Shown: in pieces, positions 1-64,000 of the stretch
Numbering within the stretch: position 1 is the first letter of the stretch
How the letters are laid out: each line of letters starts with the position of its first letter
Assembly (NCBI GenBank): GCA_007376405.1
Contig: VMGD01000004.1
Location: 8,960-72,959, forward strand
Length of the DNA stretch: 64,000 nucleotides
Origin: Microgenomates group bacterium Gr01-1014_7
GTDB lineage: Bacteria > Patescibacteriota > Microgenomatia > Daviesbacterales > UBA10151
Reading direction: 5' to 3'
The notes under the pieces: generated by a model
The model's database searches: none
What the model saw: the letters and a program-made list of their open reading frames with translations, nothing else
Told to the model about the DNA's origin: nothing
Position numbers and translations under genes: made by a program

Positions 1-344
1 AGGAGGTAATTAGATCATACCTAGGGCAAAAGCCAATTACTCCGCTCAGTCTAAACCACAAGCAGGTACTAAGCGGCCTGTGTGAGTATTTCAACATTAA
101 AATGTCCGATTTGACCGGCCCGAAAAGGGTTAAAGAACTGGTACTGCCAAGGCATTTGGCAATGCACATTTTATCCGAAGAGCTAAATTTAACTGTTGAA
201 AGAATCGGTGAAATTCTGGGAGGAAGAGATCACACCACAGTCATGCATGGAAGAGACAAAATAAAACATTTAATTACCACTGACAGAGAGATGCAGAGAA
301 TAATGATTGAGGTCAAGCAAACTTTATCCACACCCCAAACTTAA
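1..344 (+). CDS. dnaA: DnaA C-terminal DNA-binding domain (partial; gene starts upstream of the window)
   Basis: The frame is open from nt 3. Translation ..PRHLAMHILSEELNLTVERIGEILGGRDHTTVMHGRDKIKHL.. carries the DnaA domain IV signature (GGRDHTTV). It is followed by a DnaA-box cluster and dnaN. Confidence 0.85.
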   Translation, partial: EVIRSYLGQKPITPLSLNHKQVLSGLCEYFNIKMSDLTGPKRVKELVLPRHLAMHILSEELNLTVERIGEILGGRDHTTVMHGRDKIKHLITTDREMQRIMIEVKQTLSTPQT

Positions 345-500
345 TTATCCACAGACTTATCCACAAAATTTAATCAGTTAACCACACGAAATTCTCCCAA
401 AAATAGCTCTAAATTCTATTCTTTCCACAAATCCACACAGCATACTATCATTACTATTATATTAAATAATAAGGTATAATCGAATCCTAAAGTGGATAAC
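320..500. promoter_or_regulatory. oriC-like region: cluster of DnaA boxes plus an AT-rich unwinding-type stretch
   Basis: TTATCCACA is present at 324-332, 345-353 and 357-365. Variants are TTAACCACA at 378-386, ATCCACACA at 431-439, and the reverse-strand AGTGGATAA at 491-499. A strongly AT-rich run lies at 445-480. The position between dnaA and dnaN is canonical. Confidence 0.7.
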
Positions 501-947
501 TTAAACTGGTACTTAATTGGTTTTATAATCTTTGGTTTATTGATAACTTATTTATTCGGCAGGCTTCAAGGAAGAAAGCCACAGGATATTCCAACAGATT
601 TAATTGATCTTTATCGCGGAGTGCAAGATATACCGGCCAGGGTTTTACAAGTTATTCAGGGTTCAATAAATCCGCAAAAAGGTCGGATGGCTGAGTTGTT
701 AACTTACGCGGAATTGCGTTATGATTACGACCGGATTATTCCTTTGGGTCAGCCAATTGATTTTATCGGTATTAAAAACGGAGACCGGATAGATTTTATA
801 GAAGTTAAATCCGGAATAACTCATCTCTTGACAGATGAGGAAAAACACATTAAAAACCTAATTACTGCCGGAAGAGTGAATTTCAGGTTAATTAAAATAA
901 CGGAAGATGAAATCCAAAAGTTTGTTTCTGCCAGAAAGGAGACTTAA
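492..947 (+). CDS. membrane-anchored PD-(D/E)xK nuclease-fold protein (YraN/Hjc-like)
   Basis: An N-terminal hydrophobic helix (NWYLIGFIIFGLLITYLF) is followed by C-terminal GQPIDFIGIKNGDRIDFIEVKSG, matching the D...(D/E)xK core of the YraN/UPF0102 and Hjc resolvase families. A GTG start lies inside a DnaA box. There is no clear RBS. Confidence 0.45.
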   Translation: MDNLNWYLIGFIIFGLLITYLFGRLQGRKPQDIPTDLIDLYRGVQDIPARVLQVIQGSINPQKGRMAELLTYAELRYDYDRIIPLGQPIDFIGIKNGDRIDFIEVKSGITHLLTDEEKHIKNLITAGRVNFRLIKITEDEIQKFVSARKET

Positions 948-948
948 G

Positions 949-2049
949 ATGAAATTTTCTATTTTACAGCAAGACTTGCTTCCTTCTTTGCAAGCAGCAG
1001 CCAGGTCAACCGGTACCAGGTCCACCCTGCCTGTTTTAGATAATGTCTTGCTCTCCGTCGAGGGGAAAAAACTAAAAATAGCTGCCACCAATTTGGAAAT
1101 AGGAGTAATTAAGTTTGTTCCTGTCCAGAATGGGGTTGACGGGGAAATGACTGTTCCTGCCAAAACTTTGGTTGAACTAATTGCCGGGCTGAGCCAGCTA
1201 GAGGTAACTTTTGAGTCCGAAGGTGAAGGGTTGGCTATAACCGGAGGCAGCTTTAAGGCCTCAGTAAATGGCATTCCTGCCGCTGAGTTCCCTGTGATCC
1301 CCCTGTCTTCCGGAAAAGGTATTAGTTTTCCCAAAGACGCGTTTTTAACTTCCTCACAGATTCTTTTTGCCGCGGCAGTGGATGAAGGAAGACCAGTGCT
1401 TACCGGTATTCTGACAGAAGTTAAGGACTCAAAGCTGGACTTTGTGGCAACAGACGGATTCAGACTTGCTCATAGACAAGTCCCCCTGCCTAAAGCCTCA
1501 GCCCCTCTTAAAACCTTAATCCCCAAAAGAACATATGAGGAGGTCTTAAGGATTATTTCGGAGCAGGAGGTGCCGGAGGTAACCATAGCCACCTCGGAAA
1601 ATCAAAATCAGGCCGTATTCACTCTTGGGGGCACCATTGTTTCCTCAAGATTGATTGAAGGTCAATTCCCTGCCTGGGAGAAAATTGTACCGACAGAGAT
1701 TGTCGGCCGGGCTCTGGTTGAAAAAGAAGCTTTGTTAAAAGCCATCAAGCTGGCAGCGGTTTTTGCCAGAGGTGAAGCTAATATTTTGGTTTTAACCACC
1801 AGAAAAGGGATTTTGAATATAAAGTCCTCAGCCAAAGAAGTAGGCAGTCAGGAAAACGAGATTGAAGGTAATATCGAAGGAGAGCAGCTTCAAATTGCTT
1901 TTAACACCAAATTTTTACAGGACGCTGTAACTAATATTCCAACATCCCAACTTAGTTTTGAGTTTTCAGGGGCATTATCAGCAGCCTTAATTAAACCAAT
2001 TGGGGAAGAGGGGTTGGAATATATTGTCATGCCGGTCAGGTTGAGTTAA
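949..2049 (+). CDS. dnaN: DNA polymerase III beta sliding clamp
   Basis: MKFSILQQDLLPSLQ... is a typical DnaN N-terminus and the product is about 367 aa. An RBS AAGGAG lies at 936-941. The position immediately after dnaA/oriC is canonical. Confidence 0.9.
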   Translation: MKFSILQQDLLPSLQAAARSTGTRSTLPVLDNVLLSVEGKKLKIAATNLEIGVIKFVPVQNGVDGEMTVPAKTLVELIAGLSQLEVTFESEGEGLAITGGSFKASVNGIPAAEFPVIPLSSGKGISFPKDAFLTSSQILFAAAVDEGRPVLTGILTEVKDSKLDFVATDGFRLAHRQVPLPKASAPLKTLIPKRTYEEVLRIISEQEVPEVTIATSENQNQAVFTLGGTIVSSRLIEGQFPAWEKIVPTEIVGRALVEKEALLKAIKLAAVFARGEANILVLTTRKGILNIKSSAKEVGSQENEIEGNIEGEQLQIAFNTKFLQDAVTNIPTSQLSFEFSGALSAALIKPIGEEGLEYIVMPVRLS

Positions 2050-2492
2050 ACCCCCCGGTACTGAACCGTCTTAATGTGAAATATCTTCTCTTCTCCCCAT
2101 CTGCCTAATCCGTCAAACTTAGTCTCAGTTCCGATAAAAAGAGTATAAGTTTGGCCCAGTTCATAAGGCTTTAAGGGGATTATTTTGGCAGTTTTGCGGT
2201 CGGATGAGAGCTCAATATTAAAGTCTATTTTTGGCTCAATTCGCAGTTTAAACTCACCCTTATTTTCTAAGGGCCTGTTAAAAGTAATTTCTATGGTTTG
2301 GGTTGCAGAAACTATAGCTTCTTCCAGCGGGTCAGGTTTGGTTGAAACTATCCGGGGTTTATCATCTTGGGTTTGCGGAGGGGGTGTATTTTCAGGCTGC
2401 GGAGCAGCCCCGGGCTTTTGTAATATAACAGTTATAACCATTATAAAAATTATAATAAGTATGGTTAAAATTATGGTTGTTTTTTGCTTCAT
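2046..2492 (-). CDS. small secreted/TM-anchored protein (N-terminal TM, Pro-rich linker, beta-rich domain)
   Basis: N-terminal helix TIILTILIIIFIMVITVIL, then a PQPENTPPPQTQ linker. It lies in an operon with the T4SS-like genes. Confidence 0.5.
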   Translation of the reverse strand: MKQKTTIILTILIIIFIMVITVILQKPGAAPQPENTPPPQTQDDKPRIVSTKPDPLEEAIVSATQTIEITFNRPLENKGEFKLRIEPKIDFNIELSSDRKTAKIIPLKPYELGQTYTLFIGTETKFDGLGRWGEEKIFHIKTVQYRGV

Positions 2493-2944
2493 TGTTTTGC
2501 CAGCTCAAGGTATTCTATTTTTTGCGTGTTACTATCTATACCAGCGGATTTCATGGCATTTAAACTTTCCTCTTTTGCCTGGGTTAGTTGTTGTTCTTTT
2601 GGGATACTACTGCTTGTTAAATAATAAAGCTCGACTATTAAAGTATCAGTTTCAGGATTATAACTTATAAAATAGTTACCTGCTTTAATTGGAAGTTTAA
2701 GAACCCAAGGTTTGGATTTTATAAATTCCTCACGCGTTTGTCCATATTCTTCCTGATTTAATTTCTCACCTTCAAGTCCTTGAGGAATTATAATGGACGG
2801 TTTTGGAGAGGGGGTGAAAACCTGGATAGGACCAGGCTTTGGTTCTAAAGAAGGTTTACGCACTCCAAAGTAAATAATAGATACTCCTACAATTAAAACT
2901 AGTAAGATAGTGATAGTTGTAATTATTATCTCTGCCTTTTTCAT
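2489..2944 (-). CDS. small TM-anchored exported protein
   Basis: N-terminal helix IIITTITILLVLIVGVSIIYF followed by a Pro-rich linker. Its start overlaps the neighbouring gene, indicating translational coupling. Confidence 0.5.
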   Translation of the reverse strand: MKKAEIIITTITILLVLIVGVSIIYFGVRKPSLEPKPGPIQVFTPSPKPSIIIPQGLEGEKLNQEEYGQTREEFIKSKPWVLKLPIKAGNYFISYNPETDTLIVELYYLTSSSIPKEQQLTQAKEESLNAMKSAGIDSNTQKIEYLELAKQ

Positions 2945-2946
2945 AG

Positions 2947-4509
2947 CTATCGTGTTGCCTGGCCGAAACCAGTAATGTTATACCTCCTTGCGGTAGTTTG
3001 TGCATTGATCGCTCGATGATTTTGTACAGATACTACATCCTCTGTTACGACATTATTTGCGTCGTATGTCCTAATTACTCCATTTCCTTCTTGGCTTACT
3101 TCTACTGATCTAATTAGGCTGGCATGCTGATTCCCGATACCTTCAAAAAATATTACATCTCCGGGTCTTAGTTGCTCAACAGCACTGCTTGCCTGCAACA
3201 GTTGATAGCCAGCGGTGTTTGCAAAAAATGATTTCATGGTTAGGACAGCGGCATGCGAACCTCTGCTTAAACCAAAATATCCCGCTCTGTTGTAGGCATC
3301 CACAATTAAAAAGGTACACCAATAGTATACACCTGGTTCATCTCGTTTGTTATGGTATAGACGATCTTCCAAAGAAGGACTATTGGGGTTTAATGGGTAA
3401 AGTAAGGGAGTAATTTGTGATGCTATGCTAACAATAGCAGTCAGACTGCTCGAAACAGTAACACTGGGATCTCTAAATGGAATAGTATAGTCCAAAGTAC
3501 CGGCAGCACCCCCTCCGCCGGGGCTGAGTCCCCCTATAAACCCTGTTAAAAAAATCAGGCCAAATGCCCCCAGAAACAAAAATAATACTTTTTTATTCCC
3601 TCCCGGCAGCTTTAATCCTCCTCTGCCCACAATATTGGAAAGCCTTGCTCCCGCGTTAATTGTGCCGTTTAACGCTTTCATCCCCCAGCTGTTCCAGGTT
3701 GCCCCTCCTACTCCTCCGAATAATGCGCCCAAAGGGCTGCCTGTCAGTACTCCTCCGGCAAAACCTCCCAGCGCGGTTCTTGTAATAGGAAGCACATTAG
3801 TTTTTAGGAAAATTCCTGCTTTGGAAGCGATACTGCTCCCCAGTGATCTTATACCCATAGGAATTTTTGGTGCTTGAAATCTTCTGCCTGCGGTTTTTGC
3901 TGCAGAGGGTTCTTCGGCTGCTTTAGGGTTTAAGTTATAGGTAAGGTTACCTGACAGACCGGAGCTGGAACCAGTGGTAGAGCTGACAGCGGGATTTGTC
4001 ATTGTTACTTTAGCAGCAGCGCCGCTGGATGTAGTTTGGCCGGGAGTAGGCTCTGGAGCACGGGGAACATTGCGGATGATCCTGCGGGGGGTAGCAGCAG
4101 CCCCGCCGGCCATTCCCGGAAAAGGCATCCCCCCGGCCATAGAGCTTGCAGGTTCTCCAACAGGAACTTGTTCAGTAGTCCCCCCCTCTTGTCCGCCCGG
4201 CTGCTCGCTAACAGTTCCAACTGCCACCGGTTTTTCTTCTAAAGCTTCTGTCAGCTCAACCCGACCCTCTTTAAACTCGCCTGAAAGAAATTTCCGGTTA
4301 CCCTCATTTCTTAAATACTCTCTTAAATAATTAAAAAAGACATTATCATCTTTGAATTTATCTCCCTGAAATTGCGGGAGCTCACGCAGCAACTGAAGAC
4401 AGTGAGTCTTACGCTCGGGTGTTAAGCCTTGAATTTGTTCTAAGCGTTGGCCGCTTACTTTGATTGCTGAAAAAAAGGTTTTTAAGTCCTGTATTTCCTG
4501 AATAGTCAT
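2947..4509 (-). CDS. CHAP-domain peptidoglycan hydrolase with Gly/Pro-rich linker and single TM (VirB1-functional analogue of Gram-positive T4SS)
   Basis: The C-terminus carries ..YYWCTFLIVDAYNRAG.. (catalytic Cys) and ..GNQHASLIRSVE.. (His), typical of CHAP amidases/peptidases. A TM helix VLFLFLGAFGLIFLTGFIGGL is present. The gene is adjacent to VirB4. Confidence 0.7.
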   Translation of the reverse strand: MTIQEIQDLKTFFSAIKVSGQRLEQIQGLTPERKTHCLQLLRELPQFQGDKFKDDNVFFNYLREYLRNEGNRKFLSGEFKEGRVELTEALEEKPVAVGTVSEQPGGQEGGTTEQVPVGEPASSMAGGMPFPGMAGGAAATPRRIIRNVPRAPEPTPGQTTSSGAAAKVTMTNPAVSSTTGSSSGLSGNLTYNLNPKAAEEPSAAKTAGRRFQAPKIPMGIRSLGSSIASKAGIFLKTNVLPITRTALGGFAGGVLTGSPLGALFGGVGGATWNSWGMKALNGTINAGARLSNIVGRGGLKLPGGNKKVLFLFLGAFGLIFLTGFIGGLSPGGGGAAGTLDYTIPFRDPSVTVSSSLTAIVSIASQITPLLYPLNPNSPSLEDRLYHNKRDEPGVYYWCTFLIVDAYNRAGYFGLSRGSHAAVLTMKSFFANTAGYQLLQASSAVEQLRPGDVIFFEGIGNQHASLIRSVEVSQEGNGVIRTYDANNVVTEDVVSVQNHRAINAQTTARRYNITGFGQATR

Positions 4510-4524
4510 AAATTTAGTTTACCA

Positions 4525-6291
4525 TCAAACACTTTGACGGGCCAGGATTTCTTCTGGACTGGAAGTAATCAGCTGATGTTCAAAAGGTGCTGCTACCACC
4601 CTCATGGCCACGTGAGTATTACCGGCAAAAAAGAGACCCTGTCCAACCCCTGCGGAAAGAAGCAGTCTCTGTTCTCCTTCGGATAAATCAAACTCCTGGG
4701 CTAAAAGGTCAATAGAGACAGGAGCCTGTTTTAAAAGAACCTGAATGGAGGAATTGGAAATAATCTCTTTACCCCGCTCGGTTGCCAGAAAATCTTCTAC
4801 ATCCTGGGTGATGGTGGTTAAACCCAGATAATACTTGCGCGCTCTTTTGGCCAAATCTACCAGGAATTCGGCAGAATCCGGGTTTCTCATTAAATACCAG
4901 GCTTCATCCACGATCATAATTCTTTTTTTCAATTTAGTGCGGATTTTAGTCCAGACGAAGTCCAGAATCATATGAATTGCTAAGGGTCTAAGTTGATCCG
5001 GCAAGTCACGAACCGAAAAAACAGTAAAGGAGTTACTGATATTAATAGTTGATTGAGAAGAAAAGATGCCAATCAGCGATCCTTTGATAAATCTCTCAAG
5101 CCTGGCTGCAAGTTCCATAGCTGCCGGTTCTTCCATCCCGACTAAAACTTTATATAAATCCTCCATTAAAGGTGGGCCTGAGACAGGGTTTATCTGGGTT
5201 TTCGGGTCATCGGTAATGCCTTTTTGCTGGTAGGTTAGTTTTAGCGCCCGATCCAGAATTGCTCCCTCAGTGGCAGTTAAATTTCCCAATATAAGTTTTA
5301 AGAAAGCTGTTAAAGAGAGAATCTTGCGGCCCAGCTCATTTTCCCCCGGCACTACTTCGGCAGACATATCAAAAGGGTTAATTTTAGCAGGAGAGGAGGG
5401 AGAGAAATTAATAAACTCTCCGCCAACAGCTTCAGCCAAAGGCAAATACTCCTGCTCCGGGTCAATCACCAAAACATCGGTCCCAAACATCAGTGATCGT
5501 AGTGCCTCTAGTTTTACAAGATAGCTTTTTCCGGCTCCGCTTTTAGCAAATACAACCGAGTTAAAGTTCTCTAAAGTAAACCTGTCAAATAAAATTAAAG
5601 AATCATTATGTTCATTAATGCCATACATTATTCCCTCGTTGGCTGTTAACTCCGATGAAGCAAAAGGAAAGGTTGTAGCAAGCGAAGTTGTATCCATGTT
5701 ATGAGTTAAATTTAAAAGGTCCGCACCCAAAGGCAGACTGGATTTAAACCCGTCTTCCATTTGCAAGCTGACAGCTCTTGCGGTCATAGACAGCGAAGCC
5801 AGGGTTGATTCAACCAGTTTGCAGGTGTTATGCAATTCTTCTTTGGATGCGCTCGGCACAGTAACATAAAGAGAAAACTGGAAAAATCTCTCCACTCCTC
5901 TAACCAGCTGGTCCTGCAAACCCTGGGCATCTTCCAAAGCCACTTCAACTGCAGGATCAATAGCCCTGCCCCGTTCAAGATCGGTTTGTATGGTTGCCTG
6001 CATCTCGGCAATTTTTCTTTTTAATTCGTCCAGAACTCCGCCTGATTCGGAGGGGTAAATAAACATGGAAATTAAAAGAGAATGATCAAAAGAGACCAGT
6101 GGTTCAAGCCAGTTTGATTCAACAAAGCGGGGATAATTTGACACAAAATAGGTTCTAAAAAGCCGGCCGTCAATCCTCAGATTATCAAAGTCAACCTCAA
6201 TTTCGGAAGGAGCCAGGGTATCCTCCAGAGTTAACTGAGGTCTAGTATTATCTTGAACTTTTGGTTTTTTAAATAAGTTAGGTAATTTCAT
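4525..6291 (-). CDS. virB4: VirB4/TrbE/CagE-family T4SS ATPase
   Basis: Walker A FAKSGAGKSYLV, Walker B IMIVDEAWYLM, and a 588-aa product with an N-terminal VirB4-type domain. It is clustered with PrgI-like and CHAP genes. Confidence 0.75.
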   Translation of the reverse strand: MKLPNLFKKPKVQDNTRPQLTLEDTLAPSEIEVDFDNLRIDGRLFRTYFVSNYPRFVESNWLEPLVSFDHSLLISMFIYPSESGGVLDELKRKIAEMQATIQTDLERGRAIDPAVEVALEDAQGLQDQLVRGVERFFQFSLYVTVPSASKEELHNTCKLVESTLASLSMTARAVSLQMEDGFKSSLPLGADLLNLTHNMDTTSLATTFPFASSELTANEGIMYGINEHNDSLILFDRFTLENFNSVVFAKSGAGKSYLVKLEALRSLMFGTDVLVIDPEQEYLPLAEAVGGEFINFSPSSPAKINPFDMSAEVVPGENELGRKILSLTAFLKLILGNLTATEGAILDRALKLTYQQKGITDDPKTQINPVSGPPLMEDLYKVLVGMEEPAAMELAARLERFIKGSLIGIFSSQSTINISNSFTVFSVRDLPDQLRPLAIHMILDFVWTKIRTKLKKRIMIVDEAWYLMRNPDSAEFLVDLAKRARKYYLGLTTITQDVEDFLATERGKEIISNSSIQVLLKQAPVSIDLLAQEFDLSEGEQRLLLSAGVGQGLFFAGNTHVAMRVVAAPFEHQLITSSPEEILARQSV

Positions 6292-6383
6292 AGAGCTTTA
6301 TTAATTTTCAATTTTCAATGTTTTAAACATTAAGTCATTAAAAATTCATTGTAAATTGGTCATTGGTTATTGAAAATTTCATA

Positions 6384-7112
6384 TTATTCCTCCAACTCCT
6401 CCACTACAAAGGGATGAGTTCGGGAGGGTTGACTAACTAAAGGTGATGTTTCTTGAGCTTGTGGTGAGGGAACCGTGTTTGGTTTAGATTGGGGGATCGG
6501 CTGCGGTTTTTTTAAACTGACCTCTATTTTTTCCGTTTCTCCCGCAGCAGGTATTGTTTCTACAAAGTAGCCGTTATAGATATTATAAAAAAGTTCAATC
6601 AGTTTCTGGTTATCTAACTGGGTAGCTCGAAGTCCAACTCTGTTTAGCTGTCTTATTATCTGATCCCGTCTTGGCAAAAGCACGGTTTTGATTTTTTGCT
6701 CCAGGCTTTCTTTTGAAGCAGTGAGGCCGAGTTCCAAAGAATAAAGCGGTATTACCAGATAAAATTTTTTGTCCAAAACATCATTTTCTTTGATGGTTAC
6801 CCGAATAAATTGTCGGTAGTTGCCAATCATTCTGGACAGTAGCGGATTAGTTTGCGCTTTTTGGGCTTTATCTAAAAGAGTTAAGTAAGAACTGATATTT
6901 AATCTTTCCGAATAAACAAAAATCTGAATGCTGAAACTTAACGAATTAAGCATTTGGGCAAAGGTAAAAATTATACCCATTTGTTCCCGCTCGGATAGAA
7001 GCCCAAAATTAACAGCGGAAACTTGTAAAATCAAAACACCGCCACCGTTTTTAAGAAGGACAAGATCATCTTTTACATCCGATATTAATAAATGCTGTTG
7101 TGTAGTATTCAT
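6384..7112 (-). CDS. hypothetical T4SS-associated protein (possibly a split N-terminal VirB4-type domain)
   Basis: 242-aa soluble protein lying between the PrgI-like gene and virB4 in the same orientation. No recognisable catalytic motif. Confidence 0.4.
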   Translation of the reverse strand: MNTTQQHLLISDVKDDLVLLKNGGGVLILQVSAVNFGLLSEREQMGIIFTFAQMLNSLSFSIQIFVYSERLNISSYLTLLDKAQKAQTNPLLSRMIGNYRQFIRVTIKENDVLDKKFYLVIPLYSLELGLTASKESLEQKIKTVLLPRRDQIIRQLNRVGLRATQLDNQKLIELFYNIYNGYFVETIPAAGETEKIEVSLKKPQPIPQSKPNTVPSPQAQETSPLVSQPSRTHPFVVEELEE

Positions 7113-7113
7113 A

Positions 7114-7190
7114 TAGTTAGGGTATAGGGTTTAGGGGTCAGGGTTTAGTTTTAATTTTAACTATACCCTATACCCTAGTCGCTATACCCT
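7114..7190. repeat. inverted repeat of the GGGTATAGGG/CCCTATACCC family (hairpin)
   Basis: TAGTTAGGGTATAGGGTTTAGGGGTCAGGGTTTAG (7114-7148) is complementary to CTATACCCTATACCCTAG..CTATACCCT (7161-7190). A related copy is at 34094-34129. Confidence 0.55.
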
Positions 7191-8260
7191 TATTTTGCCG
7201 TTATCAAGAGTGGAGGTAAAACCTCCCCGGACAGTTCTATCTGCAAAACATCAAAGGTAAAATTCTCTTTTTCCAGTTCCAGAGTATATGTGCCGTTAGG
7301 CAAAGGGGTTGAGCCTGTAAATTGACCCAGTTTATTAGTCTTCAGGGCTCTAACAGGCAGTCCTTCTTTATCATGAATAACAGCAATTACTCCTTCCAGA
7401 TAAGATCCGGATTTAGCTTTGACAATACCGTTTATAACATTAGGGAAAGTAGTCAGGGCTACTTGGGTTTGTTTAACTTTTACGGGAATAACTACTTTTA
7501 TTTTTTCTTTTTCCGGCTCCTTTGCCTGTGGCTTTTGGGGTTCTGTTACTTGTTCCATTTGTTCTCTGACTGCTGAAGCTTGATTAACCAGGGTTTGCAG
7601 GTTGCTCATGACCTGGTTGATCTGCTGGCTGTAGTCAACAGGTATGGGAGTTGGTTGAGTAGCCTCTGTTTTAATTTGATTTAGCGCTCGCTCGGTTTGA
7701 ACAATTCTAAACTGCAGGTTTTGGGCCTGGCGCGCCAGATCAACAGTTTTAGCCAGTTCATCAGCAGTAGGAAATGGAGCAACCGGTAGGGGTTGGGGCG
7801 GAGGGGTTGCGGGGGGTGGCTTATTTTCTGCTGGGGCCTGATGGGGGTTTAGACCGGAAAGATACAGCACCAGCCGGCTGTTAAACAGCGAATCTTCTTT
7901 AAAACTCTTATCATTTTTTTTCCAGGCCCTCCTAGTGGGAGAATAGATAGCCTTAAAAAAGGCTGCCACCCAATGATCAAGTGGTCTTGAACTGATGGGT
8001 AAAAAGGCAAAGGCTACCCCTAATAGAGCTGAAATTACAATCAGCGGCCAGGTCAGGAAAGGATATTTTGCTGCAAAAAAGACAAAAATGCCGTAGGCAA
8101 TACTTGAACCTGCTGCCAGATATAAAAACTGCTTTAAAGTCATGTCTCCCACCAGACGGAATTGGAAACTGGTCACATTTTGCGGAATAGGATGCGGGTT
8201 CATAGCACTATCTATATACAATGTGAAAAAAATATTGGCAAGCACCACAAAAGGGATCAT
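7190..8260 (-). CDS. PrgI/VirB3-like T4SS membrane protein with Pro-rich linker and C-terminal beta-sandwich domain
   Basis: N-terminal ..IPQNVTSFQFRLVGDMTLKQFLYLAAGSSIAYGIFVFF.. matches the PrgI-family signature (dispensable prefix, then an FxxRQFL TM hairpin). Confidence 0.6.
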   Translation of the reverse strand: MIPFVVLANIFFTLYIDSAMNPHPIPQNVTSFQFRLVGDMTLKQFLYLAAGSSIAYGIFVFFAAKYPFLTWPLIVISALLGVAFAFLPISSRPLDHWVAAFFKAIYSPTRRAWKKNDKSFKEDSLFNSRLVLYLSGLNPHQAPAENKPPPATPPPQPLPVAPFPTADELAKTVDLARQAQNLQFRIVQTERALNQIKTEATQPTPIPVDYSQQINQVMSNLQTLVNQASAVREQMEQVTEPQKPQAKEPEKEKIKVVIPVKVKQTQVALTTFPNVINGIVKAKSGSYLEGVIAVIHDKEGLPVRALKTNKLGQFTGSTPLPNGTYTLELEKENFTFDVLQIELSGEVLPPLLITAK

Positions 8261-8319
8261 TATGGGACAATTAATATCTACCCCAACATCTTGTGGGTTG
8301 ACTTTAATACTTTTCGTGT

Positions 8320-8500
8320 TATTCTAGGTAGTGTGGTGTGCCAGTCCGCCTTTGGCGGACCAAGGCGCAAAAAGGGAATGCTGTGTAAATCAGCAGCTGT
8401 GCCGCAACTGTTAGCCCTGAGCGTAGTCGAAGGGTAAAGCCAGGAGACCGACCACAATTTATCCTGTACCGTCTGGTACGGGGATCCCGATTCAGGAGTA
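8320..8500 (+). other. GC-rich structured intergenic element (possible ncRNA or 5' leader)
   Basis: Local GC is far above the flanks. There is a perfect hairpin GTCCGCC-UUUG-GGCGGAC, a terminal helix GUGUGGU...ACCACA, and a hairpin CUGUACC-GUCU-GGUACGG. Confidence 0.25.
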
Positions 8501-8502
8501 AT

Positions 8503-9720
8503 ATGCCGGTTTTAGAACTCGAAAGATATTTACCAACTTCAATACAATCTGCCGAAATTGCTACTCCACAGCTTGTTGTAGTACCAGAAATAAATACTTC
8601 AGAGCTCGAAAATGACTTAGATGAAGTGGATAAACTCCAAAGAGAATTTAATAGAGCCTTAGGCATTGATACTGATGGAGAAGGTATAAAAAATTACAAT
8701 CCTGTTTTGGCAAGGTGGAGATACGAGAAACTTACAACTGATGAGCAAAGGCTGCAGTTTAGAGAACATGAAACAAAGCAGGTAGAGACTGCTTTAAGGG
8801 AAAGGCATGATAGCGCGGAAAGTAGTCTAATATATACAATTGATGAAAATCAAAGACTAAGAAATAGTAAGATTTTTCCTACAGAACCGTTTGCTCAAGG
8901 TATACAAAGAGGTGTTTTGTATCTCAGGCGACAAGGTTCCCCGGATTCTGAACGCGAAGAGAAAGAGGTGGAAGGGTTTCTAAAAGTGGAGCGGGCGATG
9001 GTTAATCCGGAAACTCCGATTAACACAAAAATGATGGTTATTTCTCCTCCAAGTAGACTCAACGGCTCAATTTATGTGAAAAATTTTGTAGATTTTTATG
9101 AACTGGCGGAGGTTAATGGAAAAAGAGTGGTTAAAATGACCAGGTTTGCCTCAAGTGCCAGCTATGGAGAGGCAACTGATGCTTATCTTCTCTCTCATCC
9201 AACCAGAATAGATCCTGACAACAGAAGTGTTCATGATGTGTTTAGGGATAGATTTGAAGGTAAAAAAGATGCTTTGGAAGAAAATAGAATGCAAGAGGTT
9301 TTAACAGGTAGCAAAGGACGCATCAGGTTCTTTATTGACGCTTTATGTCAAGGCATAGCTGATGCTGAAAGTATTGCCGTTGCCTTGAATGCTGTATTAA
9401 ATGGAGCAGATTTAATCAAAAAAGGATTTAACAGCTTTAAAGAAAAAATAGTGCTGCCTGTTTTTAGAAGCATCAGAGAAGAAATAGACTGGCTGGGGAG
9501 GCTGCCGGTTGAGGCAATTGCCGCAGCATGCGGTATATCCGGGGGGTTTGGCATAAGAGGGAAAGGTATTAAGTCAATTAGCAGTATTATTTCAACTGGC
9601 TTTTCATCTGTAAACATAGAAGGTGCTGATTATCAGCTTGGTAGCTGCGTTGTTTGTAAAAGGGGGAATGTATGGATTGGGGGATGTAGTATTTGCACAA
9701 GCTGTGAAGAAAATATGTGA
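8503..9720 (+). CDS. hypothetical protein with C-terminal Cys-cluster zinc ribbon
   Basis: 405-aa ORF with an RBS context. The C-terminus carries GSCVVCKRGNVWIGGCSICTSCE. Confidence 0.5.
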   Translation: MPVLELERYLPTSIQSAEIATPQLVVVPEINTSELENDLDEVDKLQREFNRALGIDTDGEGIKNYNPVLARWRYEKLTTDEQRLQFREHETKQVETALRERHDSAESSLIYTIDENQRLRNSKIFPTEPFAQGIQRGVLYLRRQGSPDSEREEKEVEGFLKVERAMVNPETPINTKMMVISPPSRLNGSIYVKNFVDFYELAEVNGKRVVKMTRFASSASYGEATDAYLLSHPTRIDPDNRSVHDVFRDRFEGKKDALEENRMQEVLTGSKGRIRFFIDALCQGIADAESIAVALNAVLNGADLIKKGFNSFKEKIVLPVFRSIREEIDWLGRLPVEAIAAACGISGGFGIRGKGIKSISSIISTGFSSVNIEGADYQLGSCVVCKRGNVWIGGCSICTSCEENM

Positions 9721-9958
9721 GGATTCCAGCCCTATTGACACCAATATTTTGGTATACGCTCATATCAAATTTTCTCCAGGCTTTCCCGGCAAAATAAGAT
9801 TAAAACTTGGGATATAGCCAGAGTAATTAAATAACTTTAGCCTTAAATTTATCAGGATTTTATAACGCAACGCGTTACAAGAAGCGTCGCGATGTAATCG
9901 CAAGTGATTATAAGAATTATATCAAGCAAGAATAGTGACTGGTTACGGAATTGATGTG

Positions 9959-9990
9959 TTGACAACGAGTAATACAATGGTATAATTGTA
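9959..9990 (+). promoter_or_regulatory. sigma70-type promoter with overlapping palindromic operator
   Basis: TTGACA at 9959-9964, a 16-nt spacer, then TATAAT at 9981-9986. A 10-bp perfect inverted repeat GTAATACAAT/ATTGTATTAC spans the -10 element. Confidence 0.55.
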
Positions 9991-9996
9991 TTACTT

Positions 9997-10242
9997 ATGA
10001 ATTACATAACTACTAATATTAGAATTCCTGAAGAAGATTATTTAAGGTTAAAGATAGAGGCTGCAAGGCAACGCAAGAGTTTAGCCGGAGTAATCAGAGA
10101 AAAAATAGGGGAGGGGAAAATTAAAAAAACATCTCCCGAGGCCTTGATGGCACGTATCAGAAGGCATGCTCACGAAAATGCCAAGTATCTTAAGGGCTTT
10201 GATTCTCTGAAGGCTTTAAGAGAAATTCGAGATGAAAACTGA
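9997..10242 (+). CDS. vapB: VapB-type antitoxin (ribbon-helix-helix/AbrB-like)
   Basis: 81-aa product. Its stop overlaps the start of the PIN gene (ATGA). Confidence 0.6.
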   Translation: MNYITTNIRIPEEDYLRLKIEAARQRKSLAGVIREKIGEGKIKKTSPEALMARIRRHAHENAKYLKGFDSLKALREIRDEN

Positions 10243-10658
10243 TGATAATTATTGACAGTTCAGTGGCCTTTAAATGGTTTAGTCAAGAAGATGAAGGAGA
10301 TATAGATAAGGCTTTAGAGATTTTAGATTTACATCTTCAAAAGAAAGAAATAATTACAGTTCCAGATCTAATTATCTACGAACTCGCAAATGTCTGGGCC
10401 ACTAAGTCCAATCTTCCATTGAAAAGAAGTAAAGTGTTTCTAAAAGATTTTCAAAATAGTCAGTTCGTAATTGAGCAGATTAGTTTTGAATTAATAAATA
10501 AGGCTATGACTTTTTCTAAAAAATACAAGGTTTCTGTATATGATACCATTTATGCAGTTTTAGCAAAAGAAAAGAAGTGTTTACTAATTACAGCTGATGA
10601 GAAGTTTGTAGAAAAGATAAATCTTCCTTTTGTCAAGCTGTTGCAAGAATATAAATAG
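10242..10658 (+). CDS. vapC: PIN-domain ribonuclease toxin VapC
   Basis: MIIIDSSV.. and the conserved acidic residues of a PIN domain (D6, E.., D.., TAD). 138 aa. Confidence 0.8.
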   Translation: MIIIDSSVAFKWFSQEDEGDIDKALEILDLHLQKKEIITVPDLIIYELANVWATKSNLPLKRSKVFLKDFQNSQFVIEQISFELINKAMTFSKKYKVSVYDTIYAVLAKEKKCLLITADEKFVEKINLPFVKLLQEYK

Positions 10659-10668
10659 CCTCAGATTC

Positions 10669-10701
10669 GTCAGGATTTTGTAAGTATTAAATCAAGCACT
10701 T
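10669..10701 (+). repeat. conserved 33-nt intergenic motif (copy A)
   Basis: GTCAGGATTTTGTAAGTATTAAATCAAGCACTT matches 20484-20516 at 31 of 33 positions. Confidence 0.6.
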
Positions 10702-10773
10702 GTTTACAAAAAATACAAATGTTTGACTTTAAGTTTGGTAGGTGATACCATTAACCTATAGCTAAGTATATCC

Positions 10774-11679
10774 ATGACTATTAAACCGATTCACAAAATT
10801 TTTCCTAAAATTGAAGCTGTGTCCAAAAGAAAAAGAAATAGAGTTGGCATTGGTATTTTGCGTGATTCGGAGGAGGTTAGAAAATCACTTAAAAAGGGTT
10901 CTGAACATGCGGATATAATTGTAGTTAGTAAACACAAAATCAAAGGATTCGAAACTGTTGCTTTAGGAGAAGTTTCTGAGACAGAATATTCAAAAGCTTT
11001 AATTAAACTGCTGGAGGACGGAAAAGTTGACGCTATTGTTAGAGGGCAGGTTAAATACGGAGAATTTGAAAAGACATTCAAGGCAAAATTTGGGTTTGTC
11101 TCAGACATTGGAATGTTGGCTTTAATGCAGGATATCTTTGGCAGGCAGTGGTTTTATACCAGCGCTGACCCTTTTGATAAAAGTGAAGTCCCAGAACACA
11201 AGATTGATCTTATTGAAAAAAGTGTTCGTTATATGGAACTATATGGGATTAAGGCTAAAATTGGTGTTTTGGCAGGAGATTTTACATTTGATCGAGGAGA
11301 AAGCGCCTGGATAGATCAAACAATTCACAACGGCGAATATATAGTCAAGGTATTATCTGATGAAGGGTATGATATTAAAAATTATGCTCATTTAATTAAT
11401 GAGGCTGTTGATAATTCTAACTTAATTGTTTTTATTAATGGTTCTCAAGGTAATTTTGTATACAGGTCTCTTTATCAATTCGGGGGAGCTTTAGAAATGG
11501 GTGCTTTTGTGTTTGTACCTACTCCTTACATAGAATCTTCCAGGTATCATTTTAAATATGATGCCCATATTATTGAAGCTAATGCAGAAGTAAATTTACT
11601 CCGAACAGGAGTAAATAAAGTTTATGATCCTAAATCTGACCCCAAGAAAAAATGGAGTAAACATAGGGTGATTATATGA
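10774..11679 (+). CDS. phosphate acetyl/butyryl-transferase (PTA_PTB)-like protein
   Basis: Motifs VDAIVRGQV, KIGVLAGDFT and SNLIVFINGSQGNFVYRSLYQFGGA resemble the PTA/PTB fold. Confidence 0.45.
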   Translation: MTIKPIHKIFPKIEAVSKRKRNRVGIGILRDSEEVRKSLKKGSEHADIIVVSKHKIKGFETVALGEVSETEYSKALIKLLEDGKVDAIVRGQVKYGEFEKTFKAKFGFVSDIGMLALMQDIFGRQWFYTSADPFDKSEVPEHKIDLIEKSVRYMELYGIKAKIGVLAGDFTFDRGESAWIDQTIHNGEYIVKVLSDEGYDIKNYAHLINEAVDNSNLIVFINGSQGNFVYRSLYQFGGALEMGAFVFVPTPYIESSRYHFKYDAHIIEANAEVNLLRTGVNKVYDPKSDPKKKWSKHRVII

Positions 11680-13370
11680 GTGAAACAGCAGTTGCAGAAA
11701 GACCATTAACACATTTTCAGCCGGATAAAGCATTCTCTTCGGAAACCAGAGGATTTGAGCAAACAGAATTTGTAGTTGATCCCAGCTCTGGTCTAATTAT
11801 AAAGGCGGGCAATGCACGAGATGTAACAGCCTGGATCGAAGGAGAAAGAGGAAGAGCCACCGCGGAAAGACCAGTTGATATTAGTGTGGTTCGAGGTGGA
11901 GTTATGCTTCCGGGTTTTGTTGATGCACATGCTCATCCATTTCTTTTTAGTGGGATAGAACTTCCAAATCCTACTGATGTTTCAGGAGCTGAAACTAAAG
12001 AGCAGTTAATTGCTATATTAAAAAAGGCTGTTAATGATAAAGAACCAGGCAAGTTTGTAGTAGCCCAAGGCTTTGATACATCTAAAATAAAAAATTTAAC
12101 TAGAAGGGATCTAGATGAAGTTTCTCCCCATCATAAAATTGTAGTTTATGATCCTTCTTACCATGGTTGTGTTGTCAATTCTAAAGCTTTTGATGAAGTT
12201 GAAAGATACGGGAAAGATTATGAACGTAAAACAGGAAAGCTTCGTGGGGTTAAACAAGCTAACGGACACTTAAAAGAATCCTGGGTCTATATGACCTTTG
12301 AATTAATCGAGGCAGAAGAATCAGTTGAAAGGTTAGTTGAAGCAACCAGAGCAACCTTTGAAGATCATTTAACCAGAGGTATTACTACTATTCAGGACTT
12401 GGAACTTGGTACGTATCAGGAAGTTATTGCCTATTTTATGTTGCGACAAGAGATGGGAGATAAAATCCCGGTAAGTGAGATTTATCTGCAACCCAGAACT
12501 CTAAGGTATGTTTTATCGCAAATTGAAGATTTACGAGGGAGAGGGCTGGTTTCGGGTGAAGATGATATCCAAAGCCTCATTAAAGAGAGAGTTTTGGGAA
12601 TTAAACTTTATGCTGATGGCTCATTTGGAACTCATACAGCTTTGATTGACGAGCCTTATGAAGATACCCATGGTCATGGATTCACTTTCTATACCAATAG
12701 AATGTTTGATGATGCAATTAGATTAGCAAAAGAGATGGGTGTTGAAAATATTGGTGTCCATGCGATTGGTGATAGGGGAATTCAAAGAGCAGTTAATACA
12801 GCCAAAAAATGGCGGGTACTGGCAGAAAAGGCTCATTTAGATCCAACTAGATTTAGAATAGAACATTATGAAATGCCAACTGCAGAAATTAACAGACAAG
12901 TTGCGGAACTTGGTATTTGGGCAGTTCCCCAACCAAATTTTATAGCAGATGATTTGATTTATTCTGATAGAGTTGGAGAAAGAATTCGAATGATCTGTCC
13001 TCATAAAGACATTCTTAATCAGGGAGTTCCGATGATGCTGGGATCAGACAGTATGCCTACTTCTGCACTTTTTGGTATTTTTATGGCAACTCATGCACCG
13101 GAGGTTTCTCAAAGACTAACTTTTGCTGAAGCTCTATTAGCTTATACATTGGCTTCAGGAAGATATGAAGGCAAAGCAAGAGGTGAACTAAAAGAGGGGC
13201 AGCAAGCAGATATAGTTGTTCTGGATCAAAAAGGAGTTGATCAAGTCTTGGAAGGCGGACCACTTGGGACTAGTGACAAAATTGATTCAGGAGAAGTTAG
13301 AGCAGCGCTTGATGCCAATGTTCAAAGAGTTTTCCGCCTGGGTGAAGAAGTACACCGCAGGTCTGCTTAA
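11676..13370 (+). CDS. metal-dependent amidohydrolase (Amidohydro_3/YtcJ-like)
   Basis: PGFVDAHAHPF metal-binding motif in a 564-aa product. Its start overlaps the upstream stop. Confidence 0.7.
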   Translation: MSETAVAERPLTHFQPDKAFSSETRGFEQTEFVVDPSSGLIIKAGNARDVTAWIEGERGRATAERPVDISVVRGGVMLPGFVDAHAHPFLFSGIELPNPTDVSGAETKEQLIAILKKAVNDKEPGKFVVAQGFDTSKIKNLTRRDLDEVSPHHKIVVYDPSYHGCVVNSKAFDEVERYGKDYERKTGKLRGVKQANGHLKESWVYMTFELIEAEESVERLVEATRATFEDHLTRGITTIQDLELGTYQEVIAYFMLRQEMGDKIPVSEIYLQPRTLRYVLSQIEDLRGRGLVSGEDDIQSLIKERVLGIKLYADGSFGTHTALIDEPYEDTHGHGFTFYTNRMFDDAIRLAKEMGVENIGVHAIGDRGIQRAVNTAKKWRVLAEKAHLDPTRFRIEHYEMPTAEINRQVAELGIWAVPQPNFIADDLIYSDRVGERIRMICPHKDILNQGVPMMLGSDSMPTSALFGIFMATHAPEVSQRLTFAEALLAYTLASGRYEGKARGELKEGQQADIVVLDQKGVDQVLEGGPLGTSDKIDSGEVRAALDANVQRVFRLGEEVHRRSA

Positions 13371-13387
13371 GGTTATACTTAGGGCAA

Positions 13388-14716
13388 ATGAAATTTTTAG
13401 CCAACCGAGTTTCCGGGACTGAAGGATGCATTTTTGCTCTTTCTCTTATCCAAGAGGTAGTTAAAACCTGCAATCAAAGAAATAAATATTACTACACTTT
13501 TTATGCCACAGACATCAATACTATTACCAACCAATGTGGTGAGTGGATAAGAGAGGATGAAAACAAAAGTATTGCCCAGCAAATCATGAGTGATGCTAAA
13601 TTAGATAATCTAAATTATTTTAAAAAACTGGAGAAAACAGTTAAAAAAGAAGCTTTGGAATTTAAAAAATACTCGATAAATCTTTTAGGCCAACTCTCTC
13701 CTACTATCTCTGATAAAAAGCTTATTCAAAGTTACAATAGGTTTATCAAAAAATATATTTACTATTATGGACCAGGAATTATAACATTTTTGTATGAATC
13801 AATTATTTCAGATTGGTTATATTTATCTTTATCAAAAAAATATGGAAATGCCACTGAAATTATAAGTAAGCTTCTGCAATCAGATTATCAAAGCTTTTTA
13901 ATGGTTTCAGAGAAGCTGCTTAAAGAAAAACAAATTAAAAAATATCTTAAAGATTTTTTCTTTATGGGTACTACTTACTTTGATGCTCCCATACTTGATG
14001 AGGCCCAAGTTTTAGAAAAAGCAAAAGAGTTGGATGAACATAAAATAAAAACCGAAAGTGTACAAAACCTTAAATTCAAGCTTGATGAGGAAGAGGTGAT
14101 TATAGCAAAGCTTCTAAAAATATCTGCTGTTATAAGAGACTTGAGAAAATATACCAATCTAATTGGAGGATATACCATATTCAGATTTTTGGATGAGGCA
14201 GTTAGAAGAAAAAAGATAAATAGAAATTTAGCAAAAAGAATGTTTTGGTTTGAATTTGAAAAGCTGTTTTTAAATCCTAAAGAAATGCTTCAAACTCTGC
14301 ATAAAAGAAAATTTGTTTCCATTGTTTTTTCGCATGGAAAGGTGAACTATTTTGAGAAAAAAGTCTTGCAAGATAAAACAAAATTTTCATTTAAGGGAAT
14401 TTTAAAGGGCACGCCTGCTTCCAAGGGCACTATTTCCGGAATAGTAAAAATAGTTATGGCCCAAAAAGATTTTCCAGGGTTTAAAAAAGGGCAAATTCTG
14501 GTTGCGGAAATGACCAGGCCGGATTATTTACCTGTAATGAGAAAGGCTGCAGCTATCATTACAGACGAGGGAGGGTTAACCTGTCATGCTGCAATTGTAG
14601 CCAGAGAGCTGGGGATTCCCTGTATTGTGGGGACAAGGATTGCAACCCGGAGTTTAAAAAACGGAGATAAAATCAATTTGGATGCTGAAAAAGGTACAAT
14701 TAGGGTAATTTCATGA
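13388..14716 (+). CDS. PEP-utilizer phosphohistidine (swivel) domain protein, paralog 1
   Basis: C-terminal ..AIITDEGGLTCHAAIVARELGIPCIVGT.. matches the PEP-utilizers mobile domain. The N-terminal ~340 aa are a helical domain of unknown function. Confidence 0.7.
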   Translation: MKFLANRVSGTEGCIFALSLIQEVVKTCNQRNKYYYTFYATDINTITNQCGEWIREDENKSIAQQIMSDAKLDNLNYFKKLEKTVKKEALEFKKYSINLLGQLSPTISDKKLIQSYNRFIKKYIYYYGPGIITFLYESIISDWLYLSLSKKYGNATEIISKLLQSDYQSFLMVSEKLLKEKQIKKYLKDFFFMGTTYFDAPILDEAQVLEKAKELDEHKIKTESVQNLKFKLDEEEVIIAKLLKISAVIRDLRKYTNLIGGYTIFRFLDEAVRRKKINRNLAKRMFWFEFEKLFLNPKEMLQTLHKRKFVSIVFSHGKVNYFEKKVLQDKTKFSFKGILKGTPASKGTISGIVKIVMAQKDFPGFKKGQILVAEMTRPDYLPVMRKAAAIITDEGGLTCHAAIVARELGIPCIVGTRIATRSLKNGDKINLDAEKGTIRVIS

Positions 14717-14811
14717 TTAAACATAAGTTTTTGGAGTCTTTCAAAAAGAATAGGCCTCTCTTTTGATATAATATAGGTGTAATTTGTTCTGTTCAAACAA
14801 GAAATTAAATT

Positions 14812-15270
14812 ATGAAAATGGAATTAAGAAATTTGATTGAGGATTATCTTAAAAAAGCAAAAATGCTTCAGGTTGCTACGGCCAAAGAAAATCAGTCTTG
14901 GGCTTGTACTGTCTATTTTGCCTTTGATGAGAAATTAAATATTTATTGGATCTCTGAACCCACTCGTCGTCACTCAGAGGAAATAAGAAACAACGACAAA
15001 GTTGCCGGAGTAATTGTTCTTCCACATACACCCGGAGACAAAGTACGAGGAATTCAATTTCAAGGAACTGCAAGAGAGCTAACCGATAGAGATGAGGCAG
15101 TCGCAGGTATGAAGTATTATACAGAGCGTTTTGGTATGGAATCAAAGCGTGTAAATACGATTCTTGATGGTACAGATGGTCACGTTTGTTACAAAATTAC
15201 TCCAAGCCTTTACGTCCTATTCGATGAGGCAAATTTCCCAGATAATCCAAGACAGGAGTATAAACTATGA
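14812..15270 (+). CDS. pyridoxamine 5'-phosphate oxidase-like FMN-binding protein
   Basis: ..MLQVATAKENQSWACTVYFAFDEKLNIYWISEPTRRHSEEI.. is typical of the PNPOx-like split-barrel fold. Confidence 0.6.
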   Translation: MKMELRNLIEDYLKKAKMLQVATAKENQSWACTVYFAFDEKLNIYWISEPTRRHSEEIRNNDKVAGVIVLPHTPGDKVRGIQFQGTARELTDRDEAVAGMKYYTERFGMESKRVNTILDGTDGHVCYKITPSLYVLFDEANFPDNPRQEYKL

Positions 15271-16004
15271 AATTAAAAGATAAAGTTGTTCTTGTAACTG
15301 GAGGTAGTAGTGGAATCGGCAAAGCTATTGTTATGGCCTTCGCTAATGAAGGTTGTAATATAGTTTTTACATATAACTCGAAGAAAAAAGAATCAGAAGA
15401 TATTGTTAAAGAAGTTGAACAGCTAGGAATTAAAACATTAGCGGTCAAAGTCGATATGCACTCAGAGGAAGATATCCAAAAACTTTTTGACCAAATTAAA
15501 GAGAAATTTAAAACTTTGGATATTTTAGTTAATAGCGCAGGAATAAATAGACCAAGAGATCTTTTTGATCTTAAGGTTTGGAGAGAAGTTTTTGAAATTA
15601 ATTTGTTTTCAGTTGTCCTTTGTACTGAAAAAGCTGTGGGGTTAATGGAAAATGGAGGTAAGATTCTTAACGTTTCCTCAATTTATGCTGAAGGAAAAGC
15701 TTGTTGGAAAGGCCTTCCTGCTTATGGAGCATCGAAAGCTGCAATAAGCCATTTTACACAAACTCTGGCGAAAAACTTAGCACCTAAAATTTTAGTAAAT
15801 GCAATTGCACCAGGGTATGTAAAAACTCCGCTCTGGATAGACACAACTGAAGAAGATTTTGAAAATAGTGGTAAAGAACAATTAATTAAAAGGATGATTA
15901 TGCCTGAAGAAATTGCTGAAATGGCTGTCGCAATTGTTAAAAACGATGCCATGACAGGTGAAGTTGTTGTGATCGATGGTGGGATAAGTCTAAAAACGGT
16001 TTAG
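15267..16004 (+). CDS. short-chain dehydrogenase/reductase (FabG-like)
   Basis: VLVTGGSSGIGKAI Rossmann motif, NSAG, and YGASKAA (YxxxK). Confidence 0.85.
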   Translation: MKLKDKVVLVTGGSSGIGKAIVMAFANEGCNIVFTYNSKKKESEDIVKEVEQLGIKTLAVKVDMHSEEDIQKLFDQIKEKFKTLDILVNSAGINRPRDLFDLKVWREVFEINLFSVVLCTEKAVGLMENGGKILNVSSIYAEGKACWKGLPAYGASKAAISHFTQTLAKNLAPKILVNAIAPGYVKTPLWIDTTEEDFENSGKEQLIKRMIMPEEIAEMAVAIVKNDAMTGEVVVIDGGISLKTV

Positions 16005-16084
16005 ATTTGAATAGACCTCACATTATAAACTCTACCCGATACTTTGGAGAAAAAGATATATTTGTTGCTCCTGTTTTATACCAA

Positions 16085-16519
16085 TTAGTGTCCCAACAAG
16101 ATGTCATTCCGAGCGATTAGCGAGGAATCTTCCACGATAGGATTAAATAATATTTCCATATAAATCCTTAAGCTCCGGATTAAATTCTATAATTAATTTA
16201 TCTTTCTTTTTTCTTGACCAGCCCTTAATCTGTTTTTCTCTTTCTATGGCAGAGTTTGGGTCTTCAAATACTTCAAAATATAAAAGATCATGGAGGGAAT
16301 ATCTTTTGGTAAAGCCATCAGCTAAATTATTTTTATGCTCGTATATTCTTTTTACTAAATTACCTGTTACTCCTGTATATAGAGTTGTTCTTCTGAAATT
16401 ACTTAAAATGTAGACAAAGTAATACCTGGGAGCCATATAAATCATTATACTGGAAGATTGCCACGTCAGTCGCTTCGCTCCTTCCTCGCAATGACAATTC
16501 TTATACTTTAGTGTCCCAA
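16085..16519. mobile_element. GIY-YIG gene cassette flanked by imperfect inverted repeats and an 11-12 bp direct repeat
   Basis: Direct repeat TTAGTGTCCCAA at 16085-16096 and 16508-16519. The inward-facing inverted repeats are TGTCATTCCGAGCG at 16103-16116 and, on the reverse strand, TGTCATTGCGAGG at 16477-16489. Both flanks also share ..AATCTTCCA. Confidence 0.4.
16143..16445 (-). CDS. GIY-YIG nuclease family protein (UPF0213-like)
   Basis: YYFVYILSNFRRTTLYTGVTGNLVKRIYEHK matches the GIY-YIG motif. Confidence 0.75.
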   Translation of the reverse strand: MIYMAPRYYFVYILSNFRRTTLYTGVTGNLVKRIYEHKNNLADGFTKRYSLHDLLYFEVFEDPNSAIEREKQIKGWSRKKKDKLIIEFNPELKDLYGNII

Positions 16520-16701
16520 ATCTTAAAAATCTGTGCCTAAAACCCCCTCCTTATCATAAATGGATGCTAATGAACTACCCCACAGCAAGCTGACGGGGTA
16601 TAATAAACAAATTAACCTAATTTCTAATTGACCTAAATAATTTAAAATTTAGTCATTGGGATTTGTTTAAAAATTAGTAATTAGAAATTAGAAATTTAAA
16701 T

Positions 16702-18132
16702 ATGGACATTAAACAAAAATTTGTAGAAGCATTCAAAAGAATCTGGTATATACAGGGCTTTAATGCTTATCCCCTGTTTTTAAACAGGGCCGGGATTAGC
16801 GGGTTTGAAATGGAGAAAGTTTTAGGCTATGGCTACTCCATTATACTTAATAGTTACAGAAACGGTTATTGTGAAATGCATTATTTAAGCGCTGATTTAA
16901 AAAGAATTTGGGAAAGGGTAAAAGAAAACCTTAAAAAAGATTCAAAATATGTTGAAAAAATTGCCAGCAAATACTTTAAGATTTTTGAAAAACACGAGAA
17001 ATTATTCAAGCAAATGGATAAACTTAATTTAAGCAAATTAGAAGAGCCAGAATTAATTCAGTTGCTCAAAAACTGCTCCCAAGCCTCAATTGATGCTGTT
17101 GGAGTGGCTCACATTGTTGACCCGATTGGCATTGGCAGTGAAGTAGAATTTAAACAAAAACTGCTTTCGGAAATTAAAAATAAGGATAAATTCAATGAAT
17201 ATTTCTCAATTTTAACCACCCCTTTGAAACTGTCTTTCCTGGGCCGGGAAGAGGAAGATTTGCGAAAAATTGGAAACTTAACCGGGATAAAAAGAAAAAA
17301 AGCGCTAAAGCTCCATTTAAAAAAATATTCCTGGGTAAATAACAGCTATGCCGGGCCAACTGAAATTACTTTAACAAGTTTGTCAAGACGTTTGAATTTA
17401 TTGAATAAAGAAAAAGTAAAACCTAAACTCCTTAAAACTGAACTGATAAATGAGCTATCCTTAAGCAAAGAGATAAAAGATTTAATTGCAGTAATTGACT
17501 TTTCAACCATCTGGCAGGACAGGAGGAAAAAGAATGTCCTAATTTCTATCTCTTATTTTAGTAAAGTGCTGGAGGAAGTAAGCAAAAGAATAAGCATCCC
17601 TTCCAAATTACTTTATTTTTTTGGAATTGAAGATTTTAACAGCATAAATAGTTTTAAAGATATAAAAAAGTTTAAGGGGGAGCTGGAAGAAAGAACGAAG
17701 GGAGTATTTTTCCTGCTTGATCAGGGGCAAGAATTTGAAGTTTGCGGGCAAGATTATCAAACTCTTTATAAAATTTATAGTGAGGTTGAAAAAGGGCAGA
17801 GCAGACCAGTAGAAGACATACATGGATCAGTTGCCAACAGGGGTACAGCACTTGGCAAAGTTGTAATATGTAAAGATTTAGAGTCAATTCAAAAAGTAGA
17901 GACAGGTAATGTGATTGTAGCCTCAATGACCAGACCTGAATTTATGCCGGCTTTAAAAAAAGCTTCTGCTATTGTAACTGATGAGGGAGGGGTAACATGT
18001 CATGCCGCGATTCTATCAAGAGAACTGGGCATTCCCGCAATTATTGGCACTAAAATTGCCACCAGGATTTTACGGGACGGGATGAAAGTGGAGGTAAGGG
18101 CAAACCATGGAATTGTCAGAATCATTAGCTGA
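16702..18132 (+). CDS. PEP-utilizer phosphohistidine (swivel) domain protein, paralog 2
   Basis: C-terminal ..AIVTDEGGVTCHAAILSRELGIPAIIGT.. Confidence 0.7.
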   Translation: MDIKQKFVEAFKRIWYIQGFNAYPLFLNRAGISGFEMEKVLGYGYSIILNSYRNGYCEMHYLSADLKRIWERVKENLKKDSKYVEKIASKYFKIFEKHEKLFKQMDKLNLSKLEEPELIQLLKNCSQASIDAVGVAHIVDPIGIGSEVEFKQKLLSEIKNKDKFNEYFSILTTPLKLSFLGREEEDLRKIGNLTGIKRKKALKLHLKKYSWVNNSYAGPTEITLTSLSRRLNLLNKEKVKPKLLKTELINELSLSKEIKDLIAVIDFSTIWQDRRKKNVLISISYFSKVLEEVSKRISIPSKLLYFFGIEDFNSINSFKDIKKFKGELEERTKGVFFLLDQGQEFEVCGQDYQTLYKIYSEVEKGQSRPVEDIHGSVANRGTALGKVVICKDLESIQKVETGNVIVASMTRPEFMPALKKASAIVTDEGGVTCHAAILSRELGIPAIIGTKIATRILRDGMKVEVRANHGIVRIIS

Positions 18133-19513
18133 TAAACCAATCTGGCGGACTCTGCTCACTCGTGAAGGAGTAGATATTACTACTCTGTCTGTATTAAATG
18201 AGGCCTTTTATAAATTTATTTGGGAATATACTAAGACGCGCGATTTAGCTTATTTTACCCATTTTAAGGATAGGGTATTTACCCACTATATTGCCTTGGA
18301 TCATAAAGAAGTAGGACGCTCTCTTAGGTTCAAATATTTTCCCAATCAAGAGGTAATAAAAAAGCTTTACTCAAAAGGCCTGGTAATTTTAAAAAAAGCC
18401 AAAAAAGATGATGTAACTTTAAGTAAAATATCTTCTCCTGGTTTTTCACAATTAAAAGAACTGTTAGCGGATTTTTATCAGGGATACCGGGAAATTAATT
18501 TTGTCTACAGCATTGCCGGCTGGCTGGCTATTGAGGCCTGGCAGAGCGATTTTGAGGAGTTACTGGAAAAATTAATCCGGCACAGTAATTTAACCGGCCA
18601 ATCCGAAAGAATCAAAGCTTCTGTTTATAAACCATGGAAAAAAACAGCCTTGCCCCAAATCCAGGAAAAACAATCCTTAGGTATTTCTCCTCGTAAACTG
18701 GCAGGGCAATACCAGTTTTTAAGAAGCTGGACATTAATTTGGTATAAACCAATTACAGTTAGTTGGATCAGGAACTTGGCAGTAGGGAATCAGGTTAAGC
18801 AAGAAGTCTATACCAAACAGCAGTTAAAAGAAATGCTCAAGCCCAACAAGCAAGAGTGGGAGATGATTGAGCTTACTCCATACCTGACCTTTTTTAAAGA
18901 CTGGAGAGATGATTTAAGAAGAGCTTATGTTTATAACTGGTCTTTTCTTTTTGACAAAATTGCCAAAAAATTTAATATTTCCCGGGAAGATTTAGGTTAC
19001 CTGACGTTTGATGAAATTAAAAAAGCTTTGTATAATGAAAAAATTCCCCTGCATCTTATTAAAGAAAGAAAAATAAATGGCTGTTTCATAGCCTTTGATT
19101 TAAAAACGAAAAAAATTCAGGCAATTAAGCTTTCCAAAGTTTATAGCCATGCCATGTCCCTGGCAAAAAAGTTAAGTAATAACAATGTAGTTTTGGGAAC
19201 AGTGGCCCAGACCGGAGTAGTTCAGGGCCATGTTAAAATTATCACAGGCTTTCATGATATTAAGAAAGTTCAAAAAGGTGAAATCCTGGTTGCTAATACC
19301 ACTCACCCCAATTATCTTCCGGCCATGCAAAAAGCCGCGGCTTTTATAACTAATGAGGGCGGAGTGATTAGCCACGCGGCAATTGTGGCCAGGGAAATGA
19401 AAAAGCCCTGTATTGTCGGAACAAAAAACGCCACTTTAATTTTACATGACGGAGATTTGGTGAAAGTTGATGCAAATGCGGGTAAAGTGATAATTTTAAA
19501 GAAAGCAGGGTAA
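18107..19513 (+). CDS. PEP-utilizer phosphohistidine (swivel) domain protein, paralog 3
   Basis: C-terminal ..AFITNEGGVISHAAIVAREMKKPCIVGT.. The start may lie a few codons downstream, since it overlaps the upstream gene by 26 nt. Confidence 0.7.
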   Translation: MELSESLADKPIWRTLLTREGVDITTLSVLNEAFYKFIWEYTKTRDLAYFTHFKDRVFTHYIALDHKEVGRSLRFKYFPNQEVIKKLYSKGLVILKKAKKDDVTLSKISSPGFSQLKELLADFYQGYREINFVYSIAGWLAIEAWQSDFEELLEKLIRHSNLTGQSERIKASVYKPWKKTALPQIQEKQSLGISPRKLAGQYQFLRSWTLIWYKPITVSWIRNLAVGNQVKQEVYTKQQLKEMLKPNKQEWEMIELTPYLTFFKDWRDDLRRAYVYNWSFLFDKIAKKFNISREDLGYLTFDEIKKALYNEKIPLHLIKERKINGCFIAFDLKTKKIQAIKLSKVYSHAMSLAKKLSNNNVVLGTVAQTGVVQGHVKIITGFHDIKKVQKGEILVANTTHPNYLPAMQKAAAFITNEGGVISHAAIVAREMKKPCIVGTKNATLILHDGDLVKVDANAGKVIILKKAG

Positions 19514-20464
19514 ATGTTTACTAAAAATTTTACTGAAATTACAAAGGAAGATACTAATATTGCCGGAGGCAAAGGGGCTTCTTTGGGAGAAATGACCGGG
19601 GCCGGGATTCCTATTCCTCCCGGATTTGTAATTTTAACTTATGGCTTTGACTGTCTTTTGCATTCCAACCAGCTGGTTTCGGAAATAGATTCTGCGCTAC
19701 ATGGGGTAAACCATGAAGATGCAAATTCAGTAGAACAGGCATCAGAAAAAATTAAAGGCTTGATTTTAAATGCCAAAATCCCTCCAGATCTTGAAACAGA
19801 AATTCTTAATGCTTTTGAAAATTTAAACTGTGAATTTGTGGCTGTTAGATCTTCAGCCACAGCAGAGGATGGATCAAGCACTTCCTGGGCAGGAGAACTG
19901 GAATCTTTCCTTAATACCACCAAAGAAACTTTACTGGAAAATGTCAAAAAATGCTGGTCCTCACTTTTTACCCCCAGAGCAATTTTTTACCGGTTTGAAA
20001 AAAAATTACATGAAACCCCTGTTTCAGTAGCTGTTGTTATCCAGAAAATGGTTAATAGTGAAGTTTCCGGAGTTGCTTTTTCTGTCCATCCCGTAACTGA
20101 GGATAGAAACCAACTGATAATTGAGGCGGGCCTTGGACTGGGAGAGGCAATAGTTTCCGGATCTTTAACTCCTGATTCTTATATAATTGACAAACAAGAT
20201 TTTTCTATAATTGATATTAGTATTGCTGAACAGGAAAGGAAAATGGTCAAAAAGATAAACGGAGGAAATGAATGGATTGATGTACCAGAAAGTGAAAGAA
20301 GCTTACAAAAACTTAATCCTGAACAAATTATTGAGCTTGCAAGGCTGGTTGTACAAATTGAAAACCATTATGGCTTTCCGGTTGATGTGGAATGGGCAAA
20401 AGAGCAGAAAAGATTTTTTATTACCCAATCCAGACCGATCACCACTCTAACCTCCAGACCCTAA
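19514..20464 (+). CDS. standalone PEP synthase/PPDK N-terminal ATP-grasp nucleotide-binding domain protein
   Basis: TKEDTNIAGGKGASLGEMTGAGIPIPPGFVI, VRSSATAEDGSSTSWAGELESF and DVEWAKEQKRFFITQSRPIT align along the whole PpsA N-domain. The ATG follows the upstream stop directly. Confidence 0.8.
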   Translation: MFTKNFTEITKEDTNIAGGKGASLGEMTGAGIPIPPGFVILTYGFDCLLHSNQLVSEIDSALHGVNHEDANSVEQASEKIKGLILNAKIPPDLETEILNAFENLNCEFVAVRSSATAEDGSSTSWAGELESFLNTTKETLLENVKKCWSSLFTPRAIFYRFEKKLHETPVSVAVVIQKMVNSEVSGVAFSVHPVTEDRNQLIIEAGLGLGEAIVSGSLTPDSYIIDKQDFSIIDISIAEQERKMVKKINGGNEWIDVPESERSLQKLNPEQIIELARLVVQIENHYGFPVDVEWAKEQKRFFITQSRPITTLTSRP

Positions 20465-20483
20465 GTAATTCACGCTCTTTTTT

Positions 20484-20516
20484 GTCAGGATTTTGTAAGG
20501 AATAAATCAAGCACTT
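20484..20516 (+). repeat. conserved 33-nt intergenic motif (copy B)
   Basis: GTCAGGATTTTGTAAGGAATAAATCAAGCACTT. Like copy A, it is followed by GTTTGACTT about 100 nt downstream (20618-20626; the copy A equivalent is at 10721-10729). Confidence 0.6.
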
Positions 20517-20643
20517 AATTAGTTAATGGTTTATGGTATATCGGAAGATTGTATATCGGAAACGATAATCGATAAACGAAAAGCCGATTAGGCGTTACGA
20601 TAAACAAATAGGAAAGTGTTTGACTTAAATCTTTGGAGGTTAT

Positions 20644-23600
20644 ATGCTGAATATAGAAAGACCAATTATGGCAGAAGGAACATCAGGACCAGAGGGAGGA
20701 GCAGTATCTCCTGGAGTATCTAAACCAGCGACTGTAGAAAGTAGGATTCCAGCAAACGAAATACGTGCCAACGCTGTGCTTACTGATACAGCGCGCTTAC
20801 AAAAGGCACAAGAAGCATTACGAACTCAACTTACAAAAGAGCAGCAAGATGCACTTTTAAGCGCCCATCAGGAGGCGGTAGGTGAGCTAGGTCAGGATCC
20901 TAGCCAGGAAGCTGGTGTGGGTAATTACACTCAAACTCAGCTTCTGCGAAAAGCAAGAATCCTAAATGAAGCTGGTTTTAGTAAAGAACAGATACATACT
21001 CTTTTAGAATCAGGATTAGCTGGAGTGCTTCCTGCTGCAGAATTTACAACATTTGATCCTGATGTTTATTCAAAAGACCATCGGCTCCGAAGCATTGCAG
21101 GGGAGATAGTGAGTAGTGTTACGGCAGGGGTTGCGGATGAAGATTTATTCAAAAGAAATTTGAGTCGACTTGAAAAATTAGTGGACGGAGGATTAGTAAC
21201 TGAGCTGGCTTTAGCTGATCAGCTTCGATTAAATCTGGAATTATGGCGCTTGGAGGCAACAGGTGAAATACCTCTTCAGACAGAGGATCCGCTTCTTACC
21301 GCACGTGATTTGGAAAGAATAAGACAAGAAGCAGCTAAAGAGGGTGGTAGCCAGTTTAGTATGGCTAGGGCTAAGTATGAGCATTTTAGCAGAATTAGCA
21401 ATAGAACAAGAAATCTATCTCCTCAACTTCAGATTGAACTCCAGAAAAAAAGAAAGGATGCTAGGGAAGGTCTCGTTAGGTTTAAGGAGGAGAAGCTTGA
21501 AGATGAGCCAGCTGCCCAGCAGGTAATAGAAGGAAGAACAGTGAACGTAGTTTTAAGAGATTTTAGAGAAGCAGTATTTAAATTCTATAAAAAGTTCAAG
21601 GCAGCCAAATCAAATGAGATATATGGTGGAGATAAAGATGCCGTTTTAAGACAGGCAAGACATGGTGGAGATTTTGAGGAGACAATGTTTGATGACTCAA
21701 TCCCTCTAAAAGAATTGGAAGGAATTTATGGGGGGTTGCTCAGATATATGTATACGGGTATTGCTCAGGAGATGGATAAAGAACAACACAGAAGAGATAC
21801 AAAAGATCCTTTAAACCCGATAGCACAGCAAGAATTTGAGGCAATTAAAAAACGCAGGGCCAAAGAGAGAAGAAGAGATAGAAAATACGAGACACGCTCA
21901 ACACATTATGGAGTAATCTATGAATTTAGCGCGGAAAATGCCGGAGAACTGCCTGACGCTGTTTTGGATTATACAAAAGACCAGATTTTTGCATTGCTGA
22001 AAAATCCCCCGGAAGATATAGACAAAGAAGTACGCAAAATTGAGGAAGAATCAGGGAGATATCTTGAGCAAAACCGTATCCGTTTAATTGAAGAAGGACA
22101 AGATATACCAGAGACTCATCCGGAGTTCGTAAGAGCCAAAGCTTTGGCTAAAGCAATACCAATTGTGCTGGGGTACGAACAAATACTTTATAAAGGCGGT
22201 GAGGAATCTGCACCAGCATATAAACTAAAAGCTGCAGCTGATTCTGCCGGTATCGAAGATGCAATTTATTTGGAAAACCCCACAGCGGCTTTACAAATGC
22301 ATCTGATTTCTACCTATAAAGATGGGATATATTGGTTAGGTCAGCGCTGGGATACGGAAAAGCCTGAAAGTGAGGATTATATACCCGGAGAAGGCGCGAC
22401 AAACGACTTAAGGAAAGAGATAGCAGAGGAGATTATTGGGTATGCGGCAACTCATGAGCTGTATTTATCTGATGAAATGACTCGCGGTGTATATCTTGAT
22501 GCAAATGGTGACCCGATTTTGGGTGAGGACGGTGAGGCAATTGGAGCTTTTACTTATAGGGAAGGGAAGCATTCGGGTGGAAGGGACCTAAGATATGCCT
22601 TTGATGACAATATAGAACAGCTACTTTTAGATCCTGATGGGTCAATTTGGACAAATACAGAGAGTAGACTTAGAGAACGAGGAGAAAGCCAGGATGAGAT
22701 CAACAAAGCCCGGGAAAGACACAGTATAAGGGTGGCAGTTTTCCAAAGGATCAAGGACAGGCATGATATAAGGGAAGGACTAAGTTTTGTTACCTATCAG
22801 GAAATAGCCAATTTAAAAAGACAAAATGGTGGCCGGTTTCCAACAGAGCAACAATTAGCAGCCGTATCCAAGCTGAAAAAGGATATTATGCTAGGTCAGT
22901 TGCAGCAACAAGGACTCTCGCCCCAACAAGCTGAAGAGCGGTTACGTCAAATAATGGATGAGCACAGAAAAGAGGGAATAAGAGCAAGAATAAAAGATCA
23001 GCTGAATCAGAAGACTAATTTAAGATATAGTGCTATCGCACAATTAACCCGTATAGCCCAGCTTGATCTTGAGGATGCTGATGATAAAGAAAGTCCCAGC
23101 GGTCCGCTTCATGACAAAATTCTTTGGAAATGGGTAGAGGATTATAACGCGTATCTAATTAAGATACGTCAGTCAAAATGGCATCCAAGCGGTTGGGACA
23201 GAGTAAGAGTTGATATTGATCGGCCTACCAAAGTTTTGGACAGAGAGCTTGAGGGGGATGAGCTGATGGCCATGTTTGAACTAAATCCTCTCATACTTAA
23301 ATACCCCGGACAGCTCAGTGATGAAGAAAAAGCCGAGAAAGATTACAAACTGGATGAGGCCAGATTCGGTTTTCAACTGGCCAGAAGTTATCAGGTTTTC
23401 CATGCGGTAGATACTATAACTGGAGGTATGAGAACCAGGTTAACAGATCCGAATACAGGAAAGTATTTAGGAAAATTATTTGGCGATGATGAGGAAACTA
23501 AAAAAGTAAACAGGCGTTTGGGGTTAACAGATGCACAAGGGAATGTAATAGATCCAAATAGGAAAATAGTGCGGGTATTTGATGTGGTTCAGACCAGGCT

Positions 23601-25389
23601 CGAAATAGCTATTGAGGAAGAAGCAGCAGTAATCAACCAGGCTAAAGTAGAGAGGGCTGATGCTTTGGCTTCCGGGGATCAAGCACGTATTGTGGAGGCT
23701 AGACTAAACTTAAGAGATATTATTCTCAATTCTCAATTTGTGGCCACCCATGTATTAAAAGAATTAGGATTGGTAGACGGTAAACTGCCTGTCTGGTCAT
23801 TTAATTTTTTGGATTCAACCACCATGGACGTTTTTACCGAAGCTTTGGCAGATTATGGAGTAGAAGTTGGTGAGTTTGTCGGTGCTGATCCGGGAGCTCC
23901 TGGTGTACCTATAACTCATAATAGTAAAAAAGAGTTTTACGAGATTATGGAAAGGGGCAGAAGAGCCTTAAAAGCAGAATACGACCGGGCTGCCGTGGAG
24001 TTTATGGAAGGTAGGTTTCCAACTAAGGATGATGCGGATAGACCTGCCAGATCTCTTTATATGGCTGCAAGCGATTTCGGTATAGATGAAGACCCTGTTA
24101 CCATTAGCGAGCGAAATAGAATAGTAAATATAGGAGCGGTTCGTGGAAACAGAAGAATCACTGAAACCAGATTTGAACTTTCCACCAGCGGAGGCGTTAT
24201 AGACTATGAACTTGTCTCAACCTTTGGAGATTTAGGATTTTATCCTTTGCCTGTTTGGTGGGGGAGAAAAGATATAAGGGGAATGCATGGATATTACAAA
24301 AGAAGAGACGAGAAAGAATATCATGATCATAAGTTTGCAGATGTAATGGATCCGGTTCAGCATGCCAAAGCACAAGCTGCAGCATATGTAGCAAGAAGGG
24401 CTTTAACCGGAGGGAAGCTATCTGAGATAGCTATGGCTTCAAAAACAAGTGGAATCACCCCGGGCTTCTTGAATGAGACTTTTCTAAGATCAATTGACAT
24501 ATCGGTACTTCTACGTGATTGGGCTGACAAAAGATTGTTGGAAGGATCTAACATAGGAATGAAGGATACAGAGAAATATGCTGACTTAATGAAAAAATGG
24601 CGTTCAGGTAGTAAGCTTTCGGCTGTCGAAGAAAATGAATTGGAAAAATTGAGACAATTAACTTATCTGGATTTTGACAAAATGGACAGGGATATGCAAA
24701 AACAGCTTTATGACACAACGTATGGTGTAATGACTTACCTTCTATATTATCTCCAAGGACTAAAAGAAGTGCAGCAGAACAGAATAGGCAATGCACCCAG
24801 GAATTATGTTTATGATGTTACATTGATGTGGTATGAGCTTAGGAGAGTTCTAAGAAGCGCTAGGAACAAAGAAAAAGGGATAATTGTCAGGCATAAATTT
24901 TCTCCAGAAGCAGGAAGTGAAATAGCCTTAAGAATGGCAGAGGTAATACTTGAGGATGCAGATTATCTATATTTAAAAGGCTATGAAAGAGCAAGACTTT
25001 ATAGAGAAGGAGCACAAATATTATCCCGAGCACTAACTAAACAGGAGAAACAAAATGGGTTTGTAATACCCGAAATACCAGAAGGTGAAAGGACATGGAC
25101 AAACCAGCCTGAAAGAGTTAGAAAAGCTCTAGAAACTATCAGAAGAAGAGGGTTATTGGATTTCATGATAGAAGAGGGATATCAGCTGTATGAAACTAAT
25201 GAAACTGATCCCAGGAGACGTCTTGTTATGCTTAAAAAGGGTGAGGATGGTTATGAAGAAGGTAAGGACAAACCAAAGCCAATTGGTCCGGAAATAATCG
25301 GAATGAAAGTACCGCCTCTGGTACAGGAGCAAATGGCTAAGCAAGATGGAAATAAAAAAGTACAACAGCATTTTGTGGCTGTAGTGTAA
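20644..25389 (+). CDS. giant hypothetical protein (1581 aa), charged/helical, no TM segment seen
   Basis: Uninterrupted 4.7-kb ORF in an AT-rich genome. An RBS GGAGG lies 7 nt upstream. No recognisable catalytic motif. Confidence 0.6.
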   Translation: MLNIERPIMAEGTSGPEGGAVSPGVSKPATVESRIPANEIRANAVLTDTARLQKAQEALRTQLTKEQQDALLSAHQEAVGELGQDPSQEAGVGNYTQTQLLRKARILNEAGFSKEQIHTLLESGLAGVLPAAEFTTFDPDVYSKDHRLRSIAGEIVSSVTAGVADEDLFKRNLSRLEKLVDGGLVTELALADQLRLNLELWRLEATGEIPLQTEDPLLTARDLERIRQEAAKEGGSQFSMARAKYEHFSRISNRTRNLSPQLQIELQKKRKDAREGLVRFKEEKLEDEPAAQQVIEGRTVNVVLRDFREAVFKFYKKFKAAKSNEIYGGDKDAVLRQARHGGDFEETMFDDSIPLKELEGIYGGLLRYMYTGIAQEMDKEQHRRDTKDPLNPIAQQEFEAIKKRRAKERRRDRKYETRSTHYGVIYEFSAENAGELPDAVLDYTKDQIFALLKNPPEDIDKEVRKIEEESGRYLEQNRIRLIEEGQDIPETHPEFVRAKALAKAIPIVLGYEQILYKGGEESAPAYKLKAAADSAGIEDAIYLENPTAALQMHLISTYKDGIYWLGQRWDTEKPESEDYIPGEGATNDLRKEIAEEIIGYAATHELYLSDEMTRGVYLDANGDPILGEDGEAIGAFTYREGKHSGGRDLRYAFDDNIEQLLLDPDGSIWTNTESRLRERGESQDEINKARERHSIRVAVFQRIKDRHDIREGLSFVTYQEIANLKRQNGGRFPTEQQLAAVSKLKKDIMLGQLQQQGLSPQQAEERLRQIMDEHRKEGIRARIKDQLNQKTNLRYSAIAQLTRIAQLDLEDADDKESPSGPLHDKILWKWVEDYNAYLIKIRQSKWHPSGWDRVRVDIDRPTKVLDRELEGDELMAMFELNPLILKYPGQLSDEEKAEKDYKLDEARFGFQLARSYQVFHAVDTITGGMRTRLTDPNTGKYLGKLFGDDEETKKVNRRLGLTDAQGNVIDPNRKIVRVFDVVQTRLEIAIEEEAAVINQAKVERADALASGDQARIVEARLNLRDIILNSQFVATHVLKELGLVDGKLPVWSFNFLDSTTMDVFTEALADYGVEVGEFVGADPGAPGVPITHNSKKEFYEIMERGRRALKAEYDRAAVEFMEGRFPTKDDADRPARSLYMAASDFGIDEDPVTISERNRIVNIGAVRGNRRITETRFELSTSGGVIDYELVSTFGDLGFYPLPVWWGRKDIRGMHGYYKRRDEKEYHDHKFADVMDPVQHAKAQAAAYVARRALTGGKLSEIAMASKTSGITPGFLNETFLRSIDISVLLRDWADKRLLEGSNIGMKDTEKYADLMKKWRSGSKLSAVEENELEKLRQLTYLDFDKMDRDMQKQLYDTTYGVMTYLLYYLQGLKEVQQNRIGNAPRNYVYDVTLMWYELRRVLRSARNKEKGIIVRHKFSPEAGSEIALRMAEVILEDADYLYLKGYERARLYREGAQILSRALTKQEKQNGFVIPEIPEGERTWTNQPERVRKALETIRRRGLLDFMIEEGYQLYETNETDPRRRLVMLKKGEDGYEEGKDKPKPIGPEIIGMKVPPLVQEQMAKQDGNKKVQQHFVAVV

Positions 25390-25398
25390 AATTTAAAT

Positions 25399-27201
25399 TT
25401 ACGGCTTCTTAATTGCACTAATTAACCCTGGTCTACCGTAAAGAGGTTGCCACCCAGCGGCTTTCTTACCTGGAATGGGTTGATACTGTACTTCTCCTGT
25501 AATACTCTGTCTAATCATACCTGTTGTTCCGCTTACAGCCCCTTGAGATTGACCAGCATATCTTTGGCCTGCTCCAATACCGCCGCTAATTTCCTGTCCT
25601 AATAGTTGTCCTGCCTGGCCCATTCTCCCGATAGCGCCAACAACAACATCCGGAATTTTAGGAAGAGCCATTAATGCCCCAAAAGCTAAAAGAATATGAA
25701 TAAAACCTAAATTTAGACCCCCAAATAAGGGTAATGTAGGGCCGGTAAACTGAACCGGGCCGCCTGCTGCAGATACACTTTGTATGAAGCCACTATTTTC
25801 TATCTGATTTGAGCTAGAGATTTTTAGAGGATAATCTGTGCCGATTTTGTCTGTACCTAAAATAAAAGCTACAAAATAAAATACAGCCAAAACTGCAGGG
25901 AAGATTAAGATATTGGCCAGCATATTTAAAATCCAGCCTGTTGCAATCCCTTGTCTACCAGGTAAAGCAGCAGCCATAAATTGAAAAGGGGCGGAAATAG
26001 TCAGAAAAATAATAGTTAAAAAAGCAGAAACCAGACGAAGGAGTAATCTGATCATGGCATATATTAATGCCAAGGTGGCAATAAAACCCAGGGCAAATCC
26101 AAAGGTAAACGTTGGAGCAGTAAATCCGACGATACCTGCAGCTAGTAAAGTCAGTAGTTGAGTCAGAGGTCCTATAATGAATGCCACAGGACCAGCGCCA
26201 GCACTGATTGCAGTACCAATTCCACCAATCCCTCCTGCAATTGGACCAAAGAATTGCGCGACTAAAAATCCTGCAATGGTTCTTAGCGTCAATTGAGTAA
26301 TCCCGGGCAATTGACCTATGATTGTGTCTAAGAATCCTGACACATCGTCATGGCCTACAATGCCTGTTAATGGACCAAATATGTTTATAACATTTTTATC
26401 AGAAATATGCTGAACTAAATTGGTTCTTTGCGGATCATTTGTCTGGTCCTGGGCTGCGGCAAAGTAATACCCCACTACATTTGTTCCCACAAAGGCCATG
26501 TCGGAAATTAGGGCTGCCAGGAAGTAGGAGAAAGTAATTAAGATCAGGCCGATTACCAGGCCGGGGAGGGCTGCCTGGGCTGTTATTACTGTTTGGGGGT
26601 TAATCCGGTTTCTAAACATCACCATCATTCCTATAATTACAAAAACTACTATCATGGCCACATAGGAAATATTTCTTGATACCTGCCAGAGTTTGCTTAT
26701 GGGGTCCAGCACCTGGGCCCCCGAGCCTATTACCTGGGCATGTGCGGGTTTTACAAACCCGATTTGCTCACCCAAGTTGGCCAGATACTGGGAGGTGCTG
26801 ATAGGGGGGTTGGCATACAGGGCCCCGATTATGGAAGTTGTTGCACCTAGCGCTCCTCCGGATAAATTAACCTGGGACAGCACCGGAATGCCGCTCTGGT
26901 AGGTCAGGCAGGGCGCTCCAATCACGGATGAACCAATAGCCAGACAGGAAAAGCTGTGGAACATGTTATGGACCAGCAGGTCGGTATAGAGGGGGGAGGT
27001 AGGGGATACGGTGGCAGGCAGACTTGTGGTGAGCCCCTCGACTTCGCTCGGGGTGAACTCCGTCGAACCAGAGGTGGTTTGGGCGAAAGCGGCAGGAGTA
27101 TAGAGTATTAAGTATAGAGTATAGAGTATAAAAACAAGAACAAGCTTTAGAAAACCCTTACGTCCGAAGGACGGGCGTATTATACTTAATACTTGATACA
27201 T
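25399..27201 (-). CDS. VirB6/TrbL-like polytopic membrane protein with signal peptide
   Basis: The probable start is MYQVLSIIRPSFGRKGFLKLVLVFILYTLYLILYTPAAFA-Q, a signal peptide. This is followed by an ~150-aa ectodomain, then at least 8 hydrophobic helices with Gly-rich loops. Adjacent to the pilin-like array. Confidence 0.45.
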   Translation of the reverse strand: MYQVLSIIRPSFGRKGFLKLVLVFILYTLYLILYTPAAFAQTTSGSTEFTPSEVEGLTTSLPATVSPTSPLYTDLLVHNMFHSFSCLAIGSSVIGAPCLTYQSGIPVLSQVNLSGGALGATTSIIGALYANPPISTSQYLANLGEQIGFVKPAHAQVIGSGAQVLDPISKLWQVSRNISYVAMIVVFVIIGMMVMFRNRINPQTVITAQAALPGLVIGLILITFSYFLAALISDMAFVGTNVVGYYFAAAQDQTNDPQRTNLVQHISDKNVINIFGPLTGIVGHDDVSGFLDTIIGQLPGITQLTLRTIAGFLVAQFFGPIAGGIGGIGTAISAGAGPVAFIIGPLTQLLTLLAAGIVGFTAPTFTFGFALGFIATLALIYAMIRLLLRLVSAFLTIIFLTISAPFQFMAAALPGRQGIATGWILNMLANILIFPAVLAVFYFVAFILGTDKIGTDYPLKISSSNQIENSGFIQSVSAAGGPVQFTGPTLPLFGGLNLGFIHILLAFGALMALPKIPDVVVGAIGRMGQAGQLLGQEISGGIGAGQRYAGQSQGAVSGTTGMIRQSITGEVQYQPIPGKKAAGWQPLYGRPGLISAIKKP

Positions 27202-27239
27202 AATACTAATTAAAGCCCTTTTAATTAAAAAATGCAACC

Positions 27240-27476
27240 CTATTTTACTTTATCCAGTAATTCAAAATATCTATCTCTGGAAATTCCTGCTGTAGTTAAG
27301 TTAGTGCGAATATGTGTGACAGCAACTTGATGGGGACTGATTTTAATTACAACTGGTCGCATAATCCCTGGTTTTGTCATGGAGATATGATCCCCTTTAG
27401 TTCTGGAAACTTGGAATCCCTCATGTTCAAAAATCTGTACTAATTTCTTATAGTGGATTGGAACAATTTTTGGCAT
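27240..27476 (-). CDS. hicA: HicA-like toxin (YcfA family)
   Basis: 78 aa with a GDHISMTKPG-type motif. Immediately downstream of the HicB-like gene. Confidence 0.55.
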   Translation of the reverse strand: MPKIVPIHYKKLVQIFEHEGFQVSRTKGDHISMTKPGIMRPVVIKISPHQVAVTHIRTNLTTAGISRDRYFELLDKVK

Positions 27477-27740
27477 TTAAAATCCTAAGGCCATACGTCC
27501 TGCAACTAAAGGATCATCACTGCGCCACAATCTATTTTCAGGTTTAAATCCAGCTTCAGTTAATACATCCTCCAATGTCCCCATTCTTTTACATTCCTCC
27601 AAGAAAAGCTCAACAGCCTCTTTTAAAGAAACCTTGGCCTCTTTTTTTGTGCTACCGAAACTGGAAACATTTAGCTCGGGGGCAACAGCCACATATTGAC
27701 CATCTTCTTTAAATATTTCAATCCGAAAATTAAGTTGCAT
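27477..27740 (-). CDS. hicB: HicB-like antitoxin (UPF0150)
   Basis: ..FKEDGQYVAVAPELNVSSFGSTKKEAKVSLKEAVELFLE.. matches the HicB N-domain. Confidence 0.55.
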   Translation of the reverse strand: MQLNFRIEIFKEDGQYVAVAPELNVSSFGSTKKEAKVSLKEAVELFLEECKRMGTLEDVLTEAGFKPENRLWRSDDPLVAGRMALGF

Positions 27741-28178
27741 AATAATTTTAGTTTATCTTTTCTGTTTGAAAATTGCAACATTCATTCTGTTACTTTTTCA
27801 TCTCATGAATATGGGATTGAAGATGTGACAGGAAACATGTTACCGAGTTACTTTTCATTCACTCATCCCCCTCAATAAAGAAGGTCTCTTTCCTTAAGCT
27901 AGGCTGTTACCTGTGTAGTCGCTTCCATAAGCCTTTCGAGCCCATGCTAACAGCTATTCTTGAATATATGCATATGTTCGCAAGCGAATAGTAGTCGTCC
28001 CACAATTAAATATTATATCACGATATTTTCCCGCTTCCTCATAAATTTGCTACCATTGACCGGAATAACTATTTTGATCAAATTCAGAAAGCGCTGGGAA
28101 AATAACACGCTTGTCTTTTTCGTCTCATTATGATACGATTAAATTAGACTAATAATTAGACTAATTTTAGACTGATTT

Positions 28179-29366
28179 ATGAATATAACAACAATCAAGC
28201 CGTTTACTACACCCTTTCTTTCCCGGTTTGTATTTACGCCCAAGCTGATCCCCTTTAGCGACAGGGAAATTACTAAAATAGATACAGAGCTTAAAGATTA
28301 TGAGCAGGTATTTTTAAACCCTGATATTGAGAGGAATTTAATCAGTAGAAATGAACTGCTTGCTTCTTTTGCCATCTCCAAAGCCGAGGATTCTACTTTA
28401 ACCCTGCAGGAAGCGCAGGATGTTTATAAGCTTGTCCTGGCTAATGAAGACTTTACAGAAAAGAAATTAACGCGTAAAGATCATGATAAACTGGAATTTT
28501 TCAATATTGCCAGAACATTCAAAAGCTTAAACCAAGAAAAGATCAGGATTAATGATCTGACCCCGGGGTTTTTACAGGAAGTGCATTTTAATTTAAGTCA
28601 GGGGTTGGATATATTTGGAAAATATTTGCCGGATTTTAATATATACAAAGCAGGTAAGTGGCGGGATAGTGATTCCATCAGGGTTGGCACATATATCCCT
28701 GCCCCTTATGAAAGTATAAAGCAGGGTGTGGAGGAGTTAATCAAATGGCTAAAAGAAAACAGGACTATAACGGGGGTTGCAATATTTCATACTGCCCTTT
28801 ATGCGCTGCACCCTTTCACTAATGGCAACAAAAGAGTTTGCCGGGTGCTAGAGCATTTATTTTTCCGTGACCTGGGGCTTAATAAAAAAAATCTCTACAG
28901 CACTTCGTATTATTATCACAAGCAAAAGGCCCGTTATTATAAATATCTGCTTTTTTCTTTGGAAAGGCAAAACTTAAATCACTTTACCGGTTTTATTCAA
29001 GAAGCATTGGTGTTATCGATGATTGATGTGGTGAAATTAAGTTTGGAAGCAAAACGTCAGGATTTTCTGAACCGGCAGGATATTGAAGGACCAGTGAAAT
29101 CAGTCCTTAAGCCTCTAATAAAAAGATCAGAAATCCAATTTAAAAACCTTTTTAAATATTCAAGGGGGAAAATTGCCAGGCAGACTTTTGTTAATTATTT
29201 ACAGAAGGCAGTTGAGGAGAAAATTTTGTTAAAACGGGAGAAGGGTAAAGCCACCTATTACAGCTTCAATGTTAAGCCTCAACCCGAGGAAGCGACACTT
29301 AAAAAATGGCTTGATTTTGCCAAAGAGAGGTTACCTTACATACCGGATGACATTAAACTAAGGTAA
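28179..29366 (+). CDS. Fic/Doc-family protein with Doc-like catalytic motif
   Basis: HPFTNGNKRVCR matches the Fic core HxFx(D/N)(G/A)N(G/K)R. The N-G-N-K-R variant is the Doc (kinase-type) form rather than the AMPylating GNGR form. Confidence 0.75.
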   Translation: MNITTIKPFTTPFLSRFVFTPKLIPFSDREITKIDTELKDYEQVFLNPDIERNLISRNELLASFAISKAEDSTLTLQEAQDVYKLVLANEDFTEKKLTRKDHDKLEFFNIARTFKSLNQEKIRINDLTPGFLQEVHFNLSQGLDIFGKYLPDFNIYKAGKWRDSDSIRVGTYIPAPYESIKQGVEELIKWLKENRTITGVAIFHTALYALHPFTNGNKRVCRVLEHLFFRDLGLNKKNLYSTSYYYHKQKARYYKYLLFSLERQNLNHFTGFIQEALVLSMIDVVKLSLEAKRQDFLNRQDIEGPVKSVLKPLIKRSEIQFKNLFKYSRGKIARQTFVNYLQKAVEEKILLKREKGKATYYSFNVKPQPEEATLKKWLDFAKERLPYIPDDIKLR

Positions 29367-29954
29367 GGCATTCCGGATATTAAATGTGGTGACATTTACC
29401 CCTGTAAAAGCTTCAATTAAGTTTAATACCAGCCAGGCAATGGCTAGAAAAAGTATTCCCAGCAGGGCCCAGGAGAAAGTGTGGTGGGCCGCCTGAACTG
29501 CTTTTGGTTCACCCCCTGATGTTAAATACTTAAATCCTGCCCAGATAAGCATTATTAGTGAGGCTATGAATGCCAAGCCCACAACCACATTAACAACATT
29601 TTTAAAAACATCCTCAATCTCTTTTAACCCCGCAGCATCATTGACAGTAGTGCCCGCAGGAGTAGCACCGGGTACACATCTGGTCATGTTTGGTGATGGA
29701 ATACCGGTTACCAGTTCATCATTTTCGACTTCGCAATGTGTGCCTGTTGGGCAGTTTTGAAGATGTTCATGTGTACAATCGCCTAAGTTACGATACCTTT
29801 GTATGCCTCCTGCACAATACTGGTCCAGCTGTCCAGAGTAGGGAGCTCTTTGTTCTTCTTCTTGGGGTGTGCAATGGCCGGCATAAACAGGAGAAGGGTA
29901 AAGTGTAAAGGGTAAAGTGAAAAGCAGGATTAGAAGTATTAGTTTTAAATACAT
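29358..29954 (-). CDS. VirB2/TrbC-like T4SS pilin-module protein with Cys-rich N-terminal ectodomain
   Basis: Signal peptide, then 8 Cys (GHCTPQ..YCAGG..GDCTHEHLQNCPTGTHCEV..RCVPG). Conserved C-terminal module LIWAGFKYLTSGGEPKAVQAAHHTFSWALLGILFLAIAWL. Confidence 0.55.
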   Translation of the reverse strand: MYLKLILLILLFTLPFTLYPSPVYAGHCTPQEEEQRAPYSGQLDQYCAGGIQRYRNLGDCTHEHLQNCPTGTHCEVENDELVTGIPSPNMTRCVPGATPAGTTVNDAAGLKEIEDVFKNVVNVVVGLAFIASLIMLIWAGFKYLTSGGEPKAVQAAHHTFSWALLGILFLAIAWLVLNLIEAFTGVNVTTFNIRNALP

Positions 29955-29995
29955 GATACTTAATACATAATACTTAATACTCTTGTTGGGGTCAA

Positions 29996-30451
29996 TTATC
30001 GTGGTGGTGTGGGTATGACGAAGTTTGCAACGTTAAAGCCCAGGAATGATCCTGCTACCTGGAATAGGGCAAAAGCAACCGACAGTATGCCCAAACCCAC
30101 TAAAGCATTAATGATTCTGCCTCTTGCTTTTCCAACAGCTTCTTTATCACCGCCCGAGAAAATCCATTCAAATGCTCCCCAGATAAGCATGAGTAAGACT
30201 ACTACTACAGCCAGTATTAAAAGTAAAGTTAATGTGTTTTGAATAAAATCTCCCAGATTGGCAAAACCAATTGGCTGGTTGTTCTCTCTTGTGGGTCTTT
30301 GGATTTGAATACTTGAATTATCTACATGACCTGGTACATGATTTGCAAATGCGGTAGTGGCACTATAAAAAGAAGTTAGTACTGAGCTTCCAAGAAGAAT
30401 TAATTTTCTCATTACTATATTATAGTATTCATAAATTAAATTGTTTGTCAA
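29996..30451 (-). CDS. VirB2/TrbC-like T4SS pilin-module protein
   Basis: C-terminal module LIWGAFEWIFSGGDKEAVGKARGRIINALVGLGILSVAFA with two hydrophobic helices. Confidence 0.55.
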   Translation of the reverse strand: MTNNLIYEYYNIVMRKLILLGSSVLTSFYSATTAFANHVPGHVDNSSIQIQRPTRENNQPIGFANLGDFIQNTLTLLLILAVVVVLLMLIWGAFEWIFSGGDKEAVGKARGRIINALVGLGILSVAFALFQVAGSFLGFNVANFVIPTPPR

Positions 30452-30466
30452 GCCAGCAGTTTGGCT

Positions 30467-30823
30467 TCACCTTTGACCTGCAAAGAAAGTAAATCCGGTA
30501 AATGTTCCCAAAATTTGAATAATTGCAAATGCCACTGCAAAAAGCATAATGCCAACAAAAGCATTGATCAGTCTGCTTTTGGCATGTTCCAGCTTTTCCT
30601 TATCCCCTCCGGATGTCAGCCAGTCAAAAGCTCCCCAAAGTATCATAAAGATTAAAACAATAGTTGCTACTGAGTAAATCAGAGTAACCAGATTGCTTAA
30701 AACCATGCTGATGGCAGAAGCGCCGCTGGCATCGGTTTCAATAAACCTTCTGAAAACATGCGGTACTCCTATTGTGCCGAATGCAGCTTCAATTTCATGG
30801 TTTGATGCCAAAAGTGTTGACAT
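30467..30823 (-). CDS. VirB2/TrbC-like T4SS pilin-module protein
   Basis: ILWGAFDWLTSGGDKEKLEHAKSRLINAFVGIMLFAVAFA. Confidence 0.55.
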   Translation of the reverse strand: MSTLLASNHEIEAAFGTIGVPHVFRRFIETDASGASAISMVLSNLVTLIYSVATIVLIFMILWGAFDWLTSGGDKEKLEHAKSRLINAFVGIMLFAVAFAIIQILGTFTGFTFFAGQR

Positions 30824-30826
30824 AAT

Positions 30827-31162
30827 TTAATTCCCTCTAAATATATTAAATCCTCCTCTATATCTATTAAATTCAAACAATCCCCCCACTAAAAACTGCA
30901 AAATCAAAAATGCGAACATCAGTATTATAAACCCTACTATGGCATGAGAAATCATCTGTTTTGCCGCAGATACTTCTTCTTTATTTTCTCCTGCCTGAAG
31001 ATACTTAAAAGCTCCCCAGAGAAAGTATAGTATCACCAAAAAAGCAGCAATGGAGAATCCCGGCTCAACCAGTTGGGTTATAGCTGATCCCAAATTCTCA
31101 AACCGTCCTCCCGCAAATCCAAATTCATTGCCTATATTTACTGCAGCATAAGCAGTTTTCAA
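30827..31162 (-). CDS. VirB2/TrbC-like T4SS pilin-module protein
   Basis: FLWGAFKYLQAGENKEEVSAAKQMISHAIVGFIILMFAFL. Confidence 0.55.
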   Translation of the reverse strand: MKTAYAAVNIGNEFGFAGGRFENLGSAITQLVEPGFSIAAFLVILYFLWGAFKYLQAGENKEEVSAAKQMISHAIVGFIILMFAFLILQFLVGGLFEFNRYRGGFNIFRGN

Positions 31163-31494
31163 AATGGTACTCCTCCTTTTGTTGGCGGAAATATTTCACC
31201 TGCAAATGTTGTTATAAAAAAGGCCAGTAAAATAACTACCAGGCCAATTAAAGCATAAGCAATCCGGGCCCGGGCTTTTGCCAGATTTTCTTTATTCCCC
31301 TGGGCCATAATGTAGGCAAATGCCCCCCAGACTAAATATATAAAAGCCAAAAAGGCTGCAATATAGAAGGCAATGGTTAGAAGGGGGGAAATAATGGAGC
31401 CCAGATTGGTAAACTCACCTTTTAGGCTGTCCGGTCCTGTAATGGTATTTCCTCCTGGCAATTTTAAAGCTAATTTCATAGATTTAAGATTCAC
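31159..31494 (-). CDS. VirB2/TrbC-like T4SS pilin-module protein
   Basis: LVWGAFAYIMAQGNKENLAKARARIAYALIGLVVILLAFF. The annotated GTG start lies inside direct repeat R1; the true start may be the internal MKLALKLPGG. Confidence 0.5.
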   Translation of the reverse strand: MNLKSMKLALKLPGGNTITGPDSLKGEFTNLGSIISPLLTIAFYIAAFLAFIYLVWGAFAYIMAQGNKENLAKARARIAYALIGLVVILLAFFITTFAGEIFPPTKGGVPF

Positions 31495-31513
31495 GATTTA
31501 TGATTTACGAATG
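31478..31513. repeat. direct repeat R1 flanking the four-helix-bundle gene
   Basis: ATAGATTTAAGATTCACGATTTA[TGATTTA]CGAAT. It pairs with R2 at 31882-31910. Confidence 0.6.
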
Positions 31514-31898
31514 TTTTTGTGCTTCTGATAAATCCCTGCAAAATTTGATGAGCTAGATTTGCCTGATCTGCTAAAGAATTAAAATCCTTAACATCAAGAT
31601 ATCCTACATCTTTTGCAATAAGTATAAAGTTTTTTAATTCAGTTAATGATCCTTGGGATAAGTAATAGAATTGCAATTTTTCCTTATAAGAATGTCTACC
31701 AAATCCTTCAGCAATATTAGCCGTCACAGATGATGCTGCTCTTCTCATCTGGTCGACCAAAGAATAAGTTTCCTCTTTAGGAAATGTTTTGGTTATTTTG
31801 TAAACCATAACTACTAGAATATGCCCTTCCTGCCAAACTTTCAAATCCGTAAATGTCTGTATCTTTCCATTCTTCATAAAAATAGATTTAAGATTCAT
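31491..31898 (-). CDS. four-helix-bundle protein (23S rRNA intervening-sequence protein family)
   Basis: ..DLKVWQEGH..VYKITKTFPKEETYSLVDQMRRAASSVTANIAEGFGRHSYKEKLQFYYLSQGSLTELKNFILIAKDVGYL.. is the canonical pattern for this family. Confidence 0.7.
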   Translation of the reverse strand: MNLKSIFMKNGKIQTFTDLKVWQEGHILVVMVYKITKTFPKEETYSLVDQMRRAASSVTANIAEGFGRHSYKEKLQFYYLSQGSLTELKNFILIAKDVGYLDVKDFNSLADQANLAHQILQGFIRSTKTFVNHKS

Positions 31899-31910
31899 GA
31901 TTTACGAATT
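31882..31910. repeat. direct repeat R2 flanking the four-helix-bundle gene
   Basis: ATAGATTTAAGATTCATGATTTACGAAT. It contains the gene's ATG start. Confidence 0.6.
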
Positions 31911-31947
31911 ATTCTTAAATCTCTATTCTTAAATCTTAAATCACTCT

Positions 31948-33432
31948 TTACCGGGCGAAGCCTGGTAACCTTAAGATATCAAATCCAATGATTTGCATCA
32001 GCAGAACGGCAAAAATAACCATTAGTAGTCCTATTATTGCATTGGTAAACCTGTCTTTTCCTGTTGCCAAAGTTTCCGGATTTCCTGCAGAAGTTAACAT
32101 CTGGAATGCTCCCAAAAGCATCATCAAAAATGCAAACCCTCCCCCAATGGCAATGATAAATGTCAAAAAGTCTTTGGTAAATCCCACTGGATCAGTATGC
32201 ACGCACCCAATGGCTGTTTTAAATCCTTTCCCCCCGTCACAGGGAATCCCCCCCGCCGCAGCCGGACTCCCGGCAGGAGCACCCCGTCCTCCTGGGCCGG
32301 TGGAAGGACTAGGCGCTGGAGAAACAACAGTATCAGGAGGGGAGGCTGTACAACTTCCAGGTTGGCTGGGATCATTACTTATGGTAAACCCTCCTTGAGC
32401 TATTACATTACCCGAATTGCATGCGGTTGAACTTTCCATTACGCTCATTGTATGAGGCCCCGTATCATAAGTTCCTAAATTAAATTCAATGTTTCCACCT
32501 GACGATGCATTGCATGTTGTTCCACTGGTGGGGTTACGGCCGTCTACAGAAACTTTATATATGCCATCTGGTACCCCGGGAATTGTGATTTGAACATTAT
32601 CACCAGAGGTAAACCGGGGATTGGTACAGGTAATTGAACTCGTTAGTACGGAACTGACGACAAAGGAAGCAGTTGCTAGATCAATCTCTTGCCCGGCTCT
32701 TTCTCCTGTTATCTTGATATTATAATTTCCGGCCTGGAAGCTCTGGCAAGTGCTTGCCGGTGTACGATGGTAAACATAAATATCCCCTATAGAACATATA
32801 GCCATTGATAAATTACCGCTTGTGTCAGGGTTAATAGTTCCTGAAATTTGTTGCCATTGCCCGCTATCTTTTTGAATATAATATCTGTATGTCATATTGC
32901 TGCGCAGATTGCTCAAAATGGCTTGAATATTTGTAGCACTGATTGTTAATGTGGTAGTTGAGAGAGAAAGCCTTACTCCGGAGATAACTGTAAAAGGACC
33001 ACTTGTTATGACTGGGTTAGGGTTAGGTTCGCTCACGGAAGCTAGTCTTATTGTTACTGTATAATTTGTTAAATCAAAAAATCTGCATGCACTACTTGCA
33101 TCTGCATAGACAATTCTTCCTGGATTGAAAACTGGACAGAATTCGAAAGAGAGACTGGTGCCTGTAGGTTGACGGTACGCATGGGTGATCCGATCCATTG
33201 CAGTACCGCCTCGATAGATAGGTATTTCTGTTGATTCATTACCCTTTTTTACATAAAGAATGTAACCTTGTCCTCCTCTTAAATTACTAACGGTAATGTG
33301 GGCATTATCTTGGACAGATACAGGGTTAGGTGATACTGATACTGATATTGATTGGGCTTGAACTATGGAAACATTCTGAAAACAGAGAAGTAAAAGGGAT
33401 ATAAGTATTCTTATAAAAACAATTTTCCCCAT
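31948..33432 (-). CDS. large secreted protein: beta-rich Ser/Thr-rich ectodomain fused to a C-terminal VirB2/TrbC-like pilin module
   Basis: Signal peptide, then ~400 aa rich in T/S/N/G with Ig-like segments, then a Gly/Pro linker. The C-terminus carries MLLGAFQMLTSAGNPETLATGKDRFTNAIIGLLMVIFAVL, the module shared with the five small paralogs. Confidence 0.55.
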   Translation of the reverse strand: MGKIVFIRILISLLLLCFQNVSIVQAQSISVSVSPNPVSVQDNAHITVSNLRGGQGYILYVKKGNESTEIPIYRGGTAMDRITHAYRQPTGTSLSFEFCPVFNPGRIVYADASSACRFFDLTNYTVTIRLASVSEPNPNPVITSGPFTVISGVRLSLSTTTLTISATNIQAILSNLRSNMTYRYYIQKDSGQWQQISGTINPDTSGNLSMAICSIGDIYVYHRTPASTCQSFQAGNYNIKITGERAGQEIDLATASFVVSSVLTSSITCTNPRFTSGDNVQITIPGVPDGIYKVSVDGRNPTSGTTCNASSGGNIEFNLGTYDTGPHTMSVMESSTACNSGNVIAQGGFTISNDPSQPGSCTASPPDTVVSPAPSPSTGPGGRGAPAGSPAAAGGIPCDGGKGFKTAIGCVHTDPVGFTKDFLTFIIAIGGGFAFLMMLLGAFQMLTSAGNPETLATGKDRFTNAIIGLLMVIFAVLLMQIIGFDILRLPGFAR

Positions 33433-33507
33433 AACTTCACCTTAGCACAAACCTTATATCTTGACAATTAAGCGTAATCGTTTTATACTTGTATATACAA
33501 TATATAT

Positions 33508-33816
33508 ATGCCCATAATTAAGGGAAGGAAGGTTGTTGAGTTTGATTGGGATGAGGCAAACATTGCCCATATAGCAAAGCATAATGTATTGCCGGAAGAG
33601 GCAGAAGAGGTATTTTTTGATGAAAATAATGTGCAGGATGAGGATGTAGCACATTCAACAGCTGAAAAGCGTCTTTTAATAATTGGACAAACAGGAAAGG
33701 GAAGATTACTTTATCAAATATTTACCATAAGAGGAAAGAAAATCAGAGTTATTTCCTCTCGCGATATTAACAAAAAGGAGGTCCGGTTATATGAAAAAAA
33801 AATTAGTCGTTCCTAA
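33508..33816 (+). CDS. brnT: BrnT-family toxin (DUF497 ribonuclease)
   Basis: ..VVEFDWDEANIAHIAKHNVLPEEAEEVFFDE.. Confidence 0.7.
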   Translation: MPIIKGRKVVEFDWDEANIAHIAKHNVLPEEAEEVFFDENNVQDEDVAHSTAEKRLLIIGQTGKGRLLYQIFTIRGKKIRVISSRDINKKEVRLYEKKISRS

Positions 33817-34054
33817 ATTCAAAAGTGAAGCAGAAGAGGCCGAGTTTTGGGCCAAACTTAACTTAATGGAATATTTTGAACCTTCTGATTTTAAAAGAGG
33901 AATAATATTCCCTAATTTAAAACGCAGCAAGCGCCTCATTTCTATTAGACTCCCTGAAGAACTGATTGGTAAGGTAAAGAAAAAGGCATCTAATCTGGAT
34001 ATACCATACCAAAGCCTGATCCGTCAGTATATTCAGCAGGGAGTAGCCCAATAA
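33791..34054 (+). CDS. brnA: BrnA-family antitoxin
   Basis: ..EAEEAEFWAK..ISIRLPEELIGKVKKKASNLDIPYQSLIRQYI.. Overlaps brnT by 26 nt. Confidence 0.65.
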   Translation: MKKKLVVPKFKSEAEEAEFWAKLNLMEYFEPSDFKRGIIFPNLKRSKRLISIRLPEELIGKVKKKASNLDIPYQSLIRQYIQQGVAQ

Positions 34055-34093
34055 GAAAATATTTTCCCATCCCCTCCACCTTAGCACATTCTA

Positions 34094-34129
34094 TAGATTA
34101 GGGTCTAGGGTTTAGCCACTGGGGTATAG
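34094..34129. repeat. second copy of the GGGTNTAGGGTTTAG inverted-repeat arm family
   Basis: TAGATTAGGGTCTAGGGTTTAGCCACTGGGGTATAG resembles 7114-7148. The complementary arm ACCCTATACCCTATACCCTATACCCTATACCCTG lies at 34261-34293, in-frame inside the next gene's signal peptide. Confidence 0.5.
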
Positions 34130-34221
34130 TAAAATAAACACATGCTCACTTCTTACCGTCAACTGACTGTTTGGCAAAAGGCATTTGAATTATCAAAAGT
34201 GAGTAGTTTTTCTTATCCTAA

Positions 34222-35937
34222 ATGAAAAAAATATTGTTTTTTATATTGTTTTTGTATCTTACCCTATACCCTATACCCTATACCCTATACCCTGTTTCTG
34301 CTGATGAAATAGAGGATTTGCAAAAGCAGATTGATGAGCTAAACCGTGCCCGGGAGCTTTCCGTCAAAGCAACCAAACCTTTGGAAGGCCAATTTGATTC
34401 CTTAAAACGCCAGCTTGCACAAATTCAGGCCAATTTGGATAATCTATCTGCCAATATTGGTAAAAAACAAAAAGAGCTAGATATAAGAGAAGATAAGATT
34501 GCCCTGCAGCAGGCTTTACTGGAAAAAAGAGTAAAAGCTTACTACATCCGGTCATACCTGGCAGATCCACTTTTGGTTATTCTTTCCTCAATTCACTCGG
34601 GGGATTTATTCAGAGAGCTTGCCCTTCGTCAATCCGTGGCAAGAGAAGACCGGAAAATAATTACTTCTATAACGGCAGAAGTGGTTGATTTACTCACTCA
34701 AAAAACCAAGCTGGAAAAAGACAAAGCTAAGCTCGCGATCTTTCAAGAAGAAGTGGATAAAAATGCCAAATTTTTGGGAGGGGAAATTAAAAAAGCCAAA
34801 GATTATCAAACCCAACTTAGTAGTCAAATTGCTCAGCTTTCTGCCAGACAGCAGCAAATTATTGCCCAAAGGCAAGCCAGTTTGAATTTGCCCACTTCTT
34901 TGGGAGCAGGGCCGCTTTTTTGCACAGATGATAGAAAATTAGACCCGGGTTTTAGGCCTGGCTTTGCCTTTTTTACTTTTGGTATTCCGCACCGTGTGGG
35001 CATGAACCAGTATGGAGCTTATGGCAGGTCACAGGCAGGGCAAAGTCATGAGGATATATTGCGGGCCTATTTTCAGGATTTTTCTTTTGAACAGCGGCCA
35101 AATATTAATATTTCCGTGCAGGGTTATGGTTCAATGCCGCTGGAAACTTATCTTTTGGGAATTTATGAAATGCCTGATTCCTGGCCGCCGGAGGCCTTAA
35201 AAGCACAAGCCATATCTGCCCGCTCTTATGCTCTTGCCTTTACTAATAATGGGGCCGGTGAAATTTGCACCAGCCAACTTTGTCAAGTCTATAAAGGAGG
35301 TAATAAAGGCGGCAATTGGGAGCAGGCAATTAGGGCAACTGAGGGGAAAGTAATGGTTTCGGGAGGGGTGGTTGTTAAAGCCTGGTATTCTTCAACCGAC
35401 GGAGGCTATACTTTCACATCAGGAGATGTTTTTGGCGGCAACCGCTCCTTTACTAAAAGATTGCGGGATACTAATGGGGACATAGGTAATTTTTCTGACC
35501 TGTTCTCCAAAGCTTATGACAGGGATTCTCCCTGTTTTTATGCGGCCCAGGGGTTTAGGGCTGAATTTGCCAAATCAGCCTGGTTAAAATCGGAAGAGGT
35601 GGCAGACATTGCCAATGTGATTATGCTTTCCAAGAAAGACTCGGGAGTGGCGTCCCATATTTACCAGACAGACAAACCCAATCCTGAAGGAGGGGAGACA
35701 TGGGATAAAGATAAAGTTAAACAGGAGTTGCGAGGCAGAGGAGGGAGCCCTTTCAGCAGTGTTTCTTCGGTTTCTGTGTCCGGCGATTTTTCCTCAGGTA
35801 TGGTTTCGTCGGTGACAGTTTCAGGAGACAAGGGTTCGGAAACATTCAATGCCGGCGAATTTAAAAACTTTTTTAATATTCGTGCCCCGGCCAATATACA
35901 AATTGTCGGACCGCTTTTTAATGTTGAGCAAAAGTAG
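34222..35937 (+). CDS. SpoIID/LytB-domain cell-wall lytic protein with N-terminal signal peptide and long coiled coil
   Basis: ..PHRVGMNQYGAYGRSQAGQSHEDILRAYF.. and ..EALKAQAISARSYALAF.. match the SpoIID/LytB domain. The N-terminal ~200 aa are a heptad-rich coiled coil. Confidence 0.7.
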   Translation: MKKILFFILFLYLTLYPIPYTLYPVSADEIEDLQKQIDELNRARELSVKATKPLEGQFDSLKRQLAQIQANLDNLSANIGKKQKELDIREDKIALQQALLEKRVKAYYIRSYLADPLLVILSSIHSGDLFRELALRQSVAREDRKIITSITAEVVDLLTQKTKLEKDKAKLAIFQEEVDKNAKFLGGEIKKAKDYQTQLSSQIAQLSARQQQIIAQRQASLNLPTSLGAGPLFCTDDRKLDPGFRPGFAFFTFGIPHRVGMNQYGAYGRSQAGQSHEDILRAYFQDFSFEQRPNINISVQGYGSMPLETYLLGIYEMPDSWPPEALKAQAISARSYALAFTNNGAGEICTSQLCQVYKGGNKGGNWEQAIRATEGKVMVSGGVVVKAWYSSTDGGYTFTSGDVFGGNRSFTKRLRDTNGDIGNFSDLFSKAYDRDSPCFYAAQGFRAEFAKSAWLKSEEVADIANVIMLSKKDSGVASHIYQTDKPNPEGGETWDKDKVKQELRGRGGSPFSSVSSVSVSGDFSSGMVSSVTVSGDKGSETFNAGEFKNFFNIRAPANIQIVGPLFNVEQK

Positions 35938-35949
35938 TATACTTTTGCC

Positions 35950-36495
35950 ATGTTCCCGGCATATATTGAAAATCCTGTCAATTACCGTTTTGAAGGTCAG
36001 GACGCAGGTGAAAAAATACTGCTTCTTTTGAGAGCTCACCCGATCACCAATTTAAAATGGATTATTCCTGCAATTTTACTCATTCTTGTGCCGTTTTTTA
36101 TACCCGCGACATTTTCCCTTGTTAACTTTGATTTGCCGGAAATCCCTCAGGCTTTTGCAATAGTATTTTTAATAATTAATTACCTTTTGGTTTTAACAAC
36201 TGTCTTTGAAGGCTTTTTGTTTTGGTATTTTAATGTCTATATAGTAACGGATAAAAACATTATTGATGTTGATTTTCATTCAATACTTTTTAAAAATATA
36301 GATGTGGCGCCGCTCCGCAACATTGAAGATACCTCATCCTCTATGGGTGGAATTCTAAATTCAATATTTCACTTCGGTCATGTGTTCATCCAGACAGCAG
36401 GCACTTCAAGGAATATAGATTTTATAGATGTGCCAAAGCCTCACGCTGTTGCTGATTTTATTCTGGATGAGGCGCACAAACTATATGGAAGTTAA
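35950..36495 (+). CDS. membrane protein with bacterial PH-like (bPH_2/YdbT-like) domain
   Basis: TM hairpin followed by ..YIVTDKNIIDVD.. Confidence 0.4.
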   Translation: MFPAYIENPVNYRFEGQDAGEKILLLLRAHPITNLKWIIPAILLILVPFFIPATFSLVNFDLPEIPQAFAIVFLIINYLLVLTTVFEGFLFWYFNVYIVTDKNIIDVDFHSILFKNIDVAPLRNIEDTSSSMGGILNSIFHFGHVFIQTAGTSRNIDFIDVPKPHAVADFILDEAHKLYGS

Positions 36496-36709
36496 TTTTT
36501 TCGCATCAGAAGCAATTCTTGTTTTTTTAAAAGTAGCAATTTTGATAATTTTAGCATTTTACGCTATATTTGCATTACTTATTGTCAGACAGGTGGATTT
36601 AATGAGTAAAACTTTGATTACTACGGTTTCACCAATATTGAAGGGTTTTTCTATTATTCACGCAGGGGTGGCCATAGGACTGATAGTGTTGGCAGCAGGA
36701 ATACTATGA
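36485..36709 (+). CDS. small two-TM membrane protein (hypothetical)
   Basis: MEVNFFASEAILVFLKVAILIILAFYAIFALLIV.. The start was chosen at an internal ATG of ORF 36428..36709. Confidence 0.3.
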   Translation: MEVNFFASEAILVFLKVAILIILAFYAIFALLIVRQVDLMSKTLITTVSPILKGFSIIHAGVAIGLIVLAAGIL

Positions 36710-38568
36710 ACTTAAAAATAGCACAAGTAATTGGACTCAATACCGATCAAAAAGCGGCTCAGGTTAGCTCAGGAGTAAGAGGAGATAATAGTTTTTTTGC
36801 GGTTTTGGATTTAACTTGTGATGATGCTTTTACCAAAGGCAGGCAGATTTTATCGCAACTTAGTGATTTTTATTTTGATTTTGAAGGCTCTCCGGCAGAA
36901 AAGTTAAGTGCCACTTTTGAAGAAGCAAAAGAGAAGTTTGCCGCTTCGCAGTATTCGCTGCTTTTGGCATCAAGTTCCGGAAAAGCGCTCTATCTAATAT
37001 TCAGCGGAGAAGTGGAAGTATATTTAAAAAGAGATGAAAAGCTGTCTTCTCTTCTTTCGGTTGGAAGCTCTTCCCAGCTTATTTCCGGATTTTTGCAGGG
37101 AGGAGACAGACTGCTTTTTTCCACCAAAAGTTTAACTGGTTTTTTAGGAGAGGATTTGGAAAAATCGCTAAATTTGCCATTGGAGGTTTTCGAACAGGAA
37201 ATCACAGATAGAATCGGAGCCTCCAATCTGGAAAATCAGGGTTTGGCTGGTTTGGTGGTAGAGATACAGGAGGAGGAAAAAGAGGAAATTCCAAGCCTGG
37301 AGCAGGAGGTATATGAGAGTACGCCAGGTGTTACCTCAGATGATAGTCCCCGAAGTAGTAAGATCATTAATTACCTGGTAACTCCTTTGGTAGTTTTTAA
37401 AAAGTTTTTCGCCATTTACTTTCCCAGAAGCGGCAAGGTCAGGCTAATTATGGCAGTGATTTTAATAGTGGTAATAGCTTTGGGGGTGGGGTTAAAAGTA
37501 AAAGCAGGCAAAGATGTGGCCAGAGATGTAACCTTTAATCAGGCGCTGCAGCAGGCAAGAGATGATTTTAGCGCTGCCAAAGGTTTATCTTCTCTTAATC
37601 CCTCAGATGCCAAAGCTAAATTAGATTCTGCCAGGCAAAATCTTGATAAAGCCTTGAGTTTAAAACCAAAAGAAGCGCAAGCTCAAGATCTTAAAAAACA
37701 AATTGAGGCTGAGTCAGGTTCGATCTTGCAGCAATCCACAGCTTCAGAGTTCCCGGTTTTTTTGGATATGGATTTAATCAAGAAAAATTTCCGGGCCAGT
37801 CAAATGAGTTTATCCGGGAATAATCTGCTTCTTTTGGACAGGTCAGTTAAAACTTTGGTGGCAGTGGATTTAACTAAAAAAAGCAATCAGATTTTAGCAG
37901 GTTCGGATCAGCTGGGGGAAGCAACACTTGCTTCATTAAACGGCGGGCTGGCCTTTGTTTTCTCAAAAGATAAAGGGGTGCTACGGGTGGATACCGGGAG
38001 CCAAAAGGTAACTTCTGTTTCCAAAGTAGACAGGGATTGGGGGGAGATTTTGGATTTGGCCGGATTTGCCGGGAATGTTTATCTGCTTGACTTGGCTAAT
38101 CCTTCGGCCACGGGTTCGGCAAGCTCACCGCAAGCGGGCTCAGGACAAATCTGGAAGTATTTACCCACCGCTGATGGATATTCCGATTCAAGGGAATATT
38201 TAAGTAAAAATACCAAGACTAATTTCGCAAACAGTCTAAGAATGCAGATTGAATCCTCAATATATATTCTGAAATCCGGGGGAGAGATTTTAAGATTTAC
38301 CAAAGGGGATAAGGATAATTTTGGTTTGGAAGGACTAGATAAGGGGGTTAAAGATCCAAAGAGTATCTTTACTTCCTCCGATACAGATAATTTGTATGTT
38401 TTGGATTCGGGCAATTCCCGGCTGTTGATTTTAACCAAAACCGGAAAATATAAAGGCCAAATTTCCGGGGAAAAATTCGCCTCAGCTTCTGATGTTGTGG
38501 TGGATGAAAAGGGGAAGAAAGTCTATTTGCTGGAAGGAAGTAAGATATATAGCGTGGACCTAAAGTAG
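36706..38568 (+). CDS. membrane protein with N-terminal PP2C-like(?) domain, central TM and C-terminal beta-propeller (NHL-like) repeats
   Basis: TM helix VRLIMAVILIVVIALGVGL. Repeated YVLDSGNSRLLIL / VYLLDLANP / KVYLLEGSKIY motifs at the C-terminus. Confidence 0.45.
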   Translation: MNLKIAQVIGLNTDQKAAQVSSGVRGDNSFFAVLDLTCDDAFTKGRQILSQLSDFYFDFEGSPAEKLSATFEEAKEKFAASQYSLLLASSSGKALYLIFSGEVEVYLKRDEKLSSLLSVGSSSQLISGFLQGGDRLLFSTKSLTGFLGEDLEKSLNLPLEVFEQEITDRIGASNLENQGLAGLVVEIQEEEKEEIPSLEQEVYESTPGVTSDDSPRSSKIINYLVTPLVVFKKFFAIYFPRSGKVRLIMAVILIVVIALGVGLKVKAGKDVARDVTFNQALQQARDDFSAAKGLSSLNPSDAKAKLDSARQNLDKALSLKPKEAQAQDLKKQIEAESGSILQQSTASEFPVFLDMDLIKKNFRASQMSLSGNNLLLLDRSVKTLVAVDLTKKSNQILAGSDQLGEATLASLNGGLAFVFSKDKGVLRVDTGSQKVTSVSKVDRDWGEILDLAGFAGNVYLLDLANPSATGSASSPQAGSGQIWKYLPTADGYSDSREYLSKNTKTNFANSLRMQIESSIYILKSGGEILRFTKGDKDNFGLEGLDKGVKDPKSIFTSSDTDNLYVLDSGNSRLLILTKTGKYKGQISGEKFASASDVVVDEKGKKVYLLEGSKIYSVDLK

Positions 38569-39009
38569 ATGCGCATTATCAACAAAAAAGCTCTTCATAA
38601 TTATCATATTCTTGAGCATCTGGAAGCAGGAATAGTTTTATCCGGAGCAGAGGTTAAATCCATAAGATCCGGAAGGATAGATCTGGGTGAAGCTTATGTG
38701 CGGATTTTAAATGGGGAAGCCCATCTTCTTAATGCCAATATTGCCAGGTTTGCCCAAAGTGCGGACACAGCCTATGATGCTACACAATCCAGAAAGTTGC
38801 TGCTGCATAAGACCCAAATTAATACTTTAATTGGTAAAACCTCAGGTAAGGGGACTACTCTGGTTCCGGTTTCTATTTATGAAAAAAATAACAGGTTTAA
38901 AGTTGAAATTGGTTTGGGAAGAAGCAAAAAAGAATTTGACAAACGCCGTGTTGTCAAAGAGCGCGATCATATCCGCCGCGTTGAACAGGAACTGCGGGGA
39001 AAGGAATAA
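38569..39009 (+). CDS. smpB: SsrA-binding protein
   Basis: ..NKKALHNYHILEHLEAGIVLSGAEVKSIRSGRIDLGEAYVRILNGEAHLLNANI..RKLLLHKTQI..KGTTLVPVSIY.. is canonical SmpB. Confidence 0.9.
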   Translation: MRIINKKALHNYHILEHLEAGIVLSGAEVKSIRSGRIDLGEAYVRILNGEAHLLNANIARFAQSADTAYDATQSRKLLLHKTQINTLIGKTSGKGTTLVPVSIYEKNNRFKVEIGLGRSKKEFDKRRVVKERDHIRRVEQELRGKE

Positions 39010-39010
39010 C

Positions 39011-39460
39011 CTACTGGCTGTTGACAGAGTCGAGCATGTATATAAAGTCCTTCTGGAAGAAGCTGGCGCCACCACGCAGAGCGATGTACGTGCTGCCGAA
39101 TAATCCTATAAGGCCTTGGTAGTCACGCTCCATGTGCACCTCGATGTGGCTCCCGCCGTCTGCGCCGGGCGCAATGTGGCATTCCCACACCCCTCCGGGG
39201 AAAAACAGGTTCGATTTCTGGATGACCGAGCGAATAACTCCTGGCTTTGACCAGTCATACCGCTCGTCGGTCCACATGGGCCCGGTGCCCTCACGCACGT
39301 ATGCGGAGGTGGGACCAAGCTCGTAGACACGGTACTGTTTGCTGCTGATGGCAGGCCAATAGTCCGGGCGTCTTTTGCCAAAGTCTGTCACGCCGGCGAG
39401 CACCTTTTTAGGGGACATACGGCTCTCAACCACAAAATCCCAAACTTTTCTGACGCGCAT
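39011..39460 (-). CDS. SRPBCC (START/Bet v1-like, polyketide cyclase-type) protein; GC-rich, probably horizontally acquired
   Basis: MRVRKVWDFVVESRMSPKKVLAGVTDFGKRRPDYWPAISS.. GC is about 57% in a ~36% background. Confidence 0.6.
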   Translation of the reverse strand: MRVRKVWDFVVESRMSPKKVLAGVTDFGKRRPDYWPAISSKQYRVYELGPTSAYVREGTGPMWTDERYDWSKPGVIRSVIQKSNLFFPGGVWECHIAPGADGGSHIEVHMERDYQGLIGLFGSTYIALRGGASFFQKDFIYMLDSVNSQ

Positions 39461-39501
39461 AGTGGGCTCCTTCTTTAAGAACTTCAGCTTATAACAACCC
39501 C

Positions 39502-39879
39502 TCATAACATGTCAATAGTCCGATGAATTCTCATTTTGCCAAAAAAGATCAGGTCAAGCAGTTTATCATCCTGAGTTAAAAACAAATCACATTCCGCATC
39601 TATCGCGCTATGAAGCTGGATATTATCTTCAAGATCAGATGTAGGACCAAGCAGTGCCTGATTAAGTATAGTTTCGGATAAACCCGCCAGCTGAAATTTA
39701 TCTCTTTGTTCATACACCTTTTTGTTGGGAATTTTTATTTTGAAGGTATAGCAGTAAATGTGGAATGAAAGTGGCGATACATAGATAACATTTCCTTCCA
39801 AATCTTCAAGAATATGCTTTTCGGGAGCTCGATGAATTGCGTCAATAAAGATGTTAGCATCAAGAAAGATCTTTGCCAT
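39502..39879 (-). CDS. vapC: PIN-domain toxin (VapC-like)
   Basis: MAKIFLDANIFIDAI.. with acidic PIN residues (D, E, TQDD). Confidence 0.7.
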   Translation of the reverse strand: MAKIFLDANIFIDAIHRAPEKHILEDLEGNVIYVSPLSFHIYCYTFKIKIPNKKVYEQRDKFQLAGLSETILNQALLGPTSDLEDNIQLHSAIDAECDLFLTQDDKLLDLIFFGKMRIHRTIDML

Positions 39880-40129
39880 ATTTTTCCATAAGATGCCTTC
39901 TGTATCTTCTCTCCCGCTCTTTATATGAAAGTTTTGGTAAATTAAGCTCCTTTGCTAACTTTTTAATTCTTGCGATACCTTCCTTTGTTAGGGGTTTAGG
40001 TTCCTGTGCAGGTTTAATTTCTCCCACAATTTTGGAACGATGGATCAGAGAAACCGAACCACCCTTTTTAAGGGTTTCAATAAGCTCGGATGATTTTGTT
40101 CTTAAGTCTGTAGTTGTTATGTAATTCAT
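39860..40129 (-). CDS. antitoxin of PIN toxin (Phd/YefM- or VapB-like)
   Basis: MNYITTTDLRTKSSELIETLKKGGSVSLIHRSKIVGEI.. Overlaps the PIN gene by 20 nt. Confidence 0.5.
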   Translation of the reverse strand: MNYITTTDLRTKSSELIETLKKGGSVSLIHRSKIVGEIKPAQEPKPLTKEGIARIKKLAKELNLPKLSYKERERRYRRHLMEKYGKDLS

Positions 40130-40130
40130 A

Positions 40131-40148
40131 TGTATATTTAAATATACA
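40131..40148. promoter_or_regulatory. 18-bp perfect palindrome operator at the antitoxin start, with a minus-strand TTGACA-N17-TATATT promoter
   Basis: TGTATATTTAAATATACA lies at the start of the antitoxin gene (start codon at 40127-40129, with ATA at 40129-40131). The minus-strand -35 TTGACA lies at 40165-40170, and the -10 overlaps the palindrome. Confidence 0.45.
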
Positions 40149-40217
40149 CTCAAATGTACACTTTGTCAAGAGTTTTGTTACTTGCTTTTGATTTTAAATA
40201 TGCTATAATACAATTCT

Positions 40218-40588
40218 GGGGATGTATAGTCTCGACAGGATTGCTCTTTAAAAACTGCAAGCCGTTAAGGAAACATGTAACGTTAAATATTGTCTCAAAA
40301 CACAAACGGCAACAGAAATGATGCACGTTTCGCATACGTCGTAGCATAAGCTATTGGTGTGGCGATATCTTGGATAATCTTTTTCAGGCCAGATTACCAG
40401 GGTAAGTACCCGGTCTGAATGCAGTTGTGATATCTAATCCATATTCGCAACAAAGAAACTTGGATTAAGTGTTAATCTTCCTGCTTTTAGGTTACAAATT
40501 AACACTCAAAAATATATAAAAGCTAAGCTTGTAGAAGTTTTTTAAGTTACAATTTTGGACGGGGGTGCAAAACCCCCCATCTCCACCC
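40218..40588 (+). ncRNA. ssrA: tmRNA (SsrA)
   Basis: The 5' end GGGGAUGUAUAGUCUCGACAGGAUUGC matches the tmRNA consensus GGGGNUG...UUCGACNGGAUU. The 3' tRNA-like end GGACGGGGGUGCAAAACCCCCCAUCUCCACC matches GGAC-Tstem-Tloop-Tstem-acceptor-ACC. The acceptor strands GGGGAUG/CAUCUCC pair with one G-U pair. A promoter TTGCTT-N16-TATAAT (40182-40209) precedes it and a terminator follows. The possible tag reading frame ends ..ARFAYVVA-stop. Confidence 0.7.
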
Positions 40589-40626
40589 ATTCGACTTTTC
40601 TTCCTCGCTCAGGGCAAGCCAAATAG

Positions 40627-40651
40627 CTCCGACGTAACGTCGGAGTTTTTT
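40627..40651 (+). terminator. rho-independent terminator after ssrA
   Basis: CTCCGACG-TAA-CGTCGGAG followed by TTTTTT. Confidence 0.65.
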
Positions 40652-40662
40652 GTTAAAATGGT

Positions 40663-41385
40663 TTGGTGAACTTAATATTGGATGTTTTATTTCCCAAAAA
40701 ATGCGTAGGTTGTGGTAAGTTTGACAGCTATTTTTGTTCCGATTGTGTTTCAAATATCAGGCAGGGGGAACTGATTTGTCCTGTTTGTGATATCCCTTCC
40801 GTTTTTGGAGAGACCCACCCCTTTTGTAAGCGGGTATTTGGCCTTGATGGTTTATGGAGTTTAGGGCTGTATCAGGGGTCTTTAAAAAAAGCCATTCAAA
40901 AACTAAAATATAAACCCGCTCTGGTCAGGGATTTTGTCCCGGTTTTGGTAAATATTATAGTTGAGTATTGGACAAAGTACCAGCCTGTTATTTTTGATGA
41001 AATATGTTTTGATCAAATAAAAAAGGATAAAGGGCAGGGGTGGGTAGTTGTACCGGTGCCTCTTTTCTGGTGGAGAGAAAATGATCGTGGTTTTAACCAG
41101 TCAAAACTTATCGGACAATTATTATCCAAAAAATTAGGTTTGGATTACTGCGAAGGTCTTAAACGCATTCGTTATACCAGGTCTCAAGCAAGACTTAAGG
41201 AAAAAGACCGGCGTAAAAATATCCGCGGTGCATTTGAAATTTCTTCCAACTATACCCTATACCCTAAACCCTATACCCTTCTTATCGACGATGTCTGGAC
41301 CACAGGTTCAACCCTTAAAGAATGCTGCTACGTTTTAAAAAGAGCTGGCGCCCAAAAAGTCTGGGCTCTAACTTTGGCTAGATAA
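40663..41385 (+). CDS. comFC: ComF-family phosphoribosyltransferase-like competence protein
   Basis: N-terminal Cys pairs (CVGCG..CSDC..CPVC). C-terminal PRTase motif LLIDDVWTTGSTL. TTG or GTG start. Confidence 0.8.
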   Translation: MVNLILDVLFPKKCVGCGKFDSYFCSDCVSNIRQGELICPVCDIPSVFGETHPFCKRVFGLDGLWSLGLYQGSLKKAIQKLKYKPALVRDFVPVLVNIIVEYWTKYQPVIFDEICFDQIKKDKGQGWVVVPVPLFWWRENDRGFNQSKLIGQLLSKKLGLDYCEGLKRIRYTRSQARLKEKDRRKNIRGAFEISSNYTLYPKPYTLLIDDVWTTGSTLKECCYVLKRAGAQKVWALTLAR

Positions 41386-41418
41386 GGACCAAGTTTTCTG
41401 GTAGAATTGAAGCCGCTT

Positions 41419-41505
41419 GGAGGAGTCGCATAGAGGCCGAGTGCCGCTTCGTGCTAAGAAGCTATACCCGTAAGGGTATCGTGGGTTCGAATCCCACCTC
41501 CTCCG
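41419..41505 (+). tRNA. tRNA-Ser (anticodon GCT)
   Basis: Acceptor GGAGGAG/CTCCTCC. Anticodon loop GTGCTAA. Long variable arm. T-arm GTGGGTTCGAATCCCAC. Confidence 0.85.
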
Positions 41506-41531
41506 CACTTCGACGCGCTCAGTGCAAGCCA

Positions 41532-41619
41532 GGAGGGGTCGCCTAGTGGCTTTATGGCGGAAGTCTTGAAAACTTCTAGGGGCTAACGCTCCTCGTGGGT
41601 CCGAATCCCACCCCCTCCG
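41532..41619 (+). tRNA. tRNA-Ser (anticodon TGA)
   Basis: Acceptor GGAGGGG/CCCCTCC. Anticodon loop CTTGAAA. Long variable arm. T-arm GTGGGTCCGAATCCCAC. Confidence 0.85.
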
Positions 41620-43027
41620 CATAGTCCCGAGTTGGCGGGTCCGCCCGTAGGGCGGACCATTGATTTAGAGCTTCACAATATACTTTTCTGTCTTTTAGTG
41701 TGCTGTTCGAGCCGAAGATTTTTAAAGCAAGTACCTTTTTCTCATCCAAGTCTTTCCCTCTTGCGATATTAGCTACGTTAGCAGCTTCCATAATCCACTC
41801 CTTCATTGGTTCGAGCCAAACATTTTGGGTTTGTTCAAAACTTATGATTTGTTCTTCCAGCGTCTTTTTTAAAGATAGTAGTTCTGACTTTTTTGTAAGG
41901 TAGGAGTCTTTATCAATTACTTCATCTAAGTAGGAATCTAAAAGACGCTGGAGCTTATCACTAATAATTTTTATCTCATCTTTTTTAGTTTGAACAAACA
42001 CCTGGCAGGATTGGGCTACCTCTTTTTCTTCTAAACATAATTTATCTAGCATTTTATCTGCCCAATCCTGTCTCAAAGAAACTGTTAATAAATTATCAGA
42101 AAGTTGTTTATCTACATCTTCTTCCCTGGTAAAAAGCTGGGTACATTTGTGAGTCTTAGACTTTTTCGTACATCTATAGTAAGTGAATCCTTTTTTAATC
42201 TCGGCTGTAATCATATAGCCACATTCACCACATTTAAAAAGTCCCATGTATGGTTTGTGTACCCTCTCTTTGGTAATAACCTTACTTCTTCTTTTAACAA
42301 CTTTCTGCACAGCATCCCACAGTTTCTTTGTAATGATTGGCGAGTGTTTTCCTTCGTGGAGCTCGCCTTTAAATCTAAAATGGCCGTAGTAAAAAGGATT
42401 AGTTAAGATTTGATAAGTTATCTGGTCAGAAGGAATTACTTTACCACCTTCACCCTTTTTAGTTCTTCTGGTGGTAATACCATGTTTAGCCAAAAAGCTA
42501 CCAATATCCATAATTCTATAGTTTCCGGTGGCAAACATCTCAAGAGCCTTTACAACAACAGGAGCTTTCTTTTTATCAACAATAATAGTCTTTCTTCTAT
42601 CACGAATGACATTAAGATAGCCTACAGGAGCCCAACTGGGAAACTCACCTCTTAGAGCTTTTTGGCGTAGTCCTCTTTTGGTATTTTCAGATAAGGAATC
42701 CACATAATATTTACTTTGCCCAAATGCGATTGTCAACATAAATTTACCTTGTGGCGTGGGATCAAACCAGAATTGGGGAAATTTAAGCAATTTTATCTTA
42801 CCAGTATCAACAAGGTAGATGATTTTACCTCCGGCTGGTTCAGCCATCGAACTACTGCCATCAACTACCAGATTGACATCAAAACCACCATAAAATTCTT
42901 CTTTTTTTCGTACAGTTTCCATCCGATTAAAACCGGTTGGGTCGAGTATTCCAGTTTTTATATCTAACCTGGCTGCTACTGGATCTTCTAGTTCTTGCCC
43001 TTGGCTCATTCTGACCAATCCTACCAT
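41576..43027 (-). CDS. large serine recombinase (integrase): catalytic domain, recombinase domain, zinc ribbon, coiled coil
   Basis: N-terminus MVGLVRMSQGQE carries the catalytic Ser in an R-x-S-x-x-Q context. ..FDVNLVVDGSSSM..FDPTPQGKFMLTIAFGQSKYYVDSLSENTKRGLRQKALRGEFPSWAPVGY aligns to the resolvase alpha-E/recombinase junction. Zinc ribbon CGECG..YYRCTKKSKTHKC. The 3' end overlaps tRNA-Ser(TGA) by 44 nt. Confidence 0.7.
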   Translation of the reverse strand: MVGLVRMSQGQELEDPVAARLDIKTGILDPTGFNRMETVRKKEEFYGGFDVNLVVDGSSSMAEPAGGKIIYLVDTGKIKLLKFPQFWFDPTPQGKFMLTIAFGQSKYYVDSLSENTKRGLRQKALRGEFPSWAPVGYLNVIRDRRKTIIVDKKKAPVVVKALEMFATGNYRIMDIGSFLAKHGITTRRTKKGEGGKVIPSDQITYQILTNPFYYGHFRFKGELHEGKHSPIITKKLWDAVQKVVKRRSKVITKERVHKPYMGLFKCGECGYMITAEIKKGFTYYRCTKKSKTHKCTQLFTREEDVDKQLSDNLLTVSLRQDWADKMLDKLCLEEKEVAQSCQVFVQTKKDEIKIISDKLQRLLDSYLDEVIDKDSYLTKKSELLSLKKTLEEQIISFEQTQNVWLEPMKEWIMEAANVANIARGKDLDEKKVLALKIFGSNSTLKDRKVYCEALNQWSALRADPPTRDYAEGVGFGPTRSVSP

Positions 43028-44977
43028 CCTATCTTCTTCTCTAATATAACTTTGAATAATCTTATCAATCTGTTCCTTAATCCTTTTAAGAATATTTCTG
43101 CCTTCACTATCTGTCATCTGATCTACTTCATCCAGCGTGTCTTTTATTTGGCGTGCTTCTTCTATGGGTAAACCTGTTTGATCTGCAAATTCCATAAGCC
43201 ATTTTTCTTCTGCAGAGAGAGATTTTTCTTGAGGTTGTCTTTCCTGGGCTTCTTTTTCAATTTGATCTAGACCATCTTCTGATAAAAGTTCTGGGGAGGT
43301 ATCTTGGAATTGTTCCATCTGATTTTCTCCCTCTAACTGTTCATCACCTGGTTGTTTGACAGGATCACCCTCAGGTGTTGGGTCAAGGATTATCCAATCA
43401 TTTGATCCTATTAACCTTACTTTGGCCCAAGCATGTGCATTGCCTGAATGAAGATGAGCAGTACCATCCTTAGATTTACCAGCTACGTAATATCCATTAA
43501 CACTTCGCCATTCCAAGTCACTAAGGTTTAATCTTTTTAATCCTGCAACAAAGAACTCGCGGGCCAGATAACAATCTGTCAGCTTACTATTAACTATTGT
43601 TTTTAATCGATTGGAGGCTTGACTATCAACATTACTGTACATACCCTCAACTTGCTCATCTTGCGGATAAACAAAGTAGTCGTGTACAAAGGTTTGCCAA
43701 ACACGTGCTTTTTCTAAGGAAGATCCAGGCAAATTTTTAATTCTCTCTATCTCACTATCAATATCTTGAGAGAGAGTTTCAACAGTCCGAGTATCTCTTG
43801 ATGTAATACCCCTTTGTGAAACGTCTCCTTTCCCAATTTCTACCTCATATGGTTGGTTAATGTCAGATTTCAAGAAGATATGACCTTCTTGATCGGCAAA
43901 AACCTCAATTCCCATCCCTTTCATATCATCTAATCCCTGTTGGGTAAGTTGATAATGAGATGTTAAAGGCAAAGCAAAAAGGTTAGTTCCGCTGTACCCG
44001 CTTATTTTTCTATGCGGATTATCTGGTTGCTCAGGTTCAATTTTAAGTTGAACTGATTGTCCCTTGATACTTTGTGTTGGTGATTTGATTAACCTACCTG
44101 TTGCTTCATCTATGAGATCAAAACTGTCGTCTTCGTGATACCCTCCTAAGTAAGGCCCAACCTTAAAAATTGGAGGGCCGCTTTCTCCTTTTTCTTCTTT
44201 ACCTCTATGTTGCTCGTATTCATTAGAAGAAGTGGGTGGAGTAGGAGGTTCCTCAGGTGGTTTAGCTTCTTGTTGATCCTGTGGTTGTTCCTGACCTGGT
44301 TGCTGTTGATCTCCCTGGCTTCTATTCGCTTCCTGATTTCTTAAAAATTCCAACCAAGGTAGAAAACGATTTTCAAACCAAACAGCCTTAGCTTCAAAAG
44401 AAAGATTAGGTGATTCTAAAGCGTCCATTGGAGACACTGACCTGCCTTCAACTTCCTCTTGCCGGGATAGACCTTGTGTCGCTCTTTGCACAATTGGTTC
44501 TACCTGGACATTAGTATTCATTTCTTGGGATAAAATATCGGCAAAAAGCTGCTCTGGTAAACTATTCCCCCGACTGCTTGCAAATTTTGCTAAAAACCCC
44601 TTCGCTAATTCTGCCCTGGCAGGATCACGTCGTTCCAGTGAATTTAAAGCGGAAAGTCGTTCAAATAGAGTCTGAAAGGTTTGTATTTGACTATCTTGTC
44701 GGCCAATACTTCGCCAATTACGGAATGCGGATACTGCTTCAGGTGAATCTAAAGATACCTGTTTTATTATACGTTCTCCTTCTAGGGCAGATGCTCCTTC
44801 TATTTCCGTGCTGGTAAAACCCCGTAATTGCAGAAAGTTTCTATTTACCTGAAGTTGCCATTTATTATCTTGCTTTACTGCTTTAAAAGGGGTAGCCGCC
44901 GAATCATCAAAAGTTACCTCAATTGGAGTAGTGGACATATATCCTTCCCGATCTATTTCTAGCATATAGCTGTCCAT
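43028..44977 (-). CDS. transglutaminase-like cysteine-protease-fold domain protein, read in-frame into the downstream integrase with no stop
   Basis: ..LTDCYLAREFFVAGLKRL..HSGNAHAWAKVRLIGSNDWIILDPTPE matches the Cys-His-Asp core of transglutaminase-like proteins, with an acidic/Gln-rich linker. The six-frame track shows one 1133-aa ORF from 44977 to 41576. Confidence 0.5.
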
Positions 44978-45099
44978 TTTAGCTCACCTTAAAAAACTGA
45001 GCAAATCTTAATCTATAAAGATTCTCAAGAAAATCTGTGCCAGCATATCCTGCAAGCAAAGATATTCTCCAATCATCTCCATCTACAATATTCCAAACA

Positions 45100-45972
45100 T
45101 CATGTAATTTGTTTTGCATTGCTTTTCCTTGGTAAGTAATTTTCTTGAGAAACGATTGAGCGTTTCAGACGCTTCTCAAGTTTTTTTCTTGCTCCTCCGG
45201 CAATATCACCTCCGGCTTTGGCATCACTTTTAAGCTTTGGCATGCCTTTTGAATCTTCATTACGATGAATTTCAGTGGTAGCTCTTTCCCCAAGCATGGT
45301 AAAAATTAGCTCAAAATCATCCATGTGATCACGTAAGTTTTGCTGTTTCAAACCTTTCAGTTTTTTATATTGGCTTGGAGTTATACCAAAAGTAGCATTG
45401 GAGATTTCAGCTGTGAGAATTTCATAATCTTTCTGCAACTCTGCTCCTCTTTTTTGCCATTCATCTGTAAGTTCCTCACGAATAGCAATACCTCTCATCC
45501 GCTTTTCAATCCAGTCATCGGGATATCCTTTGGCTTTATACAAAGCTCTGGTTCTTTTTGTTGCCAACTCCGGGTCTTCAATCTCTTGAATTCTTTCATA
45601 TCCCACTCTTGCTAACCAGCGCTTAAAAGGTTCTGCTTTGGGGGAAGGGATTGACTGGATAATTCGGAAAACCCCTTCTGTATTAGCACAGTTCATCCTC
45701 TGTTTACCACCTTGAGTTTCAACTGGAAGGGTATGGACAATTTGTCCATACCCCTTGGATAATTCATTGTCTCGACGGCGCATTTTGTTAATATAGTCTT
45801 TTGGATTTGATGAATCTGTCAAAGCAACTACCACGTCTTCTACTACAAACCACCACTCATTGTTATGAATAGTTTTGCGAATTGCTTTATTTCTAAAAAT
45901 GGCAATTTTGGTTTCCTCTGACATTATCTCAATTCTAGCACAGAATCGGCCAATTTCCACCATTTTGGCCAA
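45100..45972 (-). CDS. Bro-N domain protein (phage antirepressor/DinD-like)
   Basis: ..FRNKAIRKTIHNNEWWFVVEDVVVALTDSSNPKDYINKMRR.. matches the Bro-N domain. Confidence 0.65.
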   Translation of the reverse strand: MAKMVEIGRFCARIEIMSEETKIAIFRNKAIRKTIHNNEWWFVVEDVVVALTDSSNPKDYINKMRRRDNELSKGYGQIVHTLPVETQGGKQRMNCANTEGVFRIIQSIPSPKAEPFKRWLARVGYERIQEIEDPELATKRTRALYKAKGYPDDWIEKRMRGIAIREELTDEWQKRGAELQKDYEILTAEISNATFGITPSQYKKLKGLKQQNLRDHMDDFELIFTMLGERATTEIHRNEDSKGMPKLKSDAKAGGDIAGGARKKLEKRLKRSIVSQENYLPRKSNAKQIT

Positions 45973-45999
45973 GTTCCAGATAATCTTGAGTTGTGGCGG

Positions 46000-46960
46000 T
46001 CCGCCCGCCCCCGCCCTGTTTGGGATAATTTCCCTTAAAGGAGGGCTGCCGTCAGAAAAATATTCAGTATAGGAATTTTTAATAACTGGTTTGGATAGGC
46101 AGCCCGACCATCGCGAGCCCCGAGAGAATTACTAAATGATTTTTAAAAAGACGGGGCGAGCCCATCGGAATTAGTTGCGTAGCGTACTTCTCGAGAAGTA
46201 CGCGAGCGATGGGAAACAGATAAGGGTATAAATTGCGGCGGGGGAGGTAGCGGAATTACCCCCGCAACGGCAGGAGAAAATAAAACAGAATAATGAGAGG
46301 CGAGGAGCGGCCGAAGGCATATTTTGTTTTTCGCTCCTCGCCGAGGTAGAGACTGTAAAGCATAACTAGAAAACCCTGAATATGGGAAAGGCTCCCCCTA
46401 GGGAGCCCTCTCGCCCAAAAGCGGGGGTGCCGCCACAAATAATTTGGGGGGGAGGGATGATATGGAATTTTTAACAGACTACATTAATTTCTTTTTGTTT
46501 GTGTTTCTTTTTTTGAGGGAGTAAAAAGTGTCCGCGTATGGGAGGGTTGGGACAAGGACACTATAAATAATTTTTTCCTTTTCTTCCCCTTTCTTTTTTA
46601 GCGAAAATTTCCAACGCTGATGGAAGCGAGCCATGTACCAGACGGTACGTGGCGACTGTGTCCCGCCGAAATCCCGAGCGTAGCGAGGGATGAAGGCGGA
46701 GCAGCGACAATTGTTTTTGTTCTGGCGGTTGGGTAATGCAGAGAGGTTTGAATTTAGGTTGAGGTCGGATGCGAGATTGAGGTTGGCGTCGTAAATGGTT
46801 GGAAGCGAGAGAGTTTGCGACATTCATTTTCCCCTTAACCCCTTTTTCTGTCGCAAACTCTTGAGCGACTGTCGCACTATGAAGCGTTAGTAATTTTTGG
46901 TAAAATATGTTCGAGCGATATCATATAGTCGCACAGGTAGTCTAATTTTCTTACTAAAAA
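46000..46960. other. ~950-bp non-coding, locally GC-rich region dense in perfect palindromes
   Basis: GCGTACTTCTCGAGAAGTACGC at 46180-46201. GGCTCCCCCTAGGGAGCC at 46389-46406. GAGTTTGCGACA at 46813-46824 pairs with TGTCGCAAACTC at 46849-46860. No ORF longer than 115 aa. Confidence 0.3.
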
Positions 46961-46965
46961 TATAC

Positions 46966-46993
46966 TTGACAACTGGAATAACCCTGCTATAAT
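46966..46993 (+). promoter_or_regulatory. sigma70-type promoter of the ATPase gene
   Basis: TTGACA at 46966-46971, a 16-nt spacer, then TATAAT at 46988-46993, with the ATG at 47004. Confidence 0.5.
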
Positions 46994-47003
46994 AGTAGAT
47001 AAT

Positions 47004-48278
47004 ATGGATTTTATACAACGTCAGGTGTATTTTCAGCTGTTACAACATCTTGACAAGCCGGAGATTTCAGTTTTACTGGGACCAAGACAAGCCGGTAAGA
47101 CCACACTTATTAAAAGATTACAAGAAGAGCTTAATACACAGAATCAACCCAGCTTATTCTTAAACCTTGATATTATCGAGGACAGGCAGTTTTTTACCAG
47201 TCAGCATACATTGCTTGATTTTATAGAAAAAAAGGCCGGTAAAAAGGCTTATGTGTTTATTGATGAAATTTCCCGATTGGAAAATGCCGGTCTGTTTTTA
47301 AAAGGGCTATACGACTTACAATCCAACCATAAATTTGTGGTAACAGGATCTGGTTCTTTAGAATTGAAGGAAGAGGTTATTGAGCCTTTAACTGGGAGGA
47401 AAAAGATCTTCTATTGTTTTCCTTTATCATTTACTGAGTTTGCTGCCTATAAACTGGGTGTATTAAGCAAAAATCCGGATCAGGCATACTCGGAAGTAAC
47501 TAAAATTTTGATTACCCAACCTTTGATAAGAAATAGGATAATCAGCGAATATGTAAATTTTGGTGGTTACCCGCGGGTGGTTTTGGCTACCACAGAACAA
47601 GAAAAAACTGAAATACTTAAAGAGATATATATCAGTTATTTAGAAAAAGACATTGGGTTGTTACTAAATGTAGAGAAAGAATACGCATTTGGAAACCTGG
47701 TTAGGGTTCTGGCATCACAAGTCGGGAATCTGGTTAATCGGGCGGAAATGGCTTCAACATTAGGTTTGACCGAAAAGACTGTTGAAAGATACTTATATTT
47801 ATTGGAAAAAACCTTTGTGGTTGGGCTGGTCAGACCTTTTTATCGTAATGTACGCAAAGAGCTTATCAAATCCCCTAAGGTCTATTTCGTTGATCTTGGG
47901 TTTTTGTATATAGCTCAAGAAATTTTACCGACAATCCAAAGGCAACCAGCAGGCAATGTATTCGAAAATGCCTGTTTTTTAAGATTAAATGAGTTGGATT
48001 TGATCAAACCGCCACAGTTTTGGCGAACCAAATCCGGCGCAGAAGTAGATTTTGTGATAACTGACAAAGAAACAGGCAAAACTATTCCTATAGAAGTGAA
48101 AACTACTTCTAAGAAGAATTTAGGTAAAAGCTTAATTAGTTTTATAAAAAACTATCAGCCGGAAAAGGGGTTTATCTATTTTCAAAGCGGCCATGGAAAG
48201 CTTGAGTTTAAAGTTTACAAAAAAACTACTGTGAATTTCATTCCTTATCATATTTTACCGGATAAAGCGATCGCTTAA
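47004..48278 (+). CDS. AAA-superfamily ATPase of the AAA_14/DUF4143 family
   Basis: Walker A LLGPRQAGKTTLIKRL, Walker B VFIDEI, and a C-terminal DUF4143-like region. Confidence 0.75.
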   Translation: MDFIQRQVYFQLLQHLDKPEISVLLGPRQAGKTTLIKRLQEELNTQNQPSLFLNLDIIEDRQFFTSQHTLLDFIEKKAGKKAYVFIDEISRLENAGLFLKGLYDLQSNHKFVVTGSGSLELKEEVIEPLTGRKKIFYCFPLSFTEFAAYKLGVLSKNPDQAYSEVTKILITQPLIRNRIISEYVNFGGYPRVVLATTEQEKTEILKEIYISYLEKDIGLLLNVEKEYAFGNLVRVLASQVGNLVNRAEMASTLGLTEKTVERYLYLLEKTFVVGLVRPFYRNVRKELIKSPKVYFVDLGFLYIAQEILPTIQRQPAGNVFENACFLRLNELDLIKPPQFWRTKSGAEVDFVITDKETGKTIPIEVKTTSKKNLGKSLISFIKNYQPEKGFIYFQSGHGKLEFKVYKKTTVNFIPYHILPDKAIA

Positions 48279-48292
48279 ATTAAGCTGCCCAG

Positions 48293-48508
48293 ATGTTGGG
48301 GGTTAATCCGGAGACATTGAGTCGGTGGGATAGGCAAGGAAGATTAAAGGCAATAAAGATTGGTAAAAAGAGATCACAAAAACTTGGAATTAAAGTACCC
48401 CATAAGGATTTTTCTTGGAACCAATTCCTCTTGGAGCTTAAACAGCTAAACTCAATTATACCAGCTTCCACCTTATCTAACCAAACTTATCTTACTAGTA
48501 GGTATTAG
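48293..48508 (+). CDS. small HTH_17 (excisionase/AlpA-like) DNA-binding protein, possibly N-terminally truncated
   Basis: MLGVNPETLSRWDRQGRLKAIKIGKKR matches the HTH_17 recognition region. An in-frame stop lies 12 nt upstream of the ATG. Confidence 0.35.
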   Translation: MLGVNPETLSRWDRQGRLKAIKIGKKRSQKLGIKVPHKDFSWNQFLLELKQLNSIIPASTLSNQTYLTSRY

Positions 48509-50320
48509 AACCATTATGTTTGTTTTGACGATAACCTTATTTTTTTTGAAATAACTACTTACTTTTTTAGCGAAAACTTCCAACCTGTCAATTCCTGCCA
48601 ATCTCCTGGTAAAGTATCCAGACAATATTTCCAGTTCGCCATTAACTTGTGAGTATTTTGCTTCCAAAGTCGGGGAAATTGCAGAAAGTGTGTGCCAGAG
48701 TAAATATTTCCAACCTTCAGGGTCAGCAGCTTCTAACGAGAGTCTAGGAATCTTTCTTCCTTCTAAGATTTGTATTCTACCACTCATAATTGTTTCTAAA
48801 TATTTATTAAACTCCATTTGTTCATCCTCTCTCTCAGGAAATTGTGGCAGGCCATCATAAAATATTACCTCCCCTCCATTTCTGGAAAATCGAGAGATCT
48901 CTCTGGCAACACTCACAGGTATTACCATAGCCCTCGGAAGGTACAAACTGTCATGATCAGGGAGACTATTTAAAACTCCGACGTCGTTTAGTAAATCAAA
49001 TTGTAAATCTAAACCCAAAGAAGTTCGGGCTGCTTCCAACCGACCGCACACATCTTGCATAGCTCGCGAAATTCTTTTGGCCTCTCTTTCATCTGCAGGG
49101 TTGTAAGAAGCCTGGATTGCCGGAACAGGATAGTAAACCGCAAATCTTGAAGTCTGATCATTACGCAAAACACCATCTTTAAACTCCCTAGTAATTTGAC
49201 CAAAACTATCCCAATAAGGAGGTTCCATAAGAGAAGGCGGTGCATCATGTCTTCTTTCTCCTTCAATAGAAGAAAAAAGTGCATGAGGGATTAAAACAGT
49301 AGCACCGTTTTTAATCTGCCAGCGATTTACTTCCCTGATATGATCTACCGTTAAACCCCAACCAAAAGAACCGAAGGTTTCTGCCATAACTTCAGGCTTA
49401 CCGTATAGTTTGGCAACAGATTTAGCAAACCTTGCACTTATAACATCCTTTTGTGGAGAAAAACCACCAATAAGATCGTATCCTGCCCAATCGAAGTTAC
49501 CCAATGCAGAAAAAGGATCAGCCTGACTTTTTACAGCAGCTAAAGGATCTTCCTCACTTAAAAGCTGTCCTATGAAAAGTACTCCGTGACTTTTACACCA
49601 GTTATGCAGCTGATCTAAAAAATTATTATTATAAAGATGCCCGAGAGTTTGAAAATATCGTAACCTTGCCGACCTATTGATCCAATCCTGTCTTCCCCAG
49701 ATATGAAGAAAGTCAGAATCCAGAGGCACTCCGTGCATCCTACGGTAAACCTCGGGTAATTCCGAAGTATAGGGAACAGCTCCGCCGTCAACTACACCAA
49801 AAAGGTTGGCATACATTCCCGGTTCATCACAATAAAACCCTGCTATTACTCCATTTTCAAAATAGTGAGGAAAACGATCATAGTATGCCTGATGAGTTGA
49901 TTGAATAAAAGTACCTGTGGCATCCTCTGATAAAACATCCACATAACTTCCAAATGAATATGGCGGGTGGAACCTACTCTCTCTTACCTTAAGATTACCT
50001 TCTCTATCAGGCTTTACAACCTTGGCTATAAACTCTTTTTGTTTAGTAACCTGCCCTCCTGCAATGCCAGATGGCCAGTCCTTTTCATCTGTAAACCAAA
50101 CTCTCATCCCCAACTGTTCAGCTCTACTTAAGGCATATCCTGCATGATAAAACCATTCCTCATTAAGATAATCTGTTAATCCAAACCTTGGATGAATGAT
50201 AACTTCTGTTATACCCCTTTGGGAAATTTCATCCATCTGGTGACCTATTTTCTCTTTATCTAATTTCTTATCATTCCAAAACCAGAATGGAATAACCCTC
50301 CCGCCTTCTATATTATTCAT
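48473..50320 (-). CDS. putative TIM-barrel glycoside-hydrolase-like protein
   Basis: ..RVIPFWFWNDKKLDKEKIGHQMDEISQRGITEVIIHPRFGLTDYLNEEWF.. GC is higher than the flanks. Confidence 0.4.
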   Translation of the reverse strand: MNNIEGGRVIPFWFWNDKKLDKEKIGHQMDEISQRGITEVIIHPRFGLTDYLNEEWFYHAGYALSRAEQLGMRVWFTDEKDWPSGIAGGQVTKQKEFIAKVVKPDREGNLKVRESRFHPPYSFGSYVDVLSEDATGTFIQSTHQAYYDRFPHYFENGVIAGFYCDEPGMYANLFGVVDGGAVPYTSELPEVYRRMHGVPLDSDFLHIWGRQDWINRSARLRYFQTLGHLYNNNFLDQLHNWCKSHGVLFIGQLLSEEDPLAAVKSQADPFSALGNFDWAGYDLIGGFSPQKDVISARFAKSVAKLYGKPEVMAETFGSFGWGLTVDHIREVNRWQIKNGATVLIPHALFSSIEGERRHDAPPSLMEPPYWDSFGQITREFKDGVLRNDQTSRFAVYYPVPAIQASYNPADEREAKRISRAMQDVCGRLEAARTSLGLDLQFDLLNDVGVLNSLPDHDSLYLPRAMVIPVSVAREISRFSRNGGEVIFYDGLPQFPEREDEQMEFNKYLETIMSGRIQILEGRKIPRLSLEAADPEGWKYLLWHTLSAISPTLEAKYSQVNGELEILSGYFTRRLAGIDRLEVFAKKVSSYFKKNKVIVKTNIMVLIPTSKISLVR

Positions 50321-50445
50321 TTTTTTATACTACGCGGCAGTTGTAGGATCTTACTACCTAATTCTAAAAATATCAATTCCTTTTGGTGGAGGAGTTTGTC
50401 CAGATAAATGTCGTTCTCGTCTAGTCATAATAAATATTCTGTTGA

Positions 50446-51429
50446 TTATACTTCATCGAATATCTCTTCTTTATTGTTACTGCTTTTCATAAGTTTTACC
50501 TTTAAGTTCTGAGTTCTCATTTTATTTTCATCACTTGTCCAAATTCCATTATATTTAATTGAGACCTTTGCGAATTTTGGACTAATATTATCAGCAAAAA
50601 TACTGAGATAGAATTCATATTCACCATTAGGATAAATATCAGAGAAAGTATTTGGTTTAATAGAACAGGTTCGAAAACCCTTACTGAATTCTCTATACCT
50701 TGTTCCATCCAGTGGATTAAGGGGTAGTAATTTATCTGCATAATCACTTATCTTTTGAGGTTCTGGTACCTCAAACAGATCTAATGTTCTAAATGTTTCT
50801 TGGGGTATTCGAATAACTCGCTCACTCCCAGCTTCCCCAAATGCCCAATGTAGGTTTAATGGTAAGAATGGTCTTTGTAAAGGTACTTTAGTTTTAGTCT
50901 TTTCCACAACTACTTCAACATTTTCTAAGGTTACTTTGCCTCTATTCCATATTTTTAGCCGAATGTAGTAGGTGGGAACAAATTCCTGAATCACATAACT
51001 AGTATTATTTTGAATATACTGAGCAGCTATGTTCATAATAGTTGAGTGGTAGTTGTCTTTTTCATTTTCCTTGAATTCAATATCTAAGATTGGGCGATCT
51101 CTGTATTTTGTAGGATTGTCTTTTATTAAGACAGAATAGAAAAGAGTGAAGAAAGTGGCTAGGAAAATCAGAATTTGAATAAGGTCAGCAGTTTGTATAA
51201 ATTTTTTGGGTAATAAGAATTCAATCGCAAATATAGTGAAACTAGCAATTATTAAAACAGCAGTAAAAATTAAAACTCGGTCGGAATTGGCCTTGAAAAA
51301 ATCCAAGCAGTAGCTTAATAAAAGTCTAAGTGTTTTTGAAGTTAAAATTTTCGGCAAGATTATTCTGCTAAATATAATTCCAAGGGAGTAACAAAATAAT
51401 CCAAATACCAGAAAAAGAGTTCTGTCCAT
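50446..51429 (-). CDS. hypothetical membrane protein (3 N-terminal TM helices)
   Basis: Hydrophobic N-terminus, then a soluble C-terminal domain. Confidence 0.4.
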   Translation of the reverse strand: MDRTLFLVFGLFCYSLGIIFSRIILPKILTSKTLRLLLSYCLDFFKANSDRVLIFTAVLIIASFTIFAIEFLLPKKFIQTADLIQILIFLATFFTLFYSVLIKDNPTKYRDRPILDIEFKENEKDNYHSTIMNIAAQYIQNNTSYVIQEFVPTYYIRLKIWNRGKVTLENVEVVVEKTKTKVPLQRPFLPLNLHWAFGEAGSERVIRIPQETFRTLDLFEVPEPQKISDYADKLLPLNPLDGTRYREFSKGFRTCSIKPNTFSDIYPNGEYEFYLSIFADNISPKFAKVSIKYNGIWTSDENKMRTQNLKVKLMKSSNNKEEIFDEV

Positions 51430-51739
51430 AAAAATTGGGCAGAATTTATATAATTATAGCATTTTACAGGGTTAATATTTGGACAATCGGACACATATAA
51501 AAAAGGCATCAATTATACTTGACAGTCTAATTTGAAAGTAGTATAAATTAGACAGTGAGGTTCAATTTATGCTACTTATTTCAGATAATCTTCTTATAAA
51601 ATATCTTAAGGTTAATGAACAGTTTAAACTTGATGAGTTTATCAATAAGAAACTTTTTATTGAAATAAAATAATACTAATTATTCACTTAAGTGGATTTT
51701 AAAGATAAAAAATTGTATAATCCAGCCATAGAATGAGAG

Positions 51740-52396
51740 ATGCAGAATAAAATGGCAACTGAACAAAAGGGACAACAAAGTCCAGCTACCTACGAACGTA
51801 CGATCGGAGGTACGGCTGGTTGGAAAATAGGAGTAGATGCTAGTGAACCACTTCCAGAATTTATTCAAGAATATACAAGGGATGTTCTAACTTGGTTTAA
51901 TCCAGCTCAGGGTTGGCAAATAACAGAGGTAAGAGCAGTGTTACTTGATCCCGCTCAAATTAAATATGCAGCAGAGCAAAGAACAGACGCCCCAATCGAA
52001 CTTTCTCCTGACCTATTAACACTTGGTTTTTCACTGAGAGCCGCAAATCCTCCCTTAAGAAGAAATTGGAGACGTAATCCTATTGGTTTAGATATGGGAA
52101 AAGTTTTTTCTCCAGATTTTGAAGGACAAATTGCTGTAGGAGAAGATGGTAGATCAGCTGATCTGTTACCTAGAAAAATTGGAACTTCTTATCGTCTAGA
52201 AGAAGCATTAAGAGAACTTTCCAACACATTTTACTTATCAGGTGTATTGGTTCATGCAGCCTATAAACAACCAGTTAGATTTAACTTTGTGCCTCCGCAC
52301 ACTCCACTAGAAGAAGACGCTACACGAGAGCCTTTCCCCAAAAATATTTCTATGATGGTGATTTTGAGAAATTTATATACAAAAGAGGATGGATGA
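51740..52396 (+). CDS. hypothetical protein
   Basis: 218-aa ORF with moderately elevated GC. Confidence 0.4.
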   Translation: MQNKMATEQKGQQSPATYERTIGGTAGWKIGVDASEPLPEFIQEYTRDVLTWFNPAQGWQITEVRAVLLDPAQIKYAAEQRTDAPIELSPDLLTLGFSLRAANPPLRRNWRRNPIGLDMGKVFSPDFEGQIAVGEDGRSADLLPRKIGTSYRLEEALRELSNTFYLSGVLVHAAYKQPVRFNFVPPHTPLEEDATREPFPKNISMMVILRNLYTKEDG

Positions 52397-52796
52397 CTTA
52401 AATAGACAGATTATTGAGTTGAAAGCCAGGAGAGACCAAATAGCTGAAAAGAATTTTAGAGGAGTCCTGAGTGATACTTTAGCTAAAGAATTATTGGATA
52501 AAAATGAAAAAAAGGAATCCGAACTCACCCTAGAATTACATAGTTACCAAAATAACCAGGAAGATATAATGAAGATTGTAAGGCATAGCCTATCTATTTT
52601 AGAAGATATAGGCAGTGCGTGGCTAAGAGTTGATTTACAGGTGAAGAAAAGGTTCCAAAAATTCCTTTTTCCCCAAGGGTTGCCTTTTAATGGAGATAAT
52701 TTTGGAACCCCTATTTTAGCCTATTGTATCAAGCCAAAGTGGAGCATAACTCCTCAAAAATCCCTAATAGTACCAGCTAGAATAAGAACTTTTTGA
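52389..52796 (+). CDS. hypothetical protein (coiled-coil N-terminus)
   Basis: Overlaps the upstream gene by 8 nt. Confidence 0.4.
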   Translation: MDDLNRQIIELKARRDQIAEKNFRGVLSDTLAKELLDKNEKKESELTLELHSYQNNQEDIMKIVRHSLSILEDIGSAWLRVDLQVKKRFQKFLFPQGLPFNGDNFGTPILAYCIKPKWSITPQKSLIVPARIRTF

Positions 52797-52874
52797 TTTT
52801 GTCCTTGATAAACCTTAACCTTCATTGAAATTAATACTTGCAAAAAAATTACAAAAATATGGTATATTATCAAT

Positions 52875-53057
52875 ATGCTGATATCAAATATTCTTAATTC
52901 ATATATAAATAAATGGGTAGCACTTACATCAGATAGAAAAAAGGTAGTGGCCGCAGCACCTGATCTTAAAAAGCTTGATATTAAGGTTAAGAAGGCAAAA
53001 ATGGGAGATGTAATATATCATTACGTTTTACCATTTGATAAATCTTTCTCACCTTAA
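52875..53057 (+). CDS. small hypothetical protein co-transcribed with the aspartic protease
   Basis: 60 aa. Its stop abuts the start of the next gene. Confidence 0.35.
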   Translation: MLISNILNSYINKWVALTSDRKKVVAAAPDLKKLDIKVKKAKMGDVIYHYVLPFDKSFSP

Positions 53058-53485
53058 TGTCGAAAATTAGTTTTTCCTATTTTGTACAGGATAAATTAGA
53101 TCCCAAAACTAATAAAGTTATCGGCCACATTTTAAGACCATATATTCCCATAAGGCTTTCTCTTTATCATGGTAATCCTACAAATCATGTAAACGCCTTA
53201 GTGGATTCCGGTTCGGATAGAAATCTATTCCCTAAACATTGGGGAGATATCTTAGGGATTAATTTTAGAAAAATAAAGTCGGTTCAGATTTCCGGAATAG
53301 GCAACATAACTGTTATGGCTTATCCCGTTAAAATAAATATCTGGGTTAATAATAAAAAATATGAAACTGATGCTGATTTTAGTCCGCAACAACAAACTCC
53401 ATTGTTAGGAAGAAGCGGATTTTTTAATTTATTTAAAGAAATCATTTTTGAAGAAAACAAAAGTTATCTGCATATAATCATATAA
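53057..53485 (+). CDS. retropepsin-like (clan AA) aspartic protease
   Basis: ..NALVDSGSDRNLFP.. matches the D-S-G-S catalytic motif. Confidence 0.55.
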   Translation: MSKISFSYFVQDKLDPKTNKVIGHILRPYIPIRLSLYHGNPTNHVNALVDSGSDRNLFPKHWGDILGINFRKIKSVQISGIGNITVMAYPVKINIWVNNKKYETDADFSPQQQTPLLGRSGFFNLFKEIIFEENKSYLHIII

Positions 53486-53848
53486 GGTGCATAAACTAGA
53501 TATACCTTGGAGATGTATCAGGAGCAGTTGCAGGAATTGGAACTTTTAAAACAATCTGTTTTACACCAAGCATTTCAGGGGGAATTAGCAGATGAGAAAA
53601 AGGAGAAAAACTAAGCCTAAGTTTAAAGTAATATATGAGTACATTCCTAGTCCGGATGCTGCAGAACGGGTTATACCCAAAATACTTCAATTTGTAATAT
53701 TCAATCAAGATTTTGGGTTCAAGGTTATCCGCCACAGGCGGATGTTCTTATATTTGGCTGTTAAGGTCTCAAGTTGCAAAATAAGCTCCTTATCAACACA
53801 GGCACCGCCCCTTTACACCTTAACTTTTTAGGGTTAAACTAAAGATAA

Positions 53849-54385
53849 ATGCCAAAGAATAAAGTTTTGCATCCTAAATTAGGTGAGGCAGGGGAGGTGA
53901 GAACCTTGCTTTCCTGGGAAGCTCCTTCCCGCCCTTTTAGAAAAAAAGACCGCTCTTACTATACCACCTTGGCCATTATTGTCATTTTACTGGTTTTGAT
54001 TCTACTTCTGGCCAAAGAGTTTCTCCTGATTGCCACTATTTTATCTTTGGCTTTTGTGGCCTATGTTTTGGCTTTTGTGCCTCCTCACCATATTCAATAC
54101 AGGATCTCCACCCAGGGTGTAACTATCAATGAGGATTTTTATTTCTGGCATTTTCTGGATGCTTTCTGGTTTAAAGAAAAAGAAGGACATAAAATTTTGA
54201 TAATTCAAACAAGATTCCGTTTTCCGGCACAACTAATGCTGGTACTGGCAAATCACGAAGTAGAAAAAGTGAAAAAGATCGTAGCCCGCTTCTTGCCTTT
54301 TGTGGAAGTGCCATATAAATCATGGATGGAACGCTGGAGTGAGGGTCTTCAAAAAAACTTCCCCCTGGAAAACGTCCATCGTTGA
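53849..54385 (+). CDS. hypothetical membrane protein (2 TM; PH-like C-terminus?)
   Basis: LAIIVILLVLILLLAKEFLLIATILSLAFVAYVLAFV. Confidence 0.4.
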   Translation: MPKNKVLHPKLGEAGEVRTLLSWEAPSRPFRKKDRSYYTTLAIIVILLVLILLLAKEFLLIATILSLAFVAYVLAFVPPHHIQYRISTQGVTINEDFYFWHFLDAFWFKEKEGHKILIIQTRFRFPAQLMLVLANHEVEKVKKIVARFLPFVEVPYKSWMERWSEGLQKNFPLENVHR

Positions 54386-54423
54386 TCATTCTATAACTCA
54401 ATTGTTGTACAATACACTTGTTT

Positions 54424-54497
54424 GTGCCCGTAGCATAATTGGATAGTGCACGAGATTGCGGATCTTGAGGTTGTGGGTTCGAGTCCCGCCGGGCGCG
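54424..54497 (+). tRNA. tRNA-Arg (anticodon read as GCG)
   Basis: Acceptor GTGCCCG/CGGGCGC. Anticodon loop TTGCGGA. T-arm GTGGGTTCGAGTCCCGC. Backbone is almost identical to tRNA-Arg(CCG) at 55010. Confidence 0.7.
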
Positions 54498-54523
54498 CAC
54501 TTCGACAGGCTCAGTGTAAACCG

Positions 54524-54605
54524 GGAGGGTGTACCGGACGGTAAGGTAATGGTCTCGAAAACCATCGGGCGAAAGCCTTAGCAGGTTCGACTCCTGCACC
54601 CTCCG
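54524..54605 (+). tRNA. tRNA-Ser (anticodon CGA)
   Basis: Acceptor GGAGGGT/ACCCTCC. 3-bp D-stem. Anticodon loop CTCGAAA. Long variable arm. T-arm GCAGGTTCGACTCCTGC. Confidence 0.8.
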
Positions 54606-54631
54606 CCTTCGCTCGCCGAAGCGAGCTACGG

Positions 54632-54759
54632 CGGACAAAGTCCGCCAGGTAGATCGCGAAGGCGAGATTCGGACAAAGTCCGCCAGGTAGATCGCGAAGG
54701 CGAGATTCGGACAAAGTCCGCCAGGTAGATCGCGAAGGCGAGATTCGGACAAAGTCCGC
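54632..54759. repeat. tandem repeat, 38-bp unit x3.3
   Basis: Unit CGGACAAAGTCCGCCAGGTAGATCGCGAAGGCGAGATT contains two short hairpins (CGGAC-AAA-GTCCG and TCGC-GAAG-GCGA). There are no spacers, so this is not a CRISPR array. Confidence 0.85.
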
Positions 54760-54767
54760 TATAACAA

Positions 54768-55004
54768 ATGCATTACGTTTACATACTTAAATGTGCAGAC
54801 AATAAAACTTATGTCGGCTGTACAGATAACTTGGATGGTCGTTTGAAGCGTCATCAATCTGGTTGGGTACCAGCCACGAAGGAGAGATTACCGGTAGACT
54901 TACAAACCTACATAGTGTTTGGAAATAAATATAAAGCTTATGAGTTTGAGAAATATCTGAAAAGTGGTTCCGGAAGAGCATTTCTTAAAAAGCGATTAAT
55001 TTGA
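54768..55004 (+). CDS. GIY-YIG nuclease family protein (UPF0213-like)
   Basis: MHYVYILKCADNKTYVGCTDNLDGRLKRHQSG.. Confidence 0.7.
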   Translation: MHYVYILKCADNKTYVGCTDNLDGRLKRHQSGWVPATKERLPVDLQTYIVFGNKYKAYEFEKYLKSGSGRAFLKKRLI

Positions 55005-55009
55005 TAATA

Positions 55010-55082
55010 TGTGCCCGTGGCTCAACGGATAGAGCACGAGATTCCGGATCTTGAGATTGGAGGTTCGAGTCCTCTCGGGCAC
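55010..55082 (+). tRNA. tRNA-Arg (anticodon CCG)
   Basis: Acceptor GTGCCCG/CGGGCAC. Anticodon loop TTCCGGA. T-arm GGAGGTTCGAGTCCTCT. Confidence 0.85.
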
Positions 55083-55126
55083 GCAGCAATTTGATTTAGC
55101 TGTCTTATAGCGATAAAATAGTATGC

Positions 55127-55705
55127 TTGGATTATACTATGCAAGAAAAAGATGTTGGTAATACCGGTGAACAGGCCTTTACAGCTGTTGTGGATCAGGT
55201 ATGGGGAAGATTAGAAGCAGCAGGAAATTCTCCTCAAGCTATAACAGCTGCATATGAACTCTACGGTACAGATGATCCGTTGATAGTGACTGAACATGTT
55301 ATTAAGGTTCATATACTAGATGGGGCAAATATTGAAGTCAGAATGGCGAATTTTGAAGGAAATATGGAGGCCGCTTTAATTTCTAGGGGTAAGCGCCGAA
55401 GGTTAGTTTTAGCCGCGAGGCTCGACGTACCGACACGAATTTATTACTACCTCCATAGTCTTGGTCATATTGCAACTGGGCACCCCGCCCAGGCAACACT
55501 CCCAGTTGTTGGTATAGGTTTAAGATATGAAATAGTGGGCAGAAACGTTTTGAGGAGTCTTTTTCAGGGACAAGAAATACTAGCAGATGAATGGGCTTTA
55601 AGAGTTACAGACAGACCACAAAATCCTGGCAATCCTTTCATTACAGAAGTCAGAAATGCTGTAGTTGTTGCTACACGAAGATTTAAACCTGCTCCGTCTA
55701 ATTAG
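55127..55705 (+). CDS. hypothetical protein (GC-rich; H-x-x-G-H motif)
   Basis: 192 aa with LHSLGHIATGH. Elevated GC. Confidence 0.35.
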   Translation: MDYTMQEKDVGNTGEQAFTAVVDQVWGRLEAAGNSPQAITAAYELYGTDDPLIVTEHVIKVHILDGANIEVRMANFEGNMEAALISRGKRRRLVLAARLDVPTRIYYYLHSLGHIATGHPAQATLPVVGIGLRYEIVGRNVLRSLFQGQEILADEWALRVTDRPQNPGNPFITEVRNAVVVATRRFKPAPSN

Positions 55706-55751
55706 TCGCGCTCTTGACAACCTGTTATAACTGTGTAATAATTATTACATC

Positions 55752-56030
55752 ATGAACATGTTGCTTAATGAAGATTTTACCAGCGTACAAAAGGTTCAGG
55801 CCGGCGTAAGCAGGATACTTAAAAATGCCGAGAGAGCCGGTAAGTTTGTTAGAATTTTAAGAAATAATGAACCTGTTGGAATATTAATTCCGAATAATGT
55901 TTGGGAATCATATCTGGAAGCTTTAGAGGCGTTATCTTCTGAAAGATACCTTAAAAGAATAGCAAAATCACGGGCAGATAAAGTTCGTTATTCTTCAGTA
56001 CAAGTGAAAAAAATGCTGGGAATAGATTAA
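55752..56030 (+). CDS. Phd/YefM-type antitoxin
   Basis: 92 aa, directly followed by the RelE/ParE gene. Confidence 0.6.
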   Translation: MNMLLNEDFTSVQKVQAGVSRILKNAERAGKFVRILRNNEPVGILIPNNVWESYLEALEALSSERYLKRIAKSRADKVRYSSVQVKKMLGID

Positions 56031-56285
56031 ATGTTTGATTACCAGTTTACTAAAACTTCTTTTAGACGCTTTAAAAAATTGCCAAAAGATATTCAAATAA
56101 GAATAATTAACAAATTAGATTTTTTTTGCAGTCAAGAAGATCCGCTGGAGTTTGCAGAACCGCTTACACAGAGTAATTTGGGGCATTACAGATTTAGGAT
56201 AGGGGATTATAGAGTGGCTTTTGATATGGAGGATAAAATTCTGGTTATACATGATGTTGATAACAGAAAAAATATTTATCGATGA
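56031..56285 (+). CDS. relE: RelE/ParE-family toxin
   Basis: ..FKKLPKDIQIRIINKLDFF..LGHYRFRIGDYRVAFDMEDKILVIHDVDNRKNIY. Confidence 0.75.
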   Translation: MFDYQFTKTSFRRFKKLPKDIQIRIINKLDFFCSQEDPLEFAEPLTQSNLGHYRFRIGDYRVAFDMEDKILVIHDVDNRKNIYR

Positions 56286-56752
56286 AAAGAGAATTTAGTG
56301 CAGGTGGAATTGTTTTTAATACTGCGGGCCAGGTGCTTTTGACAAAGCACTCACAGAATAAACACTGGAGTTTTCCTAAGGGATTGCTTGACCTGGGGCA
56401 GACGAGTGAACAGGCTGCAGTTCGGGAAGTAAGAGAAGAAGGCGGGATAGAAGCAGAAATAGTTAATAAGGTGGGTTATTCAAAATATGTCTATACCCTA
56501 AATGGGGAAAAAATATTTAAAGTAGTAACTTACTATTTAATGAAATATTTACGAGGTGATCCCAAAGATCATGACTGGGAAGTGGAGGAGGCAGGATGGT
56601 ATGACGTAGAAGCTGCTTTAACAAAGCTCACCTTTTCTCAAGACAAAATCTTATTAAAGAAAGCTAAAGAAATTTGCCTGACATCTCCTGGCGTTAATTC
56701 TACTGCTTGTCCCCATACTCTAACAGGGATAGCATCGTCCGACAAAAGATAA
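56282..56752 (+). CDS. NUDIX hydrolase
   Basis: Nudix box GLLDLGQTSEQAAVREVREEGGIEA. The 3' end overlaps the convergent GH65 gene. Confidence 0.8.
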   Translation: MKREFSAGGIVFNTAGQVLLTKHSQNKHWSFPKGLLDLGQTSEQAAVREVREEGGIEAEIVNKVGYSKYVYTLNGEKIFKVVTYYLMKYLRGDPKDHDWEVEEAGWYDVEAALTKLTFSQDKILLKKAKEICLTSPGVNSTACPHTLTGIASSDKR

Positions 56753-58938
56753 AGATACTTTCTATCCATAGCAACTTTCACAATGTGGCCCTTAAAACGA
56801 ATTTGAGAAGAGATACTTTCCCATTTCCAAGGCAGGTTTGCTGGATTGAATTCGAGCACGTCTTCATGAAGTCGGACTCCCGGAAGTCCGAGTCTGAGCG
56901 CTTGATCTAGTCCTCCAATAGCGGCAATGTGTGAACCAACACTATTGTTTTTTTTCTTATCCCGCAGGTCAACATAAAGAGTGTTCTCAAGATGTCCCTC
57001 TACCCCTTCCATGTCGCCCACCCGCATTGCCATGATTGCGTGAATAGGATCACTTAGAGACGACCCGTGTGAAGTACGCCTAGAGTAGTAGTAATAATTT
57101 TCCCTCTCAGCTGCTGGATCCTCTTCTCCCAAAAGGTATGAAGCAAGAAGCACATCTGCCTGTTTATCTGTATCCTGCTGCCAAGGTTCCTTTCCTTCTT
57201 CTTTGTGAACTACATCCATAGTAGGTTTGCCTTTATATTGAGGAAGGTTCAAGTCAGTATGTGCAAGGCCAAAATACCCCTCAAACTGTTCATAGAGCTT
57301 CGTTCTTTTATCAAATGGGAGGTACAGCTTATCGGCAACATCTCTCCACTCCTCGATAGTCTCAGATGTCAAGCCCAGCCACGGTGCAACTGCTGGGTCG
57401 TCTTTTGCAAAAAGTTCCCATACCCTGATTGCTTTTTGGATATTCCACTTAGCCATTCGATTCGTATACGCATTGTTATTCACTCCCACTTCTCCGTCTG
57501 GGTCCTTCTCATGATACTCATCAGGACCGATGACCCGATTCAGTACGTAGTATTGGGGATTTTCTCCGCTGTCCTGCTTTGCCTTTGAGACCCAAAACCG
57601 GGCGGTTTCAACAATCATTTCTAAACCAGCCTGACGCATAAACTCCACATCATTATTTGCTAAAAAATGCTGCCATGTACCATAAGCAACAGCCGCACTA
57701 ATATGGTATTCCTTCTCACCAGTGTAAATTGGTATGAGCTTACCATCTTGTCCTCGTACCCATCTCGGAGTAGCTTCGTGTCCTGTATCCGCACTCTCCC
57801 ACGGAATAAGTGCTCCTTCGTATCCAAGCTCTCTTGCTTTCTCTCTTGCGGCATCGAGACGATTGTACCGATACATAAGAAGTGCTCGTGCGGCATCTGG
57901 GTTAGTATGAATATAAAAAGGCAACATGAATATCTCAGTATCCCAAAACACATGGCCGAAGTAGCCATCTTTGGGTAAATTATCAAGTCCCTTCGCGGCG
58001 ATACTTGTGATACCTTCTGTCTCCTCTTGAGGAGTAAGTTGTATAAGCTTAAAAATACTGTGCCGCACTGCTTGTTGCGCATGTTCGTCCCCCTCTATTA
58101 CTATATCGGCATGTTCCCATCGCTCAGTGAACCAAGAAACATTTGTCTCTAGAAGTTTTGCAAATGAAAGTTTCCTTGTACTTACAATTGCTTCTTGACT
58201 TTTTGCCAATGGGTTATTGCTCTCATGGGAAGAATGAATTGCTACTACGCCACTATATCTGCGCCTCGTTGGGCTTGCAGGAGATTGCAAAACCTCGTTA
58301 TAACTGCTTACAATAGCGATTTGGTGATTCCTGTCGCCATTTGTTCTCGCTAAATGATAGATAGTTGAGTGGTTAAGTACACCCTTTGATTCTTCCTCAA
58401 GGTATCTTGTTTCTTTATTCGTCACGTCTGACTGAATTCCTAATACAAGCGTAACTTCTTGTGGCCTTTCGGCTATTATCTCTGCCTCAAAAGCAGCAAG
58501 ATGAGGCTGTGTATGACTTGGGAGTTCTCGTATTCTAAGCCCTACCTCTTGACCATCACTATTAAGGGTTACATTATATGTAAGTGTTCCATCTCGCATA
58601 TTGAGTTCTCGAATAGTAGGGTACTTGGTCGTATCAACAGTAACTTCCTCATCTCCAGTACGGAGGGTAAAATCTTGGAAGTTTGGAATATTAACAAAAT
58701 CTGGAATGGTGCTTGGGTTTTCGATTCCTTCATCTGGAAGAGACGGTTCCTGTTCGTAAAGGCCATTAATGTATGTTGCGGCATGTTTCCCAAAGGAAGC
58801 TCTCCAACCCATGTAACCGTTGGCAAGTGAACAAATAACTTCACCGTGGCCTGGGTTCTCGGGATCGTGACCTATGCGAATAATCCACTCGGATGCGGAA
58901 TTTTCTTCAACCCCTATAAGTTTTTCGGCAAGTGCCAT
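56638..58938 (-). CDS. glycoside hydrolase family 65 disaccharide phosphorylase (kojibiose/trehalose/maltose phosphorylase-like)
   Basis: GYFGHVFWDTEIFMLPFY matches the GH65 signature. 766 aa with an N-terminal beta-sandwich and an (alpha/alpha)6 core. GC is about 45%. Confidence 0.85.
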   Translation of the reverse strand: MALAEKLIGVEENSASEWIIRIGHDPENPGHGEVICSLANGYMGWRASFGKHAATYINGLYEQEPSLPDEGIENPSTIPDFVNIPNFQDFTLRTGDEEVTVDTTKYPTIRELNMRDGTLTYNVTLNSDGQEVGLRIRELPSHTQPHLAAFEAEIIAERPQEVTLVLGIQSDVTNKETRYLEEESKGVLNHSTIYHLARTNGDRNHQIAIVSSYNEVLQSPASPTRRRYSGVVAIHSSHESNNPLAKSQEAIVSTRKLSFAKLLETNVSWFTERWEHADIVIEGDEHAQQAVRHSIFKLIQLTPQEETEGITSIAAKGLDNLPKDGYFGHVFWDTEIFMLPFYIHTNPDAARALLMYRYNRLDAAREKARELGYEGALIPWESADTGHEATPRWVRGQDGKLIPIYTGEKEYHISAAVAYGTWQHFLANNDVEFMRQAGLEMIVETARFWVSKAKQDSGENPQYYVLNRVIGPDEYHEKDPDGEVGVNNNAYTNRMAKWNIQKAIRVWELFAKDDPAVAPWLGLTSETIEEWRDVADKLYLPFDKRTKLYEQFEGYFGLAHTDLNLPQYKGKPTMDVVHKEEGKEPWQQDTDKQADVLLASYLLGEEDPAAERENYYYYSRRTSHGSSLSDPIHAIMAMRVGDMEGVEGHLENTLYVDLRDKKKNNSVGSHIAAIGGLDQALRLGLPGVRLHEDVLEFNPANLPWKWESISSQIRFKGHIVKVAMDRKYLYLLSDDAIPVRVWGQAVELTPGDVRQISLAFFNKILS

Positions 58939-58994
58939 ATAAAATTACCTACGCCAATATAATCAGCATACATATATTTCTTGAAAAAAGTCAA

Positions 58995-60746
58995 CTATTG
59001 GTTGACAATAAATCCCTTAACCTGATGGTCCCACATTTTTTTGAAAATACCTTCTTGTTTTGTAAGCAGCTCATCAGGTGAGCCGTCTTCCGCAATTTCT
59101 CCGTTTTCAATAATTACTAATCTATCCATCTTTTTTAAAGTAGATAACCTGTGGGCTATTGCTATAACTGTTCTTCCTTTCATCAATTTCTCCAGGGAAA
59201 TTTGGATGGCATGTTCGCTCTCACTGTCCAGGCTGCTGGTAGCCTCATCCAGTATAAGGATTGGAACATTTTTTAAAAAGGCCCTGGCAATGGCAACTCT
59301 TTGCCGCTGTCCCCCCGATAGCTTCACTCCTCTTTCTCCCACCAGGGTGTCATACCCCTGTGGAAGTTTTTCTATAAACTCATGAGCCTGGGCCAATTTT
59401 GCAGCAGTCCTTACTTTTGCGTCAGTTGCTTGCGGGTTAGAGTAGCGGATATTTTCCCGGATGGTCCGGTGAAACAAACTGGTATCCTGGGGCACAAAGG
59501 CTATCACGCTTCGTAAACTCTCCAGGGTTACATTCTGAATATTTTGGTCATCAATTCTAATTTCACCCGATTGCACATCAAAATGGCGCAAAAGCAAAGA
59601 TACAAACGTAGATTTACCCGCACCGCTTCTTCCCACCAGCCCTATCTTTTGCCCCGCAGGTATTTCCAGGGAAAAATTCTTAAAAACTTTAGTATTTTCA
59701 TAGTCAAAATCAATTGATTCAATGGAAATTGCGCCTCTTAAAAATTTAAGGTTGCTGGCATTTGGAGCATCCACAATTAAGTGTTCTTTCAGGATTTCAT
59801 CCAGCCCTTCACTGGCCTCACCATAAAGCCTTGCAGCTTCTTTTATCTCCTGGCCGATAAACAGGAATTGATGTGATAAATCTGTAACCATTGCCAAAAC
59901 CATAATCACAACACCAATAGTAACCAGATTGTTTTGTAAAAGGAGCACCGATCCGCCAATCATTAGCAGGGTAAAGATAAATATCAGGACGCCGTTTATA
60001 ACCAGTATCCATTCGCTAAACCACCAGTGTGAAAGTCCCGCGTCATATTGTTTTTTCACAAACCCTCCAATATATTCCCGCTCTCCGGCAATGTAGGCAT
60101 ATTCCTGTACTAAAGATATATTGGAAAGCGAATCAACAATCCTGCCTTTAAGAGTGGAGAGGGATTTGGCAAAGCGGTATGAATAAACTTGCAATTTCTT
60201 TGCCAAAAATATATTGGATCCCACAAACACCATTGACCACACCAAAAGGATTGCTCCCAGCCTTAAATCGGCAACTGCGGCATAGATCGTATACCAGATT
60301 AACCCAAGAAACATCGGTATAAACTGCCAAAGCGACTTTTCAAACAAATGTTCGGTGCCGTCAACAGCATGTGATATTTTATTGGCAAGTGCTCCTGCAA
60401 ATCTACTGTTAAAGTAGTCCTTACTATGAAGGGATAAGTAGTTGTACAAAGCGCCGTAAGCGCTGGTGCGAAGCCCCATAAACCATCTCATGCCGGAAAA
60501 TCCGCTTATTCTCCATAGAATCCTGGCCACAAAATGCAAACTGGGATAGCCCAGGCCCCACAGCCAGATAATGTTCCAGTTAATAGTTGGCGCTGTCAGG
60601 GAGTCTGTTAAATTGCGAAGGAAAACAACCATCAGCCGGTCCAGACCTGTTGCTACAAATATGGCAATTAAGGAAATAGTAGCCCAGCCCGCATGAGGTT
60701 TGCTGGCAAAAATCCCAAATAAAAACGGTTTCTTCGGAATATCCAT
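58995..60746 (-). CDS. ABC exporter, fused permease-ATPase (MsbA/Type I exporter-like)
   Basis: Six N-terminal TM helices. Walker A GRSGAGKST, signature LSGGQRQR, Walker B ILILDEATSSLD. Confidence 0.85.
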   Translation of the reverse strand: MDIPKKPFLFGIFASKPHAGWATISLIAIFVATGLDRLMVVFLRNLTDSLTAPTINWNIIWLWGLGYPSLHFVARILWRISGFSGMRWFMGLRTSAYGALYNYLSLHSKDYFNSRFAGALANKISHAVDGTEHLFEKSLWQFIPMFLGLIWYTIYAAVADLRLGAILLVWSMVFVGSNIFLAKKLQVYSYRFAKSLSTLKGRIVDSLSNISLVQEYAYIAGEREYIGGFVKKQYDAGLSHWWFSEWILVINGVLIFIFTLLMIGGSVLLLQNNLVTIGVVIMVLAMVTDLSHQFLFIGQEIKEAARLYGEASEGLDEILKEHLIVDAPNASNLKFLRGAISIESIDFDYENTKVFKNFSLEIPAGQKIGLVGRSGAGKSTFVSLLLRHFDVQSGEIRIDDQNIQNVTLESLRSVIAFVPQDTSLFHRTIRENIRYSNPQATDAKVRTAAKLAQAHEFIEKLPQGYDTLVGERGVKLSGGQRQRVAIARAFLKNVPILILDEATSSLDSESEHAIQISLEKLMKGRTVIAIAHRLSTLKKMDRLVIIENGEIAEDGSPDELLTKQEGIFKKMWDHQVKGFIVNQ

Positions 60747-60816
60747 AGATTCTTAAAATTATATCAGAGAAACGATAAAAATAGTCTGGCAGGGAGAAAA
60801 TAAAGGATCTTTGTTT

Positions 60817-61164
60817 CTAGTTACTTCTTTTGATATAAATAAATACTATTAAGCAAAGAGCAATTAAGATTATTGAACCAACAGTAGATAGTAGCGAAAT
60901 CAGTTTGGATTTAGCAGTATAGAAACTAAATCCCGTTGTTGTTATTACTGCAATAATAAATGCATAATAAATAGGAGTAAAGTCTGGCAAGAAAAATGAA
61001 GTCTTGGGTGTATATATGCTGGAAATAAAAAATGAGAGCCCAATAAAGATTACCCAAAATACAGAACCAGTTATTAATGAATATTGCCAAAGCGGAAGTT
61101 TTTGCATAAGACCAGTATGAAGGAACTGTATTAAACTGTCAATTTCCTGGCAGGGAGAAAACAC
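60817..61164 (-). CDS. small membrane protein (4 TM)
   Basis: Hydrophobic throughout. Confidence 0.4.
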   Translation of the reverse strand: MFSPCQEIDSLIQFLHTGLMQKLPLWQYSLITGSVFWVIFIGLSFFISSIYTPKTSFFLPDFTPIYYAFIIAVITTTGFSFYTAKSKLISLLSTVGSIILIALCLIVFIYIKRSN

Positions 61165-61610
61165 TACACTATCACACTCACACCCCTGGGGTGTGATAGC
61201 TTCACACCGTACCCATCCCGGTATGTCGCCTCAACCCGAACAAATCTCAAAGAAATTTGAGCGGGTTAACCCATACCGGGCATGGGTTTAGTTTGTCTTG
61301 GAAAACGCGGACTTTGTCCGCCGAAGGCTTCGGCGAGGCGAGCATAGCCTTTCTCGGCCTTCGTAGCCACTCCGGCGAAGGAGGCGGCGACGTACGACAA
61401 GTCAAACCGGCACTCGAGACCTTAACAGCCAAATATAAGCAAAGCTTGCGAGCTAATCGCTCTTAAACAAAGTTTGTTACTTCGTAATAAAGAAAAGCTT
61501 AATAAATTTGGCCACTTGCAACCGTCTTGATAAGTGGTATAGTTAAATTAACTTAAGCTCTCTGTAAGTGAAAGCAGGCTTCATGCCTTGCGCGAGGAAA
61601 CTCGCCTAGC
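61165..61610. other. GC-rich intergenic region with multiple hairpins and a solo copy related to the 38-bp repeat family
   Basis: CTATCACAC..GTGTGATAG at 61169-61199. AACCCAT-ACCGGGC-ATGGGTT at 61259-61279. GCGGACTTTGTCCGCC at 61307-61322 and GAAGGC..GGCGAGGCGAG resemble the reverse complement of the repeat unit at 54632. Confidence 0.3.
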
Positions 61611-62393
61611 TTACAGGGGGCTTATTTTTGATACATCAAATTTATTCTTAGAGTGATAAAAGTTCTTAGGATATTTATCCGTATCGTAAATATCAACTAA
61701 ATAACGTATTTTCTCTCCGATAAATTTATAAAACCGCATATCTTTTTTAATAAATGCTCTTTGTACTGCCCAGTTGACATAATCAATAACCTGTAGACAT
61801 GGTTCGCCTGAGGGGGATTGTGGGTTCACCTTAATTGAGGACTCTACCTTTTTGCCCCATTTTTTCTCGAAACTTTGAATTGCTTTTTGAATTGCATTTT
61901 CCAATGGAATCTGGCGGGTTTTACTCCCCCTCACGGCAAAGAAAATTTCATTATGTTTTGATAAGTGAATCTTATTTTCAAATAATTTACTTATTAAGTC
62001 GTCATAAAATTCACTTTCGTTTTTATGATGCCTTTTGTTAAAGATATTTTTAATTTTCCTTGCAACAAAAATTTCAGCTGTAAAGTCCAATTTTACAATT
62101 GTTCTATAGACTCTTTCACGAACTTCTGCGCAGTCATCCTTTGCATGGAAAGCTACTGCGCTTTTTTGAAGAGAAGGAATACCCTCTAAATATTCATCAG
62201 AGATAATCTCTTTCCTTAAATTCTCAAGTTTCTGCCTAATTGTCCTGGGATCGTCTGTTTTAATAAACCCAAGAATAAGAATTTTAGAGACACCTTCTTG
62301 ACCGACGATATAATTGCCATATCTATCGTAAAAAGTTGGATCTCCGGATTCATCAACGAAAAAATATGTAGTTTTCTCTTGTAATTTTTTCAT
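61611..62393 (-). CDS. DUF3800-family protein
   Basis: N-terminal ..TYFFVDESGDP.. is the hallmark of this family. Confidence 0.55.
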   Translation of the reverse strand: MKKLQEKTTYFFVDESGDPTFYDRYGNYIVGQEGVSKILILGFIKTDDPRTIRQKLENLRKEIISDEYLEGIPSLQKSAVAFHAKDDCAEVRERVYRTIVKLDFTAEIFVARKIKNIFNKRHHKNESEFYDDLISKLFENKIHLSKHNEIFFAVRGSKTRQIPLENAIQKAIQSFEKKWGKKVESSIKVNPQSPSGEPCLQVIDYVNWAVQRAFIKKDMRFYKFIGEKIRYLVDIYDTDKYPKNFYHSKNKFDVSKISPL

Positions 62394-62645
62394 CTTGCTA
62401 AAATAACCCGTTCTTCAGCATCCGGACTATGAATGTACTCATATATTACCTTAAAAGCTAGTAAATCAATATGTTTCATATAATCTACAGCGGTACAATT
62501 TTAAATCCCCGAATTATTGTCCCTTGCCCAGGATGCCCTCTGAAACCGATCATGCCATATTGTTCTCTAAACAGAATTTCCTGTACAACTTCTGTCACTG
62601 CCTTGCCTGTCCGACTCCTAATTAGCCAAAATTTAGTGCCAAGAT

Positions 62646-62966
62646 TTAGTGCGGGATTTCCAGCCAAATGACAGGTTCACTGCCTGTATTCCGCAAATCG
62701 TGTCCGGCGGGGATTACTCCGACTTCGCCGGGGCCAAATTCAATTTCATCACCTCCGGGCATACGGACATGAAATTTACCTGAAACTACGTATAGCATAT
62801 GGTCATATGGACAATCTTCCCCATGATACCCCGGCTGTGCCGTATTCCTCTGCAATTTAAGACCCTCTCCCACATCAAGAATTTCAAGCTTCATCGTTTC
62901 TTTTGGATTATAGACTTCATCCGGAGACGTAAAATTCTTCTTAATAATAGTTTTCATTATTTTCAC
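62646..62966 (-). CDS. cupin-domain protein
   Basis: Two-motif cupin pattern (G..H.H...E..YV..G and P.G..H.. N). Confidence 0.6.
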   Translation of the reverse strand: MKIMKTIIKKNFTSPDEVYNPKETMKLEILDVGEGLKLQRNTAQPGYHGEDCPYDHMLYVVSGKFHVRMPGGDEIEFGPGEVGVIPAGHDLRNTGSEPVIWLEIPH

Positions 62967-63209
62967 CTCCCTTACTTATGACATACTGCTAAAACCAAAG
63001 TACCGTTCTGATCTGCGGTGTCTGGTTGACTATGTTGGAAATTATTTCAAAGAGCAGTTAGAACAACTTTCTGCTCCTTACCCTCAAGCCAAACCGGCAC
63101 TTGTTTACTCTAAATTATAGCAAAAAAAGGATATAAGTGTGAGTGAGCTTTACGCTTGCTATAAGGGGTTTACAGGGTGCCACAGGGGCTAAAAGGAGGC
63201 TGTTAGGTT

Positions 63210-63731
63210 ATGAGTGATAAACCAGTGAGAGAAAATATAAGACAGCATCAGGCATTATTGGCATACAGCAGCATGCCCGATCCTTCACTTCAAAAATTGC
63301 ACCAAACATGGGCCGAATATGTACCAAAATTCAAAAAACCCGCCTTTAGGACATTAAAAAGCTGGTCTGCAAAATACCAATGGGTAGAAAGATCCCAGGC
63401 AATCCATCAGGCGGCAAAAGATGAGGCAATAAAGAAGATTATTGCTAATCTAACAATGGGGAAAGAGGAAATTTTGGCAATTACCCGGGCTGTGATGATC
63501 CGGTACGGAGCTCAGTTAAAGGATAATCTACAAGGGAGGCTTACCATCTTAGACTTCGAAAGGGCATGGAGGATTCAAAGGATAGAGCTGGGTTTACCAA
63601 CAGAGATTGGCAGTCATGAAGTTGCTATAAAAGATTGCTATGAAGGAATAAGCGATGAGGAACTTATTTTGCAGCTTGAGGAATTAACAGCTAAATATAA
63701 AGAAAGGCTTAGCAGGCAACAAGTAGTATAA
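63210..63731 (+). CDS. hypothetical protein
   Basis: 173-aa ORF with an RBS AAGGAGG 6 nt upstream. Confidence 0.4.
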   Translation: MSDKPVRENIRQHQALLAYSSMPDPSLQKLHQTWAEYVPKFKKPAFRTLKSWSAKYQWVERSQAIHQAAKDEAIKKIIANLTMGKEEILAITRAVMIRYGAQLKDNLQGRLTILDFERAWRIQRIELGLPTEIGSHEVAIKDCYEGISDEELILQLEELTAKYKERLSRQQVV

Positions 63732-64000
63732 ATCACTATTTTAAATTTTAGCTTGGTTATCTCCCAATATAATCTGGCAAGTATAATTGGAAAAAAGAAA
63801 AAAGGCAGCATCTCGTTCTTCCAGGGAAGATTTACTGGAAATCATGTAACTAAAATTTCTTCTCATATTCTCTTGGGATTTTTGATATGCCTCCTGGGTA
63901 CTATTTCCCTTGATTAAGGTAATAGGTACCAGATTTGATGGCTCTAAAAAGAGTTTGGCGATTGGATCAGTTAATGGTTTAGTCCCTCGTTCTTTTGAGC

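Follow-up and report, generated by a model that had tools for sequence, protein, structure and literature searches.

Gene Content of the Locus

The analyzed window, 64 kb of DNA from a Microgenomates (CPR) bacterium, contains an array of pilin genes in a region where the gene strand is minus throughout. Upstream of the junction studied here lies a gene (31948–33432) for a protein of 494 aa with a C-terminal T4SS-pilin domain (PF18895, E = 4.5e-10). Its C-terminus is conserved among syntenic loci, and its TAA stop codon is located 5 nt ahead of an array of 7-nt units, here called arm L. It is followed by a gene for a four-helix-bundle (4HB) protein, by the first small downstream pilin (31159–31479, with the ATG at 31477–31479; PF18895, E = 1.6e-10), and by four more T4SS-pilin paralogues (29358–31162). 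The placement of the 4HB gene within a pilin array, proposed in an earlier note on this DNA, is thus borne out by the PF18895 genes on its two sides. Rfam yielded no known RNA family at the locus and no rRNA in the window. To our knowledge, the 4HB (S23p) proteins have remained an orphan family for some three decades, met in rRNA intervening sequences (IVSs) and at scattered positions, with no known function or means of moving.

The assignment of the ORF 31491–31898 to the four-helix-bundle proteins holds as well, with 124.8 bits for PF05635 (cut-off 33.8) and 115.1 bits for TIGR02436 (cut-off 24). A sequence match to PDB entry 2GSC (XCC0516) covers residues 12–114 with E = 1e-17. The segment QMRRAASSVTANIAEG includes RxxxSxxxNxxE, which is part of the conserved motif GxxRxxxSxxxNxxE of the PF05635/TIGR02436 family (PMC3936711); Q replaces the initial G of the motif. 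The longest ORF corresponds to 135 aa. Among the matches listed, close homologues are mostly 128 aa long and start with MK(N/D)GK. Because of this prevailing length, the true start codon is most likely the ATG at 31877–31875, which defines a minus-strand gene at 31491–31877 with a product of 128 aa.

Weak similarity of the same protein to bAvd (PF22296, E = 1.5e-4) and to NF033474 (23.7 bits) could be taken to mean that it serves as Avd, the accessory protein, in a diversity-generating retroelement with the pilins as its targets. Both matches are below threshold (22.7 bits for PF22296 against a cut-off of 40, and a cut-off of 80 bits for NF033474). A Pfam scan of 47 window ORFs detected no reverse transcriptase, and no longer repeat of the template/variable type is present among the repeats listed for positions 29000–34500. 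The retroelement reading was rejected on these grounds, and we give it practically no credence.

Repeats Flanking the 4HB Gene

A repeat search in the 64-kb window identified a pair of direct repeats, R (31478–31512) and R' (31882–31909), spaced 404 nt apart. On the minus strand, R' (31909–31882) reads ATTCGTAAATCA immediately followed by TGAATCTTAAATCTAT, and R (31512–31478) reads ATTCGTAAATCA, TAAATCG, and TGAATCTTAAATCTAT; the sole difference in length is one additional 7-nt unit, present in R. A 23-nt pattern of the repeat with at most three mismatches has two matches in 64 kb, R and R', and the number expected from 100 shuffles is 0.00. The 28-bp direct repeat that had been reported to flank the 4HB gene is therefore real, and its coordinates were right within 1 nt. 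The C/T difference noticed between the copies comes from the additional unit of R, which has G instead of A before TGAATC (cGTGA in R, cATGA in R'). Neither the 28-mer nor either of its halves was found 5' of the other pilin paralogues of the window array, the four distal ones included. This rules out a shared pilin promoter or RBS, the explanation that the earlier note had set against its own.

A third copy of the repeat, in inverted orientation, had been missed. It constitutes arm L (31911–31942, minus strand), a non-coding 5' array GATTTAA GATTTAA GAATAGA GATTTAA GAAT, which is an inverted complement of both R and R'. The inverted-repeat search gives it 78% complementarity to R (over 32 nt, 31481–31512) and 81% to R', and TRF detects a period of 7 at 31913–31942 and 31481–31510. 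Arm R (31478–31512, minus strand) is the 3' array, ATTC GTAAATC ATAAATC GTGAATC TTAAATC TAT. It encodes the tail of the 4HB protein (FVNHKS), the TGA stop codon (31491–31493), and a GTG (31492–31494) that is ATG in four of the six relatives; the longest ORF of the first downstream pilin begins within the arm, at GTG 31494. In the basic design, arm L adjoins the start codon of the 4HB gene, and arm R takes in the end of its coding sequence with the stop codon and extends roughly a dozen bases farther. The true boundaries of the cassette are the inverted arrays of 7-nt units, L and R.

Folding of whole-cassette RNAs produced pairing between the 5' flank and the 3' end in 6/6 orthologues (15–36 bp) and in the window (27 bp). 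As these predicted folds suggest, L and R probably pair in the transcript and loop out the ORF.

R' (31882–31909, minus strand) is a copy of arm R less one 7-nt unit. It is contained in a lineage-specific insertion of about 30 nt that terminates in a T-run (31878–31882). An assembly artefact was ruled out as its source by the same exact L-R'-ATG junction in L103 and L104, two ENA contigs that were assembled separately. R' includes an ATG (31896–31898, minus strand) that corresponds, in relatives, to the start codon of the next pilin and that yields an in-frame MNLKSIF extension, hence the 135-aa ORF. By comparison with homologues, this N-terminal extension is spurious. Two earlier claims are affected. 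The upstream repeat copy does hold an ATG, but given that most listed close homologues have 128 aa, it is most likely not the start of the gene. Both longest ORFs do begin with MNLKS, but the true start of the 4HB gene is likely elsewhere, and the ORF beginnings are identical because R' carried the start codon of the neighbouring pilin together with the MNLKS codons. The hairpin formed by L and R' has z = -4.2; it was not flagged by the terminator scan, being AT-rich with too few G-C pairs. In the minimum-free-energy fold of the window cassette, the partner of L remains R, not R'.

The Same Junction in Related Genomes

Six related genomes (L001, L005, L008, L009, L094, and L095) carry the same 4HB gene at the corresponding pilin junction. 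Protein identity of the related loci to the window is 82–98% for the 4HB protein, 44–85% for SpoIID, and 54–87% for the first downstream pilin, whose orthologues are found in related loci with an empty junction as well. In the alignment of the six orthologous loci R' is absent from all, and L stands beside the ATG. Among the orthologues, the distance from L to the ATG ranges from 0 to ~32 nt, and this segment is an indel hotspot. By the same alignment, R is ancestral, and R' is a recent duplicate of about 30 nt of arm R, inserted, exclusively in this lineage, between L and the start codon.

Both arms are conserved in 7/7 loci. The mean pairwise identity among the seven syntenic loci is 0.87 for L and 0.92 for R, compared with 0.65 for third codon positions of the ORF, and the arm sequences are kept together with their mismatches. 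The reading frame of the 4HB gene is intact in all loci, with dN/dS of 0.03–0.09 and dS of 0.37–1.9 between the window gene and its six orthologues. These values point to purifying selection on the 4HB protein and its arms. Since dS between the loci is that large, the gene is a long-term resident of the junction and not a recent arrival.

Junctions lacking the gene were located via SpoIID homologues; a metagenome scan with the downstream pilin gave only four weak loci. The comparison with gene-free pilin arrays, which the earlier note had recommended, yielded empty orthologous junctions without arms in two loci. In L102, the junction consists of a stop codon, 7 nt, and the ATG of the orthologous pilin. 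In L101, a 4HB gene of another subfamily is located one gene further along. A third locus, L100, has a 4HB gene of a different subfamily at the very same junction. The arms and the ORF are present or absent as one block between two co-directional pilin genes.

In the earlier reading, the 28-bp direct repeats were the ends or the target duplication of a 4HB cassette that had recently been inserted or tandemly duplicated with its own 5' end. This agrees with a real repeat whose copies, spaced by 404 nt, flank the ORF and with the gene being an indel relative to some relatives; moreover, Campbell-type integration of a circle made of the ORF and R into an existing L:R hairpin would formally give the order L-R'-ORF-R. 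However, the gene is found without R' at the same junction of six orthologous loci, dS argues for long residence, and the 28-mer is missing from the empty sites. R belongs to the conserved coding tail of the gene, R' is specific to the window, and the direct repeats are not a target-site duplication. In addition, no near-identical cassette was found in another context among 81 loci, that is, there is no sign of recent transposition. A recent insertion bounded by direct repeats is thus highly improbable. What stands of this claim is a discrete and dispensable cassette, as the empty junction of L102 demonstrates, with inverted arrays of 7-nt units as its true boundaries. The duplication that was postulated to carry the 5' end of the gene is instead, by the alignment, a copy of about 30 nt of the 3' arm placed before the 4HB start codon.

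Taken as a whole, the data are likely explained by a 4HB gene that resides in a hairpin-type cassette with the design of the 23S rRNA IVS, that has long been resident at this junction, and that acquired R' as a lineage-specific duplicate of arm R.

Occurrence of the Layout among 4HB Homologues

The layout was compared between 77 4HB homologues from other CPR genomes and 283 control ORFs from the same loci. The median inverted-repeat score is 14.5 for the 4HB ORFs (n = 77) and 7.0 for the controls (n = 283), and 61/77 homologues score above the 95th percentile of the controls. RNA duplex energy did not separate the two sets, since the pairing energy of AT-rich arms is low compared with that of fortuitous GC pairing; arm pairing was measured by alignment score and repeat-unit comparison instead. 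Self-identity at a lag of 7 nt for the 77 ORFs is 0.57 upstream and 0.50 around the stop codon, compared with ~0.3 at other lags. The upstream arm ends ~2 nt before the ATG, and the downstream arm spans approximately -16 to +12 nt, counted from the end of the stop codon.

The two sides correspond to each other. The upstream unit is the reverse complement of the downstream unit at six or more of seven positions in 47/77 loci, compared with 16% of cross-locus pairs, and the 77 loci contain at least 22 unit types, with both sides co-varying. The upstream neighbour is co-directional in 64/69 loci, the median gap being 36.5 nt. Within the stems, G:U mismatches are not more frequent than A:C mismatches (53 vs 62), so that by this measure a sense RNA stem, a DNA-level structure, and an antisense structure are indistinguishable.

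Similar arms were also observed outside the CPR genomes. Inverted arms surround five of the six cyanobacterial plasmid 4HB copies read and one copy from Riemerella, and the IVS in helix 45 of an Azospirillum 23S rRNA has inverted heptad arms at both sides. A minority of cassettes (Pseudanabaena and, in part, L086 and L089) have direct, not inverted, arrays. In L100, L086, and L089 we observed the mirror arrangement, in which L and the ORF are followed by an L':R hairpin. Full-text searches of open-access papers turned up no description of 4HB genes outside rRNA that are enclosed by inverted heptad arrays.

Heptad repeats are not confined to 4HB genes. Heptad hairpins without an ORF are common elsewhere in the same genome, including the window, and heptad arrays of this genome also lie within the signal-peptide codons of SpoIID, of one pilin, and of a 612-aa protein.

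Three further explanations of the arms have to be weighed against this larger sample. The arms could be DNA-level terminal inverted repeats of a non-autonomous MITE-like element that has no RNA structure and whose transposase is encoded elsewhere. Such an element would account for discrete presence and absence with arms included, for the inverted termini, for the absent G:U bias, and for the scattered, strain-specific distribution of the 4HB family. However, ends recognised by a transposase are not expected to fall into at least 22 unit types with co-varying sides, nor to be tandem arrays of varying unit number. No target-site duplication is seen when occupied and empty junctions are compared, no transposase is found nearby, and recent copies in new contexts were not found. 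The strong co-directional, operon-internal bias also argues against such an element, and we consider it unlikely.

Alternatively, the 7-nt arrays could be slippage-prone contingency repeats that switch neighbouring surface-protein genes by frame or spacing, R and R' being by-products. Heptanucleotide phase variation is known in Haemophilus (PMC8262952, PMC12721329). The difference of exactly one unit between R' and R, the variable distance from L to the ATG among orthologues, and the arrays in signal-peptide codons mentioned above are all in line with such switching. Against it, the unit number and sequence of the arms are highly conserved in seven diverged loci, and the 4HB frame is intact in each. 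It also leaves unexplained the complementary sides and the specific bracketing of 4HB ORFs (61/77 compared with 5% of controls), and in our opinion is very doubtful.

Finally, the heptad arrays could be binding sites of a pentameric 4HB protein, serving autoregulation, maintenance, or mobilisation; their symmetry would then come from protein binding, not from pairing. The arm sequences are conserved, mismatches included, beyond the needs of pairing, which fits a protein-binding site equally well as a stem, and the protein is under strong purifying selection. Each arm comprises 4–5 units, and the relative whose structure has been solved forms a homopentamer (PMC4990558, citing Lin 2006); the likeness of the window protein to a pentamer is drawn from its sequence relation to this XCC0516/2GSC structure. 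The homologous Avd works with nucleic acid and reverse transcriptase (PMC10053308), and some cassettes have direct arrays on either side. On the other hand, side-to-side complementarity is the rule, exactly as in the IVS stems cut by RNase III, and heptad hairpins lacking a 4HB ORF are common in the same genome. Protein binding as the source of the symmetry is accordingly a minor candidate, and we prefer the hairpin-type cassette.

Comparison with Known Elements

The closest known element is the ORF-bearing 23S rRNA IVS of Coxiella or Leptospira. In Coxiella, the IVS has a terminal inverted-repeat stem of 28 bp that is cut by RNase III, and tandem heptamers of variable number are located upstream of the S23p ATG, in a region prone to change (PMC4990558). 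The window cassette shares with such IVSs the family of the ORF (PF05635), terminal inverted repeats that enclose the ORF in a stem of ~28–32 bp (32 nt for L:R), and an element length of ~430–470 nt. As in the Coxiella type, tandem heptamers of varying number directly upstream of the ATG form a change-prone segment. The differences are as follows. The window cassette is located between two genes of a pilin operon rather than within an rRNA (helix 25 or 45), and it has the additional duplicated arm R'. Excision by RNase III was demonstrated for Coxiella, whereas for the window it is a prediction by analogy. The ORF of the Coxiella IVS was reported to be decaying and probably untranslated (PMC4990558), whereas the window ORF is under strong purifying selection (dN/dS 0.03–0.09).

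Avd proteins belong to a homologous four-helix-bundle, pentamer-forming fold family (PMC10053308), in agreement with the weak HMM matches, but heptad arms at the flanks have not been described for Avd retroelements.

The window cassette resembles an integron cassette (an ORF with attC) in being a small, promoter-less, variably present single-ORF unit that is co-directional in an array and bounded by imperfect palindromes. The integron cassette has a single 3' attC hairpin, whereas here the palindrome is divided between two arms that flank the ORF, and the arms are tandem 7-nt arrays without a conserved core site. Neither an integron integrase nor another tyrosine recombinase was found among the window ORFs scanned. 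The two flanking arms and the missing tyrosine recombinase led us to reject the integron cassette. The sole recombinase among the scanned ORFs is a large serine recombinase encoded 10 kb away, beside a tRNA gene.

MITEs and REP/BIME palindromes are likewise short inverted repeats at gene boundaries. In contrast to them, arms of the window type vary between copies and co-vary pairwise, no target-site duplication is seen, and no multi-copy family of identical elements was found among the 81 loci. The absent target duplication, the variable ends, and the lack of near-identical copies led us to reject an IS or MITE.

Heptanucleotide tandem repeats as such (STRR, TAACTGA, and GGGAATC arrays) are described for cyanobacteria, Beggiatoaceae, and Xanthomonas in PMC4679880 and PMC4692102. 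They share with the window arms the 7-nt period and an intergenic or start-proximal location, and arrays of this kind flank the cyanobacterial plasmid 4HB genes. A term search of both papers gave no link of the repeats to 4HB genes or to inverted arrays that enclose an ORF.

Possible Mechanism and Implications

The origin of R', a single event, was probably replication slippage or template switching between the repetitive and mutually complementary arms. By likeness to the rRNA IVSs, the L:R stem is a predicted substrate of RNase III; no RNase III gene (rnc) was detected among the window ORFs scanned. In addition or instead, the stem may sequester the starts of both the 4HB gene and the next pilin gene. 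A looped-out element could reside in an operon with little polar damage. In the window lineage, R' would allow L to pair locally, in a hairpin that precedes a U-run, and this may change read-through or processing. R' would also render the ORF deletable through recombination between R' and R.

A more general scenario is possible, although we would sooner bet against it than for it. PF05635 4HB genes with paired arms of 7-nt repeats would constitute one widespread class of hairpin-borne cassettes, of which the 23S rRNA IVSs are only the rRNA-resident subset. Such cassettes would settle between co-directional genes of operons, such as pilin arrays and cas operons, where they are tolerated via arm pairing; the arm duplicates (R' here, and L' in L100, L086, and L089) would represent intermediates in the gain or loss of ORFs, and the 4HB pentamer would act on heptad-repeat nucleic acid. 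If this scenario is true, recombination between R' and R would leave ORF-less heptad hairpins like those found elsewhere in the genome, and the 4HB family would be linked to the unexplained richness of CPR bacteria, cyanobacteria, and other groups in heptanucleotide repeats.

Several consequences follow from the observed layout. The IVS design is not specific to rRNA but accompanies most of the sampled 4HB members, including those in protein-coding operons, and the CPR 4HB protein is strongly conserved and not decaying. What seemed a scattered cargo gene can be treated as a defined element with testable parts, namely the stem, the heptad units, and the arm duplications. For annotation, gene callers run ORFs into the arms, producing MNLKSIF here and the extended N-termini of neighbouring pilins, and the annotation of CPR surface proteins may be affected where signal-peptide codons contain heptad arrays.

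Structure of the cassette

All genes of the region lie on the minus strand. The gene at 31948-33432, for a protein of 494 aa that carries a T4SS-pilin domain at its C-terminus, ends in TAA, and 5 bases past this stop begins L, the 5' arm of the cassette (GATTTAAGATTTAAGAATAGAGATTTAAGAAT, 31942-31911). One base after L comes R' (ATTCGTAAATCATGAATCTTAAATCTAT, 31909-31882), then a T-run and the four-helix-bundle (4HB) ORF, which starts ATGAAG and has the 3' end ACATTCGTAAATCATAAATCGTGA. The 3' arm R (ATTCGTAAATCATAAATCGTGAATCTTAAATCTAT, 31512-31478) lies at the end of this ORF and is immediately followed by the first small pilin gene, with the start ATGAAATTAGCT. In profile HMM searches, the 4HB protein falls clearly within PF05635 and TIGR02436, and its neighbours are PF18895 pilins. 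The exact L-R'-ATG junction is found in two separately assembled contigs.

The direct repeat that the earlier note saw flanking the 4HB ORF is real. It consists of R' and R, which in the repeat listing of the region differ in length by one 7-nt unit. The extra unit of R supplies a G (cGTGA) where R' has A (cATGA), hence the C/T difference recorded on the plus strand. With a 23-nt pattern and up to three mismatches, R' and R are the sole sites in 64 kb, and none is expected by chance. Neither half of the repeat was found upstream of the other four pilin paralogues, so that the 28-mer is not a promoter or ribosome-binding site (RBS) shared by the pilin genes.

L, R, and R' are all made of 7-nt units, GATTTAA on one side and TTAAATC on the other, and the inverted-repeat listing gives L a complementarity of 78% with R and of 81% with R'. 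The hairpin predicted for L and R' (z = -4.2) is followed by UUUUU; it is AT-rich, and the terminator scan called no terminator there. The 4HB protein has thousands of relatives. The majority of the listed close relatives have 128 aa, which makes the ATG at 31877 the most likely start of the protein, rather than the ATG within R'.

R' as a lineage-specific copy of the 3' arm

Six related loci (L001, L005, L008, L009, L094, and L095) have an 82-98% identical 4HB in the position it has in the window, with the large pilin-domain protein on one side and the first small pilin on the other. In the alignments, both arms are kept in 7/7 loci, and the last codons of the ORF (FVNHKS) and its stop lie in R. 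The 4HB stop overlaps, as ATGA, the caller-used start of the next pilin in four of these relatives (L005, L008, L094, and L095), and this pilin there begins MNLKS. R' was not found in the alignments of any of the six, including the locus with the 98%-identical 4HB, and 0 to ~16 nt separate L from the ATG in these relatives. Judged from this absence, R' is a lineage-specific insertion of ~30 nt that copies arm R. It matches R of L094 except for one missing unit and differs from the present R of the window at two further positions; the alignments establish that it originated recently. Since the copied R holds the pilin start codon, R' contains an in-frame ATG and seven spurious codons, MNLKSIF. 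Thus, the direct repeat does not bound the cassette, as had been supposed, R being a conserved 3' arm and R' being absent from the six relatives, and the copied segment is this 3' arm, not the gene's own 5' end.

The gene itself did not arrive here recently, the junction being occupied in all six relatives at dS of 0.37-1.9. Protein identity to the window for the 4HB, SpoIID, and the first pilin, respectively, is 94, 85, and 68% in L001; 91, 75, and 54% in L095; 90, 73, and 63% in L005; 89, 62, and 57% in L008; and 82, 44, and 66% in L009. L094, which stops short of the SpoIID gene, has 98% for the 4HB and 87% for the first pilin. The dN/dS ratio of the 4HB gene is 0.03-0.09, and the arms have mean pairwise identities of 0.87 (L) and 0.92 (R), compared with 0.65 for third codon positions of the ORF. 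On these comparisons, the 4HB gene is a long-term resident of the pilin junction, and purifying selection acts on the protein and the arms alike.

Inverted heptad arms across the 4HB family

The more interesting result is a hairpin architecture that recurs across the sampled family. A scan of the genome collection yielded 80 loci, in varied gene contexts and in many lineages of CPR, whose 4HB proteins are 46-90% identical to that of the window; 77 of the ORFs were analysable. Their flanks have 7-nt tandem repeats before the ATG, matched around the stop by repeats of the reverse complement. At a 7-nt lag, self-identity reaches 0.57 for the upstream flank and 0.50 for the stop region, versus ~0.3 at other lags. 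The median inverted-repeat score is 14.5, versus 7.0 for 283 control ORFs of the same loci, and exceeds the control 95th percentile in 61/77 cases. The median stem length is 29 aligned positions, including 5 mismatches. The 5' arm ends ~2 nt before the ATG, and the 3' arm straddles the stop codon, reaching from ~16 nt upstream to 12 nt downstream of its end. The arms of a cassette co-vary: at least 22 unit types occur (e.g. GTATTAC, GTAACTA, CGTAACG, and AGTAAGA), and the two sides agree at six or more of the seven unit positions in 47/77 loci, compared with 16% of cross-locus pairs. The nearest upstream ORF is co-directional in 64/69 loci (median gap 36.5 nt, which just fits an arm) and the downstream one in 51/65 (median gap 17 nt), proportions whose contrast with a random 50% is overstated, bacterial neighbours being usually co-directional anyway. 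Whole-cassette folds predicted for the window and for 6/6 orthologues pair the 5' flank with the 3' end.

Beyond CPR, eight plasmid-borne homologues were considered: six cyanobacterial, one from Riemerella, and one from Azospirillum. Inverted arms are present in 5/6 cyanobacterial copies and in the Riemerella copy. The cassette lies co-directionally between cas10 and cmr3 on a Picosynechococcus plasmid (L110) and between cas6 and cas4 on a Pseudanabaena plasmid (L108); 4HB genes within cas loci have been noted already (PMC3936711). L108 is an exception to the inverted-arm rule, with long direct arrays, (AAAAGCT)n and (AAAAGCC)n, on both sides. The Azospirillum match is a classical intervening sequence (IVS) in helix 45 of 23S rRNA, with CAGAGGA/CGGAGGA-type units on both sides.

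Duplicated arms are found elsewhere as well. In three other cassettes, L100 (4572-5087), L089 (about 3380-3480), and L086 (about 1130-1250), the arrangement is the mirror image, a copy of the 5' arm after the ORF being predicted to pair locally with the 3' arm. The hairpin of L100 is strong (z = -5.25), and its direct repeat across the ORF spans 34 nt at 79% identity. Given these three, arm duplication is a recurrent minority variant. In 4/79 cassettes, the score for direct repeats on either side of the ORF is above the 95th percentile of the controls.

Gain and loss of the cassette

Further relatives were reached through SpoIID homologues. In L102 (SpoIID 78% identical), the junction is empty and armless: TAG, aacattt, and the ATG of the orthologous pilin. 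In L101 (80%), it is also empty (TGA, 13 nt, ATG); the first small pilin is followed by a 4HB of 118 aa that belongs to another subfamily and has arms of the AAATTTG type, at a position where the window has a 4-nt gene overlap. In L100 (82%), the junction holds a 129-aa 4HB of the L101 subfamily with CAAATTA-type arms. These junctions establish that arms and ORF are gained and lost together, as a block. The observation of the earlier note is confirmed, and its reading of the unit as a cassette stands, whereas recency, the bounding repeat, and a carried 5' end do not.

No target-site duplication is visible between occupied and empty junctions of L100-L102. Among 81 loci, cassette pairs with at least 80% nucleotide identity are syntenic ones only, and hence there is no sign of recent transposition.

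The pilin cluster of the window is also interrupted by toxin-antitoxin and Fic genes (27240-27740, 28179-29366, and 33508-34054), namely a HicA/HicB-like pair, BrnT/CopG, and Fic. Related loci have other genes, PIN/MazE and HicAB, in the same intergenic slots. Apparently, the cluster is a hotspot of small accessory insertions.

Possible function and relation to known systems

In the polycistronic transcript, L probably base-pairs with R, looping out the ORF; by analogy with the IVS, we infer that this stem would be a substrate of RNase III. Since the 4HB start is directly adjacent to L, and both the 4HB stop and the pilin start fall within R, a further role of the stem could be to couple or gate translation of the two genes. 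Mismatches in the stems show no G:U bias. In the orthologues the mismatches of the arms are kept, which would fit a protein-binding site as well. Slippage or template switching that involved the two arms, which are repetitive and complementary, may have given rise to R'; it would now rival R for pairing with L, and R'/R recombination could delete the ORF.

The IVS of Coxiella (428-444 nt, helix 45) contains an S23p ORF; its ends form a 28-bp inverted-repeat stem that RNase III cleaves, and just 5' of the S23p ATG lies a change-prone segment of GACAGAT tandem heptamers, variable in number (PMC4990558). Some CPR rRNA insertions carry an ORF of the 4HB family (PMC11270868). The window locus has the design of an IVS but lies in a protein-coding operon and has a freshly duplicated arm; therefore, we count it as a variant of the IVS kind. 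A full-text literature search found no description of 4HB genes outside rRNA that are enclosed by inverted heptad arrays, and none of the 4HB-family terms tried occur in two papers on heptamer repeats (PMC4679880, PMC4692102). Membership tests led to rejection of an integron cassette and of a MITE. Avd, the accessory protein of diversity-generating retroelements, was also rejected: HMM scores are below cut-offs, and a Pfam scan of 47 window ORFs found no reverse transcriptase.

Other repeats and neighbours in the window

Hairpins of inverted 7-nt arrays without a 4HB ORF occur at 7117-7190, 27096-27207, 29894-29981, and 34100-34293, at boundaries of genes within or close to the pilin cluster, with units such as TAGGGTA/CTATACC and GAGTATA/ATACTTA; single arrays lie at 16667-16696 and 41250-41279. 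The hairpins resemble the leftovers expected from R'/R recombination at the 4HB locus. Some arrays fall in signal-peptide codons: 34260-34293 (SpoIID, LYPIPYTLYP), 29894-29924 (198-aa pilin), and 27096-27130 (612-aa ORF). SpoIID signal-peptide arrays are also present in L101 and L102, near position 7001, and in all three loci the RBS is preceded by an inverted complement. Each SpoIID orthologue has a unit type of its own. Such arrays could act as expression switches, because adding or losing a single unit would change the frame, or they could form stems that cover the start region.

T4SS-like components surround the pilin array (4525-8260 and 20644-27237), namely a TraG/VirB4-like ATPase (4525-6291), a PrgI-family protein (7190-8260), and two proteins of 1581 and 612 aa without a significant Pfam match; their neighbourhood is conserved in related loci. 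A cobalamin riboswitch (58.5 bits, 8317-8470), unusual for a reduced CPR genome, precedes a 405-aa ORF (8503-9720) with no Pfam match. The region 41419-45972 is probably a mobile element integrated at a tRNA gene: a large serine recombinase of 1133 aa (41576-44977, minus strand), adjoined by a Bro-N domain gene, overlaps the 3' end of tRNA-Ser(tga). Finally, a perfect G+C-rich 38-nt tandem repeat of 3.4 copies (CGGACAAAGTCCGCCAGGTAGATCGCGAAGGCGAGATT, 54632-54759) begins 25 nt past tRNA-Ser(cga) (54524-54607).

Follow-up and report, generated by a model that had tools for sequence, protein, structure and literature searches.

Phage large serine integrases such as those of phiC31, Bxb1 and Listeria A118/LI are built from a Resolvase catalytic domain, a recombinase domain and a zinc ribbon, in that order, are encoded at the edge of their element, and target one protein-coding gene or intergenic site. 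Large serine recombinases also serve non-viral elements, and TnpX (Tn4451), TndX (Tn5397), CcrAB (SCCmec) and XisF move theirs via circular intermediates. Genomic islands and prophages of the P4-like and similar kinds use a tyrosine integrase whose gene abuts the 3' end of a tRNA gene; they are absent from relatives, carry candidate defence cargo, preserve the tRNA end through element sequence, and have a long direct repeat of the tRNA 3' end at their far boundary. In the yeast 2-micron FLP/FRT system and in Hin/Gin, identical inverted repeats bracket segments beside or around the recombinase gene. Decayed, "grounded" integrative elements, finally, keep their junctions without an integrase active site.

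Here we describe a single ORF of 1133 amino acids (41576..44977, minus strand, without internal stops) in a 64-kb stretch of DNA, referred to below as the window; its GenBank entry, TSC87878.1, is labelled "recombinase". An earlier note on this DNA had read it as a transglutaminase-like module joined, with no stop codon between them, to a complete large serine recombinase, and had offered a genuine fusion, a recent junction or a missed stop as explanations. The uninterrupted frame is as the note described it, and of its three explanations the recent junction is retained while the genuine fusion and the missed stop are not. We consider it highly probable that the ORF is a chimeric pseudogene, which arose when an integrated mobile element lost an internal segment in a single deletion. 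No stop codon would then be "missing", because the two parent genes had always been separated by DNA, which the deletion removed. For annotation, TSC87878.1 is best treated as such a chimera and not as a new transglutaminase-recombinase architecture.

A family of elements at tRNA 3' ends

Comparison of about 90 related loci revealed a canonical layout. Directly behind a tRNA gene lies arm Y, followed by the antisense integrase gene, its leader, an inverted copy Y' that joins an inverted segment X1, the cargo, and a second segment, X2, that joins the flank. Y consists of the last ~70-200 nt of the integrase gene, and in intact relatives Y and Y' form a perfect inverted repeat of 72-126 nt (arms in L005, L091, L112 and L114); of the 74 loci whose flank was long enough, 70 had Y/Y' repeats, which in 66 reached at least 60 nt. 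X is a conserved segment of ~130-280 nt whose end resembles the T-loop and acceptor/CCA end of a tRNA. It is conserved outside Y' across loci, and X2, its second, inverted copy, was found in 16 of the 21 long loci with a precise boundary. The tRNA-abutting geometry recurs in the related loci at about 55 tRNA genes, which cover nearly all specificities, and the antisense strand of the tRNA normally provides the stop codon of the integrase gene. Contigs that start k-4 nt before Y' had been considered a sign of population heterogeneity, a reading that was rejected: they start there because the X inverted repeat is at least k long and shares 3 nt past the boundary.

The GTDB species representatives yielded at least 593 loci, against a single match in IMG/VR, on which ground a phage origin was rejected; phage structural genes were not seen. 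At one extreme the cargo consists of candidate defence genes, at the other of a lone gene of housekeeping type (alanine racemase, GMP synthase, prolyl-tRNA synthetase). The family is apparently undescribed and widespread in Patescibacteria, and appears to be their dominant tRNA-linked mobile element. A literature search on tRNA-targeting serine recombinases in CPR, Patescibacteria and Saccharibacteria returned nothing relevant, a negative that does not prove novelty because its coverage is incomplete.

The domain order of the integrase and the position of its gene at the element edge are those of the phage enzymes. Unlike these, the family takes nearly any tRNA gene as its target, at the 3' (CCA) end, and its elements have long perfect inverted repeats and a further attP-like junction in inverted orientation. 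The tRNA target and a different repeat architecture also set it apart from TnpX, TndX, CcrAB and XisF, which it resembles as a large serine recombinase on a non-viral element; in matches to the NCBIfam models XisF and CcrB, the integrase remnant of the window stays far below the cut-offs (68 versus 375 bits and 63 versus 900 bits). With FLP/FRT and Hin/Gin it has in common segments bracketed by inverted repeats and an integrase cassette that is found in both orientations in nature, while enzyme class and site size differ; inversion is putative in this family. The host arm in the tRNA and the element arm X share the sequence GTTCGA, which lies 4 nt further out in X. This displacement resembles that of the LI integrase, for which the zinc-ribbon motif lies 5 bp outward in attP relative to attB (PMC3783163).

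X, an element-borne look-alike of the tRNA 3' end, would act as the attP arm. Because of the second inverted attP-like junction, perfect inverted repeats enclose the cargo as well as the integrase cassette, and either may flip, somewhat in the manner of the 2-micron plasmid. The joint reading, a common and undescribed element of Patescibacteria that inserts behind the CCA end of almost any tRNA gene, uses X as its attP arm, flips its segments and shuttles genes, is one that we hold somewhat short of probable. If true, the elements would be gene shuttles for minimal-genome organisms, and the features of the family offer a testable route for the exchange of single genes and defence systems among gene-poor episymbionts. 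For the study and engineering of serine integrases, points of interest are the targeting of the universal T-arm/CCA end of tRNA, the element-borne look-alike with its 4-nt register shift, an att site that lies partly within the integrase's own coding sequence, and the nested perfect inverted repeats.

The island behind tRNA-Ser(tga)

In the window, tRNA-Ser(gct) (41419-41506, plus strand) and tRNA-Ser(tga) (41532..41620, plus strand; ARAGORN, and Rfam at 49.1 bits) belong to a conserved gene order, smpB-tmRNA-comF-tRNA-Ser(gct)-tRNA-Ser(tga)-178-aa gene-tRNA-Arg(gcg). The distance from tRNA-Ser(tga) to the 178-aa gene is 12.2 kb in the window versus 0.13-0.6 kb in L094, L097 and L109, which are distant relatives (comF 55-80% identical) with a decayed Y-like stretch of their own. 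Because the relatives have so little DNA behind this tRNA gene, the 12.2 kb constitute an island, and the absence from relatives at the tRNA-Ser locus by which the earlier note had proposed to recognise a mobile segment is thus observed. Of the "small integrative element" that it had envisaged, the integrative nature holds and the small size does not, given the length of the island; the recognisable element inside measures 5.3 kb after the deletion. As in P4-like islands, the integrase gene lies directly against the tRNA 3' end, element sequence preserves that end, and candidate defence genes are carried. Unlike P4-like islands, the recombinase is a serine and not a tyrosine enzyme, and the far boundary lacks a long direct repeat of the tRNA 3' end; a search of 41300-52000 for such a repeat of the tRNA-Ser end as a far att site found none. 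The boundary is instead formed by X, a non-identical look-alike with only 3-10 nt in common with the tRNA end.

The element begins immediately past the 3' end of tRNA-Ser(tga), which supplies attL, the left junction, with its host half, the B arm. Given the position and strand of this gene, the final 45 nt of the ORF are antisense to the tRNA 3' end, an overlap that the earlier note had recognised. Arm Y (41621..41692, plus strand), the antisense of the last integrase codons (WSALRADPPTRD), was placed by homology and anchored comparison, being 97% identical to L005 143-212 and 91% to L112 564-708; the similarity to L112 extends beyond Y to 41770. Within Y, and hence within coding sequence, a GC-rich 9-bp hairpin, GGTCCGCCC-GTA-GGGCGGACC (41638..41658, plus strand), is terminator-like for the tRNA transcript, and an equivalent GC hairpin is conserved family-wide. 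The far end of the element, X2 (46683..46935, plus strand), is the P arm of attR and was identified by homology, the family consensus and the X1/X2 repeats. It corresponds by homology to the X segment found ahead of Y' in intact relatives (93% identical to L005 1-141, 83% to L112 318-563, 82% to L116 8218-8334), and its end, ...TTGGTAAAATATGTTCGAGCGATATCATATAGTCGCACAG up to the boundary, resembles a tRNA 3' end. Homology to intact members places the junctions at 41620/41621 (tRNA and Y) and 46935/46936 (X2 and flank), and the exact crossover position is inferred. Within the window there is a single Y, at the tRNA, and a single X, which is oriented as X2 should be; Y' and X1 are not in the window, nor are the canonical paired inverted repeats Y/Y' and X1/X2, as expected if both missing copies lay within the deleted segment.

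Next to the ORF lies a Bro-N/Ant-like cargo gene (45100..45972, minus strand), a full-length match to PDC-S13, a PADLOC defence candidate, and to phrog_15286. Both this neighbour and the ~1-kb stretch beside it agree with the earlier note: 45973-47003 contains no gene supported by Pfam or Rfam, and its part 45973..46682 is rich in GC hairpins and has only unsupported mechanical ORFs of 60-114 aa. A known RNA was considered for this stretch and rejected, the Rfam match being at chance level. A 65-nt piece (46181-46244) recurs at the same position beside X in a paralogous element of the same genome. The best local match to Y in the window, at 45979-46007, was equalled in 3 of 30 shuffles and is not relied on as a Y remnant.

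Comparison with relatives assigns 46936..53800 to the island as further DNA. It contains a perfect sigma-70 promoter (46966-46993), an AAA_14/DUF4143 ATPase gene (47004-48278; PADLOC PDC-S01), a truncated HTH_17 fragment (48293-48508) and several genes of no assigned function. Homology with relatives returns near 53800, ahead of the conserved 178-aa gene (53849-54385). This segment between X2 and the right island boundary is not accounted for by the deletion model.

Two truncated genes in one reading frame

The first 715 residues of the ORF (42833..44977, minus strand) are the remnant of a transglutaminase-like/vWA gene of about 880 codons, as judged by homologues, alignment, Pfam, and AF2 with Foldseek. 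Homologues P0122-P0135 are 870-891 aa long and contain transglutaminase-like and vWA domains. In the transglutaminase-like core (aa 422-533; 43379-43714, minus strand), C469, H515 and D532 are invariant in seven family members and keep the Cys-His-Asp order, which together with the predicted fold upholds the transglutaminase-like module of the earlier note, with a Transglut_core (PF01841) match that is sub-threshold at 16.6 bits versus a cut-off of 23. Transglut_core reaches E <0.01 in only one of the seven family members, and a related 875-aa protein in L116 has a recorded PF01841 match. The AF2 model of the core (pLDDT 80-90) has a transglutaminase-like fold, and Foldseek matched it to LapG, TgpA, 3isr, arylamine N-acetyltransferases and TG2/3 with E values of 2e-3 to 0.3 and probabilities up to 1.0; a sequence search of the PDB with this module gave no match. 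The MIDAS motif DGSSS follows at aa 706-710 (42848-42862, minus strand). The gene is cut 6 residues past it, and the ORF departs from the family alignment after G717. The missing ~170 aa correspond to the rest of the vWA domain, where P0122 and P0123 carry VWA matches, and a complete vWA domain (MIDAS plus a Rossmann-like fold of ~180 aa) is not found in the ORF. The motif MVGLVRMSQGQE (aa 651-662; 42992-43027, minus strand), which the earlier note had taken to hold the catalytic serine of the recombinase, lines up with GLVxMSxGQxLEDPV, which is conserved in the ~880-aa transglutaminase-vWA family. On the Pfam matches and alignments it belongs to the upstream gene, and its assignment as a recombinase active site was rejected.

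The remainder of the ORF, aa 716-1133 (41576..42832, minus strand), is an integrase remnant by Pfam, NCBIfam, family alignment and tblastn. It comprises the end of the catalytic domain, an intact helix E (aa 740-778), the recombinase domain PF07508 (aa 803-897; 42287-42571, minus strand; E=4e-13), the zinc ribbon Zn_ribbon_recom PF13408 (aa 912-963; 42089-42244, minus strand; E=7e-9), a C-terminal region and the tRNA-antisense tail. Both Pfam matches are above cut-off, in keeping with the domains named in the earlier note. As regards the coiled-coil insertion of the zinc-ribbon domain, by which large serine recombinases control directionality, the region past the zinc ribbon (aa ~965-1075) aligns without gaps to intact homologues. 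The completeness that the note had claimed for the recombinase in the C-terminal 484 aa is refuted by the same analyses. Of the Resolvase catalytic domain just profile positions 106-144 of 145, the last 39, are left. Full-length integrases that are 92% identical match the ORF from their residue 97, which corresponds to aa 716 and window position 42832; tblastn of P0001 aa 97-501 against the window likewise gave 92% identity, the alignment with intact homologues begins at GGKIIYLVDTG (aa 716), and the NCBIfam XisF profile match begins at position 91. Family residues 1 to ~96 are absent, including YARKSTDVEDKQ, with the nucleophile serine, and HPDRLARN, the DRLxR motif; neither the serine motif Y-x-R-x-S-T-x-x-Q nor the D-R-L-x-R arginines occur in the ORF. 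The family profile matches catalytic domains in the PDB (TnpX, TP901-1, conjugative-transposon), and a PDB sequence search with the remnant returned nothing useful.

Judged from these missing motifs, the window's own integrase is inactive. The absence of a catalytic domain distinguishes the window copy from the phage enzymes and likens it to grounded elements, in that the junctions are kept and the loss of the active site would fix the copy in place. Unlike other grounded elements, the truncation has yielded an in-frame chimera with a truncated cargo gene.

The junction and its origin

The two remnants meet at GGAGGTAAAAT (42822..42832, minus strand), defined by DNA alignment and two protein alignments. 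Both parent gene families contain this 11-nt microhomology (codons GGK-I/V); because the closest transglutaminase/vWA homologue is only 63% identical, its presence in the true parent is deduced from relatives. We propose that the ancestor carried a transglutaminase-like/vWA gene followed by its operon partners, co-directional with the integrase gene. Such a layout exists in L116, where a transglutaminase/vWA-like gene (875 aa) and a 996-aa gene precede, in the same direction, X1, Y', the integrase gene and tRNA-Val, and where window 44972-45100 has an 83% identical counterpart in the 130 nt ahead of the transglutaminase gene. A deletion through the microhomology, from the GGK codons of the vWA domain to those at integrase residue 97, would have removed the 3' end of the vWA gene, the downstream cargo, X1, Y', the leader and the first 96 integrase codons. 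The join would be in frame by chance, so that translation from the transglutaminase start reads 716 + 417 codons into the antisense of tRNA-Ser(tga). AttL (tRNA and Y) and attR (X2 and flank) are retained in an element that we judge to be immobilised, being unable to move by itself because its product is without the recombinase nucleophile and a complete vWA domain.

Intact counterparts occur in the same MAG, namely the integrase TSC88236.1 and a transglutaminase/vWA paralogue, TSC88230.1, which stand six protein accessions apart. The transglutaminase operon is not general cargo of the family, being absent in 80 GTDB loci, and the transglutaminase/vWA-AAA_5 operon had no PADLOC match; its identity with a known defence system was rejected on that ground. 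In a paralogous element of this genome, at tRNA-Thr(ggt), the cargo is apparently in the opposite orientation, as read from a 62-nt contig-end overlap, so a flip of the cargo must be assumed at some point.

The apparently divergent arrangement at tRNA-Thr also lends itself to an inversion with breakpoints in the integrase gene and in an oppositely oriented transglutaminase/vWA gene, the reciprocal product being lost or beyond the window; such an event would likewise give X its observed orientation. We regard it as unlikely. The missing halves were sought in the window on this premise and neither an integrase 5' nor a vWA 3' fragment was found in the 64 kb, the inversion would need a second, precise loss beginning exactly at the X boundary, and the co-directional layout of L116 requires one deletion only.

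The missing halves bear also on the suspicion that separate genes were joined in assembly, or that a stop or frameshift was lost, a concern raised by the source, a metagenome-assembled genome, and by the family's inverted repeats, which break assemblies at the X boundary. An error of this kind is very unlikely, because the 11-nt microhomology is far below k=139 and a de Bruijn assembler cannot join on 11 bases, because both partners are cut in mid-domain, for which a lost stop codon is no explanation, and because the halves that a misjoin would leave are not in the window. The identical ORF moreover stands on two contig records, both of the 50-200 kb class, and is listed in NCBI (TSC87878.1) as well as in ENA. 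These appear to be separate assemblies because contigs differ in length at other loci of the MAG (93.7 kb in NCBI versus 79.1 + 9.3 kb in ENA); the two were probably built from the same data, and support for the junction consists of the assemblies alone.

The remnant has accumulated 16 synonymous and 9 non-synonymous substitutions private to the window, a dN/dS of about 0.15 that is similar to that of intact relatives; because of this resemblance, the cut would be recent. Continued selection on the remnant would also account for the low dN/dS and for a frame that stays open through 417 codons.

That the chimera is functional and kept by selection, with the DNA-binding half of an integrase as the tether of a transglutaminase-like enzyme, has equally little to recommend it as an assembly error. 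Such a protein might be a regulator that binds att sites, might inhibit the paralogous integrase in a dominant-negative manner or might target the enzyme to DNA, and it would fit the open frame of 1133 codons, private changes that look purified, the intact DNA-binding domains and helix E, and the retained attL and attR. The architecture is a singleton: among the best 120 of 6273 integrase matches (386-607 aa), where the earlier note had proposed to look for relatives with an N-terminal transglutaminase domain, none has one, and none of 15 homologues of the upstream module has a recombinase domain. The vWA domain ends 6 residues after MIDAS and the Resolvase domain is cut at ~97 of 145, and a recent deletion equally predicts the low dN/dS. 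On the favoured reading of a deletion that left a pseudogene, mobilisation of the element in trans is conceivable, by the paralogue P0010, which is 64% identical and whose Y is 89% identical over 66 nt.

Two truncated genes in a single reading frame

The 1133-aa ORF occupies 44977-41576 of the minus strand as one uninterrupted frame and converges on two plus-strand tRNA genes detected by ARAGORN and Rfam, tRNA-Ser(gct) (41419-41506) and tRNA-Ser(tga) (41532-41620). Because the coordinates of the ORF and tRNA-Ser(tga) overlap, the final 14 sense codons and the stop codon of the ORF are the antisense of the tRNA 3' end. Throughout the Microgenomates branch of the integrase family, the stop codon comes from the antisense strand of whichever tRNA adjoins (window 41576-41620; C-termini of homologues P0001-P0013), and the integrase C-terminal tail therefore varies with insertion site (for example, 582 aa in P0002). 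The GenBank entry for the ORF is TSC87878.1, 'MAG: recombinase [Microgenomates group bacterium Gr01-1014_7]'.

Within the ORF, Pfam places a recombinase domain at residues 803-897 and a zinc ribbon at 912-963, and matches the catalytic Resolvase domain only at profile positions 106-144/145; the match to the NCBIfam XisF model begins at model position 91. Thousands of relatives matched the C-terminal 433 aa in a database search; the 120 best measure 386-607 aa, and nearly all of these contain all three domains. Upon alignment with the closest integrases, P0001, P0002, and P0003 (92%, 90%, and 87% identical), identity sets in abruptly at 'GGKIIYLVDTG', at ORF residue 716. Intact homologues have 96 extra N-terminal residues, including 'FLYARKSTDVEDKQ' and 'HPDRLARN', which a PDB profile search aligned with active-site segments of the catalytic domains of TP901-1, TnpX, and a conjugative-transposon recombinase. 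By tblastn, the match of P0001 to the window begins at P0001 residue 97 (window 42832); no further integrase pieces were detected elsewhere in the 64-kb window. These comparisons indicate that the integrase part is a fragment without the first 96 residues of its family, contrary to an earlier note in which the integrase was taken to be complete. Polarised against P0001-P0003, the remnant carries 16 synonymous and 9 non-synonymous window-private substitutions (dN/dS about 0.15), within the range of intact integrase genes (0.09-0.23), suggesting that truncation was recent relative to the ~2% divergence.

The upstream part is a fragment as well. Residues 1-716 retrieved 15 homologues of 870-891 aa, one 408-aa match, and the ORF itself. 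The ORF is collinear with the ~880-aa class as far as 'DGSxSM..xGGK', beyond which the homologues carry another ~170 aa of vWA domain with no counterpart in the window. The segment 'MVGLVRMSQGQE' (aa 651-662), to which the catalytic serine of the recombinase had been assigned, aligns with a conserved block of the transglutaminase/vWA family, 'GLVxMSxGQxLEDPV', that is unrelated to recombinases, and was ruled out as an active site. Support for the proposed transglutaminase-like nature of this module is only moderate. Residues C469, H515, and D532 do not vary in the family alignment, and the segment aa 380-715, modelled with AlphaFold2 (mean pLDDT 61, core 80-90), matched LapG, TgpA, a putative cysteine protease (3isr), arylamine N-acetyltransferases, and TG2/TG3 in Foldseek (E-values 2e-3 to 0.3, high probabilities); against this, the Pfam Transglut_core score of 16.6 bits is below the cut-off of 23, and a PDB sequence search with the module gave no match. 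In intact loci the transglutaminase/vWA gene is the first in an operon, followed by genes for a ~270-aa protein, a ~680-aa AAA_5 ATPase, and a paralogous protein of ~295 aa.

In the assembled DNA, agreement with the transglutaminase/vWA gene extends as far as ...GCTGAACCAGCC, and agreement with the integrase gene starts at GGAGGTAAAATCATCTACC... Since both parent families carry GGnGGnAAr at this point, the join lies inside up to 11 nt of microhomology (42822-42832), on which de Bruijn assembly at k=139 cannot produce a join. The identical ORF occurs on two contig records, each >50 kb, and both NCBI and ENA list it; the window itself is part of ENA contig ERZ27284378:k139_285137 (115,303 bp). 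The NCBI and ENA versions appear to be separate assemblies, since a paralogous locus lies on a 93.7-kb contig in NCBI and on contigs of 79.1 and 9.3 kb in ENA.

Layout of the intact element family

Among GTDB species representatives, at least 593 loci encode the integrase family, compared with one match in IMG/VR. The element family is very abundant in Patescibacteria. In the searchable literature, whose coverage is incomplete, no description of the integrase family was found. About 55 of the 80 loci fetched have a tRNA gene convergent with the integrase gene at its 3' end, with nearly all specificities represented; most of the other loci are on contigs that stop at that point. Integrases about 90% identical to the window remnant adjoin tRNA-Leu(caa) and tRNA-Leu(taa), so the unit moves from one tRNA to another.

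An inverted repeat, Y/Y', encloses the integrase gene in 70 of 74 loci with enough flanking sequence, mostly at 97-100% identity and with a length of at least 60 nt in 66 of the 70 (maximum 210 nt). Perfect Y/Y' repeats in related loci (L011-L090, L005, L091, L112, L114, and L116) span 70-210 nt. Arm Y consists of the last part of the integrase coding sequence and reaches the CCA position of the tRNA; arm Y' is 25-560 nt ahead of the start codon. Beyond Y' comes a conserved sequence, X (consensus ...TTGATAAAATrAGTTCGAGCg-n5-GTAAAnnnn|CACCA), of which a second, inverted copy is found 1.2-9.3 kb away in 16 of 21 long loci. In most of these 16, X1 and X2 are identical over 128-280 nt to the same boundary plus 3-10 shared nucleotides, past which one copy runs into Y' and the other into unrelated DNA. 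Together with the tRNA geometry, these repeats point to a canonical layout, tRNA>|Y-int-Y'|<X1-cargo-X2>|flank. In serine-integrase terms, the tRNA junction would be attL (B|P') and the flank junction attR (P|B'), with an inverted, attP-like junction (P|P') between them; this assignment of arms, a proposed crossover at the CCA position, and possible flipping are inferred from sequence comparison. The integrase cassette is in reverse orientation beside the tRNA at three loci. In a comparison of loci L080 and L081, X, integrase, and tRNA-Phe are 94-96% identical, the DNA upstream of X differs, and a 1.6-kb region is inverted and on opposite sides, suggesting rearrangement around family elements.

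X terminates in a sequence resembling a tRNA 3' end, both in related loci and in the window (46897-46935). The distance from the start of GTTCGA to the boundary is 19 nt in the tRNA T-loop and 23 nt in X (about 20/23 loci). For LI integrase, the zinc-ribbon motif has been shown to lie 5 bp further out in attP than in attB (PMC3783163), and the position of GTTCGA further out in X than in the tRNA is reminiscent of this shift. X also holds promoter-like hexamers directed across the boundary (in the window, TTGGTA-16-TATCAT, 46897-46924).

The window element and its insertion site

Read against this layout, the window contains only one Y (41621-41692), directly behind tRNA-Ser(tga) and 97% identical to the arms of locus L005, and only one X (46683-46935), ending ...GTTCGAGCGATATCATATAGTCGCACAG|, in the orientation expected of X2 and with 93% identity to X of L005, 83% to that of L112, and 82% to that of L116. 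The window lacks Y', X1, the leader, and codons 1-96 of the integrase. At 45979-46007, ATAATCTTGAGTTGTGGCGGTCCGCCCG resembles the Y start (ATAGTCCCGAGTTGGCGGGTCCGCCCG); this is the best local match in the window, but barely exceeds shuffled sequences, 3 of 30 of which score similarly.

In an element like that of L116, a single deletion running from the GGK codons of the vWA domain to those of the integrase would yield the window structure. L116, whose integrase is 72% identical, contains in order small ORFs, an 875-aa Transglut_core/vWA-like gene, a 996-aa gene, a reverse transcriptase with Avd, X1|Y', the integrase, and tRNA-Val, with integrase and transglutaminase-like genes co-directional. 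Window 44972-45100 is 83% identical to the 130 nt upstream of the L116 transglutaminase gene, and L116 probably shows the pre-deletion gene order. A paralogous element in the same MAG, at tRNA-Thr(ggt), has an intact integrase (P0010, TSC88236.1) and, six protein accessions away, an intact transglutaminase/vWA paralogue (P0129, TSC88230.1), with its cargo apparently in the opposite orientation. A genuine transglutaminase-recombinase fusion with a complete integrase finds no support; the ORF appears to be a recent, in-frame, deletion-derived chimera within an integrated element that is probably now immobilised. Taken alone, the chimera is an ordinary result, unlike the element family, which merits its own study for its tRNA-end targeting, the apparent placement of part of the att site inside the integrase gene, its nested perfect inverted repeats, and its abundance in Patescibacteria as against a near-total lack from viral collections.

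Occupancy of the site was compared in 20 metagenomic loci, each with a gene related to that of the ComF-like protein next to the island, which revealed a conserved order: g620-smpB-tmRNA-comF-tRNA-Ser(gct)-tRNA-Ser(tga)-[178-aa gene]-tRNA-Arg(gcg)-tRNA-Ser(cga). Between tRNA-Ser(tga) and the 178-aa gene (window 53849-54385), L094 and L109 have 125 nt, L097 has 577 nt, and the window has 12.2 kb; no homologues of island genes were found in the compared loci. The segment is thus missing from relatives, the outcome that the earlier note had proposed to look for, and 41621 to about 53800 is DNA inserted behind the tRNA. The right end of the island (53740-53850) and the 'empty' site directly after tRNA-Ser(tga) of relatives (L094 10911-10990) have in common a decayed sequence similar to Y (GGCnCCGCC...TTTAGrGTTAmAC), suggesting that the site was occupied earlier or used repeatedly. 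The DNA at 46936-53800, outside the family template, may be older inserted DNA.

Cargo and neighbouring genes

Family members differ greatly in what lies between X2 and X1. In some it is a single housekeeping-type gene, encoding alanine racemase, GMP synthase, or prolyl-tRNA synthetase (ProRS); a GNAT, a PDC-S37-like helicase-nuclease, and a trypsin-like protein also occur (these contents come from L082, L074, L088, L079, L081, and L084). Such DNA may be cargo or bracketed chromosome, and the transglutaminase/vWA operon next to X in both elements of the MAG argues for cargo.

Over its full length, the Bro-N protein of the island matches PADLOC candidate PDC-S13 (E=2e-109) and phrog_15286, and the AAA_14/DUF4143 ATPase beyond X2 matches PDC-S01 (E=1e-85). 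In front of the ATPase gene, 31 nt past the X2 boundary, lies a perfect sigma-70 promoter on the plus strand (TTGACA-16-TG-TATAAT, 12/12, 46966-46993). A 71-aa ORF (48293-48508, plus strand) begins within HTH_17 (excisionase/MerR-type) at profile position 10 of 51 and is probably another truncated island gene. The region 45973-46682 contains GC-rich hairpins within an AT-rich genome, including the perfect palindrome CGTACTTCTCGAGAAGTACG near 46186, and matched no Rfam family; a 65-nt piece (46181-46244) is conserved beside X in the paralogous element (L002 654-717).

Reverse transcriptase (RVT_1) and bAvd genes are hallmarks of diversity-generating retroelements. In relatives, one or both adjoin transglutaminase/vWA operons (L007 6721-7773; L116 6211-7608), and an Avd-like gene lies elsewhere in the window at about 31576-31898 (L001 23080-23402). 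A tmRNA gene (40218-40588, plus strand; Rfam 119 bits), absent from the ARAGORN output for the window, lies between smpB (38569-39009) and the comF-like gene, and a cobalamin riboswitch is found at 8317-8470 (plus strand; Rfam 58.5 bits).
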